Below, piece after piece: positions 1-64,000 of a stretch of 64,000 nt of DNA. The DNA is from Clostridium sp. 'White wine YQ' (GTDB lineage: Bacteria > Bacillota > Clostridia > Clostridiales > Clostridiaceae), in the NCBI RefSeq assembly GCF_028728205.1, contig NZ_JAQYUU010000001.1, positions 421,318 through 485,317 of the forward strand. Reading direction: 5' to 3'. The notes below the pieces were generated by a model that was not told where the DNA came from, searched no databases, and saw only the letters and a program-made list of their open reading frames with translations. Within the stretch, counting starts at the first letter, position 1; each line of letters opens with the position of its first letter. The position numbers and the translations under genes were made by a program.

Positions 1-75
1 AATGAAATTGTACAAAAAGACAAATATATTATTTTCAATGAAGAAAACATGGAACATATAATTGAAGTAGGATAA
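1..75 (+). CDS. 3-prime end of an upstream gene (C-terminal 24 codons ...NEENMEHIIEVG*); product unknown
   Basis: Frame 1 is open from window position 1 to TAA at 73-75 and a hairpin terminator follows. Confidence 0.3.
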   Translation, partial: NEIVQKDKYIIFNEENMEHIIEVG

Positions 76-83
76 ACAAAAAA

Positions 84-118
84 GTAGTAGAATAATTTAT
101 TCTGCTACTTTTTTATTA
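84..118. terminator. bidirectional rho-independent terminator
   Basis: AGTAGtAGAATAA / TTATTCTgCTACT hairpin with an A-run on one side and a T-run on the other, between convergent genes. Confidence 0.55.
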
Positions 119-154
119 ACTAAAATATATGAAGGTGTTGATAATAACTAATTT

Positions 155-361
155 TTAATCGTCATCATCTGTATCAATTGATGTGGTTTTTGAAGACCAG
201 TTTTTATCCTCATGAAAACTAGGAAAAAGTGATGTACTATCATCACCATCTGGCCCAGCGAATCCAACGTTTAGATTAGCAGAAGTAGATGTTCCAAGCG
301 AATCAGTTGTTGGAGGAGAAGCAAGTGTTTTATCTTTTTTATTTGTATTACTCTTTTTCAT
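155..361 (-). CDS. small Ser/Thr/Asp-rich hypothetical protein (68 aa)
   Basis: GGAGGTG RBS 5 nt upstream of ATG; terminator downstream; no recognisable domain. Confidence 0.4.
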   Translation of the reverse strand: MKKSNTNKKDKTLASPPTTDSLGTSTSANLNVGFAGPDGDDSTSLFPSFHEDKNWSSKTTSIDTDDDD

Positions 362-465
362 AAAAGCACCTCCACATCTAGTATGTTCAGTTAAGAGAAA
401 AAATATTAGATTTTAAGGAAATACATTAAAGCGTATCGATTTGGAATAATGCTACGTTTAGGACA

Positions 466-942
466 TTACTTCTTCACAACAACATCCATATTATCTTTTA
501 AGTTAGTCTTATCAACTTCTATAAATATAACCCATTTCCATGTACCATTAAATCCACTTTTGCCATCTACTTGTGCAACTGCAGATTTTTTTAGCTTAAC
601 AGTTAAAATTTTATTGTTTATATTTATACTTTCAACATTATATTGATTCACAGAAGAAGTAGATGAAGGGATTTGCAAATATAAAACTGCTTTTTCTTTA
701 TCAGGCGACTCCATTGGAATTTCCCTTGGGTTAAAGTATTTATCCTTAAATTTTTGGAAATCCTCATTTGTCAGCATTAGAATTGTATCTTGTGGTATAG
801 GCTTTGATTTTTCATCATTTTCACTAAAGCCAATTACTTGAGAATAAAACTCTTTAAATTGCACGCTCTTTTTCGTTGAACAGCCAACAAGAAATTGAGA
901 GGTAATAACAAAAAGACAAATAAAGACTAATAATTTTTTCAT
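466..942 (-). CDS. lipoprotein (signal peptide ...LVGC lipobox)
   Basis: N-terminus MKKLLVFICLFVITSQFLVGCS; GGGGGA RBS. Confidence 0.6.
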   Translation of the reverse strand: MKKLLVFICLFVITSQFLVGCSTKKSVQFKEFYSQVIGFSENDEKSKPIPQDTILMLTNEDFQKFKDKYFNPREIPMESPDKEKAVLYLQIPSSTSSVNQYNVESININNKILTVKLKKSAVAQVDGKSGFNGTWKWVIFIEVDKTNLKDNMDVVVKK

Positions 943-1046
943 AGTAATCCCCCATTTATTTTAGGACTTAATATTAAATACAATTAGTAACATTAAAATT
1001 TGCTCATTATATGAATATTGTACAATAGATCAAATTATTTGTAATT

Positions 1047-1236
1047 AAGTTACAAATATATGTGTTACAAGAAACATGAACAAAGCTGAAGTAATGCTAA
1101 GCAGACCGCGTATTTCCTTTAAATAAAGTATGTAAAAATTAAAATTAATATAAAATTACATGGATAAATATATTCTTAATAAATAAGTTACATGAGACCA
1201 ATAAAAACCGAAGGAATGCTAAACATGCCGCGCATG
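1047..1236 (+). repeat. two copies of a GC-richer ~50-nt direct repeat (AAGTTACA...GAAGnAATGCTAAnCAnnCCGCG) in the ~590-nt leader of the GT4 gene
   Basis: Copy 1 at 1047-1112 and copy 2 at 1186-1236, seen by eye. GTAAC/GTTAC half-sites recur around them. Confidence 0.4.
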
Positions 1237-1529
1237 GATGAGGTTTTTAATTGGTCGTAACTATTTGTAACTAATATTTTATTATTTTTAACATTTTCTG
1301 TGGTATTATTTTAATGACAGAGGTGTATAATTTTGAGTGACATAAGATTTATTAGAAAAAACTTTGAATATTTCAATATTTTTTTATTGTTTTAACAAGA
1401 GAATAAAATGATGAATATTGATAATAAATAGAATAAAAGATATAATTATCTTTAGTTATGTAATAAAGGGGTTATTTGTGCATATTTTGATACTTAAGAT
1501 TTAGTTAACACCCTAGAAGGAGATTATAT

Positions 1530-2483
1530 ATGAAGTATGGAATAGCATTAGCATGTGCTGTATTTATAGTTTATTTAATTATTCCTGTTTTAATGAAATT
1601 ATTTGTAAAATATGATTTTTTAGATAAACCAACTGAAAGAAAAAAACATAAGGAACCAATACCTCTTTGTGGAGGACTTGGGATGTTTATCGGCTTTTTC
1701 GTAATGTATTTTGTATTTGTAGGAGATTTTATTACAAAGGAAAAGATTACAGTTTTTATAGCATCTCTAAGTATTTTATTAATTGGACTAATAGACGATT
1801 TCTATAAAACAAGAGGAAAAGAATTTCCTATATATCCTAGATTTATAGTACAAATACTTGCAGCTATTTTAGTTTATAGAAGTGGAATAGCTTTTAGTGG
1901 ATTTACAAATCCTTTTAATGGACAATATGTGGAATTGCACGTAGTGGTTCAATTTATTCTTACAATAACTTGGATATTTGGGGTTACTACAGTAATAAAT
2001 TGGTCAGATGGTATGGATGGACTTGCAGGTAGTTTGTCTACAATATCTTCAACAACTTTATTTGTTGTAGCTCTTGCAATGAGACAGCCAGAATCAGCTA
2101 TGATGTGTATTATATTAGTTGGATCTATTTTAGGTTTCTTAAAGTATAACAGACATCCAGCTAAAGTATTTATGGGAGATTCAGGCGCTAACTTTTTAGG
2201 ATTTATTTTAGGGATAATTGCCTTAGATGGAGCATTTAAGCAAGCTACAGTTATGAGTTTAATAATTCCAATATTAGCATTAGGTGTACCAATCTTTGAT
2301 AATTTATTTGTAATTTTTAAAAGATACGCAGAAGGTAAGCCTATATATCAAGCAGATAGGAGCCAAATACATTTTAGACTTCAAGAAAAAGGACTTACTA
2401 CAAATCAAATAGTTTTATATATTTGTGCAATTAGTATGTGCTTAAGCATAATATCAATAGTGTTATTATTTGTTAAAGTTTAA
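1530..2483 (+). CDS. glycosyltransferase family 4 (MraY/WecA/TagO-like) undecaprenyl-phosphate N-acetylhexosamine-1-phosphate transferase
   Basis: Polytopic membrane protein with the NWSDGMDGLAG motif and a DRSQIHFRL C-terminal motif. It lacks the MraY HHH motif and is not in a dcw cluster, so it is TagO/WecA-like. Confidence 0.75.
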   Translation: MKYGIALACAVFIVYLIIPVLMKLFVKYDFLDKPTERKKHKEPIPLCGGLGMFIGFFVMYFVFVGDFITKEKITVFIASLSILLIGLIDDFYKTRGKEFPIYPRFIVQILAAILVYRSGIAFSGFTNPFNGQYVELHVVVQFILTITWIFGVTTVINWSDGMDGLAGSLSTISSTTLFVVALAMRQPESAMMCIILVGSILGFLKYNRHPAKVFMGDSGANFLGFILGIIALDGAFKQATVMSLIIPILALGVPIFDNLFVIFKRYAEGKPIYQADRSQIHFRLQEKGLTTNQIVLYICAISMCLSIISIVLLFVKV

Positions 2484-2576
2484 AAAATAGCTAGAGTTGA
2501 GATTTACTTATATAATAAAATCTCAGCTCTAATTTTATATAAAAGACAATTATAGTATCTAAAGGGAGGAAATTCT

Positions 2577-3716
2577 ATGAGTATTAATTTTAATGAAGAT
2601 ATAAAAAGATTTAATACATCTTGCTATAAATGGGACCAATACGGAGAGGACTATATTCCATTATGGGTTGCAGATATGGATTTTAAATCGCCAGATACAA
2701 TAATAAAAGCCTTAAATAATAGAATTGAGCATGGTATATTTGGATATACCAAACCTGATAAAGAGCTAGTAGAAACTATAGTAGAACATTTTAAGAGGGA
2801 ATATAATACAGAGATAAAAGAATCATGGATAGTATGGCTTCCAAGCATCGTGCCAACTATAAATGTAGTATGTCAGATGATTGAGGGCTCTGTAATGATA
2901 AATACACCGGTATACCCTAACATAAGAAAAGCACCTGTAAATGTTAATAGGGAAGTAATTGAAGTTCCATTAAAGAGAGAACAGGGTAAGTATACTTTTG
3001 ATTTTGAAGAAATGGAAAAATCGATAAGAGAGGATACTAAACTATTTATATTATGCAATCCACATAATCCTGTAGGAAGAGTTTTTTCTAAAGAGGAGTT
3101 AGAGGATTTAGCAGAGTTTTGTGAAAGGCATGAGCTAATCCTATGTTCTGATGAAATACATTGTCAGCTTATATTTGAAGGAAAACATATTCCACTAGTG
3201 TCACTTGGAGATAAAGTATCTCAAGGTATAACTCTTATGAGCCCAGGAAAAACATATAATCTTCCTGGAATACCAATAGCCTTTGGGGTTATACCAAACA
3301 CAGAATTAAGAAAAAAGTTTCTTAGAGCATCAGAAGGATTGCTACCGCATCCAGGAGTTTTAAACTATGTTGTATGTAAAGAAGCATATAAAAATGGAGA
3401 GCCTTGGAGAAAAGAATTATTAGAATATCTAAAAGGAAATTTAGAATTTTTAGAGTGCGAATTTAAAAGCAGATTGCCAGAATTAAAATTAACTCCGGTG
3501 GAAGGAACGTATTTGCTTTGGATAGATTTTAGAGAAACAGGCATTAAGGATCCATATAAGTTTCTATATAAAAAGGCTAAAGTTATTCTTTCAGATGGAA
3601 AGGATTTTGGTGAAGAAGGATTTTTAAGGCTTAACTTTGGATGTAGAAGAGATACATTAGTTAGAGCTTTGGATAGAATTGAAAAAGCCTTGAGGGAAAA
3701 TGAAAAAAATAGTTGA
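2577..3716 (+). CDS. PLP-dependent C-S lyase / aminotransferase class I-II (MalY/PatB cystathionine beta-lyase family)
   Basis: 379 aa. Begins with a conserved Y-W-V-A-D-M-D-F block and is full-length for this family. Confidence 0.7.
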   Translation: MSINFNEDIKRFNTSCYKWDQYGEDYIPLWVADMDFKSPDTIIKALNNRIEHGIFGYTKPDKELVETIVEHFKREYNTEIKESWIVWLPSIVPTINVVCQMIEGSVMINTPVYPNIRKAPVNVNREVIEVPLKREQGKYTFDFEEMEKSIREDTKLFILCNPHNPVGRVFSKEELEDLAEFCERHELILCSDEIHCQLIFEGKHIPLVSLGDKVSQGITLMSPGKTYNLPGIPIAFGVIPNTELRKKFLRASEGLLPHPGVLNYVVCKEAYKNGEPWRKELLEYLKGNLEFLECEFKSRLPELKLTPVEGTYLLWIDFRETGIKDPYKFLYKKAKVILSDGKDFGEEGFLRLNFGCRRDTLVRALDRIEKALRENEKNS

Positions 3717-3723
3717 GATTAAA

Positions 3724-3760
3724 TAAGGGAACTCAGCAAATACTGAATTCCCTTTATATT
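3724..3760 (+). terminator. rho-independent terminator
   Basis: AAGGGAAcTCAG...cTGAaTTCCCTT hairpin then a T-rich tract. Confidence 0.5.
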
Positions 3761-3776
3761 TAGACATAAGTTTCTG

Positions 3777-4343
3777 TTATTTGATTTCAGAGATAATATT
3801 TCCATCTTTGTCTAGCAGCACGTAGGTAGCAGTTGAATTTTCACTTGGAAGGTTAAATACTGCAAAATCTTTTCCATTTGATATTTCTGCTTCTTCCGTT
3901 GTTGAATTTGAGGTTATTTTGATTTTATTGACATTAGTATTTGAAAAATCTCCAAATACTATAAAGTATTTTCCTATAGTTTTAGTATTAATTTTAGTAG
4001 TTGACTCATATTGTTTAGTAGGAACAAACCTATTATAAAGGAATTTATGTCTATCAAATTCAATAATACCAGTTGAATTTTGGGACTCATAAATACCAAT
4101 GATATTATCGTTTGTTGATATTATTTTATCGACTTTTATAGACTTATCATCAAATTTTTTAGAAGTAGTTTTTGTAATAGAATCTATAGGTGTATCTGTT
4201 GCAATGCTTTCACTCATAACTCCACCTAAATAAACTATGATTAATATTGATATTATTGCAAAGCTGTTTAATAGTAGTTTAATGTTTATCTTTTTTGACC
4301 CTTTAGTGCCTTCTGAATCTTTATGTTTATTTTTTTCGCTCAT
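3777..4343 (-). CDS. membrane-anchored hypothetical protein (N-terminal TM, Thr/Asn-rich extracellular part)
   Basis: 188-aa ORF with one TM helix after a basic N-terminus. Confidence 0.45.
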   Translation of the reverse strand: MSEKNKHKDSEGTKGSKKINIKLLLNSFAIISILIIVYLGGVMSESIATDTPIDSITKTTSKKFDDKSIKVDKIISTNDNIIGIYESQNSTGIIEFDRHKFLYNRFVPTKQYESTTKINTKTIGKYFIVFGDFSNTNVNKIKITSNSTTEEAEISNGKDFAVFNLPSENSTATYVLLDKDGNIISEIK

Positions 4344-4445
4344 ATATAAACCCTTCCTGTAGTTAAGTAATAAGTATATTATATCAGTATTGTAAGAATA
4401 AAAAAATATTTACAATATTATCATGATAGTGTATAATTTATTCAA

Positions 4446-4552
4446 ACTTATCTAGAGTGGTGGAGGGACTGGCCCAATGAAACCCAGCAACCTATAAGTT
4501 ATCATTTGACTTAGTGGGTGCTAATTCCTGCAGTGTTTAACTGGAAGATAAG
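4446..4552 (+). promoter_or_regulatory. SAM-I (S-box) riboswitch aptamer
   Basis: CTTATCtAGAGtGGtGGAGGGACTGGCCCaATGAAACCCaGCAACC ... GGGTGCTAATTCCTGCAG ... GAAGATAAGG matches the S-box consensus including the P1 pairing CTTATC/GATAAG. Confidence 0.85.
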
Positions 4553-4580
4553 GATATTATTTGGGGAAATCGCGTTATAT

Positions 4581-4617
4581 AAACCTAAAGGTAATATCCT
4601 TTAGGTTTTTATTTTTT
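4581..4617 (+). terminator. riboswitch expression-platform terminator
   Basis: AAACCTAAAGG taatat CCTTTAGGTTT followed by TTATTTTTT, 15 nt before the metF start. Confidence 0.7.
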
Positions 4618-4631
4618 AAGGGGGTATTTAT

Positions 4632-5519
4632 ATGTTTATTAAGGATATTTTTGAGAGTAGGAAGGTAGTTTATTCTTTTGAGATCTTTCCACCAAAGACT
4701 ACATCTTCACTTGAAACAATATACACAACACTAGAAAATCTTGGGGAATTAAAACCAGACTTTATATCAGTAACCTACGGAGCTGGTGGGAGTACAGTAG
4801 ATAATAAAACTACACAATTATCTTCACTAATTAAGAATAAATATGGTATTGAGGCACTTGCACACTTAACCTGCATTGGATCAACAAAAGAAGATATCAA
4901 TAATATTCTAAATGACTTGAAGAAGAATAATATTAATAATATCCTTGCACTTAGAGGAGATATTCCAATAGGTCAAACTAATAATGGGGAATTTTCCTAT
5001 GCTTATGAATTAGTTAATCACATTAAAGATCAAGGAGATTTTGGGGTCAGTGCTGCTTGTTATCCAGAAGGGCATATAGAATGCAGGAATTTAGAGCTTG
5101 ATATAGAGAGACTTAAGCAAAAGGTAGATAATGGTGCTGAACACTTAGTTTCTCAGTTGTTTTTTAATAATGAAATATTTTATAATTTTCTTGATAGAGC
5201 AGATAAAGAAGGAATCAATGTTCCTATTGAAGCAGGAATAATGCCAGTAGTGAATAAAAAGCAAATCGAGAGAATTAGCAGCCTTTGTGGTGCGCAGTTA
5301 CCAGCTAAATTCTTAAGAATGATGGACAAATATGAGCATAACCCTGAAGCTTTAAGAGATGCAGGAATAGCATATGCAGTAGAGCAGATAGTTGATCTAT
5401 TATCATCAGGAGTTAGGGGTATACACTTATATACAATGAATAATCCATTAGTAGCAAGAAGAATAACAGAAAATATAGGAACTATAATTACTACATTAAA
5501 TGAAAAGGCAGTTATTTAA
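4632..5519 (+). CDS. metF: 5,10-methylenetetrahydrofolate reductase
   Basis: VVYSFEIFPPKT N-terminus, LRGD motif, typical length; sits under a SAM riboswitch. Confidence 0.85.
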   Translation: MFIKDIFESRKVVYSFEIFPPKTTSSLETIYTTLENLGELKPDFISVTYGAGGSTVDNKTTQLSSLIKNKYGIEALAHLTCIGSTKEDINNILNDLKKNNINNILALRGDIPIGQTNNGEFSYAYELVNHIKDQGDFGVSAACYPEGHIECRNLELDIERLKQKVDNGAEHLVSQLFFNNEIFYNFLDRADKEGINVPIEAGIMPVVNKKQIERISSLCGAQLPAKFLRMMDKYEHNPEALRDAGIAYAVEQIVDLLSSGVRGIHLYTMNNPLVARRITENIGTIITTLNEKAVI

Positions 5520-5533
5520 AAGGAGGAAACAAA

Positions 5534-5989
5534 ATGGAAAAAGTAGAAAGTTTTGAGTTAGATCATAGAATAGTAAAGGCACCTTATATTAGAAAAGCTA
5601 AGACTCTAGATGGTAGTTTAGGGGACAAGGTAACTAAATTCGATTTAAGATTTACACAACCTAATAAGGAAGCTATCCCAACAGCTTCAATTCATGGATT
5701 AGAACATCTTTTAGCAGGTCTTTTAAGAGAAGAATTAGATGGAATAATTGATTTATCTCCAATGGGATGCAGAACAGGATTCTATCTAATAGTTTGGGGA
5801 GATAGAGAACCTGTAGAAGTTAAACCAGCTTTAGAAGCAGCACTTAAAAAAGTATTAGTTGCAGATGAGATTCCAGCAAGAAATGAAATTCAATGTGGTA
5901 ACTATAGAGATCTATCACTTTTTGGTGCAAAAGAATATGCTAAAAAAGTTTTAGAAACTGGTTTTTCTCTAAATGTATTCGGTGAATAA
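5534..5989 (+). CDS. luxS: S-ribosylhomocysteine lyase
   Basis: SFELDHRIVKAPY start, HGLEHLLAG metal-binding motif; 151 aa. Confidence 0.9.
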   Translation: MEKVESFELDHRIVKAPYIRKAKTLDGSLGDKVTKFDLRFTQPNKEAIPTASIHGLEHLLAGLLREELDGIIDLSPMGCRTGFYLIVWGDREPVEVKPALEAALKKVLVADEIPARNEIQCGNYRDLSLFGAKEYAKKVLETGFSLNVFGE

Positions 5990-5998
5990 ATAATATAG

Positions 5999-6036
5999 AG
6001 ACTTAAGGTATTTAAATGCCTTAAGTCTTTTATTTT
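5999..6036. terminator. bidirectional terminator
   Basis: AGACTTAAGG tatttaaatg CCTTAAGTCT hairpin flanked by A/T runs between convergent genes. Confidence 0.6.
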
Positions 6037-6592
6037 AAAATATTTTATTCTTTTTTAAGAAAGCTAAAATATATAGAACAATGGACAAGGAAATGTATGC
6101 AGTAATTCCTAATATACTTTTTAAGTATAGAGCATATGAATTGCTATTTATATAAATCGCAAAGAAAACAAAAGCCAACAATAAAAATGAAAATATATAT
6201 AATGATGCTCTAATACTGTTTTTATTTGTTTTACTTATTTTAATTAATTTAGGAAAACTCAAATCTGTTTTCGTTTTTATTTGATAACTTAATAAAAGAA
6301 TAAGTGAACTTGAAATAAGAATCCAACCTATCTCTTTTACGTCAAATGTTTGGACTGAGTGAATTAACTTATTAGTTATAGTAAGTCCAAAAATAAAAAT
6401 TGTAAATAAACATGTAAGTTTAAGAGAATCAAGGAAAGCTTGGGTTTCTCTCTCATCTTTTTCTTTAATAAATAACTCTACAGCAAAGTTAACTATAATA
6501 CAAATAATTGCTAGTCCTATGATTATTAAATACTTATTCATCTTCCACATCCTCCTGTAATAATTCAAAGATATCATCAACTCTTTTATCAA
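6035..6592 (-). CDS. polytopic membrane protein, co-transcribed with the XRE regulator
   Basis: 185 aa, 5-6 TM helices; overlaps the 3-prime end of the XRE gene. Confidence 0.5.
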   Translation of the reverse strand: MIKELMISLNYYRRMWKMNKYLIIIGLAIICIIVNFAVELFIKEKDERETQAFLDSLKLTCLFTIFIFGLTITNKLIHSVQTFDVKEIGWILISSSLILLLSYQIKTKTDLSFPKLIKISKTNKNSIRASLYIFSFLLLAFVFFAIYINSNSYALYLKSILGITAYISLSIVLYILAFLKKNKIF

Positions 6593-6764
6593 AATATTGA
6601 GCTATTTTAAAGGCTAATTTTAATGATGGATTAAAGGTTCCACGTTCAATTTCTAGTATTGTTCCTCTAGACACATCTACATCTTCTGCAAGCTTTTCTT
6701 GTGTTATATTTTTTTCAGCTCTTAAAACCTTCAAATTAGTTTTGAATATTTTAGACTTAGCCAT
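6534..6764 (-). CDS. XRE-family helix-turn-helix transcriptional regulator
   Basis: NITQEKLAEDVDVSRGTILEIERG is a Cro/C1-type HTH; 76 aa. Confidence 0.8.
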   Translation of the reverse strand: MAKSKIFKTNLKVLRAEKNITQEKLAEDVDVSRGTILEIERGTFNPSLKLAFKIAQYFDKRVDDIFELLQEDVEDE

Positions 6765-6931
6765 TTTTAGTTACCTCCGGTAAGTTTTGGTATAAATTGA
6801 TTGTATTATATATAATATAAAATGTCAAATATATAATACATTTTGTGTGATATAAATAACATTAAATTTTGAATTATAAAATTCTAATTATTGAGAAAAA
6901 TAAATCTGAGAAATAATAAAGGAGTGATTGT

Positions 6932-7081
6932 ATGCTTAATGAGAAGGAAAAAGAATTATATAAAATAGCAAAAGAAAAAATAATAGCAGGTGAGAGTTGG
7001 GATAAAATAATGGAAGAAACCCATTTAAGATTAAAAGATTTAAAAAGAATACAAAGGGATGAAATAGATCCACATTTTTAA
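6932..7081 (+). CDS. small protein (49 aa, MLNEKEKELYKIAKEKIIAGESWDKIMEETHLRLKDLKRIQRDEIDPHF), not in the ORF track
   Basis: AAGGAG RBS 8 nt upstream of ATG and a strong terminator directly after it; divergent from the XRE regulator. Confidence 0.4.
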   Translation: MLNEKEKELYKIAKEKIIAGESWDKIMEETHLRLKDLKRIQRDEIDPHF

Positions 7082-7098
7082 TTTTTGAACATAAGTAA

Positions 7099-7140
7099 TA
7101 GCCTAGGTAATATTTAGTTTACCTAGGCTATAATTTTATA
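7099..7140 (+). terminator. rho-independent terminator
   Basis: TAGCCTAGGTAA tatttagt TTACCTAGGCTA then TAATTTTAT. Confidence 0.6.
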
Positions 7141-7240
7141 TAATACAAAAATCATATTAAGAAAAACTTAAGGTGATATATATAATTTTATTAAGAAAAT
7201 AGAACTATTATAAATATATAAAGTAAAGGAGGTAATTAAT

Positions 7241-7963
7241 ATGAAAAGTAAGGGCAAGGCATTTATATACTCCCTATTACCGGGAGGTGGTCATTTTTAC
7301 TTAGGTCTTTATAATAGAGGAATAATATTTTTATTAAGTACAATGGTTTTATCCATAGGTGGCAGAGAGCACGGATTCGGTAATTATAATTTTTTCGGAG
7401 GAATAAATAATCTATTTGATCATTTTGCATTTATTGTGTGGGTATTTTCAGCAGTGGATGCATTTATGTCTGCAGACTATATAAATAGAGGAATTATTAA
7501 TTTAGAAGAGGAAACTAAATTCTCACAAAGAAATAAAAATTTATTAGGAGTAATACTTTCGATTATTCCAGGTTTCGGACATATTTATGAAGGTTATACT
7601 GATAAGGGTATGAAACTATTTATTACATTTCTAGCAGGTATATTCATAAATGGACTTTTAAACATGCAATTAGTAAATACATTGATTTTATTACTATCAG
7701 TATTTTCAGTCTTAGATTTACTTGCACTTAGAGAGGGGAAAAGCTTTGGATTCTTTGAAGGAGAGTCAAAAGAATTTAAGCTGTTTTTTAAGATAGTTGG
7801 AGTTGTACTTATATTCTTCGGAATATCTGAGGCTCTTCAAAATGCTGGATTCTACTTTGCAGACTTTGGGTATAATTATATATTTAACACTATATCAGTA
7901 TTTATTAAAGCAGCAATATTTATTGTTATTGGTTTAATAGTTATATATAAAACAAGAAAATAA
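7241..7963 (+). CDS. TM2-domain-like membrane protein (two L-P-G-x-G-H-x-Y repeats)
   Basis: The motifs LLPGGGHFYLG and IIPGFGHIYEG each precede hydrophobic helices. Confidence 0.45.
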   Translation: MKSKGKAFIYSLLPGGGHFYLGLYNRGIIFLLSTMVLSIGGREHGFGNYNFFGGINNLFDHFAFIVWVFSAVDAFMSADYINRGIINLEEETKFSQRNKNLLGVILSIIPGFGHIYEGYTDKGMKLFITFLAGIFINGLLNMQLVNTLILLLSVFSVLDLLALREGKSFGFFEGESKEFKLFFKIVGVVLIFFGISEALQNAGFYFADFGYNYIFNTISVFIKAAIFIVIGLIVIYKTRK

Positions 7964-8127
7964 TAAATATTATATAGAATGGCCTTCATAGTAAATTATG
8001 AAGGTCTTTACTATTTATTGAGAAAAGTTAAATCCACAAAATGCTACACAGTTTTATTATAAAGTTAATGCAAAAATCATGATTTTATGCAATAATAGTA
8101 TTGTAAATAACCGAAAGGAGAATTGTG

Positions 8128-8613
8128 ATGGCAGTTAGAAAAATTGTGCAACTAGGTGATGAACATTTAAAAAAAGTTTGTGAACCAGTAAAAGAAATAA
8201 ATGAAGAAATTGATGAATTAATTCAAGACTTAAGGGATACTCTAGCAACTGTAGATGGGGTAGGATTAGCAGCACCACAAATTGCAGTAAATAAAAGAGT
8301 AGTATATATAGATTTAAGAGATGGAGAATCTGAACCAGTAGTACTTATAAATCCAGAGATACTAGAACAAGATGGTAAAGAAGTTGATTCTGAAGGATGC
8401 TTAAGTTACGTTGGATATGAAGGATTAGTTGAAAGACCAACTAGAGTTGTAGTTCAAGCTTATGACGAAGATGGAAATCTAATGGAATATGAAGCAGAAG
8501 GATTTTTAGCAAGATGTTTCTGCCATGAAATTGACCATTTAGATGGAATCATGTATGTTGATAAAGCTACAGAAGTTTACGAATTAGAAGAAGAAGAGGA
8601 TTCAGAAGAATAG
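8128..8613 (+). CDS. def: peptide deformylase
   Basis: The GVGLAAPQI, EGCLS and HEIDHLDG motifs are present. AAGGAG RBS supports the ATG at 8128; the track GTG at 8125 lies inside the spacer. Confidence 0.9.
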   Translation: MAVRKIVQLGDEHLKKVCEPVKEINEEIDELIQDLRDTLATVDGVGLAAPQIAVNKRVVYIDLRDGESEPVVLINPEILEQDGKEVDSEGCLSYVGYEGLVERPTRVVVQAYDEDGNLMEYEAEGFLARCFCHEIDHLDGIMYVDKATEVYELEEEEDSEE

Positions 8614-8676
8614 TTTGACAACCATTATTAGTGGTTGTATAATTTTGGTAGTAAATTATTAAATGAATTTATAAAT

Positions 8677-8708
8677 AAACTTAGCCTAAGGCTAAGTTTA
8701 TTTTCTTT
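8677..8708 (+). terminator. rho-independent terminator
   Basis: AAACTTAGCC taa GGCTAAGTTT then ATTTTCTTT. Confidence 0.55.
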
Positions 8709-8751
8709 AATAGTTAAGAAAGTAGAGTTACATTGAGAGGATGGTGATAGT

Positions 8752-11037
8752 ATGCATAATGAATTTGATTATGAAGTTGAAGTTCTTCAGGAGAAAAAGA
8801 ATAGGATCAACATTGAAATAGAGAGAAAAGTTAATGAAGAAGAGGGTTTTAAAACAAAAATTTCGGATTTAAAGAAAGCTTCAAGAGGAAGTTATAGCTT
8901 AGAGCTTGAGAATACAAAAATAATATATGATATAGTAAGTAAAAATCTTAAAAATTATTCAGAGGCTACAGAAAATCCTTATTTCGGAAGAATCGATTTT
9001 AAAGAAGATAAAAGAATGCCAGAAAATTTCTATATAGGAAAGTATGGTATATACGATTCAAAAGATGGGGAAGAGATAGTAATTGACTGGAGAGCACCTA
9101 TTGCAGACCTTTACTATAGTGGTACACAAGGAGAAGCATACTATAGATCACCAGTTGGTGTAATAAACGGAAAGCTTCAATTGAAAAGAAAGTTCTTAAT
9201 CAAAGATGGTGAACTTAAAGATATATTTGATGAAGGAATAAATGAAATAATTTTAAAAGGTGAAACTGCAGATGAAGAAAATGAATTAGTAGATGAATTT
9301 CTTAAAATAAATCTTGAAGAAAGTGCAGGAAGTAAGCTTAAGGAAGTAGTTGCTACAATTCAAAAAGAACAAAACGACATTATAAGAGCACCGCTTAATT
9401 TTCCACTGATTGTACAAGGTTCAGCAGGTTCAGGGAAAACTACAGTAGCACTTCATAGACTTGCGTATTTAGTTTATAGATATAATGAGAAGATAAAAGG
9501 GGAAGATATATTAGTATTAGCACCAAATAAATTGTTCCTAGATTATATATCTGAAATACTTCCTAATCTAGGTACTTATGAAGTTAATCAAAAAACTTTT
9601 CCTATTCTAGGGAAAGAATTTTTAGGATTAAAGGGTAAGATTTATACAAGAGACGAAAAGCTAAGGGAAATACTAGAAGGGGATAGTGAAAGAGCTAAAT
9701 ATTTAAAAAACATTAGTAAAATAAAAGGCTCAATACTATTTAAAACTATATTAGATAGATTAATTACCATTTGGGAAAGGGATTCACAAAATCTAGAGGA
9801 TATTAAAATTCAGGGATTTACTCTTTATGGAGCTAATGAAATTAAAAGATTATACTTTAAAGATTTGGTACATTTCCCGGTAAATAAAAGGATAGAAGAG
9901 ATACATAAATATTTTAATAAAAAGCTTGATAATACACTGCTTAGAGTATATGAGCAGCTTGATCTTTTCTATAATTTAAAGATAAATAAAATTAAAAAGA
10001 ACGAAGAAGATTCACTAGATAGAAGAAAGAAACTAATAGAAATATACGATGAGAGAGATGAGAAAAAGAAAAATCTTAGAAATGAAGCTATTTCAAAATT
10101 AAAAGAGTATTTCGAGGCTTGGAATAGTCAAAGTGGAGAAGGACTTTATTATAGATTGTTTGAGGAAGACGAAATATTTGAAGAAGCTACTGGTGAAAAG
10201 ATTCCTAAAAACTTAGAAAAATTTATGAGAGAAGAAGTTTTAAGTAATAGGGAAAAAGAAATAATAGATGAAGATGATATTGCAGCTCTTTTATATTTAA
10301 AGCTTAAAACTGAAGGAATTAAGGATGAGAATAAATATAAACATATAGTAATTGATGAGGCGCAAGATTATTCTCCGTTAATGTTTCATGTAACTAAAAT
10401 GATGTGCCAAGGAAGTTCTATGACTATAGTTGGGGATTTAGGACAAGGAATATATAGCTATAAAGGAATTAACAATTGGGAAACCTTAATTGAAGATATT
10501 TTTAATGGAGAATGTACCTTTATATCATTAAGTCAAAGCTATAGAAGTACTATGGAAATAATTGATGTTGCAAATATTGTTTTAAATAAGCAATTAAATG
10601 CTCCAAAGCCGGCAAAGGCAGTAATTAGAAGTGGACCAGTTCCGGAAATAATTGAATATAATAATTTCAAAGACTTGGCTAAGAATATTGATGAAAAGGT
10701 AGAAGAAATAAGAAATGCAAATAAGAAATCTATTGCAATAATTTGTAAGGATTTTGAGGAATGTAAAAAGCTTAAGAGCAGAATAAAAAATTATAGTAAT
10801 TTCTCCTGGGATGTTGTTAAAGAGGGGGATAAGGAGTTAAATGTAAATAATGTAATAATACCTTCATATTTAACAAAAGGATTAGAATTTGATGGTACAA
10901 TACTTTTTAATGTAGATAGCAGTTTATATAAAGATACAGAGGAAGATAAAAAATTACTATATGTAGCTTTAACAAGAGCTTTGCATAGAGAAACTATCTT
11001 CTATAAAGGGGAATTAACACCATTACTAGAAGCTTAG
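8752..11037 (+). CDS. helD: HelD-type UvrD-like DNA helicase (helicase IV)
   Basis: 761 aa; Walker A QGSAGSGKTTVALHRLAYL; UvrD-like C-terminal block (LYVALTRA). Confidence 0.75.
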   Translation: MHNEFDYEVEVLQEKKNRINIEIERKVNEEEGFKTKISDLKKASRGSYSLELENTKIIYDIVSKNLKNYSEATENPYFGRIDFKEDKRMPENFYIGKYGIYDSKDGEEIVIDWRAPIADLYYSGTQGEAYYRSPVGVINGKLQLKRKFLIKDGELKDIFDEGINEIILKGETADEENELVDEFLKINLEESAGSKLKEVVATIQKEQNDIIRAPLNFPLIVQGSAGSGKTTVALHRLAYLVYRYNEKIKGEDILVLAPNKLFLDYISEILPNLGTYEVNQKTFPILGKEFLGLKGKIYTRDEKLREILEGDSERAKYLKNISKIKGSILFKTILDRLITIWERDSQNLEDIKIQGFTLYGANEIKRLYFKDLVHFPVNKRIEEIHKYFNKKLDNTLLRVYEQLDLFYNLKINKIKKNEEDSLDRRKKLIEIYDERDEKKKNLRNEAISKLKEYFEAWNSQSGEGLYYRLFEEDEIFEEATGEKIPKNLEKFMREEVLSNREKEIIDEDDIAALLYLKLKTEGIKDENKYKHIVIDEAQDYSPLMFHVTKMMCQGSSMTIVGDLGQGIYSYKGINNWETLIEDIFNGECTFISLSQSYRSTMEIIDVANIVLNKQLNAPKPAKAVIRSGPVPEIIEYNNFKDLAKNIDEKVEEIRNANKKSIAIICKDFEECKKLKSRIKNYSNFSWDVVKEGDKELNVNNVIIPSYLTKGLEFDGTILFNVDSSLYKDTEEDKKLLYVALTRALHRETIFYKGELTPLLEA

Positions 11038-11127
11038 GGAGCATTCTCCAATAGTTGTTAAAGAACTATCAATGTGATACAATTACTTTGTGTTTAAAGA
11101 TGGAGTATAAGTATGGGGAGGTATAAC

Positions 11128-12300
11128 ATGTCTGTAGAAAAATTAAGAGAAAATATTTATTGGGTTGGAGTAAAAGATGCAAAACTAAGAGTGTTTGACA
11201 TCATAATGGAAACTAAAAAAGGTACTACTTATAATTCATATGTAATTGATGATGAAAAAGTAGCTGTAGTAGATACAGTGAAAAATGGTTTTTATGATGA
11301 ATTTAAGGAAAATCTTAGAGAAGTAATCGGAGATAAAAAGGTTGACTATGTAATAGTACAACATACAGAACTTGACCATAGCGGTTCATTAATAAAGTTA
11401 ATAGAAGATTATCCAGATGTAACTGTAGTTGGGTCAAAAGCAGCTATAAATTATCTTAAAAATATTTTAAATAGAGAATTTAACTATATTGAAGCTAAGG
11501 AAGATTTATCTTTAGGAAAAACTACACTTAAATTTATTTCTGCACCAAACTTACATTGGCCAGACACTATATTTACATATGTTGAAGAATTAAACTTCTT
11601 ATTCACATGTGACTTTACTGGATGTCACTATTGCCCAGCAGGAAGTATATCAGCTGCCTTTGGGGATGAATACTTTGAGGAAATGAAATATTATTTTGAT
11701 TGCATAATGGGACCATTTAAGAAATTTGTAAATATGGGTTTAGATAAAATTAAGGATTTAAAGTTTGACATAATAGCACCAAGTCATGGACCAGTTCATG
11801 TTAATCATGTTCAAAAATTCTTAGATTTATATAGAGAATGGGCTAAGATTGAGGATGTAGAAAAAAACATACAAATATTCTATATTTCTGCATACGGTAA
11901 TACTGAACATATGGCAAAATATCTAGCTGAGAAAATAAGCGCTAAAGGTATTAAGACCGAAGTTCATGAAATAACAGCTATGCCATTAGAAGAAGCATCA
12001 GCTTTAATTGAAAGAAGTAATGGCTTCTTAATTGGTTCACCAACAATAAATCAAGATGCAGTAAAACCATCTTGGGATTTATTAAGTTTAGTTAATCCTA
12101 TAATTAACAGAGGAAAGGCAGCTGCAGCATTTGGATCTTTTGGTTGGAGTGGTGAAGGTGTGCCTATGTTAACTGAAAGATTAAAGAGCCTAAAACTTAA
12201 AGTTAACCATCCAGGATTAAAGTTTGCTTTTGTTCCATCAGATGAAGATTATAAAAATGCAGATGAGTTAGCTGAACAATTTGCTGAACTTGTAAAATAG
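11128..12300 (+). CDS. flavodiiron protein (metallo-beta-lactamase fold plus flavodoxin domain)
   Basis: HTELDHSG di-iron motif and a C-terminal flavodoxin-like segment. GGGGAGGT RBS supports the ATG at 11128. Confidence 0.75.
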
Positions 12301-12318
12301 ATTTGTTTTTATTATAAT

Positions 12319-12358
12319 GGGTAAAAAGTATATGACTTTTTACCCTTACTTTTTAATC
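12319..12358 (+). terminator. rho-independent terminator
   Basis: GGGTAAAAAG tatatga CTTTTTACCC then a T-rich tract. Confidence 0.5.
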
Positions 12359-12373
12359 ACATAGAGAAAGGAA

Positions 12374-12658
12374 ATGAGTATAATGGAAAATAAAGAAACA
12401 ATGGAAGATAAAGAAATAATGTCCTTTAGAGACGAAGATGGAAATAAAGTTGATTTTGAGGCAATTGCAAGAATATATTTAGAAGAAAAAGAATATTTAA
12501 TACTATCACCCCTAGAAGGAGATGGTAATGTTGAAGATGCCTTCATTTTTAGAGTAGATGAGGTAGAAGGAAAAGAAGAGTATAATTTTGTTGAAGATCA
12601 AAAAGAGTTTGAAGCTGTTAAAAAGGAGTATAAAAAATTACTATATCAAGGAGAATAG
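12374..12658 (+). CDS. DUF1292-family small acidic protein
   Basis: 94 aa; [12 protein letters not shown]...[13 protein letters not shown] pattern typical of Firmicute DUF1292 proteins. Confidence 0.55.
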
Positions 12659-12661
12659 AAA

Positions 12662-13060
12662 ATGGTAAGTAGTGAGATTTTAAAGTCATTAAAAGAAAAG
12701 GATTTAAGTGATATCGAAGAAATCAAATACAAAAAAGGTTTCTTGCTTGTAAAGTTTTTTTATGATTTTGATAAAGATGAATTAGCAGCAGCTAAAGCCT
12801 ATGCTGATGAAGAAGAAACTTATGAGAGTGAAAGTGAAGAGTGGTACAAAGAATTATATCTACCATACCTATATGACATAGCACTAGATAATGTTGAAGA
12901 AATAATTGATGAAGTTATGGAAGAAGAGGAAGTAGAGGGACAATTTTTGGCCTATGACTTAGATATTAATAATCCTACCTATGGGGAATTTGTAGCACTA
13001 TTTAATGACATTGATGAAGAAAAAGATATAGAAGAAGTTATGGATGAGTTAGGTCTTTAA
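12662..13060 (+). CDS. acidic hypothetical protein (132 aa)
   Basis: Translationally coupled to the previous gene (3-nt gap); very Asp/Glu-rich. Confidence 0.45.
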   Translation: MVSSEILKSLKEKDLSDIEEIKYKKGFLLVKFFYDFDKDELAAAKAYADEEETYESESEEWYKELYLPYLYDIALDNVEEIIDEVMEEEEVEGQFLAYDLDINNPTYGEFVALFNDIDEEKDIEEVMDELGL

Positions 13061-13263
13061 TATTACAGCTAAGGTTAACGACTTATGTTTTTTCTTAATT
13101 ATATAATATGTACAAATGAAAACAGAAACCTTGGGTTTCTGTTTTATTATTCTTAGTAAGTGAGATAATTCAAGTATCTTATTAAATTAAAGATATATCT
13201 CGTCTAGATTAAAATCTAAGTTATGTGTAGATTACTTTGTTAATTGTTCTTTTTGTCTTTTAG

Positions 13264-13482
13264 CTAAGCTGTGTATCGTAAAGGAAAAGTTTTTCTTCTA
13301 TTATGCTTTCTTTTATATTTTTTGTATAAACGAAGTTGTCCTTTTACTATAAGCTTGTCCAAATGTTGACTTAAGTATATAACAAAGCTATTGGTTGGAG
13401 ATAAAAATTTTAATAAAAAATTTAAAAGAGTCTTTTCTAAGTTGATTCTGCGTTGAATTGTTTTTGTTTTCATTTCTTTCAC
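13264..13482 (-). CDS. small basic hypothetical protein (72 aa), doubtful
   Basis: Has a GGATGGGGTG RBS but lies in a long AT-rich intergenic stretch with no matching context. Confidence 0.2.
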   Translation of the reverse strand: MKEMKTKTIQRRINLEKTLLNFLLKFLSPTNSFVIYLSQHLDKLIVKGQLRLYKKYKRKHNRRKTFPLRYTA

Positions 13483-13739
13483 CCCATCCTCTAAAATTTA
13501 TACGGTGCAAAAAAAGGAAAGAAGGGCACCATATATTATATGCTTAGTCCTTATACCTATATTATACCAAATTGAAAAATATTGTAAATCAAAATTTAGC
13601 ATTATTTTAATAAAAAATTGTAAATTTTATCAATATAAAGTAAATATCTTCTAAATTATACATTATATTACAAAGGTCGTAATATAAATTAATACAATTA
13701 AATATAAATTATTTATAAGTATTAAAACCAGAGGGATTT

Positions 13740-13772
13740 TTGTTAGTAATAATTACACTCCTGTGGTATAAT
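13740..13772 (+). promoter_or_regulatory. candidate sigma-A promoter with extended -10 (TGgTATAAT) for the DUF896-hprK operon
   Basis: TGGTATAAT at 13764-13772 with a TTGTTA-like -35 upstream, about 65 nt before the RBS. Confidence 0.35.
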
Positions 13773-13839
13773 TTCTTTATAGAAATTAGATATTGATTAG
13801 AGTTTAAAACACTCTAGAGATCAAAGGAGAAATTAGCAA

Positions 13840-14022
13840 ATGAATGAAGACGCTTTAATTGCAAGAATAAATGAATTATATAAAAAAAGTAAAGAAGAAG
13901 GTCTAACAGATATAGAAAAAGAAGAGCAGGATAAACTAAGGAAAAAATATATAGAATCAGTAAAAAATAATTTTAGAGCTCAATTAAGTGGAATTAAACC
14001 AAAAAAGAAGTTTAATAATTAA
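13840..14022 (+). CDS. UPF0291/DUF896 small protein
   Basis: MNEDALIARINELYKKSKEEGLTDIEKEEQDKLRKKYI is the characteristic YnzC-like sequence. Confidence 0.7.
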   Translation: MNEDALIARINELYKKSKEEGLTDIEKEEQDKLRKKYIESVKNNFRAQLSGIKPKKKFNN

Positions 14023-14042
14023 TATGTATGAGGGTGGTTAGC

Positions 14043-14951
14043 ATGGAGGTTACAGTAGAAAAGCTTATCAAGGATTTTGATTTAGAGGTATTGGTTAAAG
14101 GGGAAGTTAATAAGATAATAAATGTAAGTGATATAAACAGACCAGGACTACAGCTTGCAGGATTTTATAACTACTTTGCTCCGGAACGTATTCAGGTAGT
14201 AGGTAAAGCCGAATGGAGCTTTTTAGATGATATGGGTATAGAGATTAGAAAAAAGAGATTGAATAAATTTTTTAGTTTCGATTCAACATGTTTAATTATT
14301 ACAAGAGATTTAGAACCTCATAAGGAACTGGTAAGTGCGGCTGAAAAGAGTAAATCATGGTTACTTAGAAGTAATATGGTAACTACACAATTTATGAGTA
14401 AATGTACAATGTACCTTGCAGATAAGATGGCTCCAGAAACAAGACTTCATGGAGTTCTAGTTGATGTATACGGTATTGGAATATTAATAACTGGTGAAAG
14501 TGGAATTGGAAAAAGTGAAACTGCACTAGAATTAATAAAGAGGGGTCATAGAATTGTAACAGATGATGCAGTGGAGATAAGAGCAATTGATGGAGAATTA
14601 ATTGGGACATCCCCTGAAATAACATTCGGAATGCTTGAAGTTAGGGGCATGGGAATTATTGATATAACTGCATTGTATGGATTAAGCTCAGTTATTCCTT
14701 CAAAAGATATAAAACTAATTATACATTTTGAACATTGGAAAGATGATGGGGATTATGAGAGATTAGGTACTAATGCAGATTATCAAGATATATTAGGTGT
14801 TGATGTTAGAAAGCTAATAGTTCCAATAAGACCAGGAAGAAATATAGCTGTAATAATTGAAGCAGCAGCAGCTAACTATAGATATTCCTTGATGTCAGAT
14901 GTTACTCCAGTTGACATAATTGAAAGCAGAATGAATAAAATGAACGGATAA
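14043..14951 (+). CDS. hprK: HPr kinase/phosphorylase
   Basis: Walker A GESGIGKSE, LEVRGMGII and HGVLVDVYGIGILITG motifs. RBS AGGGTGG supports the ATG at 14043. Confidence 0.9.
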   Translation: MEVTVEKLIKDFDLEVLVKGEVNKIINVSDINRPGLQLAGFYNYFAPERIQVVGKAEWSFLDDMGIEIRKKRLNKFFSFDSTCLIITRDLEPHKELVSAAEKSKSWLLRSNMVTTQFMSKCTMYLADKMAPETRLHGVLVDVYGIGILITGESGIGKSETALELIKRGHRIVTDDAVEIRAIDGELIGTSPEITFGMLEVRGMGIIDITALYGLSSVIPSKDIKLIIHFEHWKDDGDYERLGTNADYQDILGVDVRKLIVPIRPGRNIAVIIEAAAANYRYSLMSDVTPVDIIESRMNKMNG

Positions 14952-15036
14952 TAATACAAGTATTTATGTAAATATAATAAAATTTCATCTTTTGGAACAT
15001 AATATATATCTAGAAATATTTATTATAGGTGAGAAG

Positions 15037-15966
15037 ATGATAATTTATGATATATCGAATAAATTCAAAGAAGTTGATAAATGGGAACAAGAAAAGAGCT
15101 TATATTGGATCATACTTCATGCAGAAGAAATTGAGGTATTGAACCTTGTACTTGACGAGGAATGTATACAAGAATGTAAGGATTTTTCACAAGAAGCTCA
15201 GATTCATTTTTACAATGATTATATTTTTATGGTATTAAATGTACTTGATATTTATGAGGAAGATATTATCTCTAAGGAGCTTAATATCTTCCTTAGTCAT
15301 AATTTCATAATCACTGTGTATAAAGATAGAATACCAGTATTAGAGGAATTTATAAAAGATATAAAAAAGAATAGAAATTGTTTTATGTTAAAAGATAAAG
15401 GTAAGCCAGAAATAGTTCTATATTATATTCTAGATAGATTAATATTAAGAAACTATAATTGTATATCACTAGTTGAAGAAATGGCTGATAAGGTAGAGCT
15501 AGAGATATTAAGATCTCCTCATTCTAATCAAATAAGGGAACTTGTATTTTTAAGAGGTCAAACATACAAAATACGTAAAATACTCAACCCGTTACGATAT
15601 ATAGGAGATGCATTACTTGCAAATGAAAATGGAATAATTTCAGATAATTATATGATTTATTTTAAGAATATAGATAATAAAATATCAAAACTAATGAAGG
15701 CTATTGAGAATTTAACACAAGACTTGGCTATGGTAAGAGAAGCTTATGAAGCTGAAATATCAAATAAGACAAATGATTTGATGAAGGTTTTTACGGTAGT
15801 AACTACAGTGTTTCTACCATTAGAACTTATTACAGCTGTCTTTTCAATGAGCTTTGATTATATGCCTTTTAAAGAAAATAATTTTGCGTTTTTTGGAATA
15901 CTTATTTTTATGGGGGGAATAGTTATAACCATGTTGTTTTATTTTAAAAAACATAGAATGTTCTAA
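15037..15966 (+). CDS. CorA/ZntB-family divalent cation channel homolog with a variant signature (SMSFDYMP instead of GMNFxxMP)
   Basis: Two C-terminal TM helices preceded by FSMSFDYMPF, with a basic C-terminal tail. GGTGAG RBS supports the ATG at 15037. Confidence 0.65.
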   Translation: MIIYDISNKFKEVDKWEQEKSLYWIILHAEEIEVLNLVLDEECIQECKDFSQEAQIHFYNDYIFMVLNVLDIYEEDIISKELNIFLSHNFIITVYKDRIPVLEEFIKDIKKNRNCFMLKDKGKPEIVLYYILDRLILRNYNCISLVEEMADKVELEILRSPHSNQIRELVFLRGQTYKIRKILNPLRYIGDALLANENGIISDNYMIYFKNIDNKISKLMKAIENLTQDLAMVREAYEAEISNKTNDLMKVFTVVTTVFLPLELITAVFSMSFDYMPFKENNFAFFGILIFMGGIVITMLFYFKKHRMF

Positions 15967-16042
15967 CTATAAAACATCTATTGGTTTGATATTCCATATA
16001 AATAAGTGTAAAATTATAAAAAAAGACATGGGAGGTTAGAAT

Positions 16043-17443
16043 ATGAGTAAAAAATTAAAAAAGGAATATTCCTTAGCTTGGGATAAATATTCTAAAGATG
16101 ACTTAAAAAAAGTTTTTGAATTAAGTGATAGATATAAAGACTTTATATCTAAATGTAAGACTGAGAGAGAATCCGTGGATGAACTTATAGAACTTGCAGA
16201 AAATAATGGATATAGAAATTTACAAAACATAATTGATAATGGAGAAGTATTAAAGGCTGGAGATAAAGTTTATGCAAATAATATGGGTAAAACTTTAGCT
16301 TTATTTCTAATTGGTTCAGAACCTTTAGAAAAGGGATTAAGAATTCTAGGTGCTCATTTAGATTCACCTAGATTAGATTTAAAGCAAAATCCACTTTATG
16401 AAGATGGTGGGTTAGCTTTATTTGATACTCATTACTATGGTGGGGTGAAAAAATACCAGTGGGTTACCATACCACTAGCAATTCATGGAGTTTTAGTTAA
16501 AAAGGACGGAACTGTTATAAAGCTTAATGTAGGCGAAGATGAAAATGATCCAGTTGTAGGAGTATCAGATCTATTAATTCACCTTGCATCAAAACAATTA
16601 GAGAAGAAGGCAAATGTAGTAATTGAAGGTGAGGATCTTAATGTTTTAGTAGGTTCAATGCCAATAAAAGATAAGGATGCTAAAGAGAGAGTTAAAGAAA
16701 ATATTTTAGCATTATTTAATGAAAAGTACGGAATAGAGGAAGAAGATTTTGTTTCAGCAGAACTAGAAATAGTCCCAGCAGGAAAAGCTAGAGACTACGG
16801 TTTAGATAGAAGTATGGTTATGGGATATGGACATGATGATAGAATATGCGCATATACAAGCTTTGAAGCTTTGATGAATATAGAAAAGACAGATAGAACT
16901 TGCGTTGCCCTATTCGTTGATAAAGAGGAAATAGGTAGTGTAGGAGCTACTGGAATGCAATCAAGATTCTTTGAAAATATTGTAGCCGAGATATTAGATA
17001 GAAAAGGTGAGTATTCAGAACTAAAGCTTAGAAGAGCATTAAATAACTCACATATGCTTTCTTCAGATGTTACAGTTGCATTTGATCCTAATTTCCCAAG
17101 TGTTGTAGAAAAGAATAACACTGCATACTTTGGAAAAGGAATTGTATTTAGTAAATACACTGGAGCAAGAGGGAAATCAGGTTCAAACGATGCAAATGCA
17201 GAATATGTAGCATATATCAGAAGAATCATGGAAAATCATAATGTAACTTGGCAAACTGGTGAGCTTGGAAAAGTTGACCAAGGTGGTGGAGGAACCATAG
17301 CATATATACTTGCTCAATACAATATGCAAGTAATAGACTGTGGAATAGCCCTTCATAATATGCATGCACCATGGGAAGTAGCTAGCAAAGCAGATATTTA
17401 TGAAACTATGAGAGGATATGAAGCATTCTTAAAGGAAGCTTAA
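16043..17443 (+). CDS. M18-family aminopeptidase
   Basis: 466 aa; the LGAHLDSPRLDLK motif matches the HTDSP-type M18 metal-binding block. Confidence 0.7.
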   Translation: MSKKLKKEYSLAWDKYSKDDLKKVFELSDRYKDFISKCKTERESVDELIELAENNGYRNLQNIIDNGEVLKAGDKVYANNMGKTLALFLIGSEPLEKGLRILGAHLDSPRLDLKQNPLYEDGGLALFDTHYYGGVKKYQWVTIPLAIHGVLVKKDGTVIKLNVGEDENDPVVGVSDLLIHLASKQLEKKANVVIEGEDLNVLVGSMPIKDKDAKERVKENILALFNEKYGIEEEDFVSAELEIVPAGKARDYGLDRSMVMGYGHDDRICAYTSFEALMNIEKTDRTCVALFVDKEEIGSVGATGMQSRFFENIVAEILDRKGEYSELKLRRALNNSHMLSSDVTVAFDPNFPSVVEKNNTAYFGKGIVFSKYTGARGKSGSNDANAEYVAYIRRIMENHNVTWQTGELGKVDQGGGGTIAYILAQYNMQVIDCGIALHNMHAPWEVASKADIYETMRGYEAFLKEA

Positions 17444-17453
17444 AATAATTGAT

Positions 17454-17493
17454 AAATCCCCCTAGAATATTTAATATTCTAGGGGGATTTTAT
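17454..17493. terminator. bidirectional terminator
   Basis: AAATCCCCCTAGAATAT ttaat ATTCTAGGGGGATTT perfect hairpin. Confidence 0.65.
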
Positions 17494-17496
17494 ATG

Positions 17497-18201
17497 CTAT
17501 TCTCCAAGATAAGCACTTCTAATCTTATCATCTTGTAATAGTTCTTTTGCATTACCTTCTAATACAATTGAACCAGTTTCTAAAACATAAGCTCTATCTG
17601 CTATAGACAAGGCCATATGAGCATTTTGTTCAACTAATAAGACTGTAGTTCCACCTTCATTAATTTCTTGTATTGTGTCAAAAATTCCTTTAACAACAAG
17701 AGGAGCTAATCCCATTGAAGGCTCATCAAGTAAAATCATTTCAGGTCTACACATTAAAGCTCTTCCCATAGCAAGCATTTGTTGTTCTCCACCTGATAAG
17801 GTACCAGCTCTTTGTTTAATTCTTTCTTTTAATCTAGGGAATTTAGTGAAGATTGATTCCATATCGGTAGTAATTCCCTTCTTATCTTTTCTTAAATATG
17901 CTCCAAGTTCTAGATTCTCCATTACAGTAAGCTCAGGGAAGATTTTTCTTCCTTCTGGAACATGAGAAAGGCCTAGAGAAAGTATTTTATGTGGAGCTAT
18001 AGTCTTAAGAGCACTTCCTTTAAAGTTTATATCTCCAGATTTGTATGGAACCAATCCAGAAATAGCTCTAAGAGTAGAAGTTTTTCCTGCACCATTTGCA
18101 CCTATTAAGGTTACTATCTCACCTTGATTTACTTCAAGAGAAATATCTTTAAGAGCGTGAATTCCTTCATAATATACATTTAAGTTATCTATCTTTAGCA
18201 T
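17497..18201 (-). CDS. livF: branched-chain amino acid ABC transporter ATP-binding protein
   Basis: GANGAGKTS Walker A, LSGGEQQML signature; last gene of the BP-H-M-G-F order. Confidence 0.85.
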   Translation of the reverse strand: MLKIDNLNVYYEGIHALKDISLEVNQGEIVTLIGANGAGKTSTLRAISGLVPYKSGDINFKGSALKTIAPHKILSLGLSHVPEGRKIFPELTVMENLELGAYLRKDKKGITTDMESIFTKFPRLKERIKQRAGTLSGGEQQMLAMGRALMCRPEMILLDEPSMGLAPLVVKGIFDTIQEINEGGTTVLLVEQNAHMALSIADRAYVLETGSIVLEGNAKELLQDDKIRSAYLGE

Positions 18202-18203
18202 GA

Positions 18204-18962
18204 TTAAGCTCCTTCCCCAAGGTACGCTTCTATAACCTTAGGATTTCTCTTTATTTCTTCAGGTGTACCTTCTGCAATCTTTTTACCGTAATCTAGAACA
18301 GTTATCTTTTCGCAAATTCCCATTACAAGTTTCATGTCATGTTCAATTAGTAGAACAGAGATATCAAATTTGTCTTTAGTCCAGTTTATCATTTTCATAA
18401 GTTCTTGAGTTTCTTGTGGATTCATACCAGCAGCAGGTTCATCTAATAATATTAGCTTTGGATCAGCTGCAAGAGCTCTTACAATCTCAAGTCTTCTTTG
18501 TTCTCCATAGGAAAGATTCTTTGCTAATTCATCCTTCTTTGAATCAAGGTCAAAATATGATAAATATTCTAATGCTTGAGCTTCTATTTCCTTTTCTTCT
18601 TTTATAAATCTAGGAGTTCTAAAAATAGAATCAAAAACATTATATTTAACTCTATAATTAAAACTTATTTTTATATTATCTATTACAGATAAATTTGAAA
18701 ATAATCTTATATTCTGAAATGTTCTTGCTATTTTCTTTTGAGTTATATTATAAGGCTTTAGGCCGTGAATATTTTCTCCTAAATAAGCTATAGTACCTTC
18801 AGTAGGAGCATAAACTCCAGTTAAAAGGTTAAAAATTGTAGTTTTACCTGCTCCGTTTGGACCAATTAAACCTACGATTTGCTTTTCACCTATTTCTAGA
18901 GAAAAATCAGAAACAGCTTTAAGTCCGCCAAATTGTATGGATAAGTTATCAACCTTTAACAT
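18204..18962 (-). CDS. livG: branched-chain amino acid ABC transporter ATP-binding protein
   Basis: GPNGAGKTT Walker A, LSYGEQRRLEI signature. Confidence 0.85.
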   Translation of the reverse strand: MLKVDNLSIQFGGLKAVSDFSLEIGEKQIVGLIGPNGAGKTTIFNLLTGVYAPTEGTIAYLGENIHGLKPYNITQKKIARTFQNIRLFSNLSVIDNIKISFNYRVKYNVFDSIFRTPRFIKEEKEIEAQALEYLSYFDLDSKKDELAKNLSYGEQRRLEIVRALAADPKLILLDEPAAGMNPQETQELMKMINWTKDKFDISVLLIEHDMKLVMGICEKITVLDYGKKIAEGTPEEIKRNPKVIEAYLGEGA

Positions 18963-18965
18963 GTG

Positions 18966-19931
18966 TTAGCTCTCCTTTCCTTTAGGTAATATTTTAGAAA
19001 ATATTTTAAAAGATATTTCTTTAGTTCCAAGTAATCCTTGAGGTCTAAATATCATTAATACTATTAATGCAATAGGATAGATGATATTCTTTAAGTCCTT
19101 TAACCCTCTTAAGTACTCTGGTAAGAATGTTAATATAATGGTTGCGAGTACTGAGCCTGATAAAGATCCCATTCCACCTAATACCACGAAAGTTAATATT
19201 TCTATTGACTTCATAAAGTCGAAGGATTGAGGTTGAATGAACATAGTATTATGTGCAAGAAGTCCGCCAGCAACACCAGCAAAGAATGCAGCTATGATAA
19301 ATGCCATAACTTTATATTTAAAGGTGTTAACTCCCATAGCTTCAGCAGCAATTTCATTTTCTCTAATTGAGATCATTGCTCTTCCTTGAGAAGAATGAAT
19401 TATATTATATATAACTAAAATAGTTAAAACCATTATAATAAATGCCCAAGTAAAATCTGTGTGTTTTGGTATTCTACTTAAACCCCTAGCACCACCTACA
19501 GCTTCAGTGTTCATAATTATTCCTTTAATTATTTCACCAAAGGCTAAGGTTGCAATAGCAAAGTAGTCTCCTTTTAATTTTAGAGTAGGAATACCAATAA
19601 CAAGAGATAGTAGTCCTGCAACCAATCCACCAACTAATAATACAACAATAAATGGAAGCTTATAGTGAATTGATAAATAAGCTGAAACATATGCACCAAT
19701 TACCATAAACCCGGCATGTCCTAATGCTAGCTGTCCGGTAAATCCAACAACTAAATTTAATGATGCCGCTAAAATTATATTAATACATACAAGTATTATG
19801 ATTCCGCCATAATAAGAGTTAATAATATGATTTTTCATTAAAATAGAAAGTACAAAATAGGTTACTATTAAAGAAACTAATATGATAATAGGTTTTAATT
19901 TTGAGTTTATATTATTCTTCATATTTTTCAC
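18966..19931 (-). CDS. livM: branched-chain amino acid ABC transporter permease
   Basis: 321-aa polytopic permease adjacent to livG. Confidence 0.8.
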   Translation of the reverse strand: MKNMKNNINSKLKPIIILVSLIVTYFVLSILMKNHIINSYYGGIIILVCINIILAASLNLVVGFTGQLALGHAGFMVIGAYVSAYLSIHYKLPFIVVLLVGGLVAGLLSLVIGIPTLKLKGDYFAIATLAFGEIIKGIIMNTEAVGGARGLSRIPKHTDFTWAFIIMVLTILVIYNIIHSSQGRAMISIRENEIAAEAMGVNTFKYKVMAFIIAAFFAGVAGGLLAHNTMFIQPQSFDFMKSIEILTFVVLGGMGSLSGSVLATIILTFLPEYLRGLKDLKNIIYPIALIVLMIFRPQGLLGTKEISFKIFSKILPKGKES

Positions 19932-20807
19932 CTACACTTTCTCTTTAGTCTTGTCCCCAAGTAAACCAGTAGGTTTAAATAGAAGAACAATTATTAATAA
20001 TCCAAAAGCTATAGCATCTGATAAAGATGTTGAAATATATGCTTTTGTTAGGGTTTCAGATATTCCCATAACTATTCCACCAAGTAATGCACCTGGTATG
20101 CTTCCTATTCCTCCAACAACAGCTGCAACGAAAGCCTTTAGACCAGGCATCATTCCCATATAAGGATCAACACTTGGATAAGCTATTGCAACTAAAACAC
20201 CTGCAATTCCAGCTAGAGCAGAACCTATAGCAAAGGTAAGAGAAATAATATTATTAACGTTTATTCCCATTAGGGAGGCAGCTTCCATATCTTGAGAAGC
20301 TGCTCTCATAGCTTTTCCAACCTTTGTTTTATATATTATATATTGAAGGAGTAATACAAGTAACGCAGATACCCCAAGCATTAATAGTATTTTCCCGTTT
20401 ATGTGTAGTGAACCAATATTTATAGTTCCTACTGGAAATAAATCAGGGAATGGTTTTGGATCAGGACCAACTAAAAACCTCATACCATGTTCAAGTAATA
20501 GAGAAACACCAATTGCTGTAATTAAAAGTGTTATTCTAGGTGAATTTCTTAGAGGTTTATAAGCAACCTTCTCGATTATAATACCTAGTAATGCTGCAGC
20601 TAACATTGACACAATTAAAGTTGGTATCAATGATAAGCCTAATTTTGTTGAGGCATAGAAGCCTGCAAAGGCTCCTGCCATAAAAATATCTCCGTGAGCA
20701 AAATTAATAAGCTTTATTATACCGTATACCATTGTATAACCTATAGCAAGGAGGGCATACACACTACCTAATGCCAAGCCATTTATTAATTGTTGTAAAA
20801 GCTCCAT
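19932..20807 (-). CDS. livH: branched-chain amino acid ABC transporter permease
   Basis: 291-aa permease; translationally coupled to livM. Confidence 0.8.
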   Translation of the reverse strand: MELLQQLINGLALGSVYALLAIGYTMVYGIIKLINFAHGDIFMAGAFAGFYASTKLGLSLIPTLIVSMLAAALLGIIIEKVAYKPLRNSPRITLLITAIGVSLLLEHGMRFLVGPDPKPFPDLFPVGTINIGSLHINGKILLMLGVSALLVLLLQYIIYKTKVGKAMRAASQDMEAASLMGINVNNIISLTFAIGSALAGIAGVLVAIAYPSVDPYMGMMPGLKAFVAAVVGGIGSIPGALLGGIVMGISETLTKAYISTSLSDAIAFGLLIIVLLFKPTGLLGDKTKEKV

Positions 20808-20830
20808 ATTATACTCCTCCTAATGTAATA

Positions 20831-21976
20831 TTAAGGTTGAACCTTATCTACTAAAGTCTTCTTATCTCCATCTACTTTAATAATTACTGCTCCTTTAACT
20901 GCAGTTCTGTCAGCATCGAAAGTAACTTTTCCAGTAACTACTTGTAGATCTGTTTTTAATAATTGTTCTCTTATTTTATCTCCATCAGTTGAATTAGCTG
21001 CTTCGATTGCTTTAACTAAAATCTTAGCTGAATCATATGCTAATGCAGCAAATGCATCTGGATCCTTGCTGAATTTCTTTTTGTAAGCACTAACAAAATC
21101 AGAAACATTTTTATCAGTATCTTGAGTGTAATAGTGATTTAAGTAAAGAGCTCCATTTACAGCTGTTCCACCTATCTTAGTAAGATCTTGAGATTCCCAG
21201 CCATCTCCACCTAATAATTGAGCATTTATTCCCATATCTTTTGCTTGTTTAGCAATAAGACCAACAACATTATAGTAATCAGGAAGAACTAAAACGTCTG
21301 GGTTAGAAGCCTTGATTTTTGTTAACTGTGCATTGAAGTCTTTATCACTGTCATTGTAAGTTAAGAATTCAGCTACAGTACCACCATTTTTCTCAAGTTC
21401 AGCTTTGTATGCATCAGCTATACCCTTAGAGTAGTCAGATGCAACGTTATATAATACAGCTGCCTTTTTCTTCTTTAATGTATCAGTAGTATATTTAGCA
21501 AGGATTTTACCTTGATATGAGTCTATAAAACATCCTCTAAATACAAAATCTCCACCGTCTTTAGTTATGTTTGGCTCAGTTGAAGATGGTGTAATCATTG
21601 GAATTGATTTTGATGTAGCTAAAGGTCCTACAGCTTTAGAAGCACCAGATGTTACAGCACCTAGAATTGCAGTAACCCCTTCATCATCTACAAGTTTATT
21701 GAAAGCTTGTATAGCTTTATTTGGATCAGCTTCATCATCTTCAAATACGAATTGTACTTTCTTGCCGTTAATTCCACCAGCATTATTAATTTCGTCTTGA
21801 TATAGCTCGGCCCCTTCTTTAACAGATTGACCGTATGTGGAAGCCTTACCAGTTAAAGGACCAATTCCACCTATCTTAATAGTGTCTCCACCTTCTGATT
21901 TTTTGGATGAACATCCAGTAAACGCTGCAGCAACTACCAAAGTAGCCATTACAGTTGCAAGAATCTTTTTCTTCAT
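20831..21976 (-). CDS. branched-chain amino acid ABC transporter substrate-binding lipoprotein (LivJ/K family)
   Basis: MKKKILATVMATLVVAAAFTGCSS lipobox start with GGGGGA RBS at 21976. The track ORF starts 19 codons earlier with no RBS. Confidence 0.8.
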   Translation of the reverse strand: MKKKILATVMATLVVAAAFTGCSSKKSEGGDTIKIGGIGPLTGKASTYGQSVKEGAELYQDEINNAGGINGKKVQFVFEDDEADPNKAIQAFNKLVDDEGVTAILGAVTSGASKAVGPLATSKSIPMITPSSTEPNITKDGGDFVFRGCFIDSYQGKILAKYTTDTLKKKKAAVLYNVASDYSKGIADAYKAELEKNGGTVAEFLTYNDSDKDFNAQLTKIKASNPDVLVLPDYYNVVGLIAKQAKDMGINAQLLGGDGWESQDLTKIGGTAVNGALYLNHYYTQDTDKNVSDFVSAYKKKFSKDPDAFAALAYDSAKILVKAIEAANSTDGDKIREQLLKTDLQVVTGKVTFDADRTAVKGAVIIKVDGDKKTLVDKVQP

Positions 21977-22184
21977 AAATAAATCCCCCTTAAGTTTTAA
22001 AATTTCAATTTGATAAATTATCAACAAAATCAATGTAAGTTGATTAATTAAATAAATATATTTAAAAATCGTTATTGATATATTAACACAATGCTTATTA
22101 AATTACAATATGATATTTTTAAATATTTTCAGAATAATATTAAAATTTGCATAATAAAAATGTTGTATTTTATATAAGCGTTTA

Positions 22185-22288
22185 CTATAGGGTTTTAAGT
22201 TCAACTAATAACTATTCATGCCTGAAAATGTCTAGAAACTGACATTTTCAAACAAGAATAAGTTAAGTTTCCTATAGAAAACCCTATG
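22185..22288. promoter_or_regulatory. nested inverted repeats between the divergent liv operon and a small membrane protein gene
   Basis: Outer arms ATAGGGTTTT (22187-22196) and AAAACCCTAT (22278-22287). Inner perfect palindrome TGAAAATGTC-N8-GACATTTTCA (22223-22250). The outer-arm motif recurs at 29250-29289. Confidence 0.4.
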
Positions 22289-22356
22289 TTTTCACCTACG
22301 TAAGCTTATGTGAATATTATATAAGGAAAAGAAAATATCAAAGGAGGAAGAGAAGT

Positions 22357-22695
22357 ATGGATAAATCTAGATTTAAAAATTATGGTTTGTGGGTAGCTAT
22401 ATTTGCATTGATTCCCTTAATACTACAAGGATTTGGACTAGATATACTTCCTAAGAATTATCAAGAAATTGTTTCAGGCATATTAGGCATACTAGTTATG
22501 GCTGGTATATTAAATAATCCAACAACAGAAAACAAAGGATTCTTAGACGATAAGACTAGTTCAGCAACTACTCCAACTACTAACAGTACTACAACCAATA
22601 ATACTACCGGAACAACAAGTACTACTGCATCTTCAGGAGAATTTGATCAAATTACTCAAGATACTATAGATAGAGAAAATTCTCAAGGACGATAA
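22357..22695 (+). CDS. small membrane protein with a Thr/Asn-rich C-terminal tail
   Basis: AGGAGG RBS; two TM helices then a low-complexity T/N/S tract. Confidence 0.4.
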   Translation: MDKSRFKNYGLWVAIFALIPLILQGFGLDILPKNYQEIVSGILGILVMAGILNNPTTENKGFLDDKTSSATTPTTNSTTTNNTTGTTSTTASSGEFDQITQDTIDRENSQGR

Positions 22696-22734
22696 TAGAA
22701 GTTAAGTAATTTAAGATAAGAGTAAAAAAGAAAT

Positions 22735-22775
22735 GAGTAGAATGCAAAACAAAGCATTCTACTCACATTTTTATC
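22735..22775. terminator. bidirectional terminator
   Basis: GAGTAGAATGC aaaacaaa GCATTCTACTC 11-bp stem with a T-run. Confidence 0.6.
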
Positions 22776-23608
22776 TATAAATTATAATAAGCTTTTTTAA
22801 AAGCATTTAGCATATCTTCAGGGATTTCAGTAATTCCTAAATCACCATGTTTAGTGTCTCCATGAAGATCTCCATGAAAGTCTCCGCCAGCAGATACTAA
22901 AAGATTCTTTTCTGCACATAGCTTAATGAGCTTCTTAGTTTGCTCACTTTTGTTTTGAAAATAAATTGCCTCAAAACCATCAAAGTCAAACTCAGTAAAA
23001 TCTTTTATTGGAGTCTTTCTTATTAGAATAGGATGAGCTAGAAATACTAAAGCATTATATTTTTTAAGTAGGGCTATTCCTTCAGGAACAGTTATCTTTT
23101 TATTTTCTACATAAGCAGGACTTTTATTTGAAATAAACTTATCGAATATTTCATCTTTAGTGTAGGGGTATCCACTTGCAATTATTTCATCAGCAATATG
23201 AGGTCTAGCAATAACACCTTTGCCTCTCTTTAAAACATTATCGTAAGAAATTTCAATATTAAAATACTTTTTTAAGTTTTCTACAATCTTTCTTCCCCTG
23301 TTAACTCTGTGGTCTTTCAATGAAAGTAAAAAATCAAGTAATTCTTTATTTTTATAACTGTCATCTTTAAAGAATCCTAGCATATGAATAGATTCTCCAT
23401 TATGTACAGTTGAAAGTTCTATACCAGGAATAAATTCTAAGGATAATTCTTTAGCAATAGTAGAAGCTTCTTCCAAAGAATCAACGGTATCATGATCAGT
23501 AATTGCAAGCATCGTTGAACCATTTTCTTTAGCCCTTGTAATTAATTCTCTTGGGGTAAGTCTTCCATCAGAAGCTATTGTATGGGTATGCATATCAACT
23601 TTTATCAT
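22775..23608 (-). CDS. PHP-family metal-dependent phosphoesterase (TrpH/YciV-like)
   Basis: MIKVDMHTHTIASDG N-terminal PHP motif; 277 aa. Confidence 0.75.
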   Translation of the reverse strand: MIKVDMHTHTIASDGRLTPRELITRAKENGSTMLAITDHDTVDSLEEASTIAKELSLEFIPGIELSTVHNGESIHMLGFFKDDSYKNKELLDFLLSLKDHRVNRGRKIVENLKKYFNIEISYDNVLKRGKGVIARPHIADEIIASGYPYTKDEIFDKFISNKSPAYVENKKITVPEGIALLKKYNALVFLAHPILIRKTPIKDFTEFDFDGFEAIYFQNKSEQTKKLIKLCAEKNLLVSAGGDFHGDLHGDTKHGDLGITEIPEDMLNAFKKAYYNL

Positions 23609-23820
23609 AGGTTTCTCCTTTCAGAATTAATAAATTAAATATATTTTATATCATTTTCGGGTTATATAATAGTAAAATAAGAAAAAAAGAGAACAATATC
23701 TTTAATGATAGTAGTATTGTCAGGTGGAATAGAAAGTAAAAAAATATATTAAAGGAACTAAAACTAATGATATAATTAATAGATATAATAGATATCTAAG
23801 CACATATGGAGGTAAAACGG

Positions 23821-24378
23821 ATGGTTGATAAAATTAAAATACAAGATGCAGTAAGGATGATTTTAGAGGCTATTGGAGAAGATCCAGATAGAGAAGGTCT
23901 TAAGGATACTCCACTCAGAATAAGCAAAATGTATGAAGAGATATTTTCAGGTATTGGAGAAACGGCTGAAAAATATTTAGATAGAACTTTTACTGCTGAG
24001 AGAGATGATTTAGTAATAGAGAAGGATATTACATATTATTCCATGTGTGAACATCACTTAGTTCCATTCTTTGGCAAGGTACATATAGCATATATTCCAA
24101 ATGGAAAAGTTGCAGGACTTTCAAAGCTTGCTAGAACTGTAGAGGTTTATGCTAAAAAACCACAATTGCAAGAAAGACTAACTGCTGAAATCGCAGATGC
24201 CATGATGGAATATTTAAAACCAAAAGGCGTGATGGTTATTATAGAAGGGGAACATATGTGTATGACCATGAGAGGTGTTAAAAAGCCTGGGACCAAGACA
24301 GTTACTACTTCTTATAGAGGTGATTTTGAAGAAAATGTTGACCTTAGAAGAGAGGTAAGAGAGCTGATTAATGGATAG
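23821..24378 (+). CDS. folE: GTP cyclohydrolase I
   Basis: Has the CEHHLVPF catalytic motif. GGAGGT RBS supports the ATG at 23821; the track start at 23806 lies within the RBS. Confidence 0.9.
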
Positions 24379-24847
24379 AGTAAATGAAATCTTGAATAGC
24401 AGAGAATATAGAGCTCTATTAGATAAAATTGAGCTGTTAGAAAAGGATAGACTATACTGCAAACATAATCTTGAGCATTTTTTGAATATGGCAAGGATAT
24501 GTTACATAATTAATTTAGAAAGAAATCTTGGATTTTCAAAAGAAATAATTTATATTATTGGACTTCTCCATGATATAGGAAGAGGAGAACAATATGAAAA
24601 AGGAACTCCTCATAATGAAGCTTCATATGAAATAGCTAAAAGTTTCTTAGATAGAATTAACTTTTCATTGGAAGAAAAAGAGCTTATTAAAGAAGGTATA
24701 TTAGGGCATAGAAGAATAGAGAAAACTTCTCTTATAGCTAGTCTTATATATGAAGGGGATAAACTATCTAGAGAATGTTATAATTGTAATGCTACTCTTG
24801 GATGCAATTGGGATGATAGTAAGAAGAATTTAGAAATAAAGTACTAA
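24371..24847 (+). CDS. HD-domain phosphohydrolase embedded in the folate operon
   Basis: H...HD...D signature (LLHDIG, GHRR); overlaps folE by 8 nt and is followed 13 nt later by folP. Confidence 0.7.
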
Positions 24848-24859
24848 AGGGGCGATAAA

Positions 24860-25672
24860 GTGAAAATAGGTAATAAAGAATTTGATTTAGGGAAAAGGAC
24901 ATATATTATGGGTATACTCAATGTTACTCCAGATTCTTTTTCTGATGGTGGAAAATATAATAATTTAGAACAAGCCTTAAAGCAAGGAGAAAAGTTAATA
25001 GCTGAAGGTGCTGATATTATTGATATAGGAGGGGAATCTACTAGGCCAGGTGCTATGTATGTAACTGCAGAGGAAGAAATAAATAGAGTAGTTCCTATAA
25101 TAAAAGCATTAAAAGAAAAACATGATATTATTATATCAATTGATACTTATAAAGCAGAAGTTGCAGAAGCAGCAGTTAAAGCAGGAGCAGACTTAATAAA
25201 TGATGTTTGGGGCTTTAAAAAAGATAAGGATATGGCAATTGTGGCTGCAAAGTATGGAGTTCAGTGTTGCCTTATGCATAATAAGGACAATAAGGAATAC
25301 ACTGACGTAATTGAAGATATGAAGAAGGAACTTCAAGAATCGGTTGAAATTGCATTAAAAGCAGGAGTTAAAAAAGAAAATATTATTTTAGATCCAGGAA
25401 TAGGCTTTGCAAAAACATTAGAAAACAATATTGAGGTTATGGATAGATTAGAGGAATTACTAACACTAGGTTATCCAATGCTTTTAGCTACTTCAAGAAA
25501 ATCTATGATAGGACTAACTCTAGATCTTCCACCAGAGGAAAGAGTGGAGGGTACTGTAGCTACAACTGTAGTTGGAATAATGAAGGGTTACGATTTTGTG
25601 AGAGTTCATGATGTTAAGGAAAATAAAAGAGCTGCACAAATGACTGATGCTATAGTTAGGAGAAATAAATAG
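24860..25672 (+). CDS. folP: dihydropteroate synthase
   Basis: TYIMGILNVTPDSFSDGG N-terminal pterin-binding block; GTG start with a G-rich RBS. Confidence 0.9.
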   Translation: MKIGNKEFDLGKRTYIMGILNVTPDSFSDGGKYNNLEQALKQGEKLIAEGADIIDIGGESTRPGAMYVTAEEEINRVVPIIKALKEKHDIIISIDTYKAEVAEAAVKAGADLINDVWGFKKDKDMAIVAAKYGVQCCLMHNKDNKEYTDVIEDMKKELQESVEIALKAGVKKENIILDPGIGFAKTLENNIEVMDRLEELLTLGYPMLLATSRKSMIGLTLDLPPEERVEGTVATTVVGIMKGYDFVRVHDVKENKRAAQMTDAIVRRNK

Positions 25673-25676
25673 TATT

Positions 25677-26498
25677 ATGGATAAATTATATGTAAGAGAT
25701 TTAGAGGTATTTGCCTTCCATGGTGTGTTTGAGGAAGAGAAAAAATTAGGTCAAAAGTTTTTAATATCCTTAGAACTTTCTTTAGATTTAAAAACTCCAG
25801 GAAGAACTGGTGACTTAACTGCTTCAGTACATTATGGAGAATTATCACAAAGGGTTGAGCAGGAATTTAATAAAATAAGCTATGATTTAATTGAAACAGC
25901 CTGCAATAAAATTAGTGAATTTGTGCTTATAAATTATCCTTTAGTTAAGGAAATAAAGGTATCTGTTAAGAAGCCTTGGGCACCTATACATAGAAACTTA
26001 GATACAGTTGAAGTTGAAATCACTAGAAAAAGAAGTAGGGCAGTGCTATCATTAGGTTCAAACCTAGGCGATAAAGAAGAAAATTTAAAAAAAGCTATAG
26101 AAATAATAGATGAGCATGATTTATGCAAAGTATTAAAGACTTCAAGTTTTATAAAGACAGAGCCTTGGGGTTACACAGAGCAAGAAGAATTTTTAAATTG
26201 TGCAATAGAAATTGAAACCATGCTATCACCTAGTGAATTAATGGATTTCTTATTACATATAGAACAAAAATTAAAAAGAGAGAGAGTAATTAAATGGGGA
26301 CCTAGAACACTAGATATAGACATAATTTTTATGGATGAAATAGTATCAAATGATGAACATGTAATATTACCTCATCCAAGAATGCATCAAAGATTATTTG
26401 TACTAGAACCAGTAAATGAAATATGTCCATTTTATTTACACCCATTAATGAACAAAAGAGTATTTGAACTTTTAGAAATAGCAAAAGAAACTCCTTAG
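25677..26498 (+). CDS. bifunctional dihydroneopterin aldolase / HPPK
   Basis: N-terminal FolB block (LYVRDLEVFAFHGVFEEEKKLGQKF) and C-terminal FolK block (SLGSNLGDKEENL, WGPRTLDIDI). Confidence 0.85.
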   Translation: MDKLYVRDLEVFAFHGVFEEEKKLGQKFLISLELSLDLKTPGRTGDLTASVHYGELSQRVEQEFNKISYDLIETACNKISEFVLINYPLVKEIKVSVKKPWAPIHRNLDTVEVEITRKRSRAVLSLGSNLGDKEENLKKAIEIIDEHDLCKVLKTSSFIKTEPWGYTEQEEFLNCAIEIETMLSPSELMDFLLHIEQKLKRERVIKWGPRTLDIDIIFMDEIVSNDEHVILPHPRMHQRLFVLEPVNEICPFYLHPLMNKRVFELLEIAKETP

Positions 26499-26550
26499 GG
26501 GGTTAGAAACTCCTTAGGGGGTTAGAAACTCCTTAGGGAGTTTCTTTTTG
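26487..26550 (+). repeat. 19-nt tandem repeat (GAAACTCCTTAGGGGGTTA x2) plus a third diverged copy forming the terminator hairpin GAAACTCC TTAG GGAGTTTC
   Basis: Seen directly; the first copy contains the folB-folK stop codon, and the last copy plus TTTTTG forms a terminator. Confidence 0.65.
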
Positions 26551-26653
26551 TTTGCTATTGAGATTAAAATAAGCTTTATGATTTTAGCATAAAATATATA
26601 ATATGTTAAAGACTATAACATATAAAGTATTTTACTAAGGAAGGTGAATTTAC

Positions 26654-27691
26654 ATGAGTGAAGCATTGCGCATCAAAGGAATTAATTACGATGTAGGAAC
26701 TTATACTGATGGAAAAGATAATTCCTCAAGGGATAAGTTTGATTCTAATATTGTTAAACGAGAGATGGAGATAATAAAGAATGACTTGCATTGTAATGCA
26801 GTTAGAATTTCAGGCTATGATTTATATAGATTAACTACAGCTGCAAAATATGCTTTAGAGAATGACTTGCAGGTTTGGTTTTCGCCAGCAATCATAGATG
26901 AGAATGAAGAAGAAACTCTAGAGTACTATGAAAAGTGTGCTGAAGAAGCTGAAAAACTAAGGGAATCTCAAGATGATATTGTTTTTGTTGCAGGTTGTGA
27001 ACTTACCTTCTTTATGGATGGACTGGTATTAGGAGACACTGCATTTGAGAGGATAGGAACATTTATGAAACCTATGAAGCTTCTAAAAAGTACTCTTTCT
27101 AACGGTTCCTTTAATAAAAATCTAAATAATTACTTATCAAAAGCAACAGATGTTATTAAAGGCAAGTTTAATGGAAAGATAACCTATGCTTCTGGCCCTT
27201 GGGAGGATGTAGATTGGGATCTATTTGATATGGTATGTATAGACTATTATATGGATAAAAACAATAAAAACTCATACAGAAAAGGATTGAAAAAATATTA
27301 TAAACATAAAAAACCTGTGATAATAACAGAGTTTGGGTGCTGCACTTATGAAGGAGCAGAAGATAAAGGAGGTTATGGCTGGGCTATTGTAGATAAAAGT
27401 AAAACTCCTCTAGAGATAAGTGGAGATTATAAAAGAGATGAGAGTATTCAGGCAAAATATATAAAGGACTCATTAGATATTTTTTGTGAAGAAGATGTAG
27501 AAGGGGCTTTTGTATTTACTTTTATAAGTGGAAACTATCCTCATAAAGAAGAGCCTCTATATGATTTAGATATGGCAGCTTACGGCATTGTTAAAAGTTA
27601 TGAAGATAAGCTTGGAAATGTTTATAAGGATATGCCATGGGATCCTAAGGCTTCCTTTAATATGATATCAGAATATTATTCAATGATATAA
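26654..27691 (+). CDS. hypothetical TIM-barrel glycoside-hydrolase-like protein (GH-A clan signature ITEFG)
   Basis: A KPVIITEFGC nucleophile-like motif late in the protein; no signal peptide; 345 aa. Confidence 0.4.
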   Translation: MSEALRIKGINYDVGTYTDGKDNSSRDKFDSNIVKREMEIIKNDLHCNAVRISGYDLYRLTTAAKYALENDLQVWFSPAIIDENEEETLEYYEKCAEEAEKLRESQDDIVFVAGCELTFFMDGLVLGDTAFERIGTFMKPMKLLKSTLSNGSFNKNLNNYLSKATDVIKGKFNGKITYASGPWEDVDWDLFDMVCIDYYMDKNNKNSYRKGLKKYYKHKKPVIITEFGCCTYEGAEDKGGYGWAIVDKSKTPLEISGDYKRDESIQAKYIKDSLDIFCEEDVEGAFVFTFISGNYPHKEEPLYDLDMAAYGIVKSYEDKLGNVYKDMPWDPKASFNMISEYYSMI

Positions 27692-27715
27692 AAACAAAAA
27701 CCTTTAGATTTTACT

Positions 27716-28474
27716 CTAAAGGTTTTTCTTATAGTACTCAAAGGCTGTTTCAATTTTAAAGCCGCATTTTTGGTAAAGGTTAAATGCTTTATCATTGTCG
27801 CTGTCAACTTCTATGGCAATTTTTTTGAGGTTTCTTTTAATTAATTCATTTAAGACGGAATAAACTAAGTCTTTGCCATATCCTTCACCTTGATACATTG
27901 GAGATATTCCAAGACCATTTATCATTGCTTCATTATTCTCAAATCTTACGGAACACATACCTATATAATTTCCATCTACTTCTGCTAAGAATTGCTCTCT
28001 ATCTTCAGCATTAAATACTTTTGTTGCAATACTTTTTGATTCTTCATAATTTTCGTCAAATATATCTTCGCCTAGAGAGATAAGTGTTGGAATATCATCA
28101 ATTGTAGGGGAAGATAATTTCATTGAACTTAAAATTTTGTTTTCAGCATGATTAAAATCATATGTGAGTGAGTATTCAGTAAAAGTATATTTTGCACCTA
28201 GTTTTTTTATAATGTCTTTTGAAACTATGCATTGTGCCTCGCAAGTAAAAAGTATTCTTTTTACTTTATATTTCTTAAGTTCACTAGTAACAGAGATTTG
28301 TAATTCTCTAAAATATCCCCTGTTCCTATAATCAGGATGGGTGTAGGCTGAAAGTTCAGCTTCATATCTTGTAGGAATAAAAATGTTAATTAAGCTTACT
28401 AATTGATTATCTTCGTAAGCCAAAAAAGTAGTTTTTATATCCTTACTAAAGTTTAGAGAATTATCAAGAAACAT
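27716..28474 (-). CDS. GNAT-family N-acetyltransferase
   Basis: RNRGYFRELQ and QGEGYGKDLV acetyl-CoA binding-like motifs in two halves. Confidence 0.65.
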   Translation of the reverse strand: MFLDNSLNFSKDIKTTFLAYEDNQLVSLINIFIPTRYEAELSAYTHPDYRNRGYFRELQISVTSELKKYKVKRILFTCEAQCIVSKDIIKKLGAKYTFTEYSLTYDFNHAENKILSSMKLSSPTIDDIPTLISLGEDIFDENYEESKSIATKVFNAEDREQFLAEVDGNYIGMCSVRFENNEAMINGLGISPMYQGEGYGKDLVYSVLNELIKRNLKKIAIEVDSDNDKAFNLYQKCGFKIETAFEYYKKNL

Positions 28475-28644
28475 CTCTCCACTTAATTTATCATATGTTT
28501 TGCAGACATGTTCTAATTCTCTAATAGATTTAATTATAGCTTTATCTAATGTATTTAAAGTTTTTATAAACAGAAAAATCCCTACCTTCCAAATAACTTA
28601 TTTATATAATAACACATTCTGACAACTATTTGAGTATTCTAGCC

Positions 28645-29115
28645 TTATTTTATATAGTGCTTACATAAAGAGATAAGCTTTTGTCCAGGTGGAATACTTA
28701 ATTCACTTAAAACATCTTCATCAAAAACTCCATCCCAAGGGGCAATGGTTATGATTTCATTTTCATAGACCTTTAAAAGATATTTACTATTTTTAATTGT
28801 TACAAACACTTTATATAAACATCTTTTAGTTTTATCTACCGAAGCTTCTTTGTAGTATTCAGGATGTATTGAGTTAACGAAGTCTATAAATGATTTGTTT
28901 TCTTCTTTAGGAATTTGTTTCTCTTTATAAAAATTAGTATCAAGTATCGATACTTTAAAATCATCGCTATCACTTAATTTGTCCTTTAACTCTTGAGTAT
29001 AATATTGTTCTGATGGCTTGGACTCAAGATTTATGTATTTAGGATCTTTAAGAGCACAACCACTTAGTAAGAAAATTAATGAGCAGGCTAAAAATGCTGC
29101 CAGAACTTTTTTCAT
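28645..29115 (-). CDS. lipoprotein
   Basis: MKKVLAAFLACSLIFLLSGC lipobox. Start moved to the internal ATG at 29115; the track ORF extends 39 codons upstream. Confidence 0.55.
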   Translation of the reverse strand: MKKVLAAFLACSLIFLLSGCALKDPKYINLESKPSEQYYTQELKDKLSDSDDFKVSILDTNFYKEKQIPKEENKSFIDFVNSIHPEYYKEASVDKTKRCLYKVFVTIKNSKYLLKVYENEIITIAPWDGVFDEDVLSELSIPPGQKLISLCKHYIK

Positions 29116-29249
29116 GAAAATCACTCCTTTTTTTGCTTCATTATAATTTATTAAATGGTTATACACCTTAGAACCTTTTAAGGGTAATAACATACAATAA
29201 TAAAAAGTGTAAATAGCTTTTGAAACATTCATTGCTGTTTACACTTTTC

Positions 29250-29289
29250 TATAGGGTTTTAAGTTCAACTATTAACTTAAAACCCTATA
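29250..29289. promoter_or_regulatory. perfect 16-bp inverted repeat TATAGGGTTTTAAGTT-N8-AACTTAAAACCCTATA in a divergent promoter region
   Basis: Seen directly; same arm sequence as at 22185. Sits 33 nt upstream of the 29322 start codon. Confidence 0.5.
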
Positions 29290-29321
29290 TATAACTTTAA
29301 ATTCTCTTGAGGAGGAAGTGT

Positions 29322-29783
29322 ATGAAATATGGAATAGATATTGAAAATCGCTATTTAAGAAATAAAATTGCCAAAGAGTTAAGGGAAAAAGACCACGTTG
29401 TCATAATTATGAATGATATTGAGTACTCAGGTTTTGGTGATATGTTACTTAAAAAGGTAATCTTAGCTAATCAATCAAAGGTTGATATCTATCTATATTT
29501 AAATCTCGTAGAAGGTGATGAGGAGTCATTAAGAATATTTGGAGATGGCAGTAGTCTTTCAAAAAGGTTCTATGAAAAATTTACTTATGAAAAAGAAAAG
29601 ATAAATTTCAAGGTTTCAGATTATAAAAAAGACATGAGTTATTATATTGTAGCGAATATAGAAAATAGCGTCGTGTGCGTTGAAGTAATGACAAAAAGGG
29701 GAATTTCTTTGTGGGAGATTGAACCTTATATCAGTAAAGCATTGCTTGATATAAGCAAGGATTGGGAGGGAATTATAGGGTAG
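29322..29783 (+). CDS. hypothetical protein (154 aa)
   Basis: GGAGGAAG RBS 3 nt before ATG 29322. The track TTG start at 29307 lies inside the RBS. Confidence 0.45.
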   Translation: MKYGIDIENRYLRNKIAKELREKDHVVIIMNDIEYSGFGDMLLKKVILANQSKVDIYLYLNLVEGDEESLRIFGDGSSLSKRFYEKFTYEKEKINFKVSDYKKDMSYYIVANIENSVVCVEVMTKRGISLWEIEPYISKALLDISKDWEGIIG

Positions 29784-29880
29784 AAGTACTTTATAGTCTC
29801 TCCCTTTTAATATAATTTAATGAATAAAATTTAGTTTTAAATTATAGGATTAAAAAAGAAGTAATTTTTAAGGGGTAATT

Positions 29881-30885
29881 ATGGATATAATTTGTACAGT
29901 AGCACCAAATACATTAGAAAAAACAACATTAAATAAATTAAGAAATTCAGGTGGAAATATAATCAGGTTAAATTTCTCCCACTTTAGTGAAGATTTCTTT
30001 AGGGAAATAGTAAAGAAAATAAGAAAAGAGGGTATTAGTGTCAACATTTTAGGTGATATACAAGGAAGTAAAATAAGGGTGTGGAGTGAAATGCAAAGGC
30101 CAATTAGACTTTTGCATAAGGAACTAATTAAAATATGTTCCTATGAAAAATATAAGGAATTAATATCATTAGAGGAAAAACTAATTCCTCTTAATTTGAA
30201 TATAGATAATTTTAAGAAGATCACTTCTAGGGAAATAACATTTCAAGATGGTGCAATAAATCTTCAAATAGTAAATAAAAATGAAGATTTTTTGATTGGA
30301 AAGGTTAAAAGAGGAGGAATTGTTAGGGCAGAAAAAAGCTGTAATATTAAAGGGTATATAAGAGAGGAGAAAAGTATCAGTACTAAAGATAAACGAGATA
30401 TTGATTTTTGTTTAGAAGAAGAGCTGAATATAATTGCCTTATCTTATATAGAAAGCAAAGAGGGGCTTTTAAAATATAAAAACTATATCTTAAATAAGTC
30501 AAAAGAAATGGGAAAAGTCCTTCCTAAATTATATGCTAAAATAGAAACTTTTAAGGGTGTTGAAAATATAAAAAGTATATCAGAAGAATGTGACGGCATT
30601 ATTATCGCAAGAGGAGATTTGGTGCCAGAGGTTGGGATAAACAATATACCTATTATACAAAGAATGATATTTAAAAGATGTAAATCCAGGGAATTGATAG
30701 TAGCTACTCATTTATTAGATTCTTTAGTTAAAGGGAAAGAAGTATCTCCAGCAGAAGTGGATGATATTTATTGGTTTATTAAAAATGGAGCAACAGGATT
30801 TTTGTTAGCAAAAGAAACAACAATAACTGATGATCCATCAAAAGCAGTAAATATAATAAATAAGTTAATTAATAAATATTCATAA
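29881..30885 (+). CDS. pyruvate-kinase-like barrel-domain protein lacking the C-terminal regulatory domain
   Basis: IICTVAPNT...IRLNFSHF...ILGDIQGSKIRVW and ...IIIARGDLVPEVG...ATHLLDSL...GATGFLLAKETT resemble the PK A-domain blocks, but the protein is only 334 aa. Confidence 0.6.
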   Translation: MDIICTVAPNTLEKTTLNKLRNSGGNIIRLNFSHFSEDFFREIVKKIRKEGISVNILGDIQGSKIRVWSEMQRPIRLLHKELIKICSYEKYKELISLEEKLIPLNLNIDNFKKITSREITFQDGAINLQIVNKNEDFLIGKVKRGGIVRAEKSCNIKGYIREEKSISTKDKRDIDFCLEEELNIIALSYIESKEGLLKYKNYILNKSKEMGKVLPKLYAKIETFKGVENIKSISEECDGIIIARGDLVPEVGINNIPIIQRMIFKRCKSRELIVATHLLDSLVKGKEVSPAEVDDIYWFIKNGATGFLLAKETTITDDPSKAVNIINKLINKYS

Positions 30886-30949
30886 TTTGTAAATAGAAAA
30901 TTTATACAATGATGATATAATAAGTATATTAATTAAGGGGGGAGAATAA

Positions 30950-33052
30950 ATGACAGACATAATTTTTTGGGTAGTTGGATGCATTGTAGGTATTTTTTTA
31001 TTATGGTTTCTAATATTTAGGGTATTAGGGCTTACAATAATCAAAAGTGATGAAGTAGGAATAGTAGAAATTTGGCTTGGTAGAAAAAAAGGACAGAAGG
31101 ATAATAACTCAGTTATTTCTCTTAATGGAGAAGCTGGATATCAGCCAGATTTATTAAAACCAGGAATTCATCTAAGATCAGTATTTAAATACAAAATTCA
31201 TAGACAAAAGCTTATTACTATTCCACAAGGACAAATTGGGTATGTTTTTGCTCGTGACGGAGAAGCTTTAAAGCCATCTCAATCTCTGGGAAAAATAATA
31301 GATTCATGCAATAATTTTCAAAGTGTTAGAGCATTCTTAGAAAATGGTGGTCAAAAAGGACCTCAAAGAGGAATACTAAGAGAAGGTACTTATGCTTTTA
31401 ATACAGCACAATTCATAATTATAACTGAAAGTCAGATTTATTATTTACCTATTGGTAATGATGATAAAGCTTCAGTTATGGGAATGGCAAATGATATATG
31501 GAATAAGAGTAATCCAAATCCATATGCAAATGGGTTTAGACCAATAGTTATTGAAGGTGAAAGTGATCTAGTAGGAGTTGTAACTACAAAAGACGGTCCA
31601 TCTTTACCAGAAGGAGATATAATAGCCCCAGTTGTAGGAAATGACAAAAACTTAAAAGAAATCTATCACAATAATTTTCAGGATATTGAAAAGTTCTTAG
31701 CAGCTGGAGGATATAGAGGTAGACAACTTCAAGTAATTACAGATGGTAAGTACTATATAAATAGACTGTTTGCATCAGTAGAATTAGTTAAAAAGACAAT
31801 AATTGATGTGGGATATGTTGGAGTAGTTAACTCCTTTACAGGTGCAAAAGGAAAAGACCAGTCTGATGTAACTTATACTCATGGAGAATTGGTTGCAAGT
31901 AGTGAAAGAGGTGTATGGAAAGAACCGTTAATGGCTGGTAAATATGCTTTGAATCCATATGCAATCAAGGTATTTCCAGTTCCAACTACAAACTTTATTT
32001 TAAAATGGAATAGTAAAGAGAATGGAAAGTTACAATATGATAGTAATTTAAAGGAAGTAAGCTTAATAACTAAGGATGCCTTTGAACCATTATTACCACT
32101 ATCAGTTGTAGTGCATATAGACTATAAGAAAGCTCCGCTTGTAATTCAAAGATTTGGTGATATTAAAATGCTTGTTGAGCAGACTTTAGATCCACTAATA
32201 GGAACTTATTTTAAAAATATTGGACAGACTAAGACCTTAATTGAGCTAGTTCAAAATAGAACAGAGATACAACTATTAGCCACTGAGGCTATGAAAGAAA
32301 AATTCGAAAAATACAATCTTGAACTTGAAGAGGTATTAGTAGGAACTCCTTCAGGAGAAAAAGATCCTCGTATTGAAGATATGTTAACTCAGTTAAGAGA
32401 TAGACAAATAGCAAGAGAAAAAATAGAAACCTATAAGAGTCAAAAAGATGCAGCAGACATGGAAAAAACTTTAAGAGAAGCAGAAGCTGTAGCTAAGCAA
32501 CAAACCATGAAAACAGAATCTTTAATTAATATTGAAATTCAGGCTAACCAAGGTAAAGCAGAACTTGAAAGATCTATTCAAGAAGCTAAGAAAATAGAAA
32601 CTATAGCAATGGCAAATGCCAATAAAACTAAGTTCGAAGCTGAAGCTCAAGCTGAACTTGAAGCAAGGGTAGGTATAGGTAAAGCTATAGCTATCGAAGA
32701 ACAAGTTAGAGCATACGGTGGACCACAATATCAAGTTACTCAAGATGTAATGGACAAATTCACAAAAGCAATAGCAACATCAGGAATTGATATAGTTCCT
32801 AAGAATGTTATTACTATGGGAAATAGTGCTGAAAATGGACATGTAGATGCTGTTCAAAGCTTGCTAACTGTACTACTAAGCAAAGAAATTGGCGTTGAAT
32901 ATAAACCTAATGAAAATCACAATATTGTAGTGGAAGAAATTAAGAAATCCATTATTGAAACCATAAACTCAAAGGACAAAGACAAAAAGGAAAGTAAAGA
33001 AGTAAGAGAAGAAAGTGAGCAAACTATAACTACAAAAGACATTAAAGAATAA
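30950..33052 (+). CDS. SPFH/band-7 (flotillin-like) membrane protein with a long coiled-coil C-terminus
   Basis: N-terminal TM helix, SPFH-like core, then ~250 aa rich in E/K/A/Q (EAEAQAELEARVGIGKAIAIEEQ). 700 aa. Confidence 0.7.
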   Translation: MTDIIFWVVGCIVGIFLLWFLIFRVLGLTIIKSDEVGIVEIWLGRKKGQKDNNSVISLNGEAGYQPDLLKPGIHLRSVFKYKIHRQKLITIPQGQIGYVFARDGEALKPSQSLGKIIDSCNNFQSVRAFLENGGQKGPQRGILREGTYAFNTAQFIIITESQIYYLPIGNDDKASVMGMANDIWNKSNPNPYANGFRPIVIEGESDLVGVVTTKDGPSLPEGDIIAPVVGNDKNLKEIYHNNFQDIEKFLAAGGYRGRQLQVITDGKYYINRLFASVELVKKTIIDVGYVGVVNSFTGAKGKDQSDVTYTHGELVASSERGVWKEPLMAGKYALNPYAIKVFPVPTTNFILKWNSKENGKLQYDSNLKEVSLITKDAFEPLLPLSVVVHIDYKKAPLVIQRFGDIKMLVEQTLDPLIGTYFKNIGQTKTLIELVQNRTEIQLLATEAMKEKFEKYNLELEEVLVGTPSGEKDPRIEDMLTQLRDRQIAREKIETYKSQKDAADMEKTLREAEAVAKQQTMKTESLINIEIQANQGKAELERSIQEAKKIETIAMANANKTKFEAEAQAELEARVGIGKAIAIEEQVRAYGGPQYQVTQDVMDKFTKAIATSGIDIVPKNVITMGNSAENGHVDAVQSLLTVLLSKEIGVEYKPNENHNIVVEEIKKSIIETINSKDKDKKESKEVREESEQTITTKDIKE

Positions 33053-33168
33053 ATAAAAAGAGGATATCTAAAAATAGCTTTAAGATATCCTCTTTCTATA
33101 TTTTAACATGAAATTACAAGTTAATATTGCATTAACATAAAAGATGTGATAATATATTTAAGTGCCTT

Positions 33169-33253
33169 GCTGATGTGGCGGAATGGCAGACGCAGTGGAC
33201 TCAAAATCCACCGACCACAAATCGTGAGGGTTCGAGTCCCTCCATCAGCACCA
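33169..33253 (+). tRNA. tRNA-Leu (anticodon CAA)
   Basis: Acceptor stem GCTGATG/CATCAGC, anticodon loop CTCAAAA, long variable arm, TPsiC arm GGTTCGAGTCC, encoded CCA. Confidence 0.9.
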
Positions 33254-33259
33254 AAAAAA

Positions 33260-33294
33260 GAGAAGTGAATTAATATTCACTTCTCTTTTTTTAT
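33260..33294 (+). terminator. rho-independent terminator after the tRNA
   Basis: AGAGAAGTGAAT taat ATTCACTTCTCT TTTTTTT. Confidence 0.7.
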
Positions 33295-33535
33295 ATCCAT
33301 TTTTAATATGGCTAAATTGCTATGCTAATGTAATATGGACGAGTTTTCCAGTTGGTGATAATATTTTAATTAGAAATAAATATGGTAAGTATAATAGGGT
33401 TGATTAAGAATTGATGTGACAGCTTTAATTTGTTTTATATACTATATAAAACTATAATCAAATGAACAATAGTAAAATATGACGAATTAAGAGATTCACT
33501 TTTAGATTTAAAGTATAAAATCGGAGGAATAAAAA

Positions 33536-33877
33536 ATGAAAATTAGTAAGGATAATGCAGAACACTATATTTGGGGAGGCATATGTGATGGTTGGCATTT
33601 AGTTAAAACTAATGAACTAAGTATTATACATGAGAAGATGCCTTCAAAAACTTCAGAAGTTAGGCATCTTCATCAAAAAGCAAAGCAGTTTTTCTTTGTA
33701 CTGTCCGGACAAGCAACAATAGAACTCAATGAGAAAACTATTTTATTAAATGAGTACGAAGGAATAGAAATATTACCAGGGATTCCTCACCAGATGATGA
33801 ATAATTCAGATTGTGACATAGAATTTGTGGTTGTTTCTACGCCTACAAGTAAAGGTGATAGAATTTTAGTTGAATAG
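33536..33877 (+). CDS. cupin-domain protein
   Basis: 113 aa with a G(X)5HXH(X)n-like block (VRHLHQKA...ILPGIPHQMMN). Confidence 0.55.
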   Translation: MKISKDNAEHYIWGGICDGWHLVKTNELSIIHEKMPSKTSEVRHLHQKAKQFFFVLSGQATIELNEKTILLNEYEGIEILPGIPHQMMNNSDCDIEFVVVSTPTSKGDRILVE

Positions 33878-33923
33878 ATATAATTATAAATTATGTTGCA
33901 CAATTTTCTTATATTGAGCATTA

Positions 33924-33962
33924 TAGCCTTAAAATTTCACCTGAAATTTTAAGGCTATTTTT
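33924..33962. terminator. bidirectional terminator
   Basis: TAGCCTTAAAATTTCA cctga AATTTTAAGGCTA TTTTT. Confidence 0.6.
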
Positions 33963-34003
33963 CAACACTATATTAAAATATAGTCATTTATTTAGATTAA
34001 AGT

Positions 34004-34765
34004 TTAAATTACTCTAATATCCTTAGACTCTAAAACATCTAAAATCTTCTTTTCAGGAAGCTCATCTGTAATGATATTATTTATATCATCTAAAATAGCA
34101 AATCTATATGAACCGTCAAAAATAAACTTAGTATTTTCCATTACTATAAAGGTTTCTTTTGAAGCTTTGATAATAGCTTTTTTAGTGTTACCTTCCTCTA
34201 AATCAAAGTTACTTATGCTGTTATCAAGTACATTAACTCCACAGCTACCTATGAAGGCTTTATCTACTCTATATTTAGAAATATCTAATGAGGCAGCAGA
34301 ACCTACAACCCCTCCAAGAAGTTTGTTATATCTTCCGCCAATGCAAATTAATTCAGTATTAGTATTTTCATTAAAGAGAGTTGAGATCTCTACCATATTT
34401 GTAACTAATGTAACTTTTTTATTTTCTTCAGCTATTAATTTAGCTATCAAAAAATTAATACTGGATATATCTAAAAAAATCATATCCAAGTCATTGATTT
34501 CTTTAAGAGCTTTTCTAGCTATAACTTGTTTTTTATCAGTATTTCTAACAAGCCTAGTTTCAATGCTTGTGCTTTCAGCCTTTTTTCTTTCAAGTATTGC
34601 CCCACCATAAGTTCTCTTCAATTTTCCTTCTTTTTCAAGTCTCTGAAGATCTTTTCTTATCATAGGTTCGGACATGTTAAATTTCGCACTTAAATCTTTA
34701 ACATATACTTTTCCTTGCTCCTCTAATATATTAATAATTGCATTTAATCTTTCTTCTGCAAACAT
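34004..34765 (-). CDS. DeoR-family transcriptional regulator
   Basis: N-terminal DeoR HTH (VKDLSAKFNMSEPMIRKDLQRLEKEG) and a C-terminal DeoR sensor domain; 253 aa. Confidence 0.8.
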   Translation of the reverse strand: MFAEERLNAIINILEEQGKVYVKDLSAKFNMSEPMIRKDLQRLEKEGKLKRTYGGAILERKKAESTSIETRLVRNTDKKQVIARKALKEINDLDMIFLDISSINFLIAKLIAEENKKVTLVTNMVEISTLFNENTNTELICIGGRYNKLLGGVVGSAASLDISKYRVDKAFIGSCGVNVLDNSISNFDLEEGNTKKAIIKASKETFIVMENTKFIFDGSYRFAILDDINNIITDELPEKKILDVLESKDIRVI

Positions 34766-34959
34766 TTAATTCCTCCTTGAGTGATAATGAATGATAAAAT
34801 TTGATAATATACTTATTGTATATTAAATGAAGTTAAAAATAAAGATTATTATAAATAAACCTTATAATAATATATTGACGCAAAAATATTTTAAGAGTAA
34901 AATGATATTGAACAATAACAAGTGATAATGAATGATAATTAGTGAAAGGGTGAGAGAAG

Positions 34960-35859
34960 ATGGAAGCCTTGATTTGCGATATTGAACATTATGCCATACA
35001 TGATGGTCCAGGGATTAGAACAGTGGTTTTCTTAAAAGGTTGTCCTTTAAGGTGCTTGTGGTGTAGTAATCCTGAAACTCAGAGTAGTAAAAATCAATTG
35101 TATTATTCGGATACTAATTGTATTTTATGTGGAAGATGTATAGAAAGTTGTGATGATTTAGCATTAAGTTTAGTAGATGGGAAGATAAAAATAGATCATG
35201 AAAAGTGTACAACCTGCGGCAAATGTATTAAAGCTTGTCCGACTTCATCTCTGAAATTTGTTGCTGAACACATGACAGTTCAGGAGGTTTTTGAAGAGGT
35301 TTACAAAGATGAAGTTTTCTATAGACAATCTTCAGGAGGAATAACAGTTTCTGGGGGAGAAGTACTCATGAATGCTGATTTTGTTATAGAACTACTTACT
35401 AAGTGCAAAGAAAATTATATAAATACTGCCGTTGAGACTTCAGGATATGGAAACGTTGAAAAGTTAAAAGAACTAAGCAAAGTTACAGATACTTTCTTAT
35501 TTGATATAAAGCATACTGATTCACAAATTCATAAAGAGCTAACGGGGGTACCTAATGAAGTTATACTAAATAATCTTAAAGAGCTTTCTAGGCTAAACAA
35601 ACAGATTATTATAAGAATTCCATTAATAACAGGTTTAAATGATGATAAAGAAAACATAGGTAAAACTATTAAAATAGCCAAGGAAAATAATATTAATGAA
35701 ATTCATATTCTTCCTTATCACACCTTAGGAATGGACAAATATAAGAGACTACAGAAGGAATATAAGCTAAAAGATTTAGAAAAAAGAGATTTAAAATATA
35801 TAGAAACTTTAAAGGCTATGGTTGAAGAAGAAAATATAAAATGTATTATAGGGGGATAG
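34960..35859 (+). CDS. glycyl-radical enzyme activating protein (radical SAM)
   Basis: CPLRCLWCSNPE radical-SAM cluster motif plus two ferredoxin-like Cys clusters (CILCGRCIESC, CTTCGKCIKACP). Confidence 0.85.
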   Translation: MEALICDIEHYAIHDGPGIRTVVFLKGCPLRCLWCSNPETQSSKNQLYYSDTNCILCGRCIESCDDLALSLVDGKIKIDHEKCTTCGKCIKACPTSSLKFVAEHMTVQEVFEEVYKDEVFYRQSSGGITVSGGEVLMNADFVIELLTKCKENYINTAVETSGYGNVEKLKELSKVTDTFLFDIKHTDSQIHKELTGVPNEVILNNLKELSRLNKQIIIRIPLITGLNDDKENIGKTIKIAKENNINEIHILPYHTLGMDKYKRLQKEYKLKDLEKRDLKYIETLKAMVEEENIKCIIGG

Positions 35860-35863
35860 AAAA

Positions 35864-38269
35864 ATGAAAAGTTTTGAAATTAAAAGTGAAAGAATTAAAA
35901 AGTTAAGGGAATCTGTTTTATCCCAAACTCCAATGGTGTGCATTGAGCGTGCAAGATATATCACTGAGGCTTATAAAGAAAATGAAGCTCAGCCAATATA
36001 CATTAAAAGGGCTAGAGCAGTAGAAAAAATCTTAAGAAATATGAGCATCTATATTAAAGATGGGGAACTTATAGTAGGTAATCAAGCCTCAGAAGAAAGA
36101 ACTGCACCAATATTTCCAGAGTATGCAGTAGATTGGATGGAGGATGAACTTAATGATAAAGGGAATTTCAATAAGAGAGATGGAGATAACTTTTATCTTC
36201 CAGAGGAACATATAGAAGAACTAAGAGAAATTATAGGTTATTGGAAAGGAAAGACCTTAAAAGATAAGTGTATGGCAGTAATTCCTGAAGAGGTTAAGAA
36301 AGCTTCTGAAATTAAAGTTATACATGGAGAAGGAAATATGACATCTGGGGATGGGCATATAGTACCTGATTTTGAAAAAGCTTTAAAGTTAGGATTGAAT
36401 GGAATTATAAAAGAAGCAGAAGAAAGATTTAATAAAATTGATATAAGTGATGATGATGCATTAAGGGAAATAGCTTTTCTACAATCTATAATTATAATTA
36501 ATAAAAGCATTATAGAATTTGGAGAAAGATATTCAAGGCTTGCATATGAATTAAGTGAAAAAGAGACAGACGAGAAGAAAAAAGAAGAATTAATAAAGAT
36601 ATCAAAAATTTGTAAGAAGGTACCAGGAGATGCTCCAGAAAGTTTTGAAGAAGCTCTTCAAATGATTTGGTTTATTCATTTAGTAATACAAATAGAAAGC
36701 AATGGACACTCTGCATCTCTTGGAAGAGTGGATCAATACTTAAACTCTTATTATATGAAAGATATTAAAGAAGGAATAATCGATAGAGAATATGCCAAAG
36801 AGTTATTACAATGCTTATGGATAAAGCTATATTCAATTCTTAAGATAAGATCAACTTCTCATTCAGGCTATGGGGCAGGATATCCGACTTATCAAAATGT
36901 TACAATTGGAGGAACTAATTCTGACTTTACTGATGCAGTAAATGAATTGAGCTTTTTGATTTTAGAAAGTGTTGGGGAAGCAAAATTAACTCAACCAAAT
37001 CTTTCAGCAAGGGTTCATGCAAATACATCGGAAAGATTTTTAAGAGAATGCGCTGAAGTTATATCCACAGGCTTTGGAATGCCTGCACTTCATAATGATG
37101 ATATAATCATTCCTGCTCTTCTAAACAAAGGTGTATACTACAAAGATGCTTATAACTATACAATGGTAGGTTGTGTTGAAGTAGCTGTTCCAGGAAAATG
37201 GGGCTATAGATGTACAGGAATGACATTCCTTAATTTTATAAAAGCCTTTGAACTTACACTAAATGATGGATTTGATAAAAGAACTGGATATATTCTTAAT
37301 GCAGGAAATGGTTCATTAAAGGATTTTAAAGAATATGAAGATCTTTGGAAAGCTTGGGAGAAGAATATAGAATATTATACAAAATTATCAGTAGTTTCAG
37401 ATAAGGTTGCAGATGTAAATCTATTAGATTATCCAGATATATTCTGCTCTTCATTAATTGATAATTGCATAGAAAGATGTAAAACTATAAAAGAAGGGGG
37501 AGCTGTATATGATATAATTTCAGGGCTTCAAGTTGGACTAGCAAATGCAGCTAATAGTTTTGCAGCTCTTAAGAAATTTGTATATGAGGATAAATTATTT
37601 ACCCTAGAAGAAATAAAAGATGCATTAGATAGCAACTTTGAAGGAGTTAATGGAGAAAGAATAAGAAAAGTATTAGAGGGAGCACCAAAATACGGAAATG
37701 ATAATTCATATGTTGATAATATAGCTGTGGATGTATATGAAACCTATATTAAAGAGATTTCAAAATATAATAATACAAGGTATGGTAAAGGTCCAATAGG
37801 CGGGAATTATGGTTTATCTACATCAGGAATATCTTCTAATGTACCAATGGGATGTGTAACTGGAGCAACCCCTGATGGAAGAAAGGCATGGACTCCAGCT
37901 GCAGAAGGATGTTCACCAGTACAAGGAACAGATACTAAAGGACCAACATCAGTTTTAAAAACTGTATCAAAACTTCCTAATATTCTTATGACTGGCGGTC
38001 AATTATTAAATGTTAGATTTACTCCAAACTTAGTTAATAATGATATTGGATTTGAAAAGTTTATTATGTTTATTAAGAGCTTTATTGCAGTTAAGGGATG
38101 GCATATTCAATTTAATATCATGTCTACAGAAACCTTAAGAAATGCACAAAAGAACCCAGAAGAATATAGAGATATAATAGTTAGAGTTGCGGGATATTGT
38201 GCACAATTTGTAACATTAGATGCTACTACACAAGAAGACATTATAAGCAGAACGGAACAAAGATTTTAA
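35864..38269 (+). CDS. glycyl radical enzyme, dehydratase/lyase clade (Cys-X-Glu active site GCVE), substrate unknown
   Basis: 801 aa; C-terminal glycine-radical fingerprint RVAGYCAQFVTLD; thiyl loop MVGCVEVAVPG. Confidence 0.8.
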   Translation: MKSFEIKSERIKKLRESVLSQTPMVCIERARYITEAYKENEAQPIYIKRARAVEKILRNMSIYIKDGELIVGNQASEERTAPIFPEYAVDWMEDELNDKGNFNKRDGDNFYLPEEHIEELREIIGYWKGKTLKDKCMAVIPEEVKKASEIKVIHGEGNMTSGDGHIVPDFEKALKLGLNGIIKEAEERFNKIDISDDDALREIAFLQSIIIINKSIIEFGERYSRLAYELSEKETDEKKKEELIKISKICKKVPGDAPESFEEALQMIWFIHLVIQIESNGHSASLGRVDQYLNSYYMKDIKEGIIDREYAKELLQCLWIKLYSILKIRSTSHSGYGAGYPTYQNVTIGGTNSDFTDAVNELSFLILESVGEAKLTQPNLSARVHANTSERFLRECAEVISTGFGMPALHNDDIIIPALLNKGVYYKDAYNYTMVGCVEVAVPGKWGYRCTGMTFLNFIKAFELTLNDGFDKRTGYILNAGNGSLKDFKEYEDLWKAWEKNIEYYTKLSVVSDKVADVNLLDYPDIFCSSLIDNCIERCKTIKEGGAVYDIISGLQVGLANAANSFAALKKFVYEDKLFTLEEIKDALDSNFEGVNGERIRKVLEGAPKYGNDNSYVDNIAVDVYETYIKEISKYNNTRYGKGPIGGNYGLSTSGISSNVPMGCVTGATPDGRKAWTPAAEGCSPVQGTDTKGPTSVLKTVSKLPNILMTGGQLLNVRFTPNLVNNDIGFEKFIMFIKSFIAVKGWHIQFNIMSTETLRNAQKNPEEYRDIIVRVAGYCAQFVTLDATTQEDIISRTEQRF

Positions 38270-38276
38270 TAATCTT

Positions 38277-38314
38277 AAAAGCCACTAGAGTAACAATTCT
38301 TTAGTGGCTTTTAT
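38277..38314 (+). terminator. rho-independent terminator
   Basis: AAAAGCCACTAG ... CTAGTGGCTTTT. Confidence 0.65.
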
Positions 38315-38505
38315 ACTTTGTATAAAAGGGCAATAAACTTAGAAAAATGAAATAAAAAGGGTAAGTAATGGTTTAAATTATGTTATTTAGGAGTTTTTAG
38401 ATAATATAGGAGGTTAAATATAAGCATATTAGGTGTATAATTATTATATAGTAATGATTATTAATATCGATTAAATAAATATAATGGAGGATAGGAGGAA
38501 ATATT

Positions 38506-39282
38506 ATGAAAAAAGTTGTTTTGTTAAGACATGGAGAAAGTGTATGGAATAAAGAAAACAGGTTTACAGGCTGGTCAGATGTGGAGCTTTCAGAGAAAGG
38601 CATTGAAGAAGCTAAGAAGGCAGGAGAAATACTTAGAAAAGAGGGTTATAATTTCGATAAAGGATTTTCTTCAGTACTTAAAAGGTCAATTAAGACTTTA
38701 TGGTACGTATTAGATGAATTAGATTTATTATGGATACCAGTAGAAAGATCTTGGAGATTAAACGAGAGACATTATGGAGCACTTCAAGGGCTTAACAAGG
38801 CAGAAACTGCATTGAAATATGGAGACGAACAAGTCCATAAATGGAGAAGAGACTCAGAAGTATATCCACCTGCTTTATCAAAAGATGACGAAAGATACCC
38901 TGGAAATGAAAAAAAATATAGTGAGTTAAAAGAAGAAGAACTACCACTTACTGAAAATTTAAATGACACTATTAAGAGGGTTATACCTTACTGGAATGAA
39001 GTCATAGCACCAGAAGTTAAAAGTGGCAAGAATATAGTAATAGCAGCTCATGGAAATAGTCTTAGAGCTTTAGTTAAGTATTTGGACAATCTATCAAATG
39101 AAGAGGTTACTAATTTAAATATTCCAACAGGAACTCCTTTGGTTTATGAACTTGATGATGAATTAAAACCAATAAGGCATTATTATCTAGGAGATCCTGA
39201 GGAAATTAGGAAAGCAGAAGAAGCAGTTCAAAAACAAGGGGAAGCTGCAAAGGAAGAGGTAGCTAGTTCCATAAGGGTATAA
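38506..39282 (+). CDS. gpmA: 2,3-bisphosphoglycerate-dependent phosphoglycerate mutase
   Basis: [19 protein letters not shown] catalytic His block; 258 aa. Confidence 0.9.
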
Positions 39283-39562
39283 AATTATCACAAGAAAAGA
39301 GCAGCAAAAAAAGTTAGTAAATGCTCCTTGGAAAATAGGAAATTATCACCACAACTGCCTAGATAATGAAATTTAATTAATACAGAGAATTCTCTTAAAA
39401 TGAGATTTTCTGTATTTTTTTATGGGAAATATTATCTTATGCATCATGACGAAAAAAGAAGAAAAATGAAGAAGAAACAATAAAGAAAAGTAGATAAACA
39501 TACGATAATAATAATATAAATTGCAAGATATAGAAGAAAAATCCTTTGTGGGGAGTGATGAA

Positions 39563-41998
39563 ATGAAGGTTAAACAAAAAACTTTTTCTGTAGTTATTTT
39601 AAGTTTTATCTTCATGTTTCTGGTAACATATGCTGTATTTTATCTAGCATATTATGGATTCATAGAGAAACATAAAAAAAATGAAATAGAAGAAAGCTTT
39701 CAAACGGTAGACTATATTTTAAGCAATGAAGAAGAAAATTTGAAAAGTTCGCTTTTAGATTGGGCCGTTTGGGATGATACCTATGAATTTATAAATAATA
39801 AAAATGACGATTATATAAAATCTAACTTAGACTTTAGCTCGCTAGTTACACTGAATTTGAAAATGATGATCTTTTTAGATGATAAAGGTAATTTGGTATA
39901 TAGTAAAGAAACTGGAATTGATAAAGAAGTAGCAGAAGAGTTGAGTAATGAAATTTTACTAAAGAATAAAGAGATAAAAGATATTGGAAGTACTAAAAGT
40001 CCATTGCTTTTAGTAAAAAATAAAGCTTTTCTAGTTGCAAAGTCAAAGGTTACAAAATCAGATGATTCAGCTGATAGTAACGGATACTTGATATTTATTA
40101 GAGAAATTGATAATAAATTATTAGATTACATTCAAAAAACAGCAAAGACATCACTCACATTTAATAATATAAGTATTTCAGAAGATAAATATTACAAGGA
40201 TTTCAAAAGTTTAAATAATGAAGTTAAGTACCAAAAAGATAAATCGAGTTTTGAGGCTTATAAAGTTGAAACTGACGTATATGGTGAAAAGACTATAATG
40301 TTTTCCATAGAAACAGAACAAACTGATTATCAAGAATATTATTTTAGTATTTTTGTAATAGGAATTATTCTACAGATTTTATTAGTATTTGTTATTGATT
40401 ATATAGTTATCGACAAGCAAATATTTAAAAGACTTTCTAAATTGACTGATTTTATAGAGTATGTGGCAAAAACAAAGGATACGAGTCTCAATATTCAACT
40501 TAGTGGAGAGGATGAGCTTAATCAGCTAGCTGACTCTACTAACAGGATGTTAATGGAATTAAATAATGCCTACAAGGATATTAAAGAGAGTGATAAAAGA
40601 TTTAGAATAATAATGGAAGCTACGAGTGATGGATATTTAGATTTCTATGTGAAAAGCAGAGAAGTTTATATTAGCCCAGAATGGAAAGAAGAAATAGGGT
40701 ACGAGGGCGAAAATGGAATTGAATTATTTAAAAGTTATGTCTCTAAAATTCACCCTGATTGCATTGATAGATTAAGGGAAAAGTTCTACAAAGTAATTAA
40801 AGGTGAAGAAGATAGTTTCACAGAGGAATTTAAAATTATAAAAGAGTCTGGTGATATAATTTGGGTATCACAAAGAGGAAAGGTTTCAGAGAAAGACTCA
40901 CATGGAAAGCCAATAAGGATAGTAAGCACTTTATCTAATATAACAGACAGAAAGAAATATGAAGAAGAAATATTATATTTAAGTTTTACTGATAAGCTTA
41001 CTGGAATTAAAAATAGAGCTTATATGGAAAAGGTCTTTAGTGAATTAGATTCTAACGAAGAAGCTAAATATTTCATTATAATGGGAGATTTAAATGGATT
41101 AAAGCTAGTAAATGATTCTTTTGGACATACAGAGGGAGATAAATTGATTTATGCTGCAAGCAAAATATTAAGGGAAGCATGCAGTACCCATGAGATTATC
41201 TCAAGATGGGGTGGAGATGAATTTATTATAGTCATTGTAGATAAAGATAGAAGTTATATTTCAAAATTAATTGATGACATAAAAATTGCATGCCTGAAAG
41301 AAACAGGATATAAATTTAATATTAGCATAGCCTTAGGATATGCCGAAAAAAATGATGAATATCCTAATACTGAAGCTGTAATGTGTTTAGCTGAAAAAAG
41401 AATGTATCGTAATAAGCTTATGGAGGATAAGAGCTCTAGAAATTCTACAATAAGTTCATTATTAAGGACATTACATGAAAAACATAGTGAAACAGAGCAG
41501 CATACCATGAGAATAAAGAAATTAAGTTTAAAGCTAGGAAAGAGATTAGGATTAAGTGAAGATAAATTGGATGAACTAGGATTACTAGCTCTATTACATG
41601 ATATTGGAAAGATAGGAATACCTGAGCAGATATTAATGAAGCCTTCATCCTTAACAAAAGAAGAGTTTGATATAATGAAGACCCATACAGAAATAGGATA
41701 TAGAATTGCTAAATCAACACCTGTACTAGCACATATTGCAGATGAAATACTAAATCACCATGAAAAATATGATGGTACAGGCTATCCTATAGGACTAAAA
41801 GGAGAAGAAATTCCTCTTTTAGCAAGGATAATAAACATTGTAGATTCCTTTGATGTAATGACTCATCAGAGAGTTTACAAGGAAGCATTAAGTGTTGAAT
41901 TTGCCATTGAGGAATTAAAAAGATGTTCAGGAAAACAGTTTGATCCATATATAGTGCAAGAGTTTATTGACTTAATAAATGAAAAGAAAATATACTAG
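39563..41998 (+). CDS. membrane-anchored PAS / GGDEF / HD-GYP signalling protein (putative c-di-GMP synthase and phosphodiesterase)
   Basis: RWGGDEFIIV (GGDEF), HDIGKIGIP and HHEKYDGTGYP (HD-GYP). GGGGAGTGA RBS supports the ATG at 39563; the track start at 39521 has no RBS. Confidence 0.8.
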   Translation: MKVKQKTFSVVILSFIFMFLVTYAVFYLAYYGFIEKHKKNEIEESFQTVDYILSNEEENLKSSLLDWAVWDDTYEFINNKNDDYIKSNLDFSSLVTLNLKMMIFLDDKGNLVYSKETGIDKEVAEELSNEILLKNKEIKDIGSTKSPLLLVKNKAFLVAKSKVTKSDDSADSNGYLIFIREIDNKLLDYIQKTAKTSLTFNNISISEDKYYKDFKSLNNEVKYQKDKSSFEAYKVETDVYGEKTIMFSIETEQTDYQEYYFSIFVIGIILQILLVFVIDYIVIDKQIFKRLSKLTDFIEYVAKTKDTSLNIQLSGEDELNQLADSTNRMLMELNNAYKDIKESDKRFRIIMEATSDGYLDFYVKSREVYISPEWKEEIGYEGENGIELFKSYVSKIHPDCIDRLREKFYKVIKGEEDSFTEEFKIIKESGDIIWVSQRGKVSEKDSHGKPIRIVSTLSNITDRKKYEEEILYLSFTDKLTGIKNRAYMEKVFSELDSNEEAKYFIIMGDLNGLKLVNDSFGHTEGDKLIYAASKILREACSTHEIISRWGGDEFIIVIVDKDRSYISKLIDDIKIACLKETGYKFNISIALGYAEKNDEYPNTEAVMCLAEKRMYRNKLMEDKSSRNSTISSLLRTLHEKHSETEQHTMRIKKLSLKLGKRLGLSEDKLDELGLLALLHDIGKIGIPEQILMKPSSLTKEEFDIMKTHTEIGYRIAKSTPVLAHIADEILNHHEKYDGTGYPIGLKGEEIPLLARIINIVDSFDVMTHQRVYKEALSVEFAIEELKRCSGKQFDPYIVQEFIDLINEKKIY

Positions 41999-42004
41999 TT
42001 TAGA

Positions 42005-42060
42005 AAGGATTATCTTAAAGTGAATTTATATTTACTTTGGGATAATCCTTAAAATTTTTA
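42005..42060 (+). terminator. hairpin terminator-like structure
   Basis: AAGGATTATC ... GATAATCCTT with an internal AAAGT/ACTTT pairing. Confidence 0.4.
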
Positions 42061-42171
42061 TATAAAATATGCATAATCACGAACTTTTACATAAATTTTA
42101 CTTTGCTATAATATAATTATATGGGAAAATATGGTAAAGTTTTCTTATAAAATTATGTAAGGGGATGGGTA

Positions 42172-45100
42172 ATGTTGAAAAGGGTTCTAAGGCAAAAAAA
42201 ATTAACAGCTTTATTTGTAGCAATGTTTGTTGTATTTTCACTATTCTCAAACGGCTTCGTAAGCATAGCTAAAGCAGCTACAGCTGAGAAAAATTTTGAC
42301 ATAATAGAGGTTACTGACTTTCATGGTACACTTTTAGATTCTAGTAATAATCAAGTTGCAGCAGTTCTAGGAGATAGGATAGAGAAAGTTCAAAACTCGA
42401 ATCCAGGAAGAACTCTTCTATTAGGGGGAGGAGATTTATATCAAGGATCTGCCATATCAAATATGCTTAAGGGAGTTCCAGTAGAGCAGGTATTTAGCAA
42501 ATTAGGAATGGAAGTAACTGCCTTAGGTAATCACGAGTTTGATTGGGGGATAGATACACTTAAGAATGTAACCATGAAGGGGGCAGGTTACTCAATAGTT
42601 TGTTCTAATGTTTATGATAAAACTACTGGAAAAAGAGCTTTTGATCCATACAAAATTATTGAGAAAGATGGTGTTAAGATTGCAGTTATTGGAGCAATCA
42701 CAGATACTACACCTACTATAATACTTCCAGCTTTTGGGGACAATTATAAGTTTACAGACGTTGCTACTGAAGTAAATTCTTTAGCAAAAGAAATAAAAGA
42801 TAAAAAGCTAGCAGATGTAACATTAGCTTTAATTCATGAAGGAGATAACTTAGATAATGCTACAGGGCCAATATTTGATATAGCAAATAGCTTATCAAAT
42901 GTAGATGCTGTTTTTGGAGGACACTCTCATTCAAAGGTATATGCAAATGCTTCAGTTACAAAAATTCCAGTGTATATTGCAAACTCAAGTGGTAAAGGAT
43001 TTATTGATGCAAAATTTAAAGTAACATCAGAAGGTAAGGTTGAGTTTAATACACCTAGTGCCGCAGACTATACAGCTTTAGATAATGCAAATGGATATAA
43101 AACAAGTAATCCAATAATAGATCAAAATATTAAAGCAATTGTAGATGATGCAAATACTAAAGTTGCACCAATATCATCAGAGGTTATAGGTAAAAATAGC
43201 GGAAGTATATTGAAAAGAACTCAAAGTGCAGAGCCATACGGATCATCATTTTTAGGGAAGTGGGCATCAGACGTAACAAGAAATGCAGTATCAGCTGATG
43301 TTGGAATTCAAAATAACGGAGGATTAAGAATAGATATTCCTACTGGAGATATAACAGTTGGAACTATGTGGCAGTTCATGCCTTTTGATAACACCGTATA
43401 TAAATTAACTATGAATAAAGCAGGCCTTAAATCAGTCTTAGAACAGGCAGTACAAGACGGAGGAAAAGGAATACAAGTATCTGGAATAAAGTTTTCTTAT
43501 AATTCTTCTAATGCTAGCGGAGAAAGAATAGTTAATATAACTAGAGAAGATGGTTCACCTATATCAGATAGCGAAGCGCTTACAGTTGCTGCTCCAGATT
43601 TCTTAGCTACTGGCGGTGATGGATTTACAAACTTTAAAAACTTAGGAGGAACCAATCCTGCAAATGATTCACACATTCTTGTTAGAGAGGCATTAATAAA
43701 TTGGTTAAGACAGCATAAGGCTAATGATCCAAGTATAACTACATCTACTGAAAATAGAATAATAAATGTTTCTGGTGAAAAAACTATTTCAGTTGTAGCC
43801 ACATCAGATATACATGGTAATGTCTACAATTATGATTATGCAACAGGTAAAGCTCCTTCAAAGCCACAAGGTTTAGCAAAGGTATCTACCTATGTTAAAG
43901 GACTTAGAGCTTCAAATTCAAATGTTATGCTTATAGATAATGGAGATACAATACAAGGAACTCCACTATCATATTACTATGATATGATTGATACTAAAAC
44001 AGAGTATCCTATGACTAAGGTTATGGGAGCTATGGGATATGATACTTGGACACTTGGAAATCATGAGTTCAATTATGGCTTAGATACATTAAATAGAATA
44101 ATTGGAGATGCAAGGAGCCATGACATTCACGTTTTATCTGCAAATACCTATAAAGACAATGGAAGTAACTTTGTAGATCCTTATTATATAAAGAGTTTTA
44201 ATGTAAATGGCAAGGAAATAAAGGTAGGTATACTAGGCTTAACTACTAAGTGCATACCAAATTGGGAAGATGCAGCACATTATAAAGGATTAAAATTTAA
44301 TGACTTAGTAGATGAAGCAAAAAAATGGGTACCTGAGGTAAGAGCAAAAGGAGCGGATATTGTTATAGTTGCTGCTCATAGTGGAGAAGAAAGTGCTTCA
44401 GATGTTATTCCAGAAAATGAAATAAAAGCTTTAGCTACAGGAGTTACTGGAATAGACGCAATAGTTGCAGGACATGCACACTCAACTTTAAATGATCTTA
44501 AATTAAAGAATCCAGAAGGAAAAGTTGTACCAGTAGTTGAACCTGGTAAATGGGCAAACAATGTTTCACAAATAGATATAAATATCGCAAGTAATGGTAG
44601 TCTAAATGGAATAAATACAAAAAATGTGCCAATGGATAATGCCATTGAAGAAGATCAAGTTATTAAGGATTTAGCACAGCCATACCAAGATACAACATTA
44701 AAGTATATTCAAACTGTACTTGGAACATCAACTGGGGAATTTAAAGGTGAAGGACAATTGGAAAAGCCAACTGCAATAATGGAACTAATAAATAAAGTAC
44801 AAAAAGAAGCAGCAGGAACTCAACTCTCAATTGCAGCACCATTAAGTGCATCAGCATATATACCAAAAGGAAATGTTACTATAAAAGATGTAATGTCAGT
44901 GTATGTATTTGAGAATTTCCTATATGGAGTAAAGATGAATGGAAAGCAACTGAAGGATTGGATGGAATATTCAGTAAGATACTACAAACAAGTATCAAAT
45001 GAAAATGACCCAATTACAAAAGACACAGTTTTAAATATTGCAGACTATAATTTAGATCAATTATATGGTGCAACTTATGATATAGATTTAACTGAACCAG

Positions 45101-45573
45101 CTTGTACAATTGACAAAGTTACAGATAGAGTAGTTTCAGGGAATAGAATTAAGAACTTAAAGATAAATGGAGTATCAGTTAAAGAAGATACAATATATAC
45201 AGTTGCCATCAATAATTATAGATACAATGGCGGTGGAGGCTTTATGAAAGCCGTTGGATTAAGTAGTACTGATCCAAGTATAGTAACCTATGATTCCTCA
45301 AAGGCATTAGGCGACGATGGACAAGTAAGAAGCTTGATGATGAGCTATATTCAAAATCATAAGACCATTTCTCCAGATTGTTCAAACAATTGGAAGGCAA
45401 GTACAAAGCCTGTTAGCATAATTGGAGATGTAGTTAATCCTTCAACTCCTAGTGAAAACTCAGATCTTCCTAAGACAGGTAGTGTAGTTAGTGCAGAAAG
45501 GCTTTTAGCATTTGGATTGGTATTAGCTGCAATAGGGTACGGATTACAACGTAAAAAGAAGAAAATAAGTTAA
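42172..45573 (+). CDS. LPXTG cell-wall-anchored tandem nucleotidase (two metallophosphoesterase plus 5-prime-nucleotidase C-terminal modules)
   Basis: Signal peptide; two copies of the GNHEFD metallophosphatase motif with downstream His blocks (GGHSHS, AGHAHS); C-terminal LPKTG, hydrophobic span, RKKKK. Confidence 0.85.
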   Translation: MLKRVLRQKKLTALFVAMFVVFSLFSNGFVSIAKAATAEKNFDIIEVTDFHGTLLDSSNNQVAAVLGDRIEKVQNSNPGRTLLLGGGDLYQGSAISNMLKGVPVEQVFSKLGMEVTALGNHEFDWGIDTLKNVTMKGAGYSIVCSNVYDKTTGKRAFDPYKIIEKDGVKIAVIGAITDTTPTIILPAFGDNYKFTDVATEVNSLAKEIKDKKLADVTLALIHEGDNLDNATGPIFDIANSLSNVDAVFGGHSHSKVYANASVTKIPVYIANSSGKGFIDAKFKVTSEGKVEFNTPSAADYTALDNANGYKTSNPIIDQNIKAIVDDANTKVAPISSEVIGKNSGSILKRTQSAEPYGSSFLGKWASDVTRNAVSADVGIQNNGGLRIDIPTGDITVGTMWQFMPFDNTVYKLTMNKAGLKSVLEQAVQDGGKGIQVSGIKFSYNSSNASGERIVNITREDGSPISDSEALTVAAPDFLATGGDGFTNFKNLGGTNPANDSHILVREALINWLRQHKANDPSITTSTENRIINVSGEKTISVVATSDIHGNVYNYDYATGKAPSKPQGLAKVSTYVKGLRASNSNVMLIDNGDTIQGTPLSYYYDMIDTKTEYPMTKVMGAMGYDTWTLGNHEFNYGLDTLNRIIGDARSHDIHVLSANTYKDNGSNFVDPYYIKSFNVNGKEIKVGILGLTTKCIPNWEDAAHYKGLKFNDLVDEAKKWVPEVRAKGADIVIVAAHSGEESASDVIPENEIKALATGVTGIDAIVAGHAHSTLNDLKLKNPEGKVVPVVEPGKWANNVSQIDINIASNGSLNGINTKNVPMDNAIEEDQVIKDLAQPYQDTTLKYIQTVLGTSTGEFKGEGQLEKPTAIMELINKVQKEAAGTQLSIAAPLSASAYIPKGNVTIKDVMSVYVFENFLYGVKMNGKQLKDWMEYSVRYYKQVSNENDPITKDTVLNIADYNLDQLYGATYDIDLTEPACTIDKVTDRVVSGNRIKNLKINGVSVKEDTIYTVAINNYRYNGGGGFMKAVGLSSTDPSIVTYDSSKALGDDGQVRSLMMSYIQNHKTISPDCSNNWKASTKPVSIIGDVVNPSTPSENSDLPKTGSVVSAERLLAFGLVLAAIGYGLQRKKKKIS

Positions 45574-45578
45574 TTAAA

Positions 45579-45622
45579 GGGACGGTTCTACACTTTTAAA
45601 GTGCAGAACCGTCCCCATTTTT
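45579..45622. terminator. bidirectional terminator
   Basis: GGGACGGTTCTaCAC ttttaaa GTGcAGAACCGTCCC CATTTTT. Confidence 0.7.
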
Positions 45623-45773
45623 ATCTGATATTAAAAATTAGCACTAGAGCTAACATTATAAGTCCTATTATTCGAGTTAATAAAACTGATCTTTTTATTC
45701 CAAGAAATGCATTTGTTTGAGGCGTAGCAAAAGGAAATAAAATGATTGTGAGTGCAGCACCTCCGCACATTAT

Positions 45774-46004
45774 TTATAAGCCTATTTTAGGCATGAAAGT
45801 AAGAGGAATACCTATAAATACAGAGAGCAATATACCTGTAACAAAAAACTTTAAATTCCTAGATACTTTTTGATAATAAGAAGTAGTTTTTTTCTCACAT
45901 TCATCACTGCATATAAGCATTTTATTTTCACCTAAATTTTCACTCTTTAAAGTAAGTTCTTTATAGCCATCACCATTTTTACCACACCAAATACATTTGT
46001 CCAT
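45774..46004 (-). CDS. zinc-ribbon (CxxC...CxxxC) small membrane protein
   Basis: CIWCGKNG...ICSDECEK then one TM helix. Its TAA stop is followed in frame by a further 49-codon ORF (45621-45770). Confidence 0.4.
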   Translation of the reverse strand: MDKCIWCGKNGDGYKELTLKSENLGENKMLICSDECEKKTTSYYQKVSRNLKFFVTGILLSVFIGIPLTFMPKIGL

Positions 46005-46040
46005 TTTAACATCTCCAAACTAATAAATATAATGCAGAAA

Positions 46041-46544
46041 TTATATTACATAAATCGAATCCAAATATTTTCTTCCTGTGGTTGTTTTTAAATACTTATC
46101 CTTAAAAGTTTCAATAGCTCGTCTATTCATGTTATCTTCGTAGGCATTAACTAGAAAATCAGCCTCAATAAGAATTTGTAGATCTAAGCCGTTTATTTTG
46201 CTATAACTATGATGGTTTCCTATTAAATAACAAACCCTATCTACTGTTTCTTCATCTAGATTTAAATCTTTAAGTAACTCTCTAGCTACTGGTGGACCCT
46301 CTATTTCTTGATAATTACCAGCTGAACTATTATATTTTCTTTCGCTTTCCTTAATGCCTATATCATGAAGAATAGAGGATATTTCAAGTATCAAAAGTTC
46401 GTTATTATTAAGTCCTTCTAATTCTCCAATATTTTTACTAAAACTGTAAACCTTAAGGGCATGATTTATTCTTCTAATGTCTTTTTCAAAATAGAAAATC
46501 ATTTTTTGTAATACTAAACTTGGAATATGTTCCATAAAAAACAC
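46041..46544 (-). CDS. HD-domain phosphohydrolase
   Basis: ILHDIGI...GNHH motifs; 167 aa. Confidence 0.65.
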   Translation of the reverse strand: MFFMEHIPSLVLQKMIFYFEKDIRRINHALKVYSFSKNIGELEGLNNNELLILEISSILHDIGIKESERKYNSSAGNYQEIEGPPVARELLKDLNLDEETVDRVCYLIGNHHSYSKINGLDLQILIEADFLVNAYEDNMNRRAIETFKDKYLKTTTGRKYLDSIYVI

Positions 46545-46856
46545 CTCTTAGTTAATTTATATAAATGTATTTTATCACTTAATTTATAGCTTGTTCAACT
46601 TATAGAAAAGATTGCCATCAAAATATATAAGATAATTGAGGATATTAATGAAAAATTATCAATAATTGTAGCATTGGAGGAGGAATTTTTAAATTTTGAA
46701 AAATTTATATTGTTTGAGACATGTTCATTTGTTAGAATATACATAGGTAATAAATAACCCAGCGGGACAATAAAGTGCCCGTTTGAAAAAATAGCCCTTT
46801 CGAATAACCTTTAATTTTAGGCTATAAATTCTAATTGTTAGGGAGGAGTAACAAAT

Positions 46857-47549
46857 ATGATGTATTCAAAAGAAGTTGAAGAAATGTGTGTAGTTGCTAA
46901 AGGCCCAAATCATGGACCAGCACCAATTCCTGTAGAAGGAAAATGGGTACAAGCTAAAGAAGTTACAGACATATCAGCATTAACTCACGGAGTAGGCTGG
47001 TGTGCACCACAACAAGGAGCTTGTAAATTAACTTTAAACGTTAAGGATGGAATTATTCAAGAAGCTTTAGTTGAAACTATAGGTTGTTCTGGAATGACTC
47101 ACTCAGCTGCTATGGCATCTGAAATATTACCAGGAAAAACTATATTAGAAGCATTAAATACAGACCTAGTTTGTGATGCTATCAATACAGCTATGAGAGA
47201 ATTATTCCTTCAAATCGTATACGGAAGATCTCAAAGTGCTTTCTCAGAAGGTGGACTTCCTATAGGAGCAGGTCTTGAAGACTTAGGAAAAGGATTAAGA
47301 AGCCAAGTTGGTACAATGTATGGAACTTTAGCTAAAGGCCCAAGATACTTAGAAATGGCTGAAGGATACGTAACTAACGTTGCTTTAGATACTGATAACC
47401 AAATCATTGGATATAAGTTCGTTAACTTAGGAAAAATGATGGAATCTGTAGCTAAGGGAGTAGATGCTCAAACAGCTTTAGAACAAGCAACAGGTCAATA
47501 TGGTAGATTTGATGATGCTGCTAAAGTAATAGACCCAAGACATGCATAA
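46857..47549 (+). CDS. IscU/NifU-like Fe-S scaffold-domain protein with a C-terminal extension
   Basis: GVGWCAPQQGACKLTLNVKDGIIQEALVETIGCSGMTHSAAMASEILPGKTILEAL aligns with the IscU block ...GDAM...KFETFGCGSAIASSS...KGKT.EEAL. Confidence 0.6.
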   Translation: MMYSKEVEEMCVVAKGPNHGPAPIPVEGKWVQAKEVTDISALTHGVGWCAPQQGACKLTLNVKDGIIQEALVETIGCSGMTHSAAMASEILPGKTILEALNTDLVCDAINTAMRELFLQIVYGRSQSAFSEGGLPIGAGLEDLGKGLRSQVGTMYGTLAKGPRYLEMAEGYVTNVALDTDNQIIGYKFVNLGKMMESVAKGVDAQTALEQATGQYGRFDDAAKVIDPRHA

Positions 47550-47576
47550 TTAAGTGGTTGAAGGAGGATAATTAAC

Positions 47577-48578
47577 ATGGCATTATTTGAAAGTTATGAA
47601 AGAAGAATAGGACAGATAACTCCAGTACTAGAAAAGTACGGAATTGCATCTATGGAAGAAGCAAGAAAGATTTGTCAAGATCTTGGATTTGATCCATACA
47701 CAATAGCAAAAGAAACTCAACCAATCGCATTTGAAAATGCTGGATGGGCTTATGTTTTAGGAGCTGCTATTGCTGTTAAAAAGGGAGCTAAAAAAGCTGC
47801 TGATGCTTCTACTGCTATAGGAGAAGGATTACAAGCATTCTGTATCCCAGGATCAGTTGCAGATGATAGAAAAGTTGGTTTAGGACACGGAAACTTAGGA
47901 GCTATGCTTTTAAGTGAAGAAACTAAATGTTTCGCATTCTTAGCTGGACACGAATCATTCGCAGCAGCTGAAGGTGCTATCAAAATAGCTGAAAAAGCTA
48001 ACAAAGTAAGAAAAGAACCATTAAGAGTTATATTAAACGGTCTTGGAAAAGATGCTGCTCAAATAATCTCTAGAATTAATGGATTCACATATGTTCAAAC
48101 TAAGTTTGATTACTACACTGGAGAATTAGCTATAGTTAAAGAAATAGCTTACTCAAACGGTCCAAGAGCTAAGGTTAGATGCTTTGGTGCTGACGACGTT
48201 AGAGAAGGTGTTGCTATAATGCATCATGAGGGAGTTGATGTTTCTATAACTGGTAACTCAACTAACCCAACAAGATTCCAACATCCAGTTGCTGGAACAT
48301 ACAAAAAAGAAATGGTTGATCTAGGAAAGAAATACTTCTCAGTTGCATCAGGTGGTGGTACTGGAAGAACTCTTCACCCAGATAACATGGCAGCAGGTCC
48401 AGCTTCTTATGGTATGACTGATACTATGGGAAGAATGCACTCTGATGCTCAATTCGCAGGATCTTCATCAGTTCCAGCTCACGTTGAAATGATGGGTCTT
48501 ATCGGAATGGGTAACAACCCAATGGTTGGAGCTACAGTTGCAGTAGCAGTTGCTATTGAAGAAGCTTTAAGCAAATAA
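47577..48578 (+). CDS. GGGtGRT-family protein (uncharacterised)
   Basis: Contains the family-defining SGGGTGRTLHP motif; 333 aa; 27-nt gap from the IscU-like gene. Confidence 0.7.
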   Translation: MALFESYERRIGQITPVLEKYGIASMEEARKICQDLGFDPYTIAKETQPIAFENAGWAYVLGAAIAVKKGAKKAADASTAIGEGLQAFCIPGSVADDRKVGLGHGNLGAMLLSEETKCFAFLAGHESFAAAEGAIKIAEKANKVRKEPLRVILNGLGKDAAQIISRINGFTYVQTKFDYYTGELAIVKEIAYSNGPRAKVRCFGADDVREGVAIMHHEGVDVSITGNSTNPTRFQHPVAGTYKKEMVDLGKKYFSVASGGGTGRTLHPDNMAAGPASYGMTDTMGRMHSDAQFAGSSSVPAHVEMMGLIGMGNNPMVGATVAVAVAIEEALSK

Positions 48579-48700
48579 TTTAATTAGTATAAATTAAGTT
48601 AAGAATACAAGACACGTTTTATTAGTGTAAAGCTAGTAAGACGTGTTTTTTTTTATGTTCCTAAAAGGGAAAATATGGGAGGGTGACGAAGTATATAAAT
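48534..48700 (+). repeat. repeat copy A: native 3-prime end of the GGGtGRT gene, its terminator and a conserved downstream segment
   Basis: ACAGTTGC..TATTGAAGAAGCTTTAAGCAAATAATTTAATTAG...ACAAGACACGTTTTATTAGTG..CTAGTAAGACGTGT T-run ATGTTCCTAAAAGGGAAAATATGGGAGGGTG; recurs at 50733, 52031, 55384. Confidence 0.8.
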
Positions 48701-48731
48701 TGGAGAATTATATTCTAAAAGGAAGAATAGT

Positions 48732-49226
48732 ATGATTGATAGGATTAAAAGTAAGATAATTGCTTTATTAGATGAGGATAGTTCAAAATTTCCACTTATA
48801 GTATATATAATTATACCGTTGTTGATGAGTTCAATAGCAAAAGTTATAGGTTATGACTCTATTTTTGTATTGATGATGAGTATAACTATTTTAACAGCAA
48901 TAAGTGCAATAATAGAAATCGTTAGAAAAAAGAAAAATATCAGGAATTTCACAATATATTCTATAATAACACTCCTTGGAATTTTGTGTAGTGTAATGAT
49001 AAAGCTGGGTGGATATTTTTTTGATTCAGGGAATACAACAGCTGGAGTAAATGTAATAAAAGTATTTTTGGGAATTATTTCTTTATTCGTTGATATAATA
49101 GGCATACTGTTTATTATAGATAAAGGAAATCCAGTAAATAAAAAAATAACTATAACATTTAGTATGATTATAATAAACGCAGTAACAATTCTTGCATTAA
49201 TTTTTTTGCCACCTAAGAATATGTAA
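48732..49226 (+). CDS. small polytopic membrane protein (164 aa), cassette 1
   Basis: Four predicted TM helices; starts 30 nt after repeat A. Confidence 0.5.
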   Translation: MIDRIKSKIIALLDEDSSKFPLIVYIIIPLLMSSIAKVIGYDSIFVLMMSITILTAISAIIEIVRKKKNIRNFTIYSIITLLGILCSVMIKLGGYFFDSGNTTAGVNVIKVFLGIISLFVDIIGILFIIDKGNPVNKKITITFSMIIINAVTILALIFLPPKNM

Positions 49227-49233
49227 GAATAAT

Positions 49234-49332
49234 CTTATGATACTCATAATTTTTTCGTATCATTAATAAACTTTTTTGCACTTTGTCTTTTCTTAATTAT
49301 TTATAGAATAGTTTATGAAGTGAAATGAAAAT
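49234..49332 (+). pseudogene. remnant of the 3-prime end of a paralog of the 51077-51452 membrane protein gene
   Basis: CTTTTTTGCACTTTGTCTTTTCtTAATTATTTATAGaATAGTtTATGAaGTgAAAtGAAAATgA is about 85% identical to 51388-51452. Confidence 0.55.
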
Positions 49333-49391
49333 GACTGATTTACTAGTAAGTAGATATTTATAAATAATATTAGGAATGGGGTAACTGAGAA

Positions 49392-50174
49392 TTGGATATT
49401 GAAGAACTTTATGTGATAGGTGAAGAATATTATGTTAAGAAAGAATATAAAAAGGCGTTAGAGCATTTCGAAAAATACTATAGCTCAAATGAATCTTATG
49501 ATTGTTTAAATTATATTGGCTGTTGTTATTTGGGAATGGAAGACTTTGACTCAGCAGTTAACATATTTAAAAGATTAATAAATGAATGCCCTAAAGTAGA
49601 ACGACCAGTTTTTAATTTAGGCAGAGTTTATTTAAAACAAGGCAGGTTACAGGATGCACTAGACTGTTTTAACAATGCAATTAATATAAATCCTAATAGT
49701 GAAGATGCTTATTATTATTTAGGTGTGTACTATGATAAAATTAATGACTTTGATGAAGCAAGAATATACTATGAAAAATCACTATCATTAAATTTTGAGC
49801 AATCAGAAACACATTTAAATCTTGGAATATGTTTTTATAGATTACAATTGTATAATGAAGCATTGAAGGAATTTGATTTAGCATTAAAATATGATGATGA
49901 ATGCATACAAGCAAGAGAGTGTAAATGGATAATTTACATAGAAATCAAAGATTATTCAAAAGCTTTAAGAGAGTTATTATATGTGAATACCATAAATCCA
50001 TATGATACCTATAATTTAATTGATATTATCCATTGTTACTATAAACTTGATGATTTTCGTAATGCACAGGAGTGGGTTAGTAAATTACTAAGCGTTGAGC
50101 CAGATAATGAGTTTGCTTGCAAAACTATAGAAAGAATAAATTTAAAACTTAGTAAAATCATGGAAAATATATGA
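49392..50174 (+). CDS. TPR-repeat protein
   Basis: Repeated Y/F..A..YY.LG..Y 34-residue units; TTG start with a weak RBS. Confidence 0.6.
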   Translation: MDIEELYVIGEEYYVKKEYKKALEHFEKYYSSNESYDCLNYIGCCYLGMEDFDSAVNIFKRLINECPKVERPVFNLGRVYLKQGRLQDALDCFNNAININPNSEDAYYYLGVYYDKINDFDEARIYYEKSLSLNFEQSETHLNLGICFYRLQLYNEALKEFDLALKYDDECIQARECKWIIYIEIKDYSKALRELLYVNTINPYDTYNLIDIIHCYYKLDDFRNAQEWVSKLLSVEPDNEFACKTIERINLKLSKIMENI

Positions 50175-50258
50175 AAGATTAATATTGATGATGCCGAATT
50201 TGATGAAGAGAATGTTGGGGCGCTTACAGTAGAGATATTTGAGAAATCTCTAATTGCG

Positions 50259-50600
50259 GTGGGAATTAGTTCAATGGAAAATGGAAGTGCTAAAATTTTC
50301 GTTAATCCACAACAAGCTGAAGAGATAAGTATAGCTCTAAAGCAGGCAATAGAAATGATAGAAGATAAACAAGTTAAGTTTAATGTAGATGAAATAAAGC
50401 ATATTAAGACTATGACAGTCAAAGAAAACAATTTTCACATAAAAAATGCTGGAACAATTATAATACAAGTTTACAATAAAGAAAAAATAGAAATATGTGT
50501 TTCATTATTAAAAGGGGCAGACCCAGTGCTTTGGTTAGATATAATCAGCACAAAAAAAGTAGTATCGGTTTTAGATAAGACAATAAATAGTATGCGTTAG
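50259..50600 (+). CDS. hypothetical protein; reading frame is open in frame from 50175
   Basis: No ATG with an RBS. The same frame is open immediately after the TPR gene's TGA stop and encodes a protein-like sequence. Confidence 0.35.
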   Translation: MGISSMENGSAKIFVNPQQAEEISIALKQAIEMIEDKQVKFNVDEIKHIKTMTVKENNFHIKNAGTIIIQVYNKEKIEICVSLLKGADPVLWLDIISTKKVVSVLDKTINSMR

Positions 50601-50732
50601 TATTATTAGGGAACATTTATTAATAGTTTATGAGAAGCTTTAAAGAGAGTTATAATAACTCTCTTTTTTTGAATCACATAGGAATGCGTAATAGTATATG
50701 ATTTTAAGGTGTTATATCATTCTAGGTTTACT

Positions 50733-51010
50733 ATATCGATTGGCGCAACTCTGTTGAATAGAGCTTATAAAAAGCTCTAGGAATCTAATGGTAATACACT
50801 TATAATACACAAATGATATGTTAATCGGCTTATTTTAAGCACTTACAGTTGCTATTGAAGAAGCTTTAGCAAAATAATTTAATTAGAATTAATTGAATTA
50901 GAATTAATTGAATTAAAATACAAGACACGTTCTATTAGTGAAAACTAGTAGGACGTGTCTTTTTTTATGTTCCTAAAAGGGAAAATATGGGAGGGTGGCG
51001 AAATATATAA
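50733..51010 (+). repeat. repeat copy B
   Basis: Shares about 130 nt of upstream sequence with copy C, then ACAGTTGCTATTGAAGAAGCTTTAGCAAAATAA, a terminator hairpin, and the same downstream 45 nt as copy A. Contains the internal duplication GAATTAATTGAATTA x2. Confidence 0.8.
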
Positions 51011-51076
51011 GCTGGGGATTAATAAATATACAAAAGTTAAATATGTATATCGTTATACTGAAAGGGATGATTAGAT

Positions 51077-51452
51077 ATGAATAATAAAAATGTAGGATAT
51101 AGCATTGTAACAGTAAGTGTGTTACTTATTACACAATTAATAATAAGAAGCGTAGGAATAGAAAATATTTCTGCTCAAGTATTTGTGGCACTTTTAGTTA
51201 TCGCTTGTTCTCTTGCGATATTTGGTACTTATAAGGATGGGAAAAAAGGATTCGGAATTAGATACAATTGTCACGATATTGTTAATTTTAGCAAGCATAT
51301 TAATGTCTGTTACTCTGATAATATTTAAAGAATATCCAGCTATGATAGACAAGTATGGATTACTACTTATGATATTGTCATTAGGAAGCTTTTTTGCACT
51401 TTGTCTTTTCATAATTATTTATAGGATAGTATATGATGTTAAACGAAAATAA
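51077..51452 (+). pseudogene. membrane protein gene split by a frameshift at an A6 run (~51248)
   Basis: ORFs 51077-51328 and 51213-51452 overlap in different frames. Joining them at GGGAAAAAAGG gives one ~125-aa three-TM protein. Confidence 0.5.
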
Positions 51453-51530
51453 TCCATTAATTGAGGAAGTTTTAATAAGTAAAGCATAGATAAATGGTTT
51501 TATTAGAAACCGCTAAAAGGAGCTATATAT

Positions 51531-51896
51531 ATGGATAAGAAAAATAGTATTATTATAATAATAATTTTATCAATTTATACATTAGTTAATTTAATAGGAT
51601 ATAATAATATCCCAAGTAACGTGATAGTATTAGTATCTATAATTTGTGCATTAGGAATAATAATTTGCGTATTGAAATATGATTATTTTCGAACTCATAG
51701 TAAATTTATTTCAGGTTTTTTTATAAGCGTTGCTATTGGAGTTTCATTAGTTGCGTTAGATATCGTTTTAAAAGGCAGAGCATCATTCTATACTGAAAGG
51801 GTAAGCGACTATGTTTATTATGTTATCACAGCACTGTTTTTTGGAGGTGTTTTCATGGGCTTAATTGGGGTTGTAAAGGATAAAATGAAAAAATAA
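51531..51896 (+). CDS. small polytopic membrane protein (121 aa)
   Basis: AAAGGAG RBS; 3-4 TM helices. Confidence 0.5.
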   Translation: MDKKNSIIIIIILSIYTLVNLIGYNNIPSNVIVLVSIICALGIIICVLKYDYFRTHSKFISGFFISVAIGVSLVALDIVLKGRASFYTERVSDYVYYVITALFFGGVFMGLIGVVKDKMKK

Positions 51897-52030
51897 TATG
51901 ATTTTTATAATTAAATAGGGAAGTAAAAGAAAAAATACTTAGCCTAGACTAGGTACTTTTCCATTTAGAACTAGAAAGCTAATCAAAATATTCTAATATG
52001 ATTTAAGGGAACTGTATTACTTTAGTTTTA

Positions 52031-52290
52031 AATATATCGATTTGTTAGATTCAGTTAAAAGAGCGTATAGAAAGCTTTAGGAATCTAATAGTAATACACC
52101 TATAATACACAAATGCTATGTTAATCGGCTTGTTTTAAGCACTTACAGTTGCTATTGAAGAAAGTCTGAACAAATAATTTAATTAGTACTAATTAAATTA
52201 AAGATACAAGACACGTTTTATTAGTGAAAACTAGTAGGACGTGTCTTTTTTGATTTTACGAAAGGGAAAGTATAGAGATAATTAGTCGCA
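52031..52290 (+). repeat. repeat copy C
   Basis: ATATCGATT...TAGGAATCTAATAGTAATACACCTATAATACACAAATG..TATGTTAATCGGCTTGTTTTAAGCACTTACAGTTGCTATTGAAGAAAG...ACAAGACACGTTTTATTAGTGAAAACTAGTAGGACGTGTCTTTTTTG. Confidence 0.8.
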
Positions 52291-52410
52291 ACTTAGAAGA
52301 TGAATTAGGTTCTTTCATAATTAATTACTACGGGATTGAAATTAATTATTTATAAAGAAATAGTATGGTATAATTTGTATATATTAAATTAATTTATGGA
52401 GGTCAGTTTA

Positions 52411-53118
52411 GTGAAAATAATTGAACTTGAGCCAGAGTTCATTTTAGATCAAGATAGTGAAACTGAGATTATACATATGGATGTAGGATATAAAGATATT
52501 CCATATGGATTTTTTTATACTAAATGTAAATATTTATCTTATGATTTTAATGGGAAAAAGATTGAAGACAAAAAAGATTATATTAGAACTAAATCTCTTT
52601 GGTTTGTAGATTTTAGTGATAAATCAAAGCACGAGGTCTTACCGTTTGGTAATTATGATATAAATGAAACAAGTATAATTGGAAACTATTTATACATTAC
52701 TAAGATTATAGACAAAGATCAAGATGGAATACTTGAATATGACTATGATGGAGGAGACATTTATAGAATTAATATACACAATCTTCAAGTTGAATTTTGC
52801 TGTAACATTGAGCCATATAATTTTCATGGTTTTGAAGTTGCTACTGAACAATTTTTAGTTTTTCGTTCAGAAGATCAAATTCCTGATACAGATGAAATTG
52901 TGTTTATTGATTTGAAAAATAAAACTAAAGCTATTCTTCTAAATGATTGGAATAAGGAAAGTATGAATTATACATTTATTTTTGATGAATTTGGAATGCC
53001 TATTTATGTAATTACTAAAAGGTATGTAAACAAAGATGAAATAGGTTCAAGTAATGATAAATTAGGTTGTTTCAGTTGGACTAATTTCTTGAATAAACTT
53101 AAATGGAATAGTCTATAA
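52411..53118 (+). CDS. hypothetical cytoplasmic protein (235 aa)
   Basis: GTG start 8 nt after a GGAGG RBS; no recognisable motif. Confidence 0.5.
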   Translation: MKIIELEPEFILDQDSETEIIHMDVGYKDIPYGFFYTKCKYLSYDFNGKKIEDKKDYIRTKSLWFVDFSDKSKHEVLPFGNYDINETSIIGNYLYITKIIDKDQDGILEYDYDGGDIYRINIHNLQVEFCCNIEPYNFHGFEVATEQFLVFRSEDQIPDTDEIVFIDLKNKTKAILLNDWNKESMNYTFIFDEFGMPIYVITKRYVNKDEIGSSNDKLGCFSWTNFLNKLKWNSL

Positions 53119-53210
53119 AATATTATTACAAATGTCGCATTATTAAAAATAAAATAATTAAAATATTGAATTGGGATTAAATAATTATAATTGTTTTTTG
53201 GGGGAGAAAT

Positions 53211-53792
53211 ATGACAAGTATATACTTTATAAGACATGCTCAGCCAGACCATGATTGGGAAGAGGATGGAACACGGCCGTTAAGTGATGAAGGGATGAAT
53301 GATTCCAAAAGAGTAACTGAGTTTTTTAGGGAAATGGAGATAGAGTACTATATATCAAGTCCATACAAAAGAAGCATTGATACAATAAAAGAAAGTGCAG
53401 ATGGACATGGCATTAGTATTGCTTTGGATGAAAGATTAAGAGAACGTGAAAGTGGCCTATGCGGTAATAACATGGAAATGTTCAAAAGACGGTGGGAAAA
53501 CCTTGACTTTCACGAAGAATGTGGAGAGTCACTCAAGATGGTTCAAGAACGTAATATAAAAGCAATTTTTGAAATCTTAATTAATTACAAAGATGCGAAT
53601 ATTGTGATTGGAACACATGGTACAGCATTAAGTACGATTCTCAATTATTTTGAACCAGCATATTGCTGCGATGATTTTTTGAGAATGATTGATTTTATGC
53701 CATACATAATTCGTCTTGATTTTGATGGAATAAATTACATTGGAAAGGAAGAGTTATTGATTGTAAAAAAAGAATTTAAGGGTAAAAAGTAA
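53211..53792 (+). CDS. histidine-phosphatase (phosphoglycerate-mutase-like) family protein
   Basis: IYFIRHAQPD catalytic-His motif; 193 aa. Confidence 0.65.
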   Translation: MTSIYFIRHAQPDHDWEEDGTRPLSDEGMNDSKRVTEFFREMEIEYYISSPYKRSIDTIKESADGHGISIALDERLRERESGLCGNNMEMFKRRWENLDFHEECGESLKMVQERNIKAIFEILINYKDANIVIGTHGTALSTILNYFEPAYCCDDFLRMIDFMPYIIRLDFDGINYIGKEELLIVKKEFKGKK

Positions 53793-53878
53793 TTTCATAT
53801 TTTTATTGGAGAAATAATAAATTAAGCCTTGCATTCAAGCTATATTCAAGCTTTTTGCAAGGCTTTTTTAATTACTAA

Positions 53879-55261
53879 TTATTCATCTTTAAGATCATCA
53901 ATATGAAGGGTGGTATACCTATCATTTTTAAGCGTCTTCACAATTTTTTGCAGAGGCGAGTCGGGATTGTAATTAATGTTTAGTTTATTACCATTTGTAT
54001 TGAAATCAATATAATCTATTTCTATAGATGGGTGGTAATAAAAACTTTTAAGTATATTAGGGTTACCTTCATTAAATTTATCTATCATACGCTGTGTATC
54101 TGCGATAGGATCAGATATACGTCCTAATGGTGTTGGAACAAATAAATGATAATCATCAGGCTTGTACACGTTGTCTTTTTTTGAATAATCATAAGGTTCG
54201 TATATATATTGAAAATACTCGCTAATTATGTTCTTTTGTTCCTTAGTATCCCTATAATGAGGACTCTCGTAATATGAAATAGGAATATTTAAAGCACTTG
54301 CGGTGTCTATACCTTTTTCAATAACTGCTCTTGTTTCAGCTTCAGTACTATTTACGTCCTTTGACATTTCCTCACCAGTTCCACTTGCAGTGTTTCCAGA
54401 TTGATGTGAATAGCCATGAAGACCAATTTCGCCACCTTTATTAAGCATATAATCTAGTATATCAACAAAACCTACATTTACTATATTATCTTTTGTGAGT
54501 AAATCATTATCAAAGTTGGTTGAAGGAACAATGAATCTAGGCATCCATGAAACATGAAACTTCATCCCATTTGAATAAAGTAAATTTGACATGATTTTTA
54601 TTTTTGTTTGATTTCTATCTACAATATTTGAATAACCACAACCGAAATCTTCAAATCTAATAAGGGCGATTTTGTCATTATGATGTATTAAAGGTTCCTC
54701 AGGTGCTTTAACTTCATCTTGAATAAGATTTATTTTTTTGTTTTGGAAATCGAATACAGCAATTAAATCAAAAAGCTTTTCTATATCTGATATTGAGATA
54801 TAGAAGGTGTTTTTATAATTTATTAAATGTCCTCGAAGATGTCCTTTTTTAGAGTTTTTTTCGTAAGAGTCTTCTGTTAAAGAAATTTTATTACTATTAT
54901 TAGTTAAACATAGTGATCCCGTTGAATTATCTACAGTGTAATTTAATTTTTTTGAAATAAAATTAAGTGGTATATAATATCTTTGGGATTTGAGTATCAT
55001 AGGAACATCATCAATGCTAGTCCCATCCAAAATGCTTAAGCTTACATCATGGATTTCTGATATATGTCTATCAGAAAAATTAACTTTGGGAATATAAGAA
55101 CGCTTGAAATTGTTCACTGGAGGTGAATTTGAATAGGTCTTGTTAATGATAGTTGGTTTGGTTTTTAAAAAATTTAAATAAGAATGAATGTTATATGCGA
55201 TTAATAGAATTAAAATTAACGAGGTAAAAGAAAAAATGAGTATTTTTAAATTCTTTGGCAT
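53879..55261 (-). CDS. membrane-anchored DUF2334-like (polysaccharide-deacetylase-like) protein
   Basis: N-terminal TM helix; KIALIRFEDFG and GLHGYSHQ blocks as in DUF2334 proteins. Family assignment is from memory. Confidence 0.5.
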   Translation of the reverse strand: MPKNLKILIFSFTSLILILLIAYNIHSYLNFLKTKPTIINKTYSNSPPVNNFKRSYIPKVNFSDRHISEIHDVSLSILDGTSIDDVPMILKSQRYYIPLNFISKKLNYTVDNSTGSLCLTNNSNKISLTEDSYEKNSKKGHLRGHLINYKNTFYISISDIEKLFDLIAVFDFQNKKINLIQDEVKAPEEPLIHHNDKIALIRFEDFGCGYSNIVDRNQTKIKIMSNLLYSNGMKFHVSWMPRFIVPSTNFDNDLLTKDNIVNVGFVDILDYMLNKGGEIGLHGYSHQSGNTASGTGEEMSKDVNSTEAETRAVIEKGIDTASALNIPISYYESPHYRDTKEQKNIISEYFQYIYEPYDYSKKDNVYKPDDYHLFVPTPLGRISDPIADTQRMIDKFNEGNPNILKSFYYHPSIEIDYIDFNTNGNKLNINYNPDSPLQKIVKTLKNDRYTTLHIDDLKDE

Positions 55262-55383
55262 ATATTTTATGCTCCTTTAATATTATGTATAAATCGTTCA
55301 CATTAAGATGATTATACCATTATTTTGAGAAGATTACATTCAATAAAAATTAAATTTATGTTACAAATTGTATAAGAAAATTT

Positions 55384-55490
55384 ACAATTGCTATTGAATT
55401 ATGTATGAAGCTGTTTAAATATAAATTAAGTTGAAGATGAAAGACACGTTTTATTAGTGAAGACTAGTAAGGCGTGTCTATTTTCATTTG
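55384..55490 (+). repeat. repeat copy D (degenerate)
   Basis: ACAATTGCTATTGAAtt...GAAAGACACGTTTTATTAGTGAAGACTAGTAAGGCGTGTCT retains the gene-end fragment and hairpin. Confidence 0.7.
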
Positions 55491-55621
55491 TTTGTACAAA
55501 AAGCCTTTTATTCAATATAAAGGTAAATAGTGAAGTATATAGTAAAATAATCGATAAATAGATAGTGCATCAAAATAGAATTTATAAAATTATTTAAGAG
55601 TAAACGAAAGGAGAAGTTATT

Positions 55622-56122
55622 ATGGAATTAATTTATTTAGGAATTTTGATAATTATAATACCTATATTAATATGGATAGCTTTAAAAGTAACATATAGAA
55701 GTATCAAAAGAAATGCTTATGGTAAGCTTATATTAAGTGTAAAGGATCATACATATGCAATTGATATTCTTGCAGGAGTGATTTTCTTATTGCTTGGAGG
55801 AAAGAATTTAATTGTAGTATTTATTGATGGAGAGACATTAATTACTCCAGGTTCATATTTGATGATGTTCTCACTGTGTTCAATTATCTATTTTGTTAGA
55901 GCAACATTTAGAATTGAAATAAGAGAAAATGGAATTCTATCAAAAAAAAGTGGTTGGACATGGGAAGAGGTAGAAAGTAGTTACATAAAAGAAACAAATA
56001 GTTCAGTAGTTATAACTTTTAAGTTTAAAAATAGTAGAAAAAAACCTACAAGTATTATGGTACATAAAAAAGATAGAATGGAAGTAGAGAGGAAGTTAGA
56101 AGAAATATTTACGAAAAAGTGA
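55622..56122 (+). CDS. membrane protein with two N-terminal TM helices and a bacterial-PH (YdbS/DUF304-like) cytoplasmic domain
   Basis: 166 aa; AAAGGAGAAG RBS; topology matches bPH_2 proteins. Confidence 0.5.
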   Translation: MELIYLGILIIIIPILIWIALKVTYRSIKRNAYGKLILSVKDHTYAIDILAGVIFLLLGGKNLIVVFIDGETLITPGSYLMMFSLCSIIYFVRATFRIEIRENGILSKKSGWTWEEVESSYIKETNSSVVITFKFKNSRKKPTSIMVHKKDRMEVERKLEEIFTKK

Positions 56123-56248
56123 TAAGTAGTAAATATTATTGTTATATTAGACAATTATTAACCAAGTGTTAAAAAATAAACATATTAAATAAAAATGTTC
56201 ATAATTTGTTATGTGATATAACAGTTAAAACTAGATGATTAAAGGACT

Positions 56249-56279
56249 GAGCAATTTAATGTTTAAATTGCTCTTTTTT
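56249..56279 (+). terminator. rho-independent terminator
   Basis: GAGCAATTTAA tgt TTAAATTGCTC TTTTTTG, a perfect 11-bp stem. Confidence 0.75.
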
Positions 56280-56364
56280 GTTAGAAAGTTAACAAAATTA
56301 AAAAATATTTACAAATTGGTTAAAATATTATAGCATTATTATGTAAGAAATTACAAAAAACCAT

Positions 56365-56515
56365 AGAAAAAGGCAAATTTATTGAAAGATAAAGACGCAA
56401 AGCCACGGGCCTACGGTATTCTAAATATGCATTTTGAAATTATTGTAATTATATTGGAGAATTATTTGTGATTGGCATATTTATACTAAGGTCGCCGGGT
56501 TACCAGAGTGGTATA
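56365..56515 (+). promoter_or_regulatory. c-di-GMP-I (GEMM) riboswitch
   Basis: AAGGCAAAtttattGAAAgataaaGACGCAAAGCCacGGGCCTA ... GGTCGCCGGGTTACCAGA matches the GEMM-I consensus: GGCAAA, a GAAA tetraloop on a 6-bp stem (TTTATT/GATAAA), GACGCAAAGCC and the 3-prime GCNGGGUUACC block. Sits 84 nt upstream of the Rhs start codon. Confidence 0.7.
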
Positions 56516-56598
56516 TTTCATTAAGATAACTTATGAAATCTATTCGCATATCTAAAATTAATTCTGCCCAAATCTATGGACTTATTAGGGGGTGTAAG

Positions 56599-59500
56599 AT
56601 GAAGAAAAACGTTCTAATAAGGGCCATATGTACTTTTCTGACTTTTTCTACTTTATTATTTTCTTTTAATGATGTAGTTGCTTATGCGGCTGAAAACTTA
56701 TCAAATCAGCCAAAGGGCGAATACTATGGAAAGGATATCAATAAGGAAAACCAAAAAGTAAAAACTGAAAATCAAACAGAAAACATTTCTACAAAGGCTC
56801 TTAGAAAACCAAGCACAATTAAACAAAAGAAGGAAGAATCTTATAGTAAGGATAAGGAAGTAGTTAGTAAAAGAACTGCAAATAGTAAAACCTATAAGAT
56901 AGATAACAAAACTGAAGTAAAAGATATTTATCTTGATAAAGTGAACTATAAAGATGCAAATGGAAATTATCAAGAGGTGGATAATACCTTAGCGCTAAAT
57001 AGCAATGGAGGATATTACGAAAATAAGGCAAACGATTATAAGGTTAATTTTCCTACTGAAATAACAAAAGATAAGGGAGTATCAGTACAAAAAGGAAATA
57101 CGTCTGTTACATTATTTCCTATGGAAGGGGACTTTTCAAGAAGTGCAGCTTCAGAAAATGCAATATTATACAATGATGTATTTGATGGAGTAGATTATGA
57201 GTATACAGCTAACCCAGATGGAGTTAAAGAGGATATTATACTTAATAGATATGTTGATACTTCTACATTTAAGTATCAAGTAAGCACTAAAGGAGTAATT
57301 CTTAAAGAAGAATTAAATTCAATAAGAGGATATGAACCAGGCAAAAAAGATCCTACCTTTATATTAAGTGCGCCTGTAATGGTTGATGCTTCAGGAAAAA
57401 AGAATAGCAATCTAACCATAAAGCTAGATAAAAAAATATTTGGTAAGGATGTTATTGCAGTAACAGTAGATGAAGATTGGCTCAAATCACCTGAGAGAGC
57501 ATATCCAGTAAAGGTTGACCCTCAAGTTAATATTTATAGTGATAGGATTAATATCGCGTCAGCGGAGGAAAATGCACCTAACACTAATACATTAAACAAT
57601 GGATATGTATATGTGGGAATGGACGATGGAGTAGCATCTGGAAATAATCAATATAAAATTAATGGGCTTCAAAAGACTAGAGCCTACGTTCAGATAAATG
57701 GTAATTTGGGAGTGGATATTCCTAAAGAGGCAACAATTAAGTCCGCTAATTTTGAAATGTATAAGTACACTAACTTTTCAAGTTCTTCAAGAGAAATTGG
57801 ATTATATAGTGTAGATGATAGTTATGATGTGAGCCAAGTTACTTGGAATCAACAGCCTAAGAATAAAACATTCTATTCTTCTGCGATGATAGATGGAAGT
57901 ATAGGTTATATTAGTTGGGATATTAAGTCATTGGTTAGTGATTGGGTAAATGGAAAAACAAATAATGGATTCCTCTTGCAGTATTTAAATGAAACCCAAC
58001 AGTGTGAAACCTTTGCAACTCAAAATAATGAATATGAATCTAGAAGACCAAAGATTGAAATCGTTTATGAGTTTGTAGATGGTGTAGATACTAATATGCA
58101 ATTTGGTGCAACAAATATTAATTTGAGGCCTATTTCTGAGCATGACAGTGAAGGGGAACTTAAAGTTGATGGAATTATAGTAGATGGATTAGTAAAACCA
58201 ACAGCTACTGTAAATTATGAATTAGATGTTGAAAATCCTGATTACAAGGGAAGTGTACAAGCTAGCTACGTTTATAAATATCCTGATGGTTCAATGTACT
58301 CAAGTATTTTTCCAAAGGCTTATGTTTATAAGGGAAAAGATAGTAACTGGCAGTCGGATAAGATATTAACTCCTAAATTAGATCAATTATACAGAATTAA
58401 GGCAACTGCAACCTTGGATGGAGAAACAAGTAGTCCAGCATACAGTGACTACTTCCAAATCTATCAAGTTCAAGCTAAGGATACTATTCCGTATATAGCA
58501 AGCTTTTATGGAGTACCTAATTCTGTAATTATGAGTGATAATAAAGTTGGAGATACTCTGCTTGTAGAGGGGAATACTCTTTTCATAAGAAATCCCAAGA
58601 AAAATGCTGGAAAGCCATATACGCCTCCATCCCTTACAGATGCTAGAAAAAAAGAAATAGATAGTGCTCTTATGGGAAGAAAAAAGCATTGTATTTATGG
58701 GTTTGAACCAATAAATTTACTAACTGGTAACTTTATATATGAAGCTGATGATGCTAGTTTAACTGACTACAATGGAGACTTTATAATAAAGAGAACTTAT
58801 AACGCAATGGAAGAAATTCATGATGGATACTTTGGAGTAAAATGGGACTTTAATTTTAATAAGTCTTTATCAGCACTTGCAGATGGAACCATAATATTTA
58901 ATCAAGGTGATGGAAGTACCATCTACTATAGAAAAAATAGTGATGGCAGCTACAGTGGACCAGTGGGAGAAAATTTAAAGCTATCCTTAGTTAATGATGA
59001 TAGCAGAAAAAATATAGGCTACGAGGTTACTGATGGTTTAACCACCTATCAATTTAATAAGATGGGACTTTTAGATTCACAAGTTGATGAAAAAGGTGAT
59101 ATTACAAAGCTTGCCTATAATGAAGATTATAAATTAACAAGTATAACTTCACCTTCAGGAAAGGTTTTTGGAATAACCTTAAATGATGAAGGAAGAATAG
59201 GCACAATAACATTACCAAATTCAAGCGTATTAAAATATAGTTATGATGGAAATGGTAACTTAGTTTCGTATATTGATGCAAATGGACATGAAACAAAGTA
59301 TCAATATGATGACAAAGGAAGAATGACATCATTTGTTGATGCCAAGGGAAATACCGTAGTAACTAATACTTATGATGAGCAAAATCGTGTAACTACTCAA
59401 ACAGATGCTCAAGGTAAGAAAATATATATGAATTATTACGACGGGTACAATGAAACAATTGATGCAAAGGGCAATAAGACACAATATTATTATGATGCAC

Positions 59501-62500
59501 AGTTTAGGATAACTAAAACTGTAAAGCCTGATGGAACTGTAGAGACAGTTACATATGATAGTAATAACAATGTAAAAACATCAACAGATGCTTTGGGGCA
59601 TACTACTACTTATGAATATGATAGTAGGGGAAATAAGACTAAAGAATATAGATATGATGGAAAAGTAAAGACTTTCAAGTATGATGACAAAGATAATCTT
59701 ACATCCGTTACTGATTTTGAGGGAAATACAACTACAATGGCATATGATAGCAAAGGAAATCTAGTAAAGGTTACTGATGCTAATAATTTAACATATGAAT
59801 ATACCTATAATAGTAAAAATCAGGTAACAACAGCAATAGATCCATCAGGAAAGAGTTATAAATACGAATATGATGGAGCTAATGTATCACAAGCTACTGA
59901 TGCGAAGGGAAATGTATATAAGTATTTTTATAATGCTATGGGTAAGGTTATATCTATAGAAGATCCTTTGGGGAAGATTACAAGAATAGCTTATGATGCT
60001 AAAGGAAATGAATTAAGCACTACTCTGCCTGACGGAGGCATAGTAGCATATACCTATGATGTTAATGATAATAAAAGTTCGGTAACTGATGGTAACAAAA
60101 ATTTATCTAAGTTTGAATATGATAGCTTAAACAGGGTGACTAAATCTACAGATCCTTTTGGTAATATAACAACCTATTTCTATGATGAAAATGGTAATAA
60201 CACTGGAGAAAAGAATCCAGAAGGGTATACTAAGACCTACCAATACGACAAATTAAATAGGCTTATTAAAGTAATTGATGGAGAACAAGGTGAGACGACT
60301 TATGATAGGGATGCTTTAGGAAATATTATATCTGTAACAGATCCTAATGGAAATAAGTCTTCGTATACTTACAATTATGCAGTAAATCAAGTTGAAAAAG
60401 TGATAGGTGCCAAAGGGCAAACCATAGTAAATAAGTATGACAATCAAGGAAATGTATTACAATCAACACTACCAGATGGTGAAGTGAAAAAATACAAGTA
60501 TGACAATCTATACAGGTTGACACAATTTACTGATGTAAACGGAGTAGTAACAGACACCACTTATGATAATTTAGGTAGAATTTCTTATATGAAGGATAGC
60601 TTAAATAGAGAATATTATTATAGTTATGATGATAATGGAAATCTTATTAGCACAAAGGATCCTTTAGGTTATAAAGTAAATTATACTTATGATGTAAGAA
60701 ATCAAGTGACTTCTGTTACTGATGAAGAGGGAAAAACTACAAAATATAGTTATACTGATACAGGTAATCTAAAATCAGTGACAGACCCTCTTGGATATAC
60801 TAAATCCTATGAGTATGATTTAAATGGAAATTTAAAGACAGAAATATCACCTAATGGGGGCAAGCAAATCTATAATTATGATGGATTAAATAGATTAACC
60901 TCTGTTAAGGATGCGCTTGAAAACATTACTCAGTATGCTTATGATAAAGCAGGTAATGTAACTAAGATGATAGATCCGTTGGGAAAAGAAACAAAATATG
61001 AATATAACGGTAATAAGCTTCAAACGAAAATCACTGATGCTTTAGGTGATGTTGTTCAAATGAAGTATGATAAAGATGGAAATTTAACTAGTGTAGTATA
61101 TCCAAATGGTGACGTAGTAACTATGGCATACGATTCAAATAATAAATTAATCTCAGAAACTGATGCAGCAGGATTGAAGAAAAGTTATAGTTATGACAAT
61201 ATGGATAGAATAGCAACTCAAGAGGATACTGCAGGAAATAAGCTCACTAATCTTTATGATGATAAGGGAAGACTTATAGAGCAAAAGGATGTAATTGGCA
61301 GAACCATAAAATATAGCTATGATATAGCAGGGAATATTACTGCTAAGACTAGCACAGATGGAAACATAACTACTTATGAATATGATAAAAGAGATAGAGC
61401 AGTTAAGGTTACTGACCCAGAGGGAAAAGTTACTACAATTTCCTATGATGGCTTGAACAGAGTAACAGGAAAAATAGAACCTGAAAATAAAAAGTATCAG
61501 TATCAATATGATGATGTAGGAAATCTAATTAATGTAATTGATCCTTTAAACAATTCAACATCCTATGCATACGATAAAAACAAAAATTTAACTCAAGTTA
61601 CAAATGCAAAGGGTGCAGCAAAAAAATATCAATACGATGCTCTAAATAGACTTATTAGTTTTGCAGATGAAAATGGCAATACAACAAATTTATCTTATGA
61701 TGCTAGAGGAAGCCTAATAAAAGTTCAAGATCCTATGAATAATACCACTCAGTATAAATATGATCCTATTAATAGATTAGAGATGAAGGTAGATGCTTTA
61801 GGATTTGGAACTCAATATCAGTATGACAGCTTAAATAATATGGTTGGGGAAATCGATGCTAAGGGAAATAAGACAAGCTATGAATATAATAAACATGGTT
61901 TGCAGACAAAGAAAATAGATCCTTTAGGTGGAACAACACAATTCCAATATGATTTAAATGATAGATTAACTACACAAATAAATCCTATGGATGAGAAATA
62001 TAGCTATTCATATGATAAAGTTCAAAGAATTACAGCTATAACTGATCCAGAAGGATATTCAAAGAGCTTTAGTTATGATGAATTAGGTAATTTAACAAAG
62101 CAATCAGATTCGGAAAATAGTGTTACAACTTATACTTATGATAAGATGCATAGACTACTATCAGAAAAGAATACTGTAGGAAATGTAACATCTTACGGAT
62201 ATAGTACTGCAGGAAATCTAAATTCTATTAAAGAGCCAAATGGCAACATGAGTTTTTATGAATATGATGCACTTGATAGAGTTAATAAAACAACAGATCC
62301 AGAGGGGAACATCACTAAGTTAGAATATGATTCCTTGGGAAATATAACAAAGGTAACTCAACCAGGAAGTAGAGATTATAAGTATACTTATGATGCGGCA
62401 AACAATCTTGAAAGTGAAACAAATCCTTTAGGGGAAGTGACTAAATATACTTATAATAAAAACAATTTGGTAGAGTCAGTTACTAACCCAATTGGTAGTA

Positions 62501-64000
62501 AAACTACTTATAAATATAATCCATTAAACTTAATTTCACAAACAACAAATCCAGTAGGCGGTGTTACTAAATATGATTATGATAAAAATCAAAATTTAGC
62601 TTCTGTAACTGATGGAAATAACAATAAAATTTCTTACGGATATGATGAGTTAAATAGATTAGTAAATGTAACAAGTCCTAAAGGAGATGAAACTAAGTAT
62701 ACCTATGATAAGTCAAGCAATCTTACATCTATGGTAAATGGTAATGGAAATGAAACTAAGTATACCTATGATAAAGTAGGAAGACTTACATCTGTTACTA
62801 ATCCCCTTGGAGAAAAAGAGAACTTTACTTATAATCCAGTAGGTACCCTTTCAAGCCATATTAAACCTGATGGAACCAAAACAAATTACGATTATGATAA
62901 ACTTAATAGGCTTGTCTCAAAAGAGTATAAAGATGCTAATGGAGACAAAGTAGAAGGTGAAGATGTAAGCTATGAATATGACATAAGTGGTAATCGTACA
63001 AAGATGATAGGGGCTGAAGGAGAGACAGACTATAAATATGACAAGATGGGAAGGCTTACTTTAGTAGACTTTGTTGGAGGAGAAAAAGTAACCTATGAAT
63101 TTGACAGCCTAGGAAGAAAATCTAAGGTTATATATCCAGATGGAAAGTATGTGAAGTATAATTATGATGCACTAGATAGATTAACATATGCAGAAAATTG
63201 GAATGGTGAAAAAACTTACTATAGCTATGATAGTGCTGGTAGAAGAAAAGAAGCCTTGCTTCCAAATGGAACTAAAGTAATTTATACTTATGATGGTGCA
63301 GATAGAATTACTAAATTAGAAAATATTAATAAAGATGGTAAGCTTATATCTAGCTTTGAATATCAGTATGATAAAGCTGGAAACATAATAAATGAAAAAG
63401 CTGTACATGAAGATGAAAGCTATGTGAGAACTTATAGCTATGATGCTTCAAATGAAATCACATCTTTTACTGAAGAAAGTCACGAAGAAGACGGAAAAAT
63501 TGAAACAAAGAAATACGATTATAGCTATGATAAAGCAGGTAACCGTATAGCAGTACAAGTAAAGGATGATAATGAAGAGGCTGAGGTTACTACCTATGCT
63601 TATAATGCAGGGGATGAACTAGTTAGTGAAAAGAGTGGAGACACTAATATAAAATATGAGTATGATAAGAATGGAAACAGACTTAAAAAGATTCGTCCTG
63701 GTCAAAAAATAGAGTATTATGAGTATGATTTAGAGGATAGATTAGTTCAAATCTCTAATCCAAAAGGTGAAGTTCTTACTTTTGGATATGATAGTGACGG
63801 AAATAGATTATTCTCAACTTATGGAGTATACTTTAAACCACAGCCAGATAAAGAAGAAAATGGCGATGGCACTTCAAGTGGTAATTCAGGTGGTAACTCT
63901 AATGCAGGGAATCCACAAAACTCTAATAACGGAAATCATTATGGTTTTGAAACAGAAAATAATCCTCATCAAGAAGTAGCTGCAGGAGGAACCACAACTA
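56599..64000 (+). CDS. giant secreted Rhs/YD-repeat protein (polymorphic-toxin family), 5-prime part only (more than 2467 codons)
   Basis: GGGGGTG RBS and a signal peptide (MKKNVLIRAICTFLTFSTLLFSFNDVVAYAAEN). No stop in frame 1 from 56599 to 64000; codons were checked at about 40 positions. The Rhs core entry motif (HCIYGFEPINLLTGNF) lies near residue 700, followed by dozens of YxYDxxGN repeats. Absent from the ORF track because it is open at the window edge. Confidence 0.85.
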   Translation, partial: MKKNVLIRAICTFLTFSTLLFSFNDVVAYAAENLSNQPKGEYYGKDINKENQKVKTENQTENISTKALRKPSTIKQKKEESYSKDKEVVSKRTANSKTYKIDNKTEVKDIYLDKVNYKDANGNYQEVDNTLALNSNGGYYENKANDYKVNFPTEITKDKGVSVQKGNTSVTLFPMEGDFSRSAASENAILYNDVFDGVDYEYTANPDGVKEDIILNRYVDTSTFKYQVSTKGVILKEELNSIRGYEPGKKDPTFILSAPVMVDASGKKNSNLTIKLDKKIFGKDVIAVTVDEDWLKSPERAYPVKVDPQVNIYSDRINIASAEENAPNTNTLNNGYVYVGMDDGVASGNNQYKINGLQKTRAYVQINGNLGVDIPKEATIKSANFEMYKYTNFSSSSREIGLYSVDDSYDVSQVTWNQQPKNKTFYSSAMIDGSIGYISWDIKSLVSDWVNGKTNNGFLLQYLNETQQCETFATQNNEYESRRPKIEIVYEFVDGVDTNMQFGATNINLRPISEHDSEGELKVDGIIVDGLVKPTATVNYELDVENPDYKGSVQASYVYKYPDGSMYSSIFPKAYVYKGKDSNWQSDKILTPKLDQLYRIKATATLDGETSSPAYSDYFQIYQVQAKDTIPYIASFYGVPNSVIMSDNKVGDTLLVEGNTLFIRNPKKNAGKPYTPPSLTDARKKEIDSALMGRKKHCIYGFEPINLLTGNFIYEADDASLTDYNGDFIIKRTYNAMEEIHDGYFGVKWDFNFNKSLSALADGTIIFNQGDGSTIYYRKNSDGSYSGPVGENLKLSLVNDDSRKNIGYEVTDGLTTYQFNKMGLLDSQVDEKGDITKLAYNEDYKLTSITSPSGKVFGITLNDEGRIGTITLPNSSVLKYSYDGNGNLVSYIDANGHETKYQYDDKGRMTSFVDAKGNTVVTNTYDEQNRVTTQTDAQGKKIYMNYYDGYNETIDAKGNKTQYYYDAQFRITKTVKPDGTVETVTYDSNNNVKTSTDALGHTTTYEYDSRGNKTKEYRYDGKVKTFKYDDKDNLTSVTDFEGNTTTMAYDSKGNLVKVTDANNLTYEYTYNSKNQVTTAIDPSGKSYKYEYDGANVSQATDAKGNVYKYFYNAMGKVISIEDPLGKITRIAYDAKGNELSTTLPDGGIVAYTYDVNDNKSSVTDGNKNLSKFEYDSLNRVTKSTDPFGNITTYFYDENGNNTGEKNPEGYTKTYQYDKLNRLIKVIDGEQGETTYDRDALGNIISVTDPNGNKSSYTYNYAVNQVEKVIGAKGQTIVNKYDNQGNVLQSTLPDGEVKKYKYDNLYRLTQFTDVNGVVTDTTYDNLGRISYMKDSLNREYYYSYDDNGNLISTKDPLGYKVNYTYDVRNQVTSVTDEEGKTTKYSYTDTGNLKSVTDPLGYTKSYEYDLNGNLKTEISPNGGKQIYNYDGLNRLTSVKDALENITQYAYDKAGNVTKMIDPLGKETKYEYNGNKLQTKITDALGDVVQMKYDKDGNLTSVVYPNGDVVTMAYDSNNKLISETDAAGLKKSYSYDNMDRIATQEDTAGNKLTNLYDDKGRLIEQKDVIGRTIKYSYDIAGNITAKTSTDGNITTYEYDKRDRAVKVTDPEGKVTTISYDGLNRVTGKIEPENKKYQYQYDDVGNLINVIDPLNNSTSYAYDKNKNLTQVTNAKGAAKKYQYDALNRLISFADENGNTTNLSYDARGSLIKVQDPMNNTTQYKYDPINRLEMKVDALGFGTQYQYDSLNNMVGEIDAKGNKTSYEYNKHGLQTKKIDPLGGTTQFQYDLNDRLTTQINPMDEKYSYSYDKVQRITAITDPEGYSKSFSYDELGNLTKQSDSENSVTTYTYDKMHRLLSEKNTVGNVTSYGYSTAGNLNSIKEPNGNMSFYEYDALDRVNKTTDPEGNITKLEYDSLGNITKVTQPGSRDYKYTYDAANNLESETNPLGEVTKYTYNKNNLVESVTNPIGSKTTYKYNPLNLISQTTNPVGGVTKYDYDKNQNLASVTDGNNNKISYGYDELNRLVNVTSPKGDETKYTYDKSSNLTSMVNGNGNETKYTYDKVGRLTSVTNPLGEKENFTYNPVGTLSSHIKPDGTKTNYDYDKLNRLVSKEYKDANGDKVEGEDVSYEYDISGNRTKMIGAEGETDYKYDKMGRLTLVDFVGGEKVTYEFDSLGRKSKVIYPDGKYVKYNYDALDRLTYAENWNGEKTYYSYDSAGRRKEALLPNGTKVIYTYDGADRITKLENINKDGKLISSFEYQYDKAGNIINEKAVHEDESYVRTYSYDASNEITSFTEESHEEDGKIETKKYDYSYDKAGNRIAVQVKDDNEEAEVTTYAYNAGDELVSEKSGDTNIKYEYDKNGNRLKKIRPGQKIEYYEYDLEDRLVQISNPKGEVLTFGYDSDGNRLFSTYGVYFKPQPDKEENGDGTSSGNSGGNSNAGNPQNSNNGNHYGFETENNPHQEVAAGGTTT

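Follow-up and report, generated by a model that had tools for sequence, protein, structure and literature searches.

Two promoter-region palindromes in a Clostridium genome as probable copies of a TA-flanked MITE of about 103 nt

Introduction

Bacterial MITEs are A+T-rich elements of <200 bp that carry terminal inverted repeats (TIRs) and TA termini, come with target-site duplications and can form long stem-loops (PMC2229807). One of them is RUP, which is 107 bp long and uses TA as its target (PMC2229807). In the literature we found no specific account of the repeats of C. paridis, nor of MITEs in Clostridium. Here, we analyze two palindromic sites, A and B, in a stretch of 64,000 nucleotides from Clostridium sp. 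'White wine YQ' (referred to below as the window), for which an initial annotation had offered two readings, either an operator or a small family of hairpin-forming repeats. The latter turned out to be correct, and we consider it very probable that sites A and B represent copies of a single bacterial MITE, a non-autonomous mobile element ~103 nt in length. As the shared motif would then correspond to the ends of a dispersed mobile hairpin repeat, it would represent an ordinary selfish repeat and not the binding site of a regulator.

Two related sites in the window

The 16-mer TATAGGGTTTTAAGTT has exactly three exact occurrences in the window, at 22186-22201 (+), 29250-29265 (+) and 29274-29289 (-), versus 0.0002 expected from base composition. 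The last two form the perfect 16-bp inverted repeat of site B described in the initial annotation, with its 8-nt spacer (29266-29273) and its end 32 nt before the ATG at 29322, and we could also verify the other features reported there: the left arm recurs exactly at 22186 near the liv operon (site A), the right arm AAAACCCTA follows 80 nt away (22278-22286), a second perfect palindrome is located inside site A, and the strands of the neighboring genes place both sites between divergent genes (Table 1). The identity between the two sites runs past the arm, over 31 of 33 nt (22181-22213 versus 29245-29277), and also covers the "loop" of site B.

Table 1. Coordinates of the two repeat copies, their parts and the adjacent genes in the window.
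Feature	Position	Strand	Remarks
Site A, full-length repeat copy	22186..22288	+	core TAGGG...CCCTA 22188-22286; flanks TA 22186-22187 and TG 22287-22288
Left terminal inverted repeat of site A, TATAGGGTTTT	22186..22196	+	pairs with 22278-22288
Right terminal inverted repeat of site A, AAAACCCTATG	22278..22288	+	
Apical hairpin of site A, TGAAAATGTC (22223-22232), N8, GACATTTTCA (22241-22250)	22223..22250	+	read from the sequence
LivJ-type periplasmic binding protein, upstream neighbor of site A	20831..22033	-	Pfam Peripla_BP_6, E 1.2e-70
Holin-like small membrane protein (112 aa), downstream neighbor of site A	22357..22695	+	weak Pfam Phage_holin_1, E 0.0015, below family cut-off
Site B, 40-nt internal-deletion derivative	29250..29289	+	core 29252-29287, TA on both sides
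DUF4883 protein, upstream neighbor of site B	28645..29115	-	Pfam DUF4883, E 1.6e-30
153-aa protein, downstream neighbor of site B	29322..29783	+	no Pfam match

Site A is an intact, fixed copy of the element. Its nhmmer match spans profile positions 1-103 (E 5.9e-28), its identity to ~20 full-length copies from C. paridis loci ranges from 86 to 95%, and it is predicted to fold into a single long hairpin (z -3.4 versus shuffles). The sequence is 100% identical in three strains, namely in the window, in YIM B02565 (locus L095) and in YIM B02551 (locus L101, 2079-2181). The flanks carry a few SNPs versus none in the element, where ~2.5 would be expected, a difference that is not significant; this conservation may leave some room, weakly, for an acquired function. 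Site B consists of the left 29-30 nt of the element (profile positions 1-30) fused to its last 10-11 nt, and its predicted fold has a z of -5.2 versus shuffles. Its perfect 16-bp palindrome is not a designed binding site; it arose incidentally where an internal deletion joined the left part of the longer element to its right end. For the 153-aa protein downstream of site B only three homologs were found, all from C. paridis-like sources, and look-ups of the exact proteins downstream of sites A and B found neither on record.

Structure of the element

The element is ~103 nt long and has the consensus TA-TAGGGTTTTAAGTTCAACTAATAACTTATTCATGCCTGAAAATGTCCAGAAGCCGACATTTTCAAACAAGTATAAGTTAAGTTTCCTATAAAAAACCCTA-TA. 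Its terminal inverted repeats, TATAGGGTTTT and AAAACCCTATA, are perfect over 9-11 bp (11 when the TA is counted), and the extended ends match at 19 of 29 positions. Since these repeats enclose another paired block (AACTTAT / ATAAGTT) as well as a 10-bp hairpin at the apex, the single-stranded DNA or a transcript of the element is predicted to fold as one long stem-loop, with a consensus folding energy of -31.6 kcal/mol. Compensatory changes across copies and species were found in 5 of the 26 consensus pairs. The full-length copies share a mean pairwise identity of 89%, and all of them contain the apical hairpin, which is deleted in the forms of 80-82 nt and replaced by a different, yet self-complementary, sequence in the subfamilies of other species. 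Beside the 103-nt consensus we found size variants of 82, 80, 71, and 40 nt, lengths that leave no room for a transposase. The columns of TATAGGGTTTT are invariant in alignment A1, an invariance partly imposed by the pattern used to collect the copies; the invariance of the left 19 nt across species is discounted for this reason, and these positions were excluded as evidence of conservation.

Neither site matched an Rfam covariance model at the gathering threshold, and a relaxed search (E up to 10) around site A returned only chance-level miRNA and snoRNA matches. Scans for sigma-70 promoters and for terminators gave no promoter-like or terminator-like signal within the element. A role as intrinsic terminator was considered and rejected, as there is no terminator-like site at either locus and 12 copies lie between divergent genes, with no 3' end nearby.

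Dispersal in Clostridium genomes

We scanned species-representative genomes (185,579) for the exact 18-nt end of the element and obtained 34 exact matches in 31 loci, on nine contigs of C. paridis YIM B02565, a sister strain that is 93-95% identical to the window. One copy each was found in C. rhizosphaerae, C. weizhouense, C. cavendishii, Ca. C. stratigraminis, and Ca. C. radicumherbarum; the remaining matches were unrelated chance hits without the second arm, as were all 22 matches of the 16-mer in viral contigs. Five further Clostridium species, as well as metagenomes, harbor related subfamilies. With nhmmer, we detected 42 copies in the 31 C. paridis loci, eight of them without the exact 18-mer; these loci are 8-kb stretches around the exact matches (248 kb), and any copy number for the whole genome is therefore extrapolated. 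All copies are intergenic, with 12 between divergent, 24 between tandem and two between convergent genes, and those between tandem genes display no bias with respect to gene direction (11 co-oriented, 13 anti-oriented).

Filled and empty sites

The orthologous alignment revealed four states of the site B locus. It is empty in YIM B02551 (L101) and in two metagenome contigs (L102 and L103), L104 carries a form of 82 nt, and the window and YIM B02565 (L063) each have a 40-nt form of their own, with completely different interiors. The empty allele of YIM B02551 reads CTTTTC-TATATAAT, versus CTTTTC-TA[TAGGG...CCCTA]TA-TATAAC when filled. A second comparison was provided by five paralogous 200-nt modules, one filled (L077) and four empty, where GTC-TA-GTAAAT stands against GTC-CA[TAGGGG...CCCTA]TA-GTAAAT. 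In both of the comparisons available, the filled site exceeds the empty one by the core TAGGG...CCCTA plus one extra TA, the MITE signature known from RUP and Correia elements. Such a gain at TA is what an element of the IS630/Tc1-mariner (RUP-like) type would leave. Since the repeat itself has TA at its outer ends, these alignments do not formally distinguish a TA duplication of 2 bp from the insertion of an asymmetric unit (TATAGGG...CCCTA) without duplication.

The aligned loci show that the presence of the element is polymorphic between strains. They show as well that its palindromic interior is unstable and has been lost repeatedly in place, leaving remnants of 80, 71, and 40 nt; a single locus, for instance, is represented by a 100-nt and an 80-nt form (L110 and L105). 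The insertion at site B may interrupt a promoter-like site or provide the 5'-UTR with a stable hairpin. In YIM B02551, the empty site lies within a weak TTTACA-16-TAAATT match that an insertion would split, an idea that is speculation since this match is at chance level for such AT-rich DNA.

Mobilization and search for an autonomous partner

By analogy with what has been proposed for RUP, a DDE transposase of the IS630/Tc1-mariner type that targets TA would mobilize the element in trans, and any effects on neighboring genes would be incidental. We found no transposase-bearing partner with matching ends among the exact-end matches in the 185,579 species genomes. An all-against-all BLAST of the 31 C. 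paridis loci recovered only the element itself and the unrelated 200-nt module, BLAST searches against plasmids and phages gave no match, and a degenerate 29-nt end pattern searched against metagenomes led to six loci, all carrying MITE forms and no autonomous partner. One candidate with a left end followed by a gene (L082) was discarded as a truncated copy beside a 513-aa gene, with no right end. As no autonomous element was found, the link to an IS630-type enzyme is drawn from the TA flanks only.

Alternative explanations

The operator proposed initially would bind a dimeric transcription factor that co-regulates both downstream genes, possibly in a CodY-like response to amino acids. The perfect inverted repeat shortly before a start codon at site B would fit such a role, as would the position of both window copies in divergent promoter regions, facing a plus-strand gene downstream. 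However, the arms of site A are 80 nt apart, which is not the geometry of an operator, and the pattern search across genomes uncovered a dispersed repeat: the 248 kb sampled from the sister strain contain at least 42 copies, oriented either way and located between tandem, convergent or divergent genes. The alignment of orthologous intergenic regions, another check suggested at the outset, argues against an operator too, as YIM B02551 and two metagenome contigs lack site B before the same gene, and its interior differs completely in YIM B02565; the copies display neither a fixed promoter position nor conservation before orthologs. Moreover, conservation of the "spacer" equals that of the arms, which fits the common descent of a repeat and not an operator. 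An operator is thus hardly credible, and the suggested amino-acid control of the liv site is not supported. More weight can be given to a functional structured RNA module, which the element would be or have become; once transcribed, it would work as a stabilizing or processing hairpin of a 5'- or 3'-UTR or as a family of small RNAs, and its spread would be secondary. The RNA hairpins are predicted to be stable, each window copy is located after a likely promoter and ahead of the downstream gene's ribosome-binding site, three strains share an identical site A, and co-transcription and effects on mRNA are known for the Correia, ERIC, BOX, and RUP MITEs (PMC2229807; PMC3049150). Against this stand the absence of orientation bias among the tandem copies, the lack of a significant excess of G:T (17) over A:C (10) among stem deviations, the lack of promoter- or terminator-like signals in the element, and the fact that neither site matches an Rfam family of riboswitches, leaders or sRNAs. 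Furthermore, a close relative does without site B, whose interior is free to decay. We therefore regard an RNA module as unlikely.

The element could also have spread as single-stranded DNA in the manner of REP or PATE elements, through a hairpin-recognizing tyrosine transposase (RAYT or IS200/IS605 TnpA) and not a TA-duplicating DDE enzyme. This would agree with the folding of the whole element into a hairpin, with stems kept by compensatory change between species subfamilies as a structure-recognizing enzyme would select, with the failure to find a DDE partner in the C. paridis loci or the metagenomes, and with the formal ambiguity of the TA "duplication." Yet the terminal inverted repeats of the element are genuine and its TA flanks symmetric, its left flanks are variable with no one-sided conserved target of 4-5 nt, and at 103 nt it is far longer than REPs; nor do its copies in the 31 loci flank a RAYT or TnpA gene or any larger, gene-sized shared repeat. 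Such a mode of spread seems very unlikely to us. It is quite unlikely as well that the long hairpin itself is the functional unit, be it as the substrate of an undescribed clostridial mobilization system that recognizes structure or as a co-opted RNA or DNA hairpin that modulates adjacent genes. That reading draws attention to the apical stem, whose sequence compensatory changes have replaced in each species subfamily, and to the asymmetric internal loop that is retained; a candidate for a co-opted hairpin would be the fixed copy upstream of the holin-like gene.

Implications and comparison with known elements

The reading of both sites as copies of a MITE removes a false regulatory lead and adds a TA-flanked MITE family to Clostridium, where our literature search found none described. 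In genomes of the C. paridis group, these palindromes should be masked as repeats before operators, promoters or small RNAs are predicted. The allelic series of site B (empty, 82 nt, two independent 40-nt remnants) illustrates how long palindromic insertions decay in place, and such decay can create "perfect operator-like" palindromes by accident. The copies are moreover useful as markers for strain typing.

Among described repeats, ERIC/IRU and REP/BIME of enterobacteria resemble the Clostridium element as dispersed, imperfect intergenic palindromes that form hairpins when transcribed. However, REPs measure 20-40 nt, have neither TIRs nor target duplication and are tied to RAYT, whereas the Clostridium element gains a TA at insertion; ERIC differs by its TIRs of 7 bp and its length of ~127 bp. 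The Correia (NEMIS) elements of Neisseria are closer: they are TA-flanked MITEs with TIRs, defined by alignments of filled and empty sites, are often found between promoter and gene, and fall into size classes according to an internal segment (~155 versus 107 bp; here 103, 82, 71, and 40 nt). They belong to a different phylum and are unrelated in sequence, and their TIRs of ~24-26 bp contain promoter elements and an IHF site, in contrast to the shorter TIR of the Clostridium element, which has no promoter-like site. RUP of Streptococcus pneumoniae, thought to be mobilized by IS630-Spn1, has a cognate IS with similar TIRs, of which no equivalent was found here, and is reported to target IS elements, a preference not seen for the Clostridium element. 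The likeness between the two, for which no sequence similarity is claimed, extends to a Firmicute host, a length of 107 bp versus ~103 nt, a contiguous TIR of ~9 bp with TA at both termini and a TA target (PMC2229807), as well as to intergenic copies in the order of 100 (extrapolated here), a long stem-loop and no coding capacity (PMC2229807).

Two window sites share a hairpin-forming repeat

Exact matches to TATAGGGTTTTAAGTT occur at 22186(+), 29250(+) and 29274(-) in the window, where 0.0002 would be expected from its base composition (30% G+C). Site B consists of two perfectly inverted 16-bp arms around an 8-nt loop, with 32 nt between it and the ATG at 29322; site A combines the left arm at 22186 with AAAACCCTA at 22278-22286 and an inner perfect palindrome (22223-22232, N8, 22241-22250). 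The 16-mer positions, the inverted repeat, the arms and the inner palindrome are thus as the initial annotation had described them. According to the repeat finder, the two sites have a common stretch (22181-22213 and 29245-29277, 31 of 33 nt identical) in which the "loop" of site B is as conserved as the arm, pointing to common descent of a repeat rather than to a binding site. Site A folds as a single long hairpin from 22186 to 22288 (z -3.4 against shuffled controls), and site B reaches z -5.2. Both window copies lack sigma-70-like promoters and intrinsic-terminator-like sites, and an Rfam search of the element matched no family.

Features and loci considered in this analysis
Feature	Location	Strand	Remarks
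Site A, full-length copy	window 22186-22288	+	between genes for a LivJ-type binding protein (minus) and a 112-aa holin-like protein (plus)
Site B, 40-nt derivative	window 29250-29289	+	between genes for a DUF4883 protein (start 29115, minus) and a 153-aa protein without family match (plus)
L095	window 17771-25767		YIM B02565 ortholog
L063	window 25768-32967		YIM B02565 ortholog
Site B locus	YIM B02551 (L101)		empty: ...TTTACACTTTTC TATATAATTTTAAATTC...
Site B locus	metagenome contigs L102, L103		empty
Site B locus	metagenome contig L104		82-nt form
Site B locus	YIM B02565 (L063)		40-nt form, TATAGGGTTTTAAGTT / AAGTATCCTATAAAAAACCCTATA
Site B locus	window		40-nt form unlike that of L063, TATAGGGTTTTAAGTTCAACTATTAACTT / AAAACCCTATA
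100-nt allele	L110 1052-1151		JGI metagenomes Ga0075040 and Ga0075037, pair with L105
80-nt allele	L105 1040-1119		JGI metagenomes Ga0075040 and Ga0075037, pair with L110
Truncated copy	L082 3579-3610	-	cut after 32 nt
~200-nt module	L056 4676-4892	-	
~200-nt module	L086 5559-5772	-	
~200-nt module	L078 6218-6430	+	
~200-nt module	L032 7470-7674	+	
~200-nt module	L077 6081-6336	+	
SAM (S-box) riboswitch	window 4445-4554	+	Rfam, gathering level
c-di-GMP-I riboswitch	window 56362-56507	+	Rfam, gathering level
tRNA	window 33169-33250	+	Rfam, gathering level

The c-di-GMP-I riboswitch lies upstream of a direct-repeat region at 59-64 kb, whose repeats look to be of a putative YD/RHS type. Another direct repeat, of 70-150 nt, occurs in four copies spaced 1.3-3.2 kb apart at 48540-55502; each spans a gene 3' end (…GTTGCTATTGAAGAAGC…AAATAA) and a conserved hairpin-terminator (CAAGACACGT…ACGTGTCTTTTTTT), pointing to paralogous genes that are arrayed in tandem and have common downstream regions.

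Dispersal in Clostridium

We scanned one genome per species (185,579 species) with an 18-nt query, TATAGGGTTTTAAGTTMA, a longer version of the 16-mer, and retrieved 78 loci. Clostridium paridis YIM B02565 accounts for 31 of these, with 34 matches spread over 9 contigs, and C. rhizosphaerae, C. weizhouense, C. cavendishii, Ca. C. stratigraminis and Ca. C. radicumherbarum have one locus each. In the Clostridium matches, TATAGGGTTTTAAGTTMA opens an element of ~103 nt with AAAACCCTATA at its end, or a shorter derivative. The other loci are unrelated lone matches in which the second arm is missing, and the match in C. sartagoforme looks like chance too. Among viral contigs, the 16-mer gave 22 chance-level matches, with the second arm in 0 of 22.

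Searching the 248 kb of the 31 C. paridis loci with an nhmmer profile built from 25 full-length copies gave 42 copies, 8 of which lack the exact 18-mer; in the window, the profile found no copy beyond the two already known. Mean pairwise identity of the full-length C. paridis copies is 89%. For eight "unselected" C. paridis copies the density is ~1 per 30 kb, comparable to that in the window (2 per 64 kb); extrapolation to whole genomes would give copy numbers of the order of 100. The family is present in environmental metagenomes too: the C. rhizosphaerae-type subfamily is found at three distinct loci (L106-L108, FWWL01…), and the family is therefore multi-copy in at least two lineages.

Anatomy and genomic context

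The consensus, TATAGGGTTTTAAGTTCAACTAATAACTTATTCATGCCTGAAAATGTCCAGAAGCCGACATTTTCAAACAAGTATAAGTTAAGTTTCCTATAAAAAACCCTATA, with ends TAGGGTTTTAAGTTCAACTAATAACTTAT / TAGGGTTTTTTATAGGAAACTTAACTTAT, folds into one stem-loop (-31.6 kcal/mol with RNA parameters, -19.7 with DNA parameters) of three paired blocks (11-bp termini, AACTTAT / ATAAGTT and a 10-bp apical stem), with an asymmetric internal loop between them. An alignment of 15 copies from six species shows compensatory double changes in 5 of 26 consensus pairs; the invariant left 19 nt in this alignment are an artefact of the search pattern and no evidence of conservation. The rhizosphaerae-type and stratigraminis-type subfamilies have an apical hairpin of different sequence, its self-complementarity being kept. 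Non-Watson-Crick deviations in the stems (17 G:T versus 10 A:C) favour neither strand, and hence give no sign of selection at the RNA level. Size classes of about 103, 80-83 (without the apical hairpin), about 70 and about 40 nt recur.

With genes called crudely from ORFs, every copy lies between genes, the four small overlaps each being at an ORF end. Flanking genes are divergent for 12 copies, tandem for 24 (11 co-oriented with the genes, 13 anti-oriented) and convergent for 2, and the copies are associated with neither promoters nor a strand.

Filled and empty sites

The window and YIM B02565 (NZ_JAESWA01) represent different strains, 93.5-95.5% identical in the best-aligned segments of two orthologous loci; identity between the window and Clostridium sp. 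YIM B02551 (L101; GCA_022324735.1) is 90-94%. Homologues of the 153-aa protein (n = 3) gave four further copies of the site B locus, and the aligned loci show four states (Table). Since the insertion point is common to all filled alleles, it is simplest to assume that a long form inserted once and that internal deletions then arose independently. The perfect 16-bp palindrome of the window is a by-product of the deletion junction, owed to the chance complementarity of AACTTA in the left half to TAAGTT, and makes site B a neat example of palindrome decay. At a metagenome locus with 100-nt and 80-nt alleles, the difference is likewise an in-place loss of the apical hairpin. Site A, identical in 3/3 strains, is an older, fixed copy; its 0 SNPs in 102 nt do not differ significantly from the ~2.5 expected from the flanks. 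An ~830-bp segment is missing from the window at about 27686-27691 and present in L063 (5280-6112) and L101 (7597-8424); in L101 it encodes a MerR/GyrI-like regulator, between a 345-aa gene and a GNAT acetyltransferase gene.

At site B, the filled allele exceeds the empty one by the core TAGGG...CCCTA and one additional TA. An independent second comparison is offered by a ~200-nt module in C. paridis loci: four of its five copies read GTC-TA-GTAAAT without the element, and the fifth (L077) is filled, GTC-CA-[TAGGGG...CCCTA]-TA-GTAAAT. Gain of a TA accompanies insertion in both comparisons, and as the termini are themselves TA, a TA duplication is not strictly separable from an asymmetric insert.

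The module is a second repeat family of C. paridis YIM B02565 (copies 85-88% identical), absent from the window. It consists of a promoter-like TTTGAAT/TATAAT, a conserved segment of ~100 nt (…AGAATTAGTCGCCTGCC…GGAAAGGCAGATGCGAG…) and a terminator-like hairpin with a T run, and lies upstream of unrelated genes (putatively, from their first residues, ABC transporter, membrane protein, MetG-like, ATP-cone/NrdD-like and MFS). Unmatched in Rfam at gathering and relaxed thresholds, it could be an undescribed leader/attenuator or a multi-copy sRNA.

Operator or mobile repeat

The palindromes had been read either as the operator of a dimeric regulator, perhaps with CodY-like control, or as a small hairpin-forming repeat family. 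The operator, and the CodY-like control with it, is not supported because the motif is dispersed regardless of promoters and missing at the promoter of the orthologous gene in a close relative, observations that the initial annotation itself had named as speaking against it; the repeat family is correct. Removing this false regulatory lead is the chief value of the analysis. Incidental effects on neighbouring genes are possible: the insertion at site B splits a weak TTTACA-16-TAAATT match that is unbroken in the empty allele, and both window copies, if transcribed, could put a stable predicted hairpin into the 5' UTR.

The element is best explained as a bacterial MITE, being small, A+T-rich, intergenic and multi-copy, polymorphic between strains, and having terminal inverted repeats (TIRs), TA termini, a TA gain on insertion and a long stem-loop, all of them features published as typical of such elements (Delihas, 2008; PMC2229807). 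We did not find it described in the literature on C. paridis and on MITEs in Clostridium; the family is new, its class well known. Judging solely from the TA signature, it would be mobilised by a transposase of the IS630/Tc1-mariner type. No autonomous partner was found in the C. paridis loci, among plasmids and phages, or in metagenomes, where the 6 loci matching a degenerate 29-nt end pattern all carry MITE forms. Locus L082 was rejected as such a partner: its truncated copy, without a right end, abuts the RBS of a 513-aa gene (product beginning MKKVALFLGAGAECSYGLPSGG) and could be the boundary of a gene cassette that was inserted there. Among known elements, RUP of S. pneumoniae (107 bp, 9-bp contiguous TIR, TA target, IS630-Spn1) comes closest; next are the Correia elements, which resemble the present family in their internal-deletion size classes.

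What the first reader, a model, noticed from the sequence alone, without database searches (positions are those of the whole stretch)
34004..38269. DeoR-regulated glycyl-radical enzyme of the dehydratase/lyase clade with unknown substrate
The GRE has the Cys-X-Glu thiyl loop (GCVE) typical of glycerol/propanediol dehydratase, choline TMA-lyase, hydroxyproline dehydratase and isethionate lyase, not the CC loop of PFL. Its activase carries two extra ferredoxin clusters. The only linked gene is a divergent DeoR regulator; no microcompartment, pyrroline-5-carboxylate reductase, aldehyde dehydrogenase or transporter gene is adjacent. The substrate cannot be inferred from context. It may be a sugar-derivative lyase, given the DeoR sensor domain.
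Basis: partly seen in the sequence, partly recalled or inferred. Interest (0 to 1): 0.5.

Follow-up and report, generated by a model that had tools for sequence, protein, structure and literature searches.

The report
YbiW-like sugar-phosphate glycyl radical lyase operon
This is a regulator-controlled two-gene operon for an oxygen-sensitive radical enzyme that most likely opens the ring of an anhydro-sugar phosphate so that it can enter glycolysis; it is an uncharacterised relative of an enzyme type described in 2024, not a new kind of system.

Summary
At 34004-38269 a DeoR regulator gene lies divergent to a glycyl-radical activase (299 aa, two extra ferredoxin motifs) and an 801-aa glycyl radical enzyme (GRE) with GCVE and RVAGY loops.

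"Unknown substrate" is out of date. The closest characterised enzyme is E. coli YbiW (46% identity). YbiW is the 1,5-anhydroglucitol-6-phosphate (AG6P) ring-opening C-O lyase of the 2024 "anhydroglycolysis" pathway, not a dehydratase.

- In a neighbour-joining tree the window's clade is sister to the YbiW clade (joint bootstrap 97), excluding PflD and glycerol dehydratase.
- The two clades share 43 signature residues that both of those enzymes lack. Many lie around the catalytic His, Cys and Glu.
- In 22 of 32 relatives of the window's clade a fructose-6-phosphate aldolase gene lies near the GRE, in 17 directly after it. Glucose-type PTS, ROK glucokinase or GldA-type dehydrogenase genes are sometimes nearby.
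- This window lacks the aldolase. A terminator hairpin separates the GRE from gpmA.
- Period-10 repeats (about GATAATAAAT) behind a conserved promoter look like the DeoR operator.

Verdict: a probable AG6P-type lyase and a new member of a known kind. The exact sugar is unproven. Interest is modest.

The parts
34004..34765 (-). DeoR-family repressor gene (253 aa), divergent from the activase-GRE operon
   Evidence: Pfam HTH_DeoR (residues 6-58) and the DeoRC sensor domain (75-235). No NCBIfam equivalog cut-off is met. A DeoR-family gene lies within 7 kb of the GRE in 20 of 32 clade-A loci, with orthologues at 52-94% identity in the same divergent position.
34778..34808 (+). Period-10 direct repeats (GATAATGAAT / GATAAAATTT / GATAATATAC) next to the deoR ribosome-binding site; candidate autoregulatory operator
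   Evidence: TRF reports a period-10 array at 34778-34797. An exact 17-mer, GTGATAATGAATGATAA, occurs at 34781 and again at 34922 and nowhere else in the window. The repeat finder family D1.
34875..34903 (+). Promoter-like site TTGACG-17-TAAAAT for the activase-GRE operon
   Evidence: Consensus scan (such matches are not above chance in this AT-rich region on their own). A TTGAC...ATAAAAT pair sits at the same place in C. paridis, C. intestinale, Haloimpatiens, Propionispora and Pelosinus.
34901..34949 (+). Four tandem 10-bp units (GATATTGAAC AATAACAAGT GATAATGAAT GATAATTAGT) starting at the -10 box; candidate DeoR operator
   Evidence: TRF reports period 10 with 3.9 copies at 34901-34939. In a PWM scan the best three-unit array of each whole locus lies 28-255 bp upstream of the activase start in 22 of 31 clade-A loci, including 15 not used to build the PWM. 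Only one of 15 clade-B loci has a comparably scoring array there.
34960..35859 (+). GRE-activating radical-SAM enzyme (299 aa) with two extra ferredoxin-type 4Cys motifs
   Evidence: TIGR02494 scores 356 bits against a cut-off of 174. Motifs at 28-35, 54-64 and 83-93. 39% identical to E. coli YbiY. The stop codon lies 4 nt before the GRE start.
35864..38269 (+). Glycyl radical enzyme (801 aa), sister clade of YbiW; His165, Cys437, Glu439, Arg449, Gly777
38276..38313 (+). Intrinsic-terminator-like hairpin (15 pairs) 6 nt after the GRE stop codon, followed by a T-containing tail (TACTTTGTAT); ends the operon before gpmA
   Evidence: sequence.

Best explanation
The locus is a DeoR-controlled two-gene operon, activase then GRE, in Clostridium sp. 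'White wine YQ'. The GRE belongs to the YbiW-type group of GRE isomerases. I propose the following mechanism.

1. The activase uses S-adenosylmethionine to put a radical on Gly777. This is inferred from the family.
2. The radical passes to Cys437, which abstracts the C2 hydrogen of a 1,5-anhydro-hexitol 6-phosphate. The most likely substrate is 1,5-anhydroglucitol-6-phosphate (AG6P).
3. Glu439 deprotonates the C2 hydroxyl. The C1-O5 ring bond breaks, probably helped by His165.
4. Hydrogen return from Cys437 gives 1-deoxy-fructose-6-phosphate.
5. An FSA-type aldolase then yields glyceraldehyde-3-phosphate and hydroxyacetone.

Steps 2-5 are carried over from YbiW as summarised in PMC13450708 section 5.7; the His165 role comes from glycerol dehydratase His164 in section 5.6.1.

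Regulation is also inferred. DeoR would bind the period-10 GATAATAAAT-type repeats that overlap the promoter and its own ribosome-binding site, and would be released by a sugar phosphate.

What is shown here: gene content, motifs, tree position, shared pocket signature, aldolase/PTS/kinase/GldA linkage in relatives, the terminator and the repeats. What is inferred: the substrate, the chemistry and the repressor mechanism.
For: - Closest solved and characterised proteins are YbiW (8id7, in complex with AG6P) and its Enterobacter orthologue 6xs4, at 786 bits. Glycerol dehydratase scores 658 and PflD 511. Identities are 46%, 41% and 36%.
- NJ tree of 107 sequences rooted on PflB: the window's clade has bootstrap 100, it joins the YbiW-containing clade with bootstrap 97, and PflD and glycerol dehydratase fall outside.
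- Of 237 columns at least 90% conserved in both clades, 222 carry the same residue.
- 43 positions are at least 95% conserved across both clades and differ from both glycerol dehydratase and PflD. They include EGNxTSGD before His165, VAV after Glu439, W446, R449-C-T-G-M453, the G643-P644 insertion and T653-S654, the position of glycerol dehydratase Tyr640.
- An FSA aldolase gene lies within 7 kb of the GRE in 22 of 32 clade-A loci and directly follows it (16-126 nt) in 17, at 79-82% GRE identity in C. zeae, C. yunnanense and C. ganghwense. It passes NCBIfam NF009299.
- Orenia has GRE-FSA-GldA. Pseudoleptotrichia has a Glc-family PTS EIICBA, GldA, DeoR, FSA, activase, GRE and pgk. A Negativicutes MAG has a PTS that passes the glucose-specific IIBC cut-off. 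A Victivallales locus has a ROK glucokinase.
- Operator-like repeats are conserved upstream of the activase. A terminator follows the GRE.
- Foldseek top hits are 6xs4 and 8id7, TM-score 0.89-0.90.
Against: - Identity to YbiW is only 46%, and the window's clade is sister to the YbiW clade, not nested in it.
- Fifteen columns are fixed differently in the two clades, several in pocket segments: G155/A, V167/A, T331/W, G337/S, T342/L, S652/G and S658/A. The Gly loop reads YCAQF against YSAFF.
- No aldolase, GldA, PTS or kinase gene lies in this 64-kb window. The same is true near the GRE in C. paridis, C. intestinale, Haloimpatiens, Propionispora and Pelosinus.
- A search seeded with the C. zeae aldolase returned no protein named from this strain, C. 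paridis or C. intestinale among the best 120 (all at least 71% identical). That is inconclusive.
- The AG6P contact residues in 8ID7 could not be read with these tools, and the primary paper (10.1021/jacs.4c07718) is not held.
- The AlphaFold model is below pLDDT 50 in the active-site loops.
- Nothing here tests activity.
Confidence: 0.62

Rival explanations
1. Same ring-opening chemistry and the same aldolase-linked pathway, but a different substrate from YbiW. Candidates are 1,5-anhydromannitol-6-phosphate or another anhydro- or deoxy-hexitol phosphate. On this reading the window's clade is a functionally distinct paralogue.
For: The window's clade is a separate, well supported clade (bootstrap 100) at 43-50% identity to YbiW. 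Fifteen positions are fixed differently between the clades, some beside Tyr343 and in the 650-658 segment. Both clades occur in Clostridium species, so the split is not simply species phylogeny. The clades also differ in typical neighbours: ROK kinase in 28 of 47 clade-B loci against 1 of 32 clade-A loci.
Against: PflD, the characterised C2-epimer enzyme, has a very different pocket (ESNASS in place of ESNGHS, no GYRCTGM loop), and the window's protein does not share it. The glucose-type PTS and ROK glucokinase neighbours fit a gluco-configured sugar. E. coli YbiW itself departs from its clade's consensus at some of the positions where the two clades differ, for example Gly332 where that clade mostly has Trp. 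No genome supplied both a clade-A and a clade-B locus among the 80 kept, which is weak evidence against co-existing paralogues.
Confidence: 0.2
2. A B12-independent glycerol or 1,2-diol dehydratase, that is, a classical 1,2-eliminase.
For: 41% identity to C. butyricum glycerol dehydratase. Cys, Glu, the His164 equivalent, ESNGHS and the Tyr339 equivalent are all conserved. Foldseek TM-scores of 0.86-0.88 to glycerol and propanediol dehydratases.
Against: Glycerol dehydratase falls outside the window-plus-YbiW group (bootstrap 97). Its Asp447 and Tyr640 positions are Cys450 and Ser654 here, and the loops carry the YbiW-type insertions. No 1,3-propanediol dehydrogenase, aldehyde dehydrogenase or microcompartment genes occur in the window or in any relative's locus examined. 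The recurrent neighbour is an FSA aldolase, which has no role in diol dehydration.
Confidence: 0.05
3. A GRE with a reaction not yet described. In the lineages that lost the adjacent aldolase (this strain, C. paridis, C. intestinale) it may have been re-purposed, for example to remove toxic AG6P made by the glucose PTS instead of supporting growth.
For: The aldolase is absent near the GRE in at least four separate lineages of the clade, while DeoR, activase and GRE stay intact and conserved. The DeoR effector is unknown.
Against: The protein is 79-82% identical to aldolase-linked orthologues, and every pocket segment examined matches the clade consensus. Unlinked pathway genes are common, and E. 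coli gldA is not linked to ybiW either.
Confidence: 0.1

Closest known systems
E. coli YbiW with activase YbiY: 1,5-anhydroglucitol-6-phosphate C-O lyase, a GRE isomerase (PDB 8ID7, 8YJN; Ma et al., JACS 2024, as summarised in PMC13450708 and PMC12441222)
   Same: It is the best sequence and fold match. The two share the Cys-X-Glu loop, the His loop, ESNGHS, the KWGYRCTGM loop and the RYG(K/R)GP insertion. The two clades are sisters with joint bootstrap 97. An activase gene is adjacent in both. An FSA aldolase is linked in E. coli (fsaA) and in most relatives of the window's clade.
   Different: Identity is only 46% and the window's protein sits in a sister clade. Fifteen conserved positions differ between the clades. 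The gene order here is activase then GRE under a divergent DeoR with tandem-repeat operators, and E. coli has no DeoR gene at ybiW. No aldolase is present in this window.
PflD with activase PflC: 1,5-anhydromannitol-6-phosphate C-O lyase (PDB 8ID0, 8YJO)
   Same: Same reaction class and the same product. It is linked to fsaB, gldA and a PTS in E. coli.
   Different: 36% identity. It falls outside the window-plus-YbiW group. Its pocket segments differ: ESNASS, no GYRCTGM loop and no RYGxGP insertion. It is associated with a fructose-type PTS.
B12-independent glycerol dehydratase of Clostridium butyricum (PDB 1R8W, 1R9D) and 1,2-propanediol dehydratases (5I2G, 9RCO)
   Same: 41% identity. The catalytic Cys, Glu and His164 equivalents, ESNGHS and the Tyr339 equivalent are conserved.
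   Different: Asp447 and Tyr640 are replaced. The loop insertions are of the YbiW type. The genomic context is different.
DeoR/GlpR-family sugar-phosphate repressors
   Same: HTH_DeoR plus the DeoRC sensor domain. Divergent arrangement with tandem direct-repeat candidate operators.
   Different: No NCBIfam equivalog cut-off is reached; the best is GlpR at 155 bits against 300. Effector and binding site are untested.

Membership tests
Glycyl radical enzymes, PFL2/glycerol-dehydratase subfamily (TIGR01774) | PFL-like barrel with a C-terminal RVxG glycyl loop, scoring above the curated cut-off | tested here: met
   897 bits against a cut-off of 678. RVAGY at 774-778. Foldseek TM-score 0.82-0.90 to solved GREs.
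Cys-X-Glu GREs (1,2-eliminases and isomerases) | GCxE thiyl loop instead of the CC loop of PFL | tested here: met
   GCVE at 436-439. It aligns with YbiW Cys441/Glu443 and glycerol dehydratase Cys433/Glu435.
YbiW-type AG6P C-O lyase | Groups with YbiW to the exclusion of every other characterised GRE | tested here: met
   The window-plus-YbiW group has bootstrap 97, with PflD and glycerol dehydratase outside. Only YbiW, PflD, glycerol dehydratase and PflB were in the tree. The other characterised GREs rank lower by phmmer bit score.
YbiW-type AG6P C-O lyase | Orthology: nested within the clade that contains YbiW, or more than 60% identical to it | tested here: not met
   46% identity. It lies in a sister clade (bootstrap 100) to the YbiW-containing clade (bootstrap 87).
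YbiW-type AG6P C-O lyase | Conservation of the residues that contact AG6P in 8ID7 | tested here: inconclusive
   Contact residues could not be read: the primary paper is not held, no coordinates are available to the tools, and the AlphaFold loops score below pLDDT 50. As a proxy, 43 YbiW-group signature positions in the pocket segments are conserved, but 15 conserved positions differ between the clades.
YbiW-type AG6P C-O lyase | Genomic linkage to an FSA-type aldolase (pathway context) | tested here: not met
   None in the 64-kb window. The feature is met in relatives: 22 of 32 clade-A loci.
YbiW-type AG6P C-O lyase | Converts AG6P to 1-deoxy-fructose-6-phosphate | not testable with these tools
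   This needs an anaerobic enzyme assay.
PflD-type AM6P C-O lyase | Clusters with PflD and shares the PflD pocket motifs | tested here: not met
   36% identity. It falls outside. The segments differ. NF007437 scores 619 bits against a cut-off of 1109.
B12-independent glycerol/diol dehydratase | Glycerol dehydratase Asp447 and Tyr640 equivalents, with diol-pathway neighbours | tested here: not met
   The equivalents are Cys450 and Ser654. No dhaT, aldehyde dehydrogenase or microcompartment genes.
HypD, CutC, HpsG/HpfG, indoleacetate and HPA decarboxylases | NCBIfam equivalog cut-off reached | tested here: not met
   All score far below their cut-offs, for example HypD 627 against 1100 and CutC 588 against 1050.
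GRE-activating radical-SAM enzymes (TIGR02494) | CX3CX2C motif, score above the cut-off, gene adjacent to the GRE | tested here: met
   356 bits against 174. Motifs. 4-nt gap to the GRE gene.
DeoR-family regulators | HTH_DeoR plus the DeoRC domain | tested here: met

The most novel reading that the evidence does not exclude
The window's clade (57-100% identical proteins in Clostridium, Negativicutes, Leptotrichiaceae, Orenia and Victivallales) may be a second specificity within the GRE sugar-phosphate isomerases. It would act on an anhydro- or deoxy-sugar phosphate other than AG6P and AM6P. In aldolase-less genomes such as this one it may instead serve to clear a toxic dead-end PTS product. 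Either way it would be controlled by a dedicated DeoR repressor that binds period-10 GATAATAAAT repeats.
Probability: 0.2. Interest if true: 0.5.

Novelty: new member of a known kind. Interest (0 to 1): 0.3.

Why it matters
If the assignment holds, radical "anhydroglycolysis" would extend from enterobacteria to a distinct clade found in soil, fermentation and gut Clostridia, Negativicutes and Fusobacteria. It would also name a likely regulator and operator for the pathway. It gives a testable function for proteins that databases currently label only "glycyl radical protein" or "formate C-acetyltransferase". It does not change the understanding of GRE chemistry.

Tried and rejected
- The primary YbiW/PflD paper (10.1021/jacs.4c07718) is not held. 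The AG6P contact residues could therefore not be taken from it, and I used two reviews instead.
- Further literature searches found no characterised member of the window's clade.
- The AlphaFold2 model built from a 12-sequence alignment has mean pLDDT 73 but is below 50 in all active-site loops, so I rejected it for pocket mapping. Foldseek on it ranks YbiW first, but all GREs score TM 0.82-0.90, so fold alone does not discriminate.
- A search for an FSA aldolase of this strain, seeded with the C. zeae aldolase, returned no hit from this strain, C. paridis or C. intestinale among the best 120. This is inconclusive.
- I considered the cupin (33536-33877) and gpmA (38506-39282) as operon members and rejected both. 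The cupin is convergent with deoR and absent from relatives' loci. gpmA lies beyond a terminator hairpin and recurs only in C. paridis.
- The promoter consensus scan alone is not above chance in this AT-rich region: 29 sites found against 33 expected. The promoter call rests on its conserved position in relatives.


Full report
**Observation.** The window is low-GC DNA (about 30%). Its GRE is 100% identical to a protein of Clostridium sp. 'White wine YQ'. The deoR gene is at 34004-34765 (-), the activase at 34960-35859 (+) and the GRE at 35864-38269 (+). The GRE has GCVE at residues 436-439 and RVAGY at 774-778. The activase has the radical-SAM CX3CX2C motif at 28-35 and two CX2CX2CX3C ferredoxin motifs at 54-64 and 83-93. 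The family models agree: TIGR01774 at 897 bits against a cut-off of 678, TIGR02494 at 356 against 174, and HTH_DeoR plus DeoRC. The neighbours are a cupin, an SPFH protein, a pyruvate-kinase barrel-only ORF, gpmA, a GGDEF/HD-GYP protein and a 5'-nucleotidase. None is a microcompartment, P5C reductase, aldehyde dehydrogenase or transporter gene.

**Closest characterised enzyme.** No NCBIfam equivalog cut-off for HypD, CutC, HpsG/HpfG, PflD or the decarboxylases is reached. Against all PDB sequences the top hits are E. coli YbiW (8id7, 8yjn) and its Enterobacter orthologue 6xs4, at 786 bits. Glycerol dehydratase follows at 658, propanediol dehydratase at 592 and PflD at 511. BLASTP identities are 46% to YbiW, 36% to PflD and 41% to glycerol dehydratase. 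YbiW is no longer of unknown function. It cleaves the C1-O5 ring bond of 1,5-anhydroglucitol-6-phosphate (AG6P) to give 1-deoxy-fructose-6-phosphate. FsaA or FsaB then splits that product into glyceraldehyde-3-phosphate and hydroxyacetone. PflD does the same with the mannitol epimer (PMC13450708 section 5.7; PMC12441222 section 5.1; both summarise Ma et al. 2024, which is not held). This is an isomerisation, not a dehydration.

**Phylogeny.** I collected 80 genomic loci and 120 database homologues. I aligned 107 sequences with YbiW, PflD, glycerol dehydratase and PflB and built a bootstrapped neighbour-joining tree.
- The window's protein lies in a clade with bootstrap 100. I call it clade A. 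Its 36-member core shown in the tree is 57-100% identical to the window protein and comes from Clostridium, Propionispora, Pelosinus, Orenia, Leptotrichiaceae and Victivallales.
- Clade A is sister to clade B (bootstrap 87), which contains YbiW.
- Clades A and B join with bootstrap 97. PflD and glycerol dehydratase fall outside.

The protein is therefore a YbiW-group enzyme, but not a strict orthologue of YbiW.

**Pocket.** Of 237 alignment columns at least 90% conserved within both clades, 222 carry the same residue. Forty-three positions are at least 95% conserved across both clades and differ from both glycerol dehydratase and PflD. Many fall in the segments that carry the catalytic residues:
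- E156-G-N-x-T-S-x-D163, just before His165. His165 is the equivalent of glycerol dehydratase His164, the proposed proton donor to the leaving group (PMC13450708 section 5.6.1).
- V440-A-V442, just after Glu439.
- W446 and R449-C-T-G-M453. This loop replaces glycerol dehydratase His446-Asp447.
- The G643-P644 insertion.
- T653-S654. Ser654 stands where glycerol dehydratase has Tyr640.

Arg449 is a candidate phosphate ligand; that is my inference.

Fifteen conserved columns differ between the clades, several in these same segments (G337/S, T342/L, S652/G, S658/A). E. coli YbiW itself departs from the clade-B consensus at some of them. The reaction type looks conserved. The exact sugar remains open.

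**Comparative context.** The window alone is uninformative, but its relatives are not.
- Clustering of neighbouring ORFs shows an FSA/TalC aldolase within 7 kb of the GRE in 22 of 32 clade-A loci, and 16-126 nt downstream of it in 17.
- These include C. zeae and C. yunnanense (82% GRE identity) and C. ganghwense (79%); C. folliculivorans (81%) has the aldolase 214 nt downstream. The aldolase passes NF009299.
- Orenia has GRE, FSA and a GldA-type dehydrogenase.
- Pseudoleptotrichia has a Glc-family PTS EIICBA, GldA, DeoR, FSA, activase, GRE and pgk.
- A Negativicutes MAG has DeoR, then activase-GRE-FSA, with a PTS close by that passes the glucose-specific IIBC cut-off.
- A Victivallales locus adds a ROK glucokinase.
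- Clade B more often has a ROK kinase between the GRE and the activase (28 of 47 loci) together with rbs-like ABC transporter genes.

Every step of the published pathway therefore recurs beside clade-A GREs: phosphorylating uptake, GRE, aldolase and hydroxyacetone reduction. The uptake genes are of the glucose type.

The aldolase is missing next to the GRE in this strain, C. paridis, C. intestinale, Haloimpatiens, Propionispora/Pelosinus and two further MAGs. That amounts to at least four independent losses or relocations. I could not determine whether this genome carries an aldolase elsewhere.

**Operon and regulation.** A 15-pair hairpin sits 6 nt after the GRE stop codon (38276-38313). gpmA is therefore probably a separate transcription unit. 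The 194-bp deoR-activase spacer holds a TTGACG-17-TAAAAT site (34875-34903). From its -10 box onward run four 10-bp units (34901-34949), and three more units abut the deoR ribosome-binding site (34778-34808). An exact 17-mer occurs once in each block and nowhere else in the window. The TTGAC...ATAAAAT pair followed by (A/G)(A/G)TAATAAAT units recurs in relatives whose DeoR is only 58-68% identical. In a PWM scan, the best three-unit array of each whole 20-kb locus lies 28-255 bp upstream of the activase start in 22 of 31 clade-A loci, 15 of which were not used to build the matrix. Only one of 15 clade-B loci has a comparably scoring array there. I read these repeats as the DeoR operator. Binding and the effector are untested.

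**Verdict.** The best explanation (confidence about 0.6) is a DeoR-repressed activase-GRE operon. Its enzyme ring-opens an anhydro-hexitol 6-phosphate, most likely AG6P made by the glucose PTS, to 1-deoxy-fructose-6-phosphate.

The rivals are:
- the same chemistry on another sugar phosphate (0.2);
- a re-purposed or undescribed reaction (0.1);
- a glycerol or diol dehydratase (0.05).

The finding is a new, uncharacterised member of a recently defined kind. It is useful for annotation and offers a clean experimental target, but it would not surprise a specialist.

Noticed in passing
Window 34960-35859; L006 9201-9977; L001 9166-9963; L092 8174-9001: Activases of the window's clade come in two forms. 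One is 299-300 aa with two ferredoxin motifs (Clostridium, Propionispora, Haloimpatiens, Victivallales). The other is 258-275 aa without them (Orenia, Leptotrichiaceae, a Negativicutes MAG). The partner GREs are 65-70% identical.
   Followed up: partly
Window 38506-39282; L001 12649-13872: Lower-glycolysis genes follow the GRE in two distant lineages: gpmA here and in C. paridis (240 nt downstream, beyond a terminator), and pgk in Pseudoleptotrichia. This may be chance, or a loose link to the glyceraldehyde-3-phosphate produced by the pathway.
   Followed up: partly
L005 14569-18339 (Propionispora sp. 2/2-37): About 2 kb from the clade-A GRE lies a second cluster: DeoR, a NanE-like epimerase, a 523-aa PFL-like protein with no glycyl-radical domain on record, and a 226-aa radical-SAM protein. 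Its function is unknown.
   Followed up: no
L040-L089 (clade B loci), e.g. L046 7612-8574: In the YbiW-containing clade outside enterobacteria, a ROK sugar kinase usually sits between the GRE and the activase (28 of 47 loci), often with rbs-like ABC transporter genes. This suggests an ABC-plus-kinase route to the substrate instead of a PTS.
   Followed up: partly
L011, L012, L013 (C. zeae, C. yunnanense, C. folliculivorans): These loci keep the repeat array upstream of the activase (96-255 bp) but have no DeoR homologue detected in the fetched locus (about 10 kb either side of the GRE). Genes for ILVD/EDD, KDPG aldolase and a PfkB kinase under a GntR regulator lie upstream instead.
   Followed up: no
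Window 29881-30885: A 334-aa ORF matches only the pyruvate-kinase barrel domain, with a weak HpcH/HpaI aldolase hit, and lacks the C-terminal domain.
   Followed up: no
Window 30950-33052: A 700-aa SPFH/Band 7 protein with a long charged, coiled-coil-like C-terminal half.
   Followed up: no
Window 23806-26498: A folate-biosynthesis operon (GTP cyclohydrolase I, dihydropteroate synthase, FolB-HPPK fusion) with an HD-domain protein inserted after folE.
   Followed up: no
L084 (Clostridium sp. Marseille-Q2269): The clade-A GRE reading frame extracted here is only 542 aa although tblastn matches residues 1-799. It may be a frameshifted pseudogene or an assembly error.
   Followed up: no

What the first reader, a model, noticed from the sequence alone, without database searches (positions are those of the whole stretch)
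48534..55500. Four direct copies of the GGGtGRT gene 3-prime end plus terminator bound small gene cassettes: a recombination hotspot
The last ~40 nt of the GGGtGRT coding sequence, the following AATAATTTAATTAG and the long terminator hairpin AAGACACGTTTTATTAGTGAAAACTAGTAGGACGTGTCTT occur at the native site (48534) and again at 50845, 52144 and 55384. Copies B and C also share about 130 nt of upstream sequence (ATATCGATT...TAGGAATCTAATGGTAATACAC.TATAATACACAAATG.TATGTTAATCGGCTT) that is not present at the native site. Each copy is followed by a small, mostly membrane-protein, gene in the same orientation. Remnants of displaced genes are present: 49234-49332 is about 85% identical to 51388-51452, and the 51077-51452 gene is frameshifted. 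This is the footprint expected when successive elements integrate at the 3-prime end of one gene and each brings a replacement copy of that gene end. That is how islands targeting tRNA or guaA ends behave, and how orphan toxin/immunity cassettes are displaced in Rhs/CDI loci. Here the target is a protein-coding gene of unknown function, the cassettes are tiny, and no integrase is visible. The Rhs gene lies inside the last cassette.
Basis: seen in the sequence. Interest (0 to 1): 0.85.

Follow-up and report, generated by a model that had tools for sequence, protein, structure and literature searches.

The report
Mobile-element landing-site scars after GGGtGRT
The four repeats are attachment-site scars left where integrating mobile elements (a conjugative element and prophages with a dedicated integrase) have repeatedly landed at the end of the GGGtGRT gene; this is a known kind of hotspot at a target gene I could not find described as one.

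Summary
Four direct copies of the GGGtGRT 3' end plus a 40-nt terminator hairpin lie at 48540, 50839, 52139 and about 55379. None occurs elsewhere in the window, and none is expected by chance.

The window matches Clostridium sp. 'White wine YQ'. It is 93% identical to C. paridis up to 2 nt past the GGGtGRT stop. At that point C. paridis carries a 29.3-kb ICE: tyrosine integrase, ImmA/ImmR-like pair, FtsK, Rep_trans relaxase, TcpC and a CwlT-like hydrolase. The right end of that ICE is the '130-nt B/C-specific segment', followed by a gene-end mimic, the hairpin and the His-phosphatase/DUF2334 genes. Copies B and C are therefore attR-type junctions.

Integrases at least 76% identical to the C. 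paridis one sit next to GGGtGRT in 4 of 4 genomes examined. Each is flanked by four TAATACAC repeats, and B and C each carry two. A sister strain, YIM B02551, has the same junction units around unrelated cargo. C. intestinale strains vary immediately after the gene.

The window has no integrase, so the cassettes are defective remnants. Nothing places the Rhs gene inside a cassette. This is a known kind of structure (tandem accretion and decay) at a new target.

The parts
47577..48578 (+). GGGtGRT gene, the target (attB-bearing) gene. An invariant stretch, GTTGCTATTGAAGAA at 48549-48563, lies about 15-30 nt before the stop.
   Evidence: Pfam PF14057, E = 2.4e-196. The protein is identical to P0128 of Clostridium sp. 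'White wine YQ'. Synteny with C. paridis and YIM B02551 (93% nt identity) ends 2 nt after the stop in C. paridis.
48540..48712 (+). Copy A: native gene end (39 nt), 30-nt spacer, terminator hairpin 48609-48649 and a ~60-nt 'leader'. It looks like an unoccupied or regenerated attB/attL-like site.
   Evidence: From core to hairpin it is 94% identical to the right half of the C. paridis attR. It has no P arm upstream, where the coding sequence lies instead.
48713..50714 (+). Cassette 1: 164-aa membrane protein (48732-49226), 3' remnant of an X2-like gene (49260-49332), TPR protein (49392-50174), 113-aa ORF (50259-50600) and terminator 50642-50666.
   Evidence: A 53%-identical homologue of the TPR protein lies in an Rhs orphan array of another Clostridium.
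50715..51030 (+). Copy B, an attR-type (or attP-like) junction. It contains the P arm 50715-50838 with two arm-type motifs (GTAATACAC at 50791, ATAATACAC at 50802), the gene-end mimic 50839-50877 (ALTVAIEEALAK*, in frame, with a TAA just upstream), a spacer with a 15-nt tandem duplication (50884-50913), the hairpin 50922-50961 and the leader to about 51030.
   Evidence: 85% identical over 277 nt to the right end and attR of the C. paridis ICE. Motif positions are; alignments are.
51077..51896 (+). Cassette 2: frameshifted 124-aa membrane-protein gene (51077-51452) and a 121-aa membrane-protein gene (51531-51896).
   Evidence: No family match was found for the 121-aa gene; the frameshifted gene was not scanned.
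52015..52275 (+). Copy C, an attR-type junction. It contains the P arm 52015-52138 (motifs at 52091 and 52102), the gene-end copy 52139-52177 (…EESLNK*), the hairpin 52208-52247 and a partial leader.
   Evidence: 91.5% identical to unit 12548-12770 of YIM B02551. Its right half is 96% identical to the native gene end and terminator of YIM B02551, so it carries an ancestral-type native end displaced to the right.
52396..55261 (.). Cassette 3: 240-aa protein (+, 52396-53118), histidine phosphatase (+, 53211-53792) and a DUF2334/polysaccharide-deacetylase-like protein (-, 53879-55261).
   Evidence: Pfam. The region 53146-54293 (the phosphatase gene and the visible 3' part of the DUF2334 gene, to the edge of L001) is 87% identical to what follows attR in C. 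paridis; the 240-aa gene is absent there.
55379..55487 (+). Copy D, a degenerate old junction. It has a TTACAATTGCTATTGAA core with the P-type 'TTACA' left edge, a spacer and the hairpin 55442-55479. No P arm is detectable.
   Evidence: In the P-arm test against shuffles, 821-930 of 1000 shuffles reached the observed alignment score.
55622..56122 (+). 166-aa membrane protein with a weak DUF5673 match, the first gene after the last junction. Whether it is chromosomal or cargo is undecided.
   Evidence: DUF5673 at 25.8 bits, cut-off 26.7.

Best explanation
The 3' end of GGGtGRT is the chromosomal attachment site (attB) for a subclade of phage/ICE-type tyrosine integrases in this group of Clostridium. 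A second, unrelated integrase family also uses it. An element's attP holds three parts: an int-distal P arm of ~100-125 nt with two TAATACAC arm-type sites; a core that mimics the last ~40 nt of the gene, whose invariant part is GTTGCTATTGAAGAA; and an int-proximal arm with four TAATACAC sites. Integration at the core keeps the gene intact. It also leaves, at the far end of the element, the structure 'P arm + gene-end copy + the displaced old terminator', which is attR. The window shows the result of several such rounds. A is the current gene end, B and C are attR-type junctions, and D is an older, eroded one. Between them lie 1.3-3.2 kb of low-GC cargo. All integrase and transfer genes are gone. 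They were lost either by deletion or, more economically, because a composite element excised through an inner att site and left its outer cassettes behind (accretion followed by partial excision). The hairpin is the native intrinsic terminator of GGGtGRT in this clade, copied or displaced at each round. Shown here: the repeats, the terminator structure, the intact ICE at the same site in the sister species, the identity of its right end with the B/C segment, the integrase-target association, the shared arm motifs and the strain-to-strain cargo variation. Inferred: the crossover position, the order of events, how the integrase-proximal parts were lost, and whether any cassette can still move.
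For: (1) The window is 92.9% identical to C. paridis over 39525-48580, and homology stops 2 nt after the stop codon. From there C. paridis has a 343-aa tyrosine integrase, an M78 peptidase, an HTH repressor, DUF961, FtsK/SpoIIIE, a Rep_trans relaxase, TcpC and an ATPase. 29.3 kb further on come a lysozyme/NlpC-P60 hydrolase, RnlA-type and DUF2971 cargo, then the B/C-type P arm, gene-end copy, hairpin and leader, then the His-phosphatase and DUF2334 orthologues. (2) B and C are 85-86% identical to that ICE end over 234-277 nt. (3) Integrases 76-79% identical to the C. paridis one (P0146, P0149, P0145) all lie convergent with a GGGtGRT gene, ~130 nt from its stop. Relatives at 70% and 65% identity do not. 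(4) All of these elements have four tandem (G/A)TAATACAC repeats between the stop codon and int. B and C each have two, and GTAATACAC occurs nowhere else in the window. (5) YIM B02551, 92.7% identical to the window, has the same junction units at about genome-average identity but with unrelated cargo genes. (6) Ten C. intestinale places that encode the identical GGGtGRT protein show seven different arrangements directly after the gene. These include an intact 313-aa integrase preceded by a homologous hairpin, truncated integrases with PemK and CBASS, and a 7.8-kb island flanked by a 94-nt direct repeat. (7) The gene-end copies keep the reading frame but carry other alleles. C's allele is the native allele of YIM B02551, and A's right half best matches the C. 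paridis attR. (8) The array has 27.5% GC against 32.2% upstream. (9) In a related species the same hairpin type is the native terminator, 15 nt after the stop. (10) The literature describes exactly this three-step path of integration, decay and new integration at the att site holding the target-gene end (PMC5704250).
Against: No integrase, excisionase or int-proximal arm (four TAATACAC repeats) is present in the window, so the cassettes lack a complete attL/attR pair. Their left ends (hairpin plus leader) are not the known left end of the C. paridis ICE. The leader shows no detectable homology to the integrase-proximal region of the C. intestinale element. The leader has a fairly discrete right edge in five copies that have different neighbours, which simple decay does not predict. 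Only 16.5 kb of the 29.3-kb C. paridis ICE was seen. The crossover site is inferred, not mapped. No circular form or empty site was available for this species.
Confidence: 0.8

Rival explanations
1. The array is an active cassette platform rather than dead scars. Each cassette ends in a usable attR (P arm plus core). Any element of the GGGtGRT-specific integrase clade that lands at copy A could then excise with B or C instead of its own attR, and so capture, shuffle or deliver 1-2 cassettes. The ~300-nt unit, with terminator and leader, would insulate and express each cassette. This would be an integron-like or CIME-like store, possibly of immunity-type genes.
For: Junction units are conserved at about genome-average identity between the window and YIM B02551 while the cargo is entirely different. 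The P arm and leader have fairly discrete outer edges in copies with different neighbours. Unit types are not in positional register between genomes: window C matches the YIM native end, and window A matches the C. paridis attR and YIM copy 3. Cargo in the C. paridis ICE sits directly next to the P arm. The TPR gene and the YIM 115-aa membrane protein have homologues lying side by side in an Rhs orphan array.
Against: No recombinase is present in the window. One cassette gene is frameshifted and another is a remnant, copy D is eroded, and YIM copy 2 is degenerate; all of this points to decay. No circular junction or alternative arrangement was observed. The immunity idea rests on two homologies at 36-53% identity.
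Confidence: 0.15
2. The array arose by local tandem duplication and unequal crossing-over of the native terminator region and its neighbouring small membrane-protein gene, followed by divergence, with no site-specific integration.
For: A and B share hairpin, leader and the 3' end of the same small gene. Repeats of ~300 nt would support unequal homologous exchange, which may well reshuffle the array secondarily.
Against: B and C carry ~125 nt that are absent from the native site. That segment is the right end of an intact ICE in the sister species and holds the integrase arm motifs. Cargo genes are mutually unrelated. The gene-end copies are foreign alleles. Integrases sit at this exact site in five genomes.
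Confidence: 0.04
3. The repeat is a dispersed MITE/REP-like element or a small-RNA gene family (promoter-like TATAAT in the P arm, ~140-nt transcript ending at the hairpin) that resembles the GGGtGRT end only by accident.
For: The unit contains a TATAAT box and a strong terminator. Promoter-like matches occur in the core of A, B and C.
Against: All copies lie within 7 kb after GGGtGRT. The exact hairpin 18-mer occurs once in the whole C. paridis genome, at this locus, and not at all in the viral or metagenome collections for the P arm. There is no Rfam match at gathering thresholds. The 'TATAAT' is part of the TAATACAC repeat that is found four times next to every cognate integrase. Promoter-like hits are not enriched over shuffles (84 found against 76 +/- 9 expected).
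Confidence: 0.01

Closest known systems
ICESt1/ICESt3 and their CIMEs at the 3' end of fda in Streptococcus thermophilus (tandem accretion and decay; Pavlovic 2004 and Bellanger 2011, as cited in PMC5704250)
   Same: The target is the 3' end of a protein-coding gene and the integrase is a tyrosine recombinase. The gene end is repeated at each junction, and decayed elements without integration or transfer genes sit in tandem. New elements integrate at an att site that holds the gene end.
   Different: The target gene is GGGtGRT. The cassettes here are much smaller (1.3-3.2 kb). They keep only the int-distal (attR-type) arm, not a full attL/attR pair. Mobility is untested.
ICEBs1-type ICEs (Int, ImmA/ImmR, FtsK-like coupling protein, Rep_trans relaxase, CwlT-like hydrolase); comparison from my own knowledge
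   Same: The C. paridis element at this site has this gene set and order, with cargo at the int-distal end.
   Different: ICEBs1 integrates in a tRNA-Leu gene. Here the site is the GGGtGRT 3' end, and the same integrase subclade is also carried by prophage-like elements (pRha, cI-like).
Tandem arrays of integrative elements at a gene 3' end, for example SGI1 at thdF and IME/ICE composites at tRNA-Lys (PMC5704250)
   Same: Several att sites lie in direct orientation at one hotspot, with hybrid junctions between neighbouring elements.
   Different: Those arrays contain recognisable, mostly intact elements. Here only cargo and att scars remain.
Integron cassette arrays and recombinase-associated immunity-gene arrays of Bacteroidales (rAID-1); the latter is recalled from memory, not tested
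   Same: Small genes, mostly in one orientation, are separated by a repeated recombination-site-like unit next to a place where a tyrosine recombinase acts.
   Different: There is no resident integrase and no attI/Pc. The repeat is a 300-nt phage-type att unit with a terminator, not an attC hairpin. The integrases seen at the site score far below the integron-integrase cut-offs.
Rhs/CDI orphan toxin-immunity arrays
   Same: A gene 3' end is repeated ahead of small genes, and an Rhs gene is nearby. Two cassette-gene homologues occur in a true Rhs orphan array elsewhere.
   Different: The repeated end belongs to GGGtGRT, not to a toxin gene. There are no Rhs fragments between 48.6 and 56.3 kb, and the array lies upstream of the Rhs gene, not downstream.

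Membership tests
Site-specific integration hotspot with tandem att remnants (accretion/decay of ICEs, IMEs, prophages) | [quoted passage not shown] | tested here: met
   Four copies of the GGGtGRT end, with none expected by chance.
Site-specific integration hotspot with tandem att remnants (accretion/decay of ICEs, IMEs, prophages) | A cognate site-specific recombinase lies next to the same target in related genomes | tested here: met
   C. paridis Int and three relatives at 76-79% identity lie ~130-170 nt from the GGGtGRT stop. A second integrase family is found there in C. intestinale.
Site-specific integration hotspot with tandem att remnants (accretion/decay of ICEs, IMEs, prophages) | Junction sequence outside the core matches the end of an intact element and carries integrase arm sites | tested here: met
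   The B/C P arm matches the right end of the 29.3-kb C. paridis ICE (85-86%). The TAATACAC motifs are shared with the int-proximal arms.
Site-specific integration hotspot with tandem att remnants (accretion/decay of ICEs, IMEs, prophages) | Content at the site varies between close strains while the flanks are conserved | tested here: met
   Window versus YIM B02551 versus C. paridis, and seven arrangements among C. intestinale places with the identical GGGtGRT protein.
Site-specific integration hotspot with tandem att remnants (accretion/decay of ICEs, IMEs, prophages) | Excision or integration demonstrated (circular form, empty site in the same species) | not testable with these tools
   This needs PCR, long reads or conjugation assays. 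No empty site was found for this species.
CIME (cis-mobilizable element, as defined in PMC5704250) | [quoted passage not shown] | tested here: met
   No integrase by tblastn; no transfer genes among the ORFs.
CIME (cis-mobilizable element, as defined in PMC5704250) | Retains both attL and attR | tested here: not met
   Cassettes end in an attR-type unit (P arm plus core). The int-proximal arm with four TAATACAC repeats is absent from the window, and their left ends are core plus terminator plus leader.
CIME (cis-mobilizable element, as defined in PMC5704250) | Mobilised in cis by an ICE integrated in tandem | not testable with these tools
   This requires an experiment.
Integron | Resident IntI integrase with attI and Pc at the head of the array | tested here: not met
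   There is no integrase in the window. Integrases at the site in relatives score 52 bits or less against the integron-integrase model, whose cut-off is 265.
Integron | attC sites between cassettes | tested here: not met
   The repeat is a ~300-nt unit whose hairpin is a perfect-stem, U-tailed intrinsic terminator with strand-specific G.U pairs.
Rhs/CDI orphan toxin-immunity array | The repeated segment is the conserved end of the toxin gene, followed by a variable toxin tip and an immunity gene | tested here: not met
   The repeat derives from GGGtGRT. RHS repeats are found only from 56599 onward.
Dispersed MITE/REP-type repeat | Many copies at unrelated loci | tested here: not met
   The only copies in the window are the four after GGGtGRT. 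There is one exact hairpin 18-mer in the C. paridis genome, at the orthologous locus. The complete source genome could not be scanned.

The most novel reading that the evidence does not exclude
The array is a working cassette store. Each 1-3-kb cassette carries only an attR-type site. An ICE or prophage of the GGGtGRT-specific integrase clade that lands at copy A can therefore leave with one or more cassettes by using B or C as an alternative attR. It could equally drop cassettes it brought. The result would be a shared, integron-like pool of small genes (possibly orphan immunity genes against Rhs-type toxins) exchanged among Clostridium strains without any resident recombinase.
Probability: 0.15. 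Interest if true: 0.6.

Novelty: new member of a known kind. Interest (0 to 1): 0.33.

Why it matters
The work identifies the 3' end of GGGtGRT, a conserved and abundant gene of unknown function in anaerobes, as a dedicated landing site for a definable integrase subclade carried by both ICEs and prophages. It also shows that a second, unrelated integrase family uses the same site. This gives a simple marker for finding islands in the C. intestinale / C. paridis group; CBASS, PemK and RnlA-type cargo were seen at this site. It also explains why some assemblies end exactly at this gene: two contigs stop at its stop codon. Finally, it offers a tidy natural example of attR-only remnants with which to test whether alternative att sites let ICEs pick up neighbouring DNA. 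It does not reveal a new recombination mechanism.

Tried and rejected
(1) An exact look-up of the window's GGGtGRT protein, and of P0128, found no contig on record. Strain-level comparison within the source species was therefore impossible.
(2) The hairpin 18-mer scan of 185,579 species genomes gave one relevant hit, C. paridis, plus two chance hits in Rubrobacteraceae and Hyphomicrobiaceae MAGs. A dispersed repeat is rejected.
(3) The P-arm pattern gave 0 hits in viral contigs and 0 in JGI metagenomes, and the P-type core pattern gave 0 in metagenomes. No further examples were obtained.
(4) tblastn with both integrase types against the window found nothing better than E = 1.3. No integrase pseudogene remains.
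(5) A test for a degenerate P arm upstream of D did not exceed shuffles.
(6) I tested whether the leader derives from the region between hairpin and int in the C. intestinale element. It did not exceed shuffles, so the origin of the leader is unexplained.
(7) Pfam and NCBIfam gave no match for the 164-, 113-, 121- and 240-aa cassette proteins or for the YIM 186-aa protein; the YIM 140- and 115-aa proteins gave only far-below-cut-off hits. All-against-all BLASTP showed no relationship among the cassette proteins.
(8) Rfam at gathering thresholds found no RNA family in the array.
(9) The idea that the window's A, B, C order is a circular permutation of the YIM order (C-type, A-type, B-type) fits the unit similarities. 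I did not pursue it, because the cargo between units is unrelated and three types give little statistical power.
(10) PHROGs, PADLOC, structure prediction and fold search were not used, because the question was settled by genomic context.

Full report
**Observation**

The region holds four direct copies of the last ~39 nt of the GGGtGRT gene (47577-48578), a short AT-rich spacer and a 40-nt hairpin with a T-run. They are A 48540-48712 (the real gene end), B 50839-51030, C 52139-52275 and D about 55379-55487. The core 18-mer matches four times with up to 3 mismatches, against 0.17 expected. The hairpin matches twice, against 0.00 expected. Neither occurs elsewhere in the 64 kb.

All four hairpins score as intrinsic terminators. 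In an alignment of ten homologous hairpins from five genomes the 18-bp stem is kept, and its G.U pairs work only on the + strand. It therefore acts as an RNA terminator.

B and C share ~125 nt more upstream, and A and B share ~60 nt more downstream. The 49260-49332 remnant and the frameshift in 51077-51452 are real; the frameshift lies in an A6 run, and removing one A gives 124 aa. D is the weakest copy and has no detectable upstream arm. One detail of the finding is off: C is followed by a 240-aa soluble protein, not a membrane protein.

**Where the window comes from**

The GGGtGRT protein is identical to that of Clostridium sp. 'White wine YQ', and the cassette TPR protein is 100% identical to a protein of the same organism. 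The nearest genomes that could be read are:
- C. paridis YIM B02565, 92.9% nt identity over 9 kb upstream;
- Clostridium sp. YIM B02551, 92.7% nt identity;
- C. intestinale, whose GGGtGRT protein is 98% identical.

**What sits at this site in relatives**

In C. paridis, homology with the window stops 2 nt after the GGGtGRT stop codon. The next genes are a 343-aa tyrosine integrase on the opposite strand, an M78 (ImmA-like) peptidase, an HTH repressor, DUF961, FtsK/SpoIIIE, a Rep_trans relaxase, TcpC and an ATPase.

29.3 kb further along the same contig (coordinates) come a lysozyme/NlpC-P60 hydrolase and RNase H/RnlA-type and DUF2971 cargo. After that come the histidine-phosphatase and DUF2334 genes that lie after copy C in the window.

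This is an ICEBs1-like conjugative element bounded by attL at the gene end and attR at a B/C-type unit. B and C are thus attR-type junctions, and their extra 125 nt is the int-distal (P) arm of the element.

**The recombinase and its specificity**

Three integrases 76-79% identical to the C. paridis one, from three other genomes, were looked up. Each lies convergent with a GGGtGRT gene, ~130 nt from its stop, in prophage-like elements. Relatives at 70% and 65% identity are next to other genes.

Between the stop codon and the integrase gene, every one of these elements has four tandem (G/A)TAATACAC repeats. The P arms of B and C, of the C. paridis attR and of the YIM B02551 units each hold two copies of the same motif. 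GTAATACAC occurs nowhere else in the window. These are best read as arm-type integrase-binding sites; that reading is an inference from their position and conservation.

A second integrase of 313 aa, only 21% identical, lies 197 nt after the same stop codon in C. intestinale. It is preceded by a homologue of the same hairpin.

**Variation between strains**

Ten C. intestinale places encoding the identical GGGtGRT protein show seven arrangements immediately after the gene:
- an intact integrase element;
- a truncated integrase with PemK and CBASS;
- an integrase remnant with PemK;
- a 7.8-kb island flanked by a 94-nt direct repeat of the terminator region;
- an ABC-transporter/sigma-factor block;
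- a PTS operon;
- an apparently simple, island-free arrangement.

YIM B02551 has an array like the window's. It has the native end plus hairpin plus leader, a degenerate P arm/core, a full unit 91.5% identical to window C, and a fourth unit. Between them lie small genes unrelated to any in the window.

The right halves of the units are not in positional register between genomes. Window C is 96% identical to the native end of YIM B02551 and carries its …EESLNK allele. Window A is 94% identical to the displaced end at the C. paridis attR. This is what crossovers at a common core produce.

The invariant stretch GTTGCTATTGAAGAA lies between diagnostic differences on both sides. It is the likely crossover region, but this is inferred and not mapped.

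In a more distant relative (the P0004 species) the same hairpin type is the native terminator, 15 nt after the stop, with a chromosomal CorC-type gene next to it. The hairpin is therefore ancestral chromosomal sequence that elements copy or displace.

**Mechanism**

The best-supported model is repeated integration at the GGGtGRT core. Each incoming element pushes the older attR and its terminator to the right. The integrase-proximal parts are then lost.

The economical route to that loss is the accretion model in the literature (PMC5704250). A composite element excises through an inner att site and leaves the outer cassettes behind. Plain deletion is the alternative.

The array is AT-richer than its surroundings, 27.5% against 32.2% GC. 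The window has no integrase and no int-proximal arm. The cassettes therefore cannot excise on their own.

**What stays unexplained**

- The origin of the ~60-nt leader is unknown, as is the reason for its fairly discrete right edge.
- The cassette left ends are not the left end of the C. paridis ICE.
- It is not known whether B and C are still usable as alternative attR sites.

**Rivals**

Local duplication is contradicted by the element-derived P arm, the foreign alleles and the unrelated cargo. A dispersed repeat or small RNA is contradicted by the single genomic hit in C. paridis, the absence of Rfam matches and the arm-site reading of the 'TATAAT'. The Rhs/CDI analogy fails because the repeat is not a toxin-gene end.

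The Rhs gene (56599 to the window end; LysM, DUF6531 and 31 RHS repeats) has its own c-di-GMP-I riboswitch. Nothing places it inside a cassette.

There is a weak link to toxin immunity. A 53%-identical homologue of the cassette TPR protein and a 36%-identical homologue of a YIM cassette membrane protein lie side by side in a genuine Rhs orphan array of another Clostridium.

**Comparison with known systems, and novelty**

The structure works like the ICESt1/ICESt3-CIME arrays at the fda 3' end and other tandem arrays at gene ends (PMC5704250). It fails one defining feature of a CIME, namely a retained attL and attR pair. It also fails the defining features of integrons, Rhs orphan arrays and MITEs.

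A full-text search found 13 papers that mention GGGtGRT; none of the 10 listed concerns integration, judging by title and abstract. The finding is therefore a new member of a known kind: a new target gene and a definable integrase subclade, not a new mechanism.

**Verdict**

| Item | Assessment |
|---|---|
| Observation | confirmed |
| Interest | about 0.33 |
| Most novel reading not excluded | a live, integrase-free cassette store served by visiting ICEs and prophages |
| Probability of that reading | about 0.15 |

Noticed in passing
window 56362-56507 and 56599-64000: A c-di-GMP-I riboswitch (74.5 bits) lies directly upstream of a secreted Rhs protein of more than 2467 aa (LysM, DUF6531, 31 RHS repeats) that runs off the window. 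A polymorphic-toxin gene under c-di-GMP control is worth a look of its own.
   Followed up: partly
L027 (uncultured Clostridium, ERZ28638131 scaffold_6) 1-10768: This is an Rhs orphan array with many 100-700-nt internal repeats and RHS-fragment ORFs. It contains, side by side, a 53%-identical homologue of the window's cassette TPR protein and a 36%-identical homologue of the YIM B02551 115-aa cassette membrane protein. This hints that the cassette genes are immunity-type.
   Followed up: partly
L019 13662-13906; L014 and L016 contig ends: In YIM B02551 the fourth unit's hairpin is broken in its loop by unrelated sequence, and the contig ends 70 nt later. Two contigs of the P0004 species end exactly at the GGGtGRT stop codon. 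Assemblies tend to break at this site, as expected for repeated att units or an inserted repeat element.
   Followed up: no
L010 18086-20815, L011 18385-21002: The C. intestinale element with the 313-aa integrase encodes a ~900-aa protein. In L010 it has a precomputed Pfam RdRP (PF05183) hit, which is unusual cargo for a bacterial integrative element.
   Followed up: no
L009 11200-20390; L004 11101-12320: Other C. intestinale strains carry, at the same site, a truncated integrase followed by PemK and a complete CBASS operon (DncV-like, E1/E2, JAB, SAVED), or an integrase remnant plus a 317-aa PemK-domain protein. The hotspot collects defence genes.
   Followed up: no
L005 11007-11100 and 18843-18934: A 7.8-kb island of five large unannotated genes is flanked by a 94-nt direct repeat (94% identity) of the native C. 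intestinale terminator region, starting 5 nt after the stop. This suggests a third element type whose core lies after the stop codon.
   Followed up: partly
window 50884-50913: The spacer of copy B contains a perfect 15-nt tandem duplication (TAGAATTAATTGAAT twice). It is absent from A, C, the C. paridis attR and the YIM units.
   Followed up: no
window 48650-48712, 50962-51030; L019 11073-11138, 12736-12803; L001 (reverse complement) 6647-6740: A ~60-nt 'leader' after the hairpin (…AAAAGGGAAAATATGGGAGGGTGRCGAARTATATAA…) is conserved in five copies that have different genes downstream, and it ends fairly sharply. Its origin and function are unexplained.
   Followed up: partly
window 4445-4554 and 33169-33253: A SAM riboswitch (79.7 bits) and a single tRNA-Leu(CAA) gene lie elsewhere in the window. 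No mobile-element features were looked for next to the tRNA.
   Followed up: no
L029-L032 3001-4799: An integrase 70% identical to the C. paridis one (Eubacterium callanderi cluster, 124 blocks of the collection) lies convergent with a Zn-dependent phospholipase C gene instead of GGGtGRT. A switch of target specificity therefore occurs between ~70% and ~76% identity.
   Followed up: no

Follow-up and report, generated by a model that had tools for sequence, protein, structure and literature searches.

In the genome of Clostridium sp. 'White wine YQ', a class I c-di-GMP riboswitch aptamer is located in the leader of a giant WapA-like rhs gene, on a stretch of 64,000 nt that was analyzed as a whole and is hereafter called the window. 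[quoted passage not shown] The reading that we favor, by a modest degree, is that the riboswitch acts in cis on the toxin gene through a terminator-less, translational OFF relay. Regulons of c-di-GMP riboswitches have been described mainly for motility, pili, adhesins and proteases, while the regulation of Gram-positive Rhs/WapA toxins is, to our knowledge, poorly understood. The literature on c-di-GMP riboswitches and Rhs/WapA-type toxins yielded no description of such an association; likewise we know of no riboswitch described for wapA, and none was found in the literature either.

The aptamer is located at 56,362–56,507 (plus strand) and is the only RF01051 (c-di-GMP-I) match of the window. 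An earlier note on this DNA had recognized a GEMM-I element here by its consensus and had proposed a covariance search, which returned a strong match of 74.5 bits (cmscan, gathering score 35, E-value = 8.9e-13, calculated over the whole window) and covered the complete model (positions 1–87). All the elements named in that note were found in place, specifically GGCAAA (56,372–56,377), the 6-bp helix P2 (56,378–56,393) capped by a GAAA loop (56,384–56,387), GACGCAAAGCC (56,394–56,404) and GGTCGCCGGGTTACC (56,490–56,504), the last after a long P3 insertion. P3 is formed by 56,401–56,419 with 56,483–56,501. Every pair of P2 and P3 is intact, and the ligand-contact bases G20, A47 and C92 are all present (G56372, A56399 and C56503, aligned to model positions 11, 38 and 83). 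A G rather than an A at position 20 sets c-di-GMP aptamers apart from cGAMP variants. The P2 loop is of the GNRA type and could dock into a receptor in P3, as in the type 1 architecture; this putative receptor reads CCUACG…CUAAGG, while ortholog receptors read CCUAAG or CCUAAA with UAUGG or CUAAGG. When 13 Rhs-associated aptamers were aligned, 96.7% of the helix cells were paired (28–45% in slid controls), compensatory changes on both sides occurred in 16 of the 22 helix pairs and none of 500 shuffles reached the observed covariation value, with an alignment that was fitted to the RF01051 model and therefore somewhat favors the structure. A chance GEMM-I match was ruled out by the Rfam score and by the retention of the element in ortholog leaders, and the homologous loci described below show that its pairing with rhs is not a chance one either. 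Judged by its sequence, the element is a genuine c-di-GMP-I aptamer of the rhs leader and would be expected to bind c-di-GMP. It shares the strand of rhs, with 237 nt from its start and 92 nt from its end to the ATG at 56,599, in agreement with the leader length of about 240 nt given before.

The aptamer of this genome also has features of its own. The apical loop of P3 carries a helical insertion of 63 nt (56,420–56,482), of which cmscan counts 62 nt as inserted, and in which AAAUAUGC (56,423–56,430) pairs with GCAUAUUU (56,475–56,482) and extends P3 coaxially by 8 bp. No other among the 13 Rhs-associated aptamers has it, and the length is 166 nt compared to 96–108 nt in the other 12. Neither half of the insertion recurs in the window with up to three mismatches allowed, so that a repeated mobile element was rejected; a promoter-like TTGAAA-17-GAGAAT inside it (56,434–56,462) was discarded as well, being at chance level (12 sites versus 9.9 expected). 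Moreover, the aptamer is the most divergent one when compared to every ortholog (74.5 versus 83–91 bits), with a tetraloop receptor CCUACG instead of CCUAAG, CC-AGAG where orthologs have CC-UAAG, and a P1 weaker by two pairs. Such differences would fit an impaired or retuned aptamer, which would be unresponsive or would need much higher c-di-GMP, leaving the gene effectively constitutive in the state of the long-range X:Y helix described below. We consider this the least probable of the alternatives weighed here, given that the pocket nucleotides and all P2/P3 pairs are intact, that the insertion opens with a helix which merely lengthens P3 at its variable tip, that 74.5 bits is still double the gathering score and that the downstream ORF is intact across 2467 codons.

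This ORF starts at 56,599 (plus strand) and remains open to the window end at 64,000, and the 5′ 7.4 kb of the gene encode at least 2467 aa. Its description as a giant Rhs/YD gene was borne out by 38 repeats of PF05593 (E-value = 2e-268) and 25 stretches of TIGR01643, and the Rhs cores 8h8b and 8qjd of the PDB match the protein with an E-value of 3e-75. The product consists, in order, of a putative signal peptide (N-terminus MKKNVLIRAICTFLTFSTLLFSFNDVVAYA/AE, as judged by eye), a DNRLRE domain (aa 323–488), a LysM-like domain (aa 622–663), DUF6531 (aa 703–777) and the RHS/YD repeats, and neither Pfam nor NCBIfam revealed a PAAR, LXG or T6SS domain in it. The window ends at the equivalent of residue 2454 of a 3257-aa ortholog (locus L015; homolog loci are numbered with L), and the C-terminus is expected about 800 aa beyond the window. 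A toxin tip and an immunity gene, both predicted from the orthologs, would be located there. L015, L001 and L011 share the core-end motif …RYYxxxxGRFxxxD…NNPxxxxDPxG, the canonical Rhs core end being …NNPxxxxDPSG, and the last two are 95% identical until about 110–130 aa from the end and unrelated afterwards. Small ORFs follow in L015 (19,790–20,122), L001 (19,753–20,127) and L011 (20,171–20,695); none of them has a Pfam match, and as immunity genes they are suggestive only. Pfam recognized nothing in the ortholog toxin tips except PG_binding_1 repeats in L015. The window protein resembles WapA of B. subtilis and S. suis in its putative signal peptide, its wall-binding N-terminal portion and its YD/Rhs shell, and in the orthologs the likeness extends to the core-end DPxG followed by a variable tip and a small downstream ORF. 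In contrast to WapA, its N-terminal module is DNRLRE/CBM96-like with DUF6531, and the ortholog tips lack Pfam matches. WapA proteins of S. suis are described as mediating competition (PMC12704120). By domain content the gene is an Rhs/YD, WapA-like, putatively Sec-exported polymorphic toxin gene, with a tip predicted from its orthologs.

Concerning other genomes, nine further Clostridium-lineage loci have the aptamer in the equivalent position, ahead of proteins 41–80% identical to that of the window. It was seen before the orthologous gene in six genomes (C. tunisiense, C. folliculivorans, UBA4548, MAG bin.52, C. polynesiense and Ca. C. radicumherbarum), at 83–91 bits where Rfam was run, and in four assembly or metagenome contigs (L002, L091, L003/L092 and the 5′-incomplete L005). 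A comparison of orthologous rhs leaders, also proposed earlier, recovered both GACGCAAAGC and GGGYURCC in C. tunisiense, C. folliculivorans, C. polynesiense, Ca. C. radicumherbarum and a number of MAGs. Like the covariance search, this check had been named as a possible refutation and came out in favor of the riboswitch reading. Beyond Clostridium, the aptamer precedes homologs in Lachnospira/Eubacterium MAGs (L020/L021) and, among Bacillaceae, in Gottfriedia solisilvae (L037, L107), and it was found in none of about 145 other homolog loci. The Lachnospiraceae and Bacillaceae homologs have expression platforms different from the Clostridium clade, as transcription terminators follow the aptamer in L020/L021 and L037/L107. 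The L020-type terminator has 11 bp and a 5′ arm made of C92 and the P1 3′ strand; the predicted probability of this terminator drops from 1.00 in the free ensemble to 0 once P1 is forced, a clear ON-type terminator design. We give about even chances to the broader proposal that in Gram-positive anaerobes the making of a Sec-exported Rhs toxin is gated directly by c-di-GMP at the RNA level, with three Firmicutes families in which the pairing would have been kept or re-invented with non-homologous platforms and possibly opposite polarity (an anti-P1/anti-SD relay in Clostridium, an ON terminator in Lachnospiraceae).

In the window, an intrinsic terminator of the upstream gene (55,622–56,122) is located at 56,249–56,283 (11-bp stem GAGCAATTTAA/TTAAATTGCTC, then a T-run), upstream of the promoter candidate, and sets off the rhs leader as a transcription unit of its own. 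The candidate sigma-A promoter TTTACA-17-TAGCAT (56,308–56,336; predicted transcription start near 56,343–56,345) has 9 of 12 matches, which by itself is chance level; the -35 element TTTACA also occurs at the equivalent place in L002 and L013, and it is there that homology between the loci starts. The upstream terminator (56,249–56,273 in the scan) was the sole candidate within 55,500–57,000, and none was found between aptamer and ATG (56,508–56,598), consistent with the earlier report of no terminator ahead of the RBS. The hairpin reported there, ATTTCAT (56,515–56,521) with ATGAAAT (56,533–56,539), is real and belongs to a conserved hairpin H (56,506–56,545) with GAGUGG (56,506–56,511) paired to CUAUUC (56,540–56,545) at its base. 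A terminator concealed in H was rejected, because H lacks a U-tract on its 3′ side and the scan was negative.

The leader can adopt alternative helices. P1 is short, pairing ACCAU (56,360–56,364) with GUGGU (56,508–56,512) and G56366 with C93 at 56,504, and its two strands change in step elsewhere (AAAU:GUUU in L014 and CCGA:UUGG in L037, by eye). The base of H takes up the P1 3′ strand and consequently H competes with P1. The P1 5′ strand, ACCAUAG (56,360–56,366), also supplies X (CCAUAGA, 56,361–56,367), the 5′ arm of a long-range helix whose other arm, the conserved anti-P1/anti-aptamer segment Y (UGCCCAAAUCUAUGGA, 56,565–56,580), was identified by duplex energies and MFE 19–34 nt before the AUG. 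UCUAUGG (56,573–56,579) of Y pairs with X, and UGCC (56,565–56,568) with GGCA (56,372–56,375) of the aptamer. The X:Y duplex has -13.0 kcal/mol compared to -7.1 ± 2.1 for shuffles, 3 of 300 of which reach that value, and it belongs to the MFE structure of the window leader. In eight of the nine clade loci, the best duplex of X with downstream sequence falls at the same place, roughly between -38 and -19 relative to the AUG; these are loci whose sequences are related, and hence the shared position does not equal nine independent observations. All 13 of 13 bp form in L002, and the GG of GGCAAA is taken in by X:Y in L002, L014, L015 and L091. For L003, a long-range pairing read by eye (AAAUUUAU/AUAAAUUU) was outscored by another duplex when tested objectively and was not counted. 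X:Y as the true P1, with H as an insert, is disfavored because it consumes J1/2 and G20–G21 in those four loci and because the proximal P1 exists and covaries, although the aptamer-forced MFE does retain X:Y in L011, L012 and L002. Just downstream, the translation initiation region (56,581–56,628) contains the SD AGGGGG (56,587–56,592) in a hairpin of CUUAUUAG (56,581–56,588) with CUAAUAAG (56,614–56,621), whose arms co-vary in L002 (UUAUUUGGA/UCCAAUAA). CCAUA at 56,624–56,628 (codons 9–10), a part of conserved coding sequence (Arg-Ala-Ile), can pair with UAUGG of a free Y and lengthen this hairpin.

The earlier note had called the mechanism unclear, a view that we share. No more than 7 nt separate the end of Y from the SD, and the closest relatives keep the SD hairpin; as such geometry is typical of translational platforms, the Clostridium-lineage platform most likely acts on translation initiation. 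Control of transcript elongation or stability instead, by Rho-dependent termination (within the leader or the 10-kb ORF) or by nuclease access set by X:Y, seems unlikely to us, and no rut-like tract (C-rich, G-poor) came to notice, even though the leader has no intrinsic terminator, the gene is so long that any drop in translation would expose the transcript to polarity, and in L020, L037 and L107 this aptamer is followed by a transcription terminator.

In the proposed OFF relay, P1 would compete with two alternative pairings, the first joining its 5′ strand and G20–A23 of the pocket to Y just before the SD, and the second joining its 3′ strand to CUAUUC at the foot of H. Without ligand, X:Y would form and the aptamer pocket would be dismantled, whereas bound c-di-GMP would lock P1 and the pocket and set Y free. 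The freed Y, together with the preceding pyrimidine stretch, could then pair with the SD and the early coding region, where UAUGG:CCAUA would lengthen the SD hairpin and UGCCC would face GGGUG. High c-di-GMP would thus mean less translation, with AAGGCA of the aptamer serving as an SD mimic. This would resemble thiM-type OFF switches, in which a closing-helix strand holds a downstream segment until the ligand releases it for pairing near the SD. The resemblance concerns logic only, as ligand and fold are different and the relay of the window is modelled; besides, unlike thiM, the released segment would pair weakly with the SD itself.

Thermodynamic modelling of the SD region makes us lean modestly toward an OFF step through released Y. 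Base-pair probabilities were uninformative about SD accessibility (0.2 in either state for the four closest leaders; for the window SD the prediction is about 80% pairing, locked or not) and were replaced by opening energies with shuffled-linker controls. With aptamer and P1 locked, opening SD–AUG costs an additional +2.4 kcal/mol in the window, +3.8 in L012, +4.6 in L014, +6.2 in L015 and +9.1 in L013, compared to +0.5 to +2.0 kcal/mol for shuffled linkers, and the native value exceeds the shuffles in five of six loci. SD–AUG is harder to open in the locked state in eight of nine loci; the effect is absent in L002 and reversed in sign in L003, and in the window it is small, being matched by 3 of 30 shuffles. 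The same calculation showed that the region from -35 to -15 is easier to open when locked (window -3.5, L011 -9.1, L012 -6.3, L002 -8.4 and L015 -4.9 kcal/mol), and this freed region could act as a ribosome standby site, giving the opposite polarity. The same riboswitch and the same P1 versus X:Y competition would then work as an ON switch that raises toxin translation in the sessile state. Without ligand, the 5′ half of the aptamer would form an imperfect duplex of 20–25 bp with -45 to -19, stacked on the SD hairpin, which would remove the single-stranded standby site or invite RNase III; with ligand, the 5′ half would be withdrawn and an AU-rich landing pad of 40 nt set free. The ON design of the Lachnospira/Eubacterium ortholog is in line with such a polarity, as is the general knowledge that contact-dependent toxins are most effective in dense communities. 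We nevertheless consider it a possible but less probable reading than the OFF relay, since SD–AUG itself becomes harder to open beyond the shuffled linkers, pyrimidine stretches beside Y are able to pair with the SD in L015, L014, L002 and L091, and the class I switches of C. difficile are mostly OFF (PMC6200980). The earlier idea of toxin deployment linked to a sessile state with high c-di-GMP is unsupported as stated, with modelling of the Clostridium clade leaning the other way.

Known systems provide both parallels and differences. Six of the seven responsive class I switches of C. difficile are OFF (PMC6200980), and Cd1 acts through transcription termination (PMC6366702). Like the window aptamer, class I members of that species (Cd1/Cdi-1-3 of flgB, Cdi-1-12 of zmpI and Cdi-1-2 of CD2797) are located ahead of genes for surface or secreted proteins; unlike Cd1 the window leader has no terminator, and the targets listed for C. 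difficile include no Rhs/YD protein (PMC6200980). As for the pilus and adhesin genes named as precedents before, C. difficile has its pilus and two adhesin genes controlled by class II riboswitches rather than by class I (PMC6200980). Low c-di-GMP in V. cholerae raises the riboswitch-associated TfoY and with it T6SS killing (PMC4858559). The aptamer of tfoY, Vc2, which is the type example of RF01051, shares fold and pocket bases with that of the window, and c-di-GMP, which Vc2 ties to interbacterial killing, would be so tied in the window as well; in contrast to Vc2, the window riboswitch is located directly on a Gram-positive toxin gene instead of a gene that regulates a secretion machine, and it has the 63-nt P3 insertion and an unrelated platform sequence. 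Vc2 reportedly masks an RBS distant from the aptamer. The window also encodes a c-di-GMP enzyme candidate at 39,563–41,998, where the PAS-GGDEF-HD-GYP architecture read earlier holds, preceded by CHASE4.

For the study of translational control by class I aptamers, this platform is a useful case, as it lacks a terminator and has a conserved long-range helix that reaches the pre-SD region. Polarity can also be compared between orthologous genes, since their platforms differ. A riboswitch on a contact-dependent toxin gene would make lifestyle-dependent weapon deployment testable with reporters, and cultured carriers exist (C. tunisiense TJ and Gottfriedia solisilvae). If the broader proposal on three Firmicutes families holds, interbacterial antagonism would be a previously unrecognized core output of c-di-GMP riboswitch signalling.

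Searching the entire window with the Rfam 15 covariance models identified a c-di-GMP-I riboswitch (RF01051) at 56362-56507 on the forward strand, in the leader of the giant Rhs/YD-repeat gene. The match scores 74.5 bits (E-value = 8.9e-13) against a gathering score of 35 and is complete over model positions 1-87; the aptamer clearly belongs to this family. The earlier note had proposed such a riboswitch in front of the Rhs gene, and this is borne out: all the conserved blocks it quoted are in place in our reading of 56000-56900, the RF01051 match is significant, and the orthologous leaders keep the same blocks. The cmscan alignment shows a complete set of pocket positions, with G20 at G56372, the intercalating A47 at A56399 and C92 at C56503, while P2 is capped by a GAAA loop. 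The sole large departure from the model is an insertion of 62-63 nt in the P3 apical loop (56420-56482), which opens with an 8-bp extension of P3 (AAAUAUGC/GCAUAUUU) and is present in the window only, all other Rhs-associated aptamers being compact (96-108 nt). Additionally, the tetraloop receptor reads CCUACG where other aptamers have CCUAAG, and after C93 CC-AGAG replaces CC-UAAG, with the loss of two P1 pairs. A promoter-like site (TTGAAA-17-GAGAAT, 56434-56462) lies inside the insertion; it matches at chance level and, if active, would give a leader without the 5' half of the aptamer. A permissive covariance search of 56200-56700 returned no RNA match besides RF01051, and a custom model search found no second aptamer copy across the window. 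The window also bears a SAM-I riboswitch (RF00162, 4445-4554, 79.7 bits), a tRNA-Leu(CAA) gene (33169-33253) and, at 39563-41998, an 811 aa CHASE4-PAS-GGDEF-HD-GYP protein, a candidate enzyme of c-di-GMP metabolism; its extracytoplasmic sensor domain was not named in the earlier note.

The frame from the ATG at 56599 is open for 2467 codons, up to the window end. Pfam detected 38 RHS repeats (E-value = 2e-268) and DUF6531, NCBIfam 25 YD repeats and a DNRLRE domain, and the nearest PDB sequences are the solved Rhs cores of T6SS effectors and teneurins. The product is clearly a Gram-positive WapA-type Rhs/YD protein. The N-terminus has the look of a Sec-type signal peptide, and PAAR, LXG and VgrG modules were not seen in the part covered by the window, features which together argue for an Rhs protein that is WapA-like and Sec-dependent. 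The toxin tip lies outside the window, the last 500 residues aligning to 1969-2454 of the 3257-aa ortholog of Ca. Clostridium radicumherbarum. Ortholog regions beyond the window end hold the classical core end (…LRARYYEPESGRFLTRDSY…NRYAYALNNPMMYTDPSGH) and diverge after it; the Rhs proteins of C. tunisiense and the MAG UBA4548 are 95% identical up to ~110-130 residues from the C-terminus and unrelated beyond. Small unannotated ORFs follow the ortholog Rhs genes. The identity as a polymorphic toxin, not readable from the window itself, is well supported by orthology. A low-complexity Asn/Gly/Ser-rich linker (~63880-64000) breaks the Rhs region close to the end of the window; its ortholog counterparts span ~250 aa and include an amphipathic or hydrophobic helix ahead of the last YD repeats. 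In the C. tunisiense locus (L011, 18427-20156) the main Rhs ORF ends immediately past …RFLTRGQG, and the core end occurs a second time in the ORF that follows, whose toxin tip is unlike the tip encoded by the 95%-identical gene in UBA4548; this second ORF looks like a displaced/orphan toxin module or an assembly artefact. Many database homologs are called as two ORFs, e.g., 460 + 2749 aa (loci L001 at 11383-11498, L002, L003, L005, L006, L007 and L009), which may reflect MAG errors or a protein search favouring shorter fragments; unlike these, the window copy is uninterrupted over its 2467 codons.

The window species is absent from the genome representatives used, the nearest being C. tunisiense TJ, UBA4548 and C. 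folliculivorans (78-80% identity, best segment). RF01051 matches lie directly 5' of the orthologous gene (83-91 bits) in C. tunisiense, C. folliculivorans, UBA4548, MAG bin.52, C. polynesiense and Ca. C. radicumherbarum. Rfam matches also directly precede the ortholog of an SRA contig (89.8 bits) and a 43%-identical metagenomic homolog (L003/L092), whose aptamer scores best against the GGC variant RF03167 ('c-di-GMP-I-GGC'). GGC replaces GAC before the P2-closing GC in L003/L092 (4911-7223), in L020 (9155-9256) and in L037 (9416-9511), and a PAS-GGDEF-EAL gene is located directly upstream of the L003/L092 aptamer. A custom model built from the Rfam-matched leaders and applied to 160 genomic and metagenomic homolog loci added the contig L091, a 5'-cut copy in contig L005, the Lachnospira/Eubacterium MAGs L020/L021 and Gottfriedia solisilvae (L037), the last together with a related metagenome contig (L107). 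At the ~145 remaining loci (Eggerthellaceae, most Lachnospiraceae, Enterococcus, Streptococcus and others), some of them cut upstream, no aptamer was found. Across the 13 Rhs-associated aptamers 96.7% of cells are paired, with compensatory changes at 16/22 pairs. The gene neighbourhood 5' of the promoter varies from locus to locus, and therefore leader and gene travel jointly as a unit. In G. solisilvae three GEMM-I matches (435-540, 6174-6279 and 9416-9511) fall in the 10 kb that lead up to the Rhs gene, and each precedes a different gene (small secreted/membrane protein genes or the Rhs gene); after the last one come a canonical terminator and then ~380 nt to the ATG.

Between aptamer and start codon no terminator-like site was found, in agreement with the earlier note, which saw no intrinsic terminator before the RBS; in this region, the sole such site (56249-56273) terminates the upstream gene. 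Both the terminator-less platform and the P3 insertion are unusual, though not unprecedented. P1 is short in all leaders (ACCAU:GUGGU in the window, -5.9 kcal/mol, plus G14:C93) and its strands change in step in distant loci (AAAU:GUUU in C. polynesiense, CCGA:UUGG in Gottfriedia). Each strand has a conserved alternative partner: GUGG of the 3' strand can pair with CUAUUC/UUCAC at the foot of a conserved hairpin (56506-56545), and the 5' strand, with J1/2 and the pocket GGCA, can pair with a segment ending 7 nt 5' of the SD (56587-92). In the window this segment is UGCCCAAAUCUAUGGA (56565-56580), pairing at -13.0 kcal/mol vs. -7.1±2.1 for shuffled downstream sequence. In 8/9 clade leaders this long-range duplex ranks best and keeps its relative position; it reaches 13 perfect pairs in L002 and includes G20/G21 in four loci, so that the ligand-binding fold is excluded. 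A hairpin (CUUAUUAG:CUAAUAAG) links the SD 5' edge to codons 6-8, and CCAUA in codons 9-10 is a further possible partner for UAUGG of the long-range segment. Translation is most likely controlled via competition between P1 and the long-range helix.

Concerning polarity, the 'ligand-bound' state was modelled with P2 and P3 forced and the pocket and P1 strands blocked, and the opening energy was taken over the SD-AUG segment (-14 to +4). It is not lower in the bound state in 8/9 leaders, the change being +2.4 kcal/mol in the window, +2.9 in C. tunisiense (L011), +3.8 in L012, +4.6 in C. polynesiense (L014), +6.2 in Ca. C. radicumherbarum (L015), +6.6 in L091, +9.1 in L013, 0 in L002 and -3.0 in L003. 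Dinucleotide-shuffled linkers shift it by just +0.5 to +2.0, and the native shift stands above nearly all shuffles in 5/6 loci (window 3/30, L014 1/30, and 0/30 for each of L012, L013 and L015). The modelled pattern points to an anti-SD/anti-anti-SD relay with direction OFF. However, the locked state opens up the region from -35 to -15 in L015 and in the four closest relatives, a release that could favour initiation. In the Lachnospira/Eubacterium ortholog the 5' arm of an 11-bp terminator consists of C92 and the P1 3' strand; its predicted probability falls from 1.00 in the free ensemble to 0 once P1 is forced, the bound fold costing 13.4 kcal/mol, an ON design by modelling. The Gottfriedia leader has its terminator ~25 nt past the aptamer. 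Six class I switches of C. difficile are OFF and one is ON (PMC6200980), and in V. cholerae both the riboswitch-associated TfoY and T6SS killing go up when c-di-GMP is low (PMC4858559); these cases give precedent for either polarity. For the Clostridium clade the modelling leans toward repression of translation by c-di-GMP. The reading of the earlier note is supported in part: the riboswitch on an Rhs gene holds, but the link it drew between toxin and sessile state is tentative and may run the opposite way.

Automatic annotation of RefSeq genomes will already flag the riboswitch. In literature of incomplete full-text coverage, we found no published description of a c-di-GMP riboswitch or GEMM motif together with Rhs, YD-repeat, WapA or polymorphic toxin genes, and the Rhs gene is a new target class of c-di-GMP-I. 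The aptamer-Rhs association is not paradigm-changing, but it is easily tested and noteworthy to specialists.
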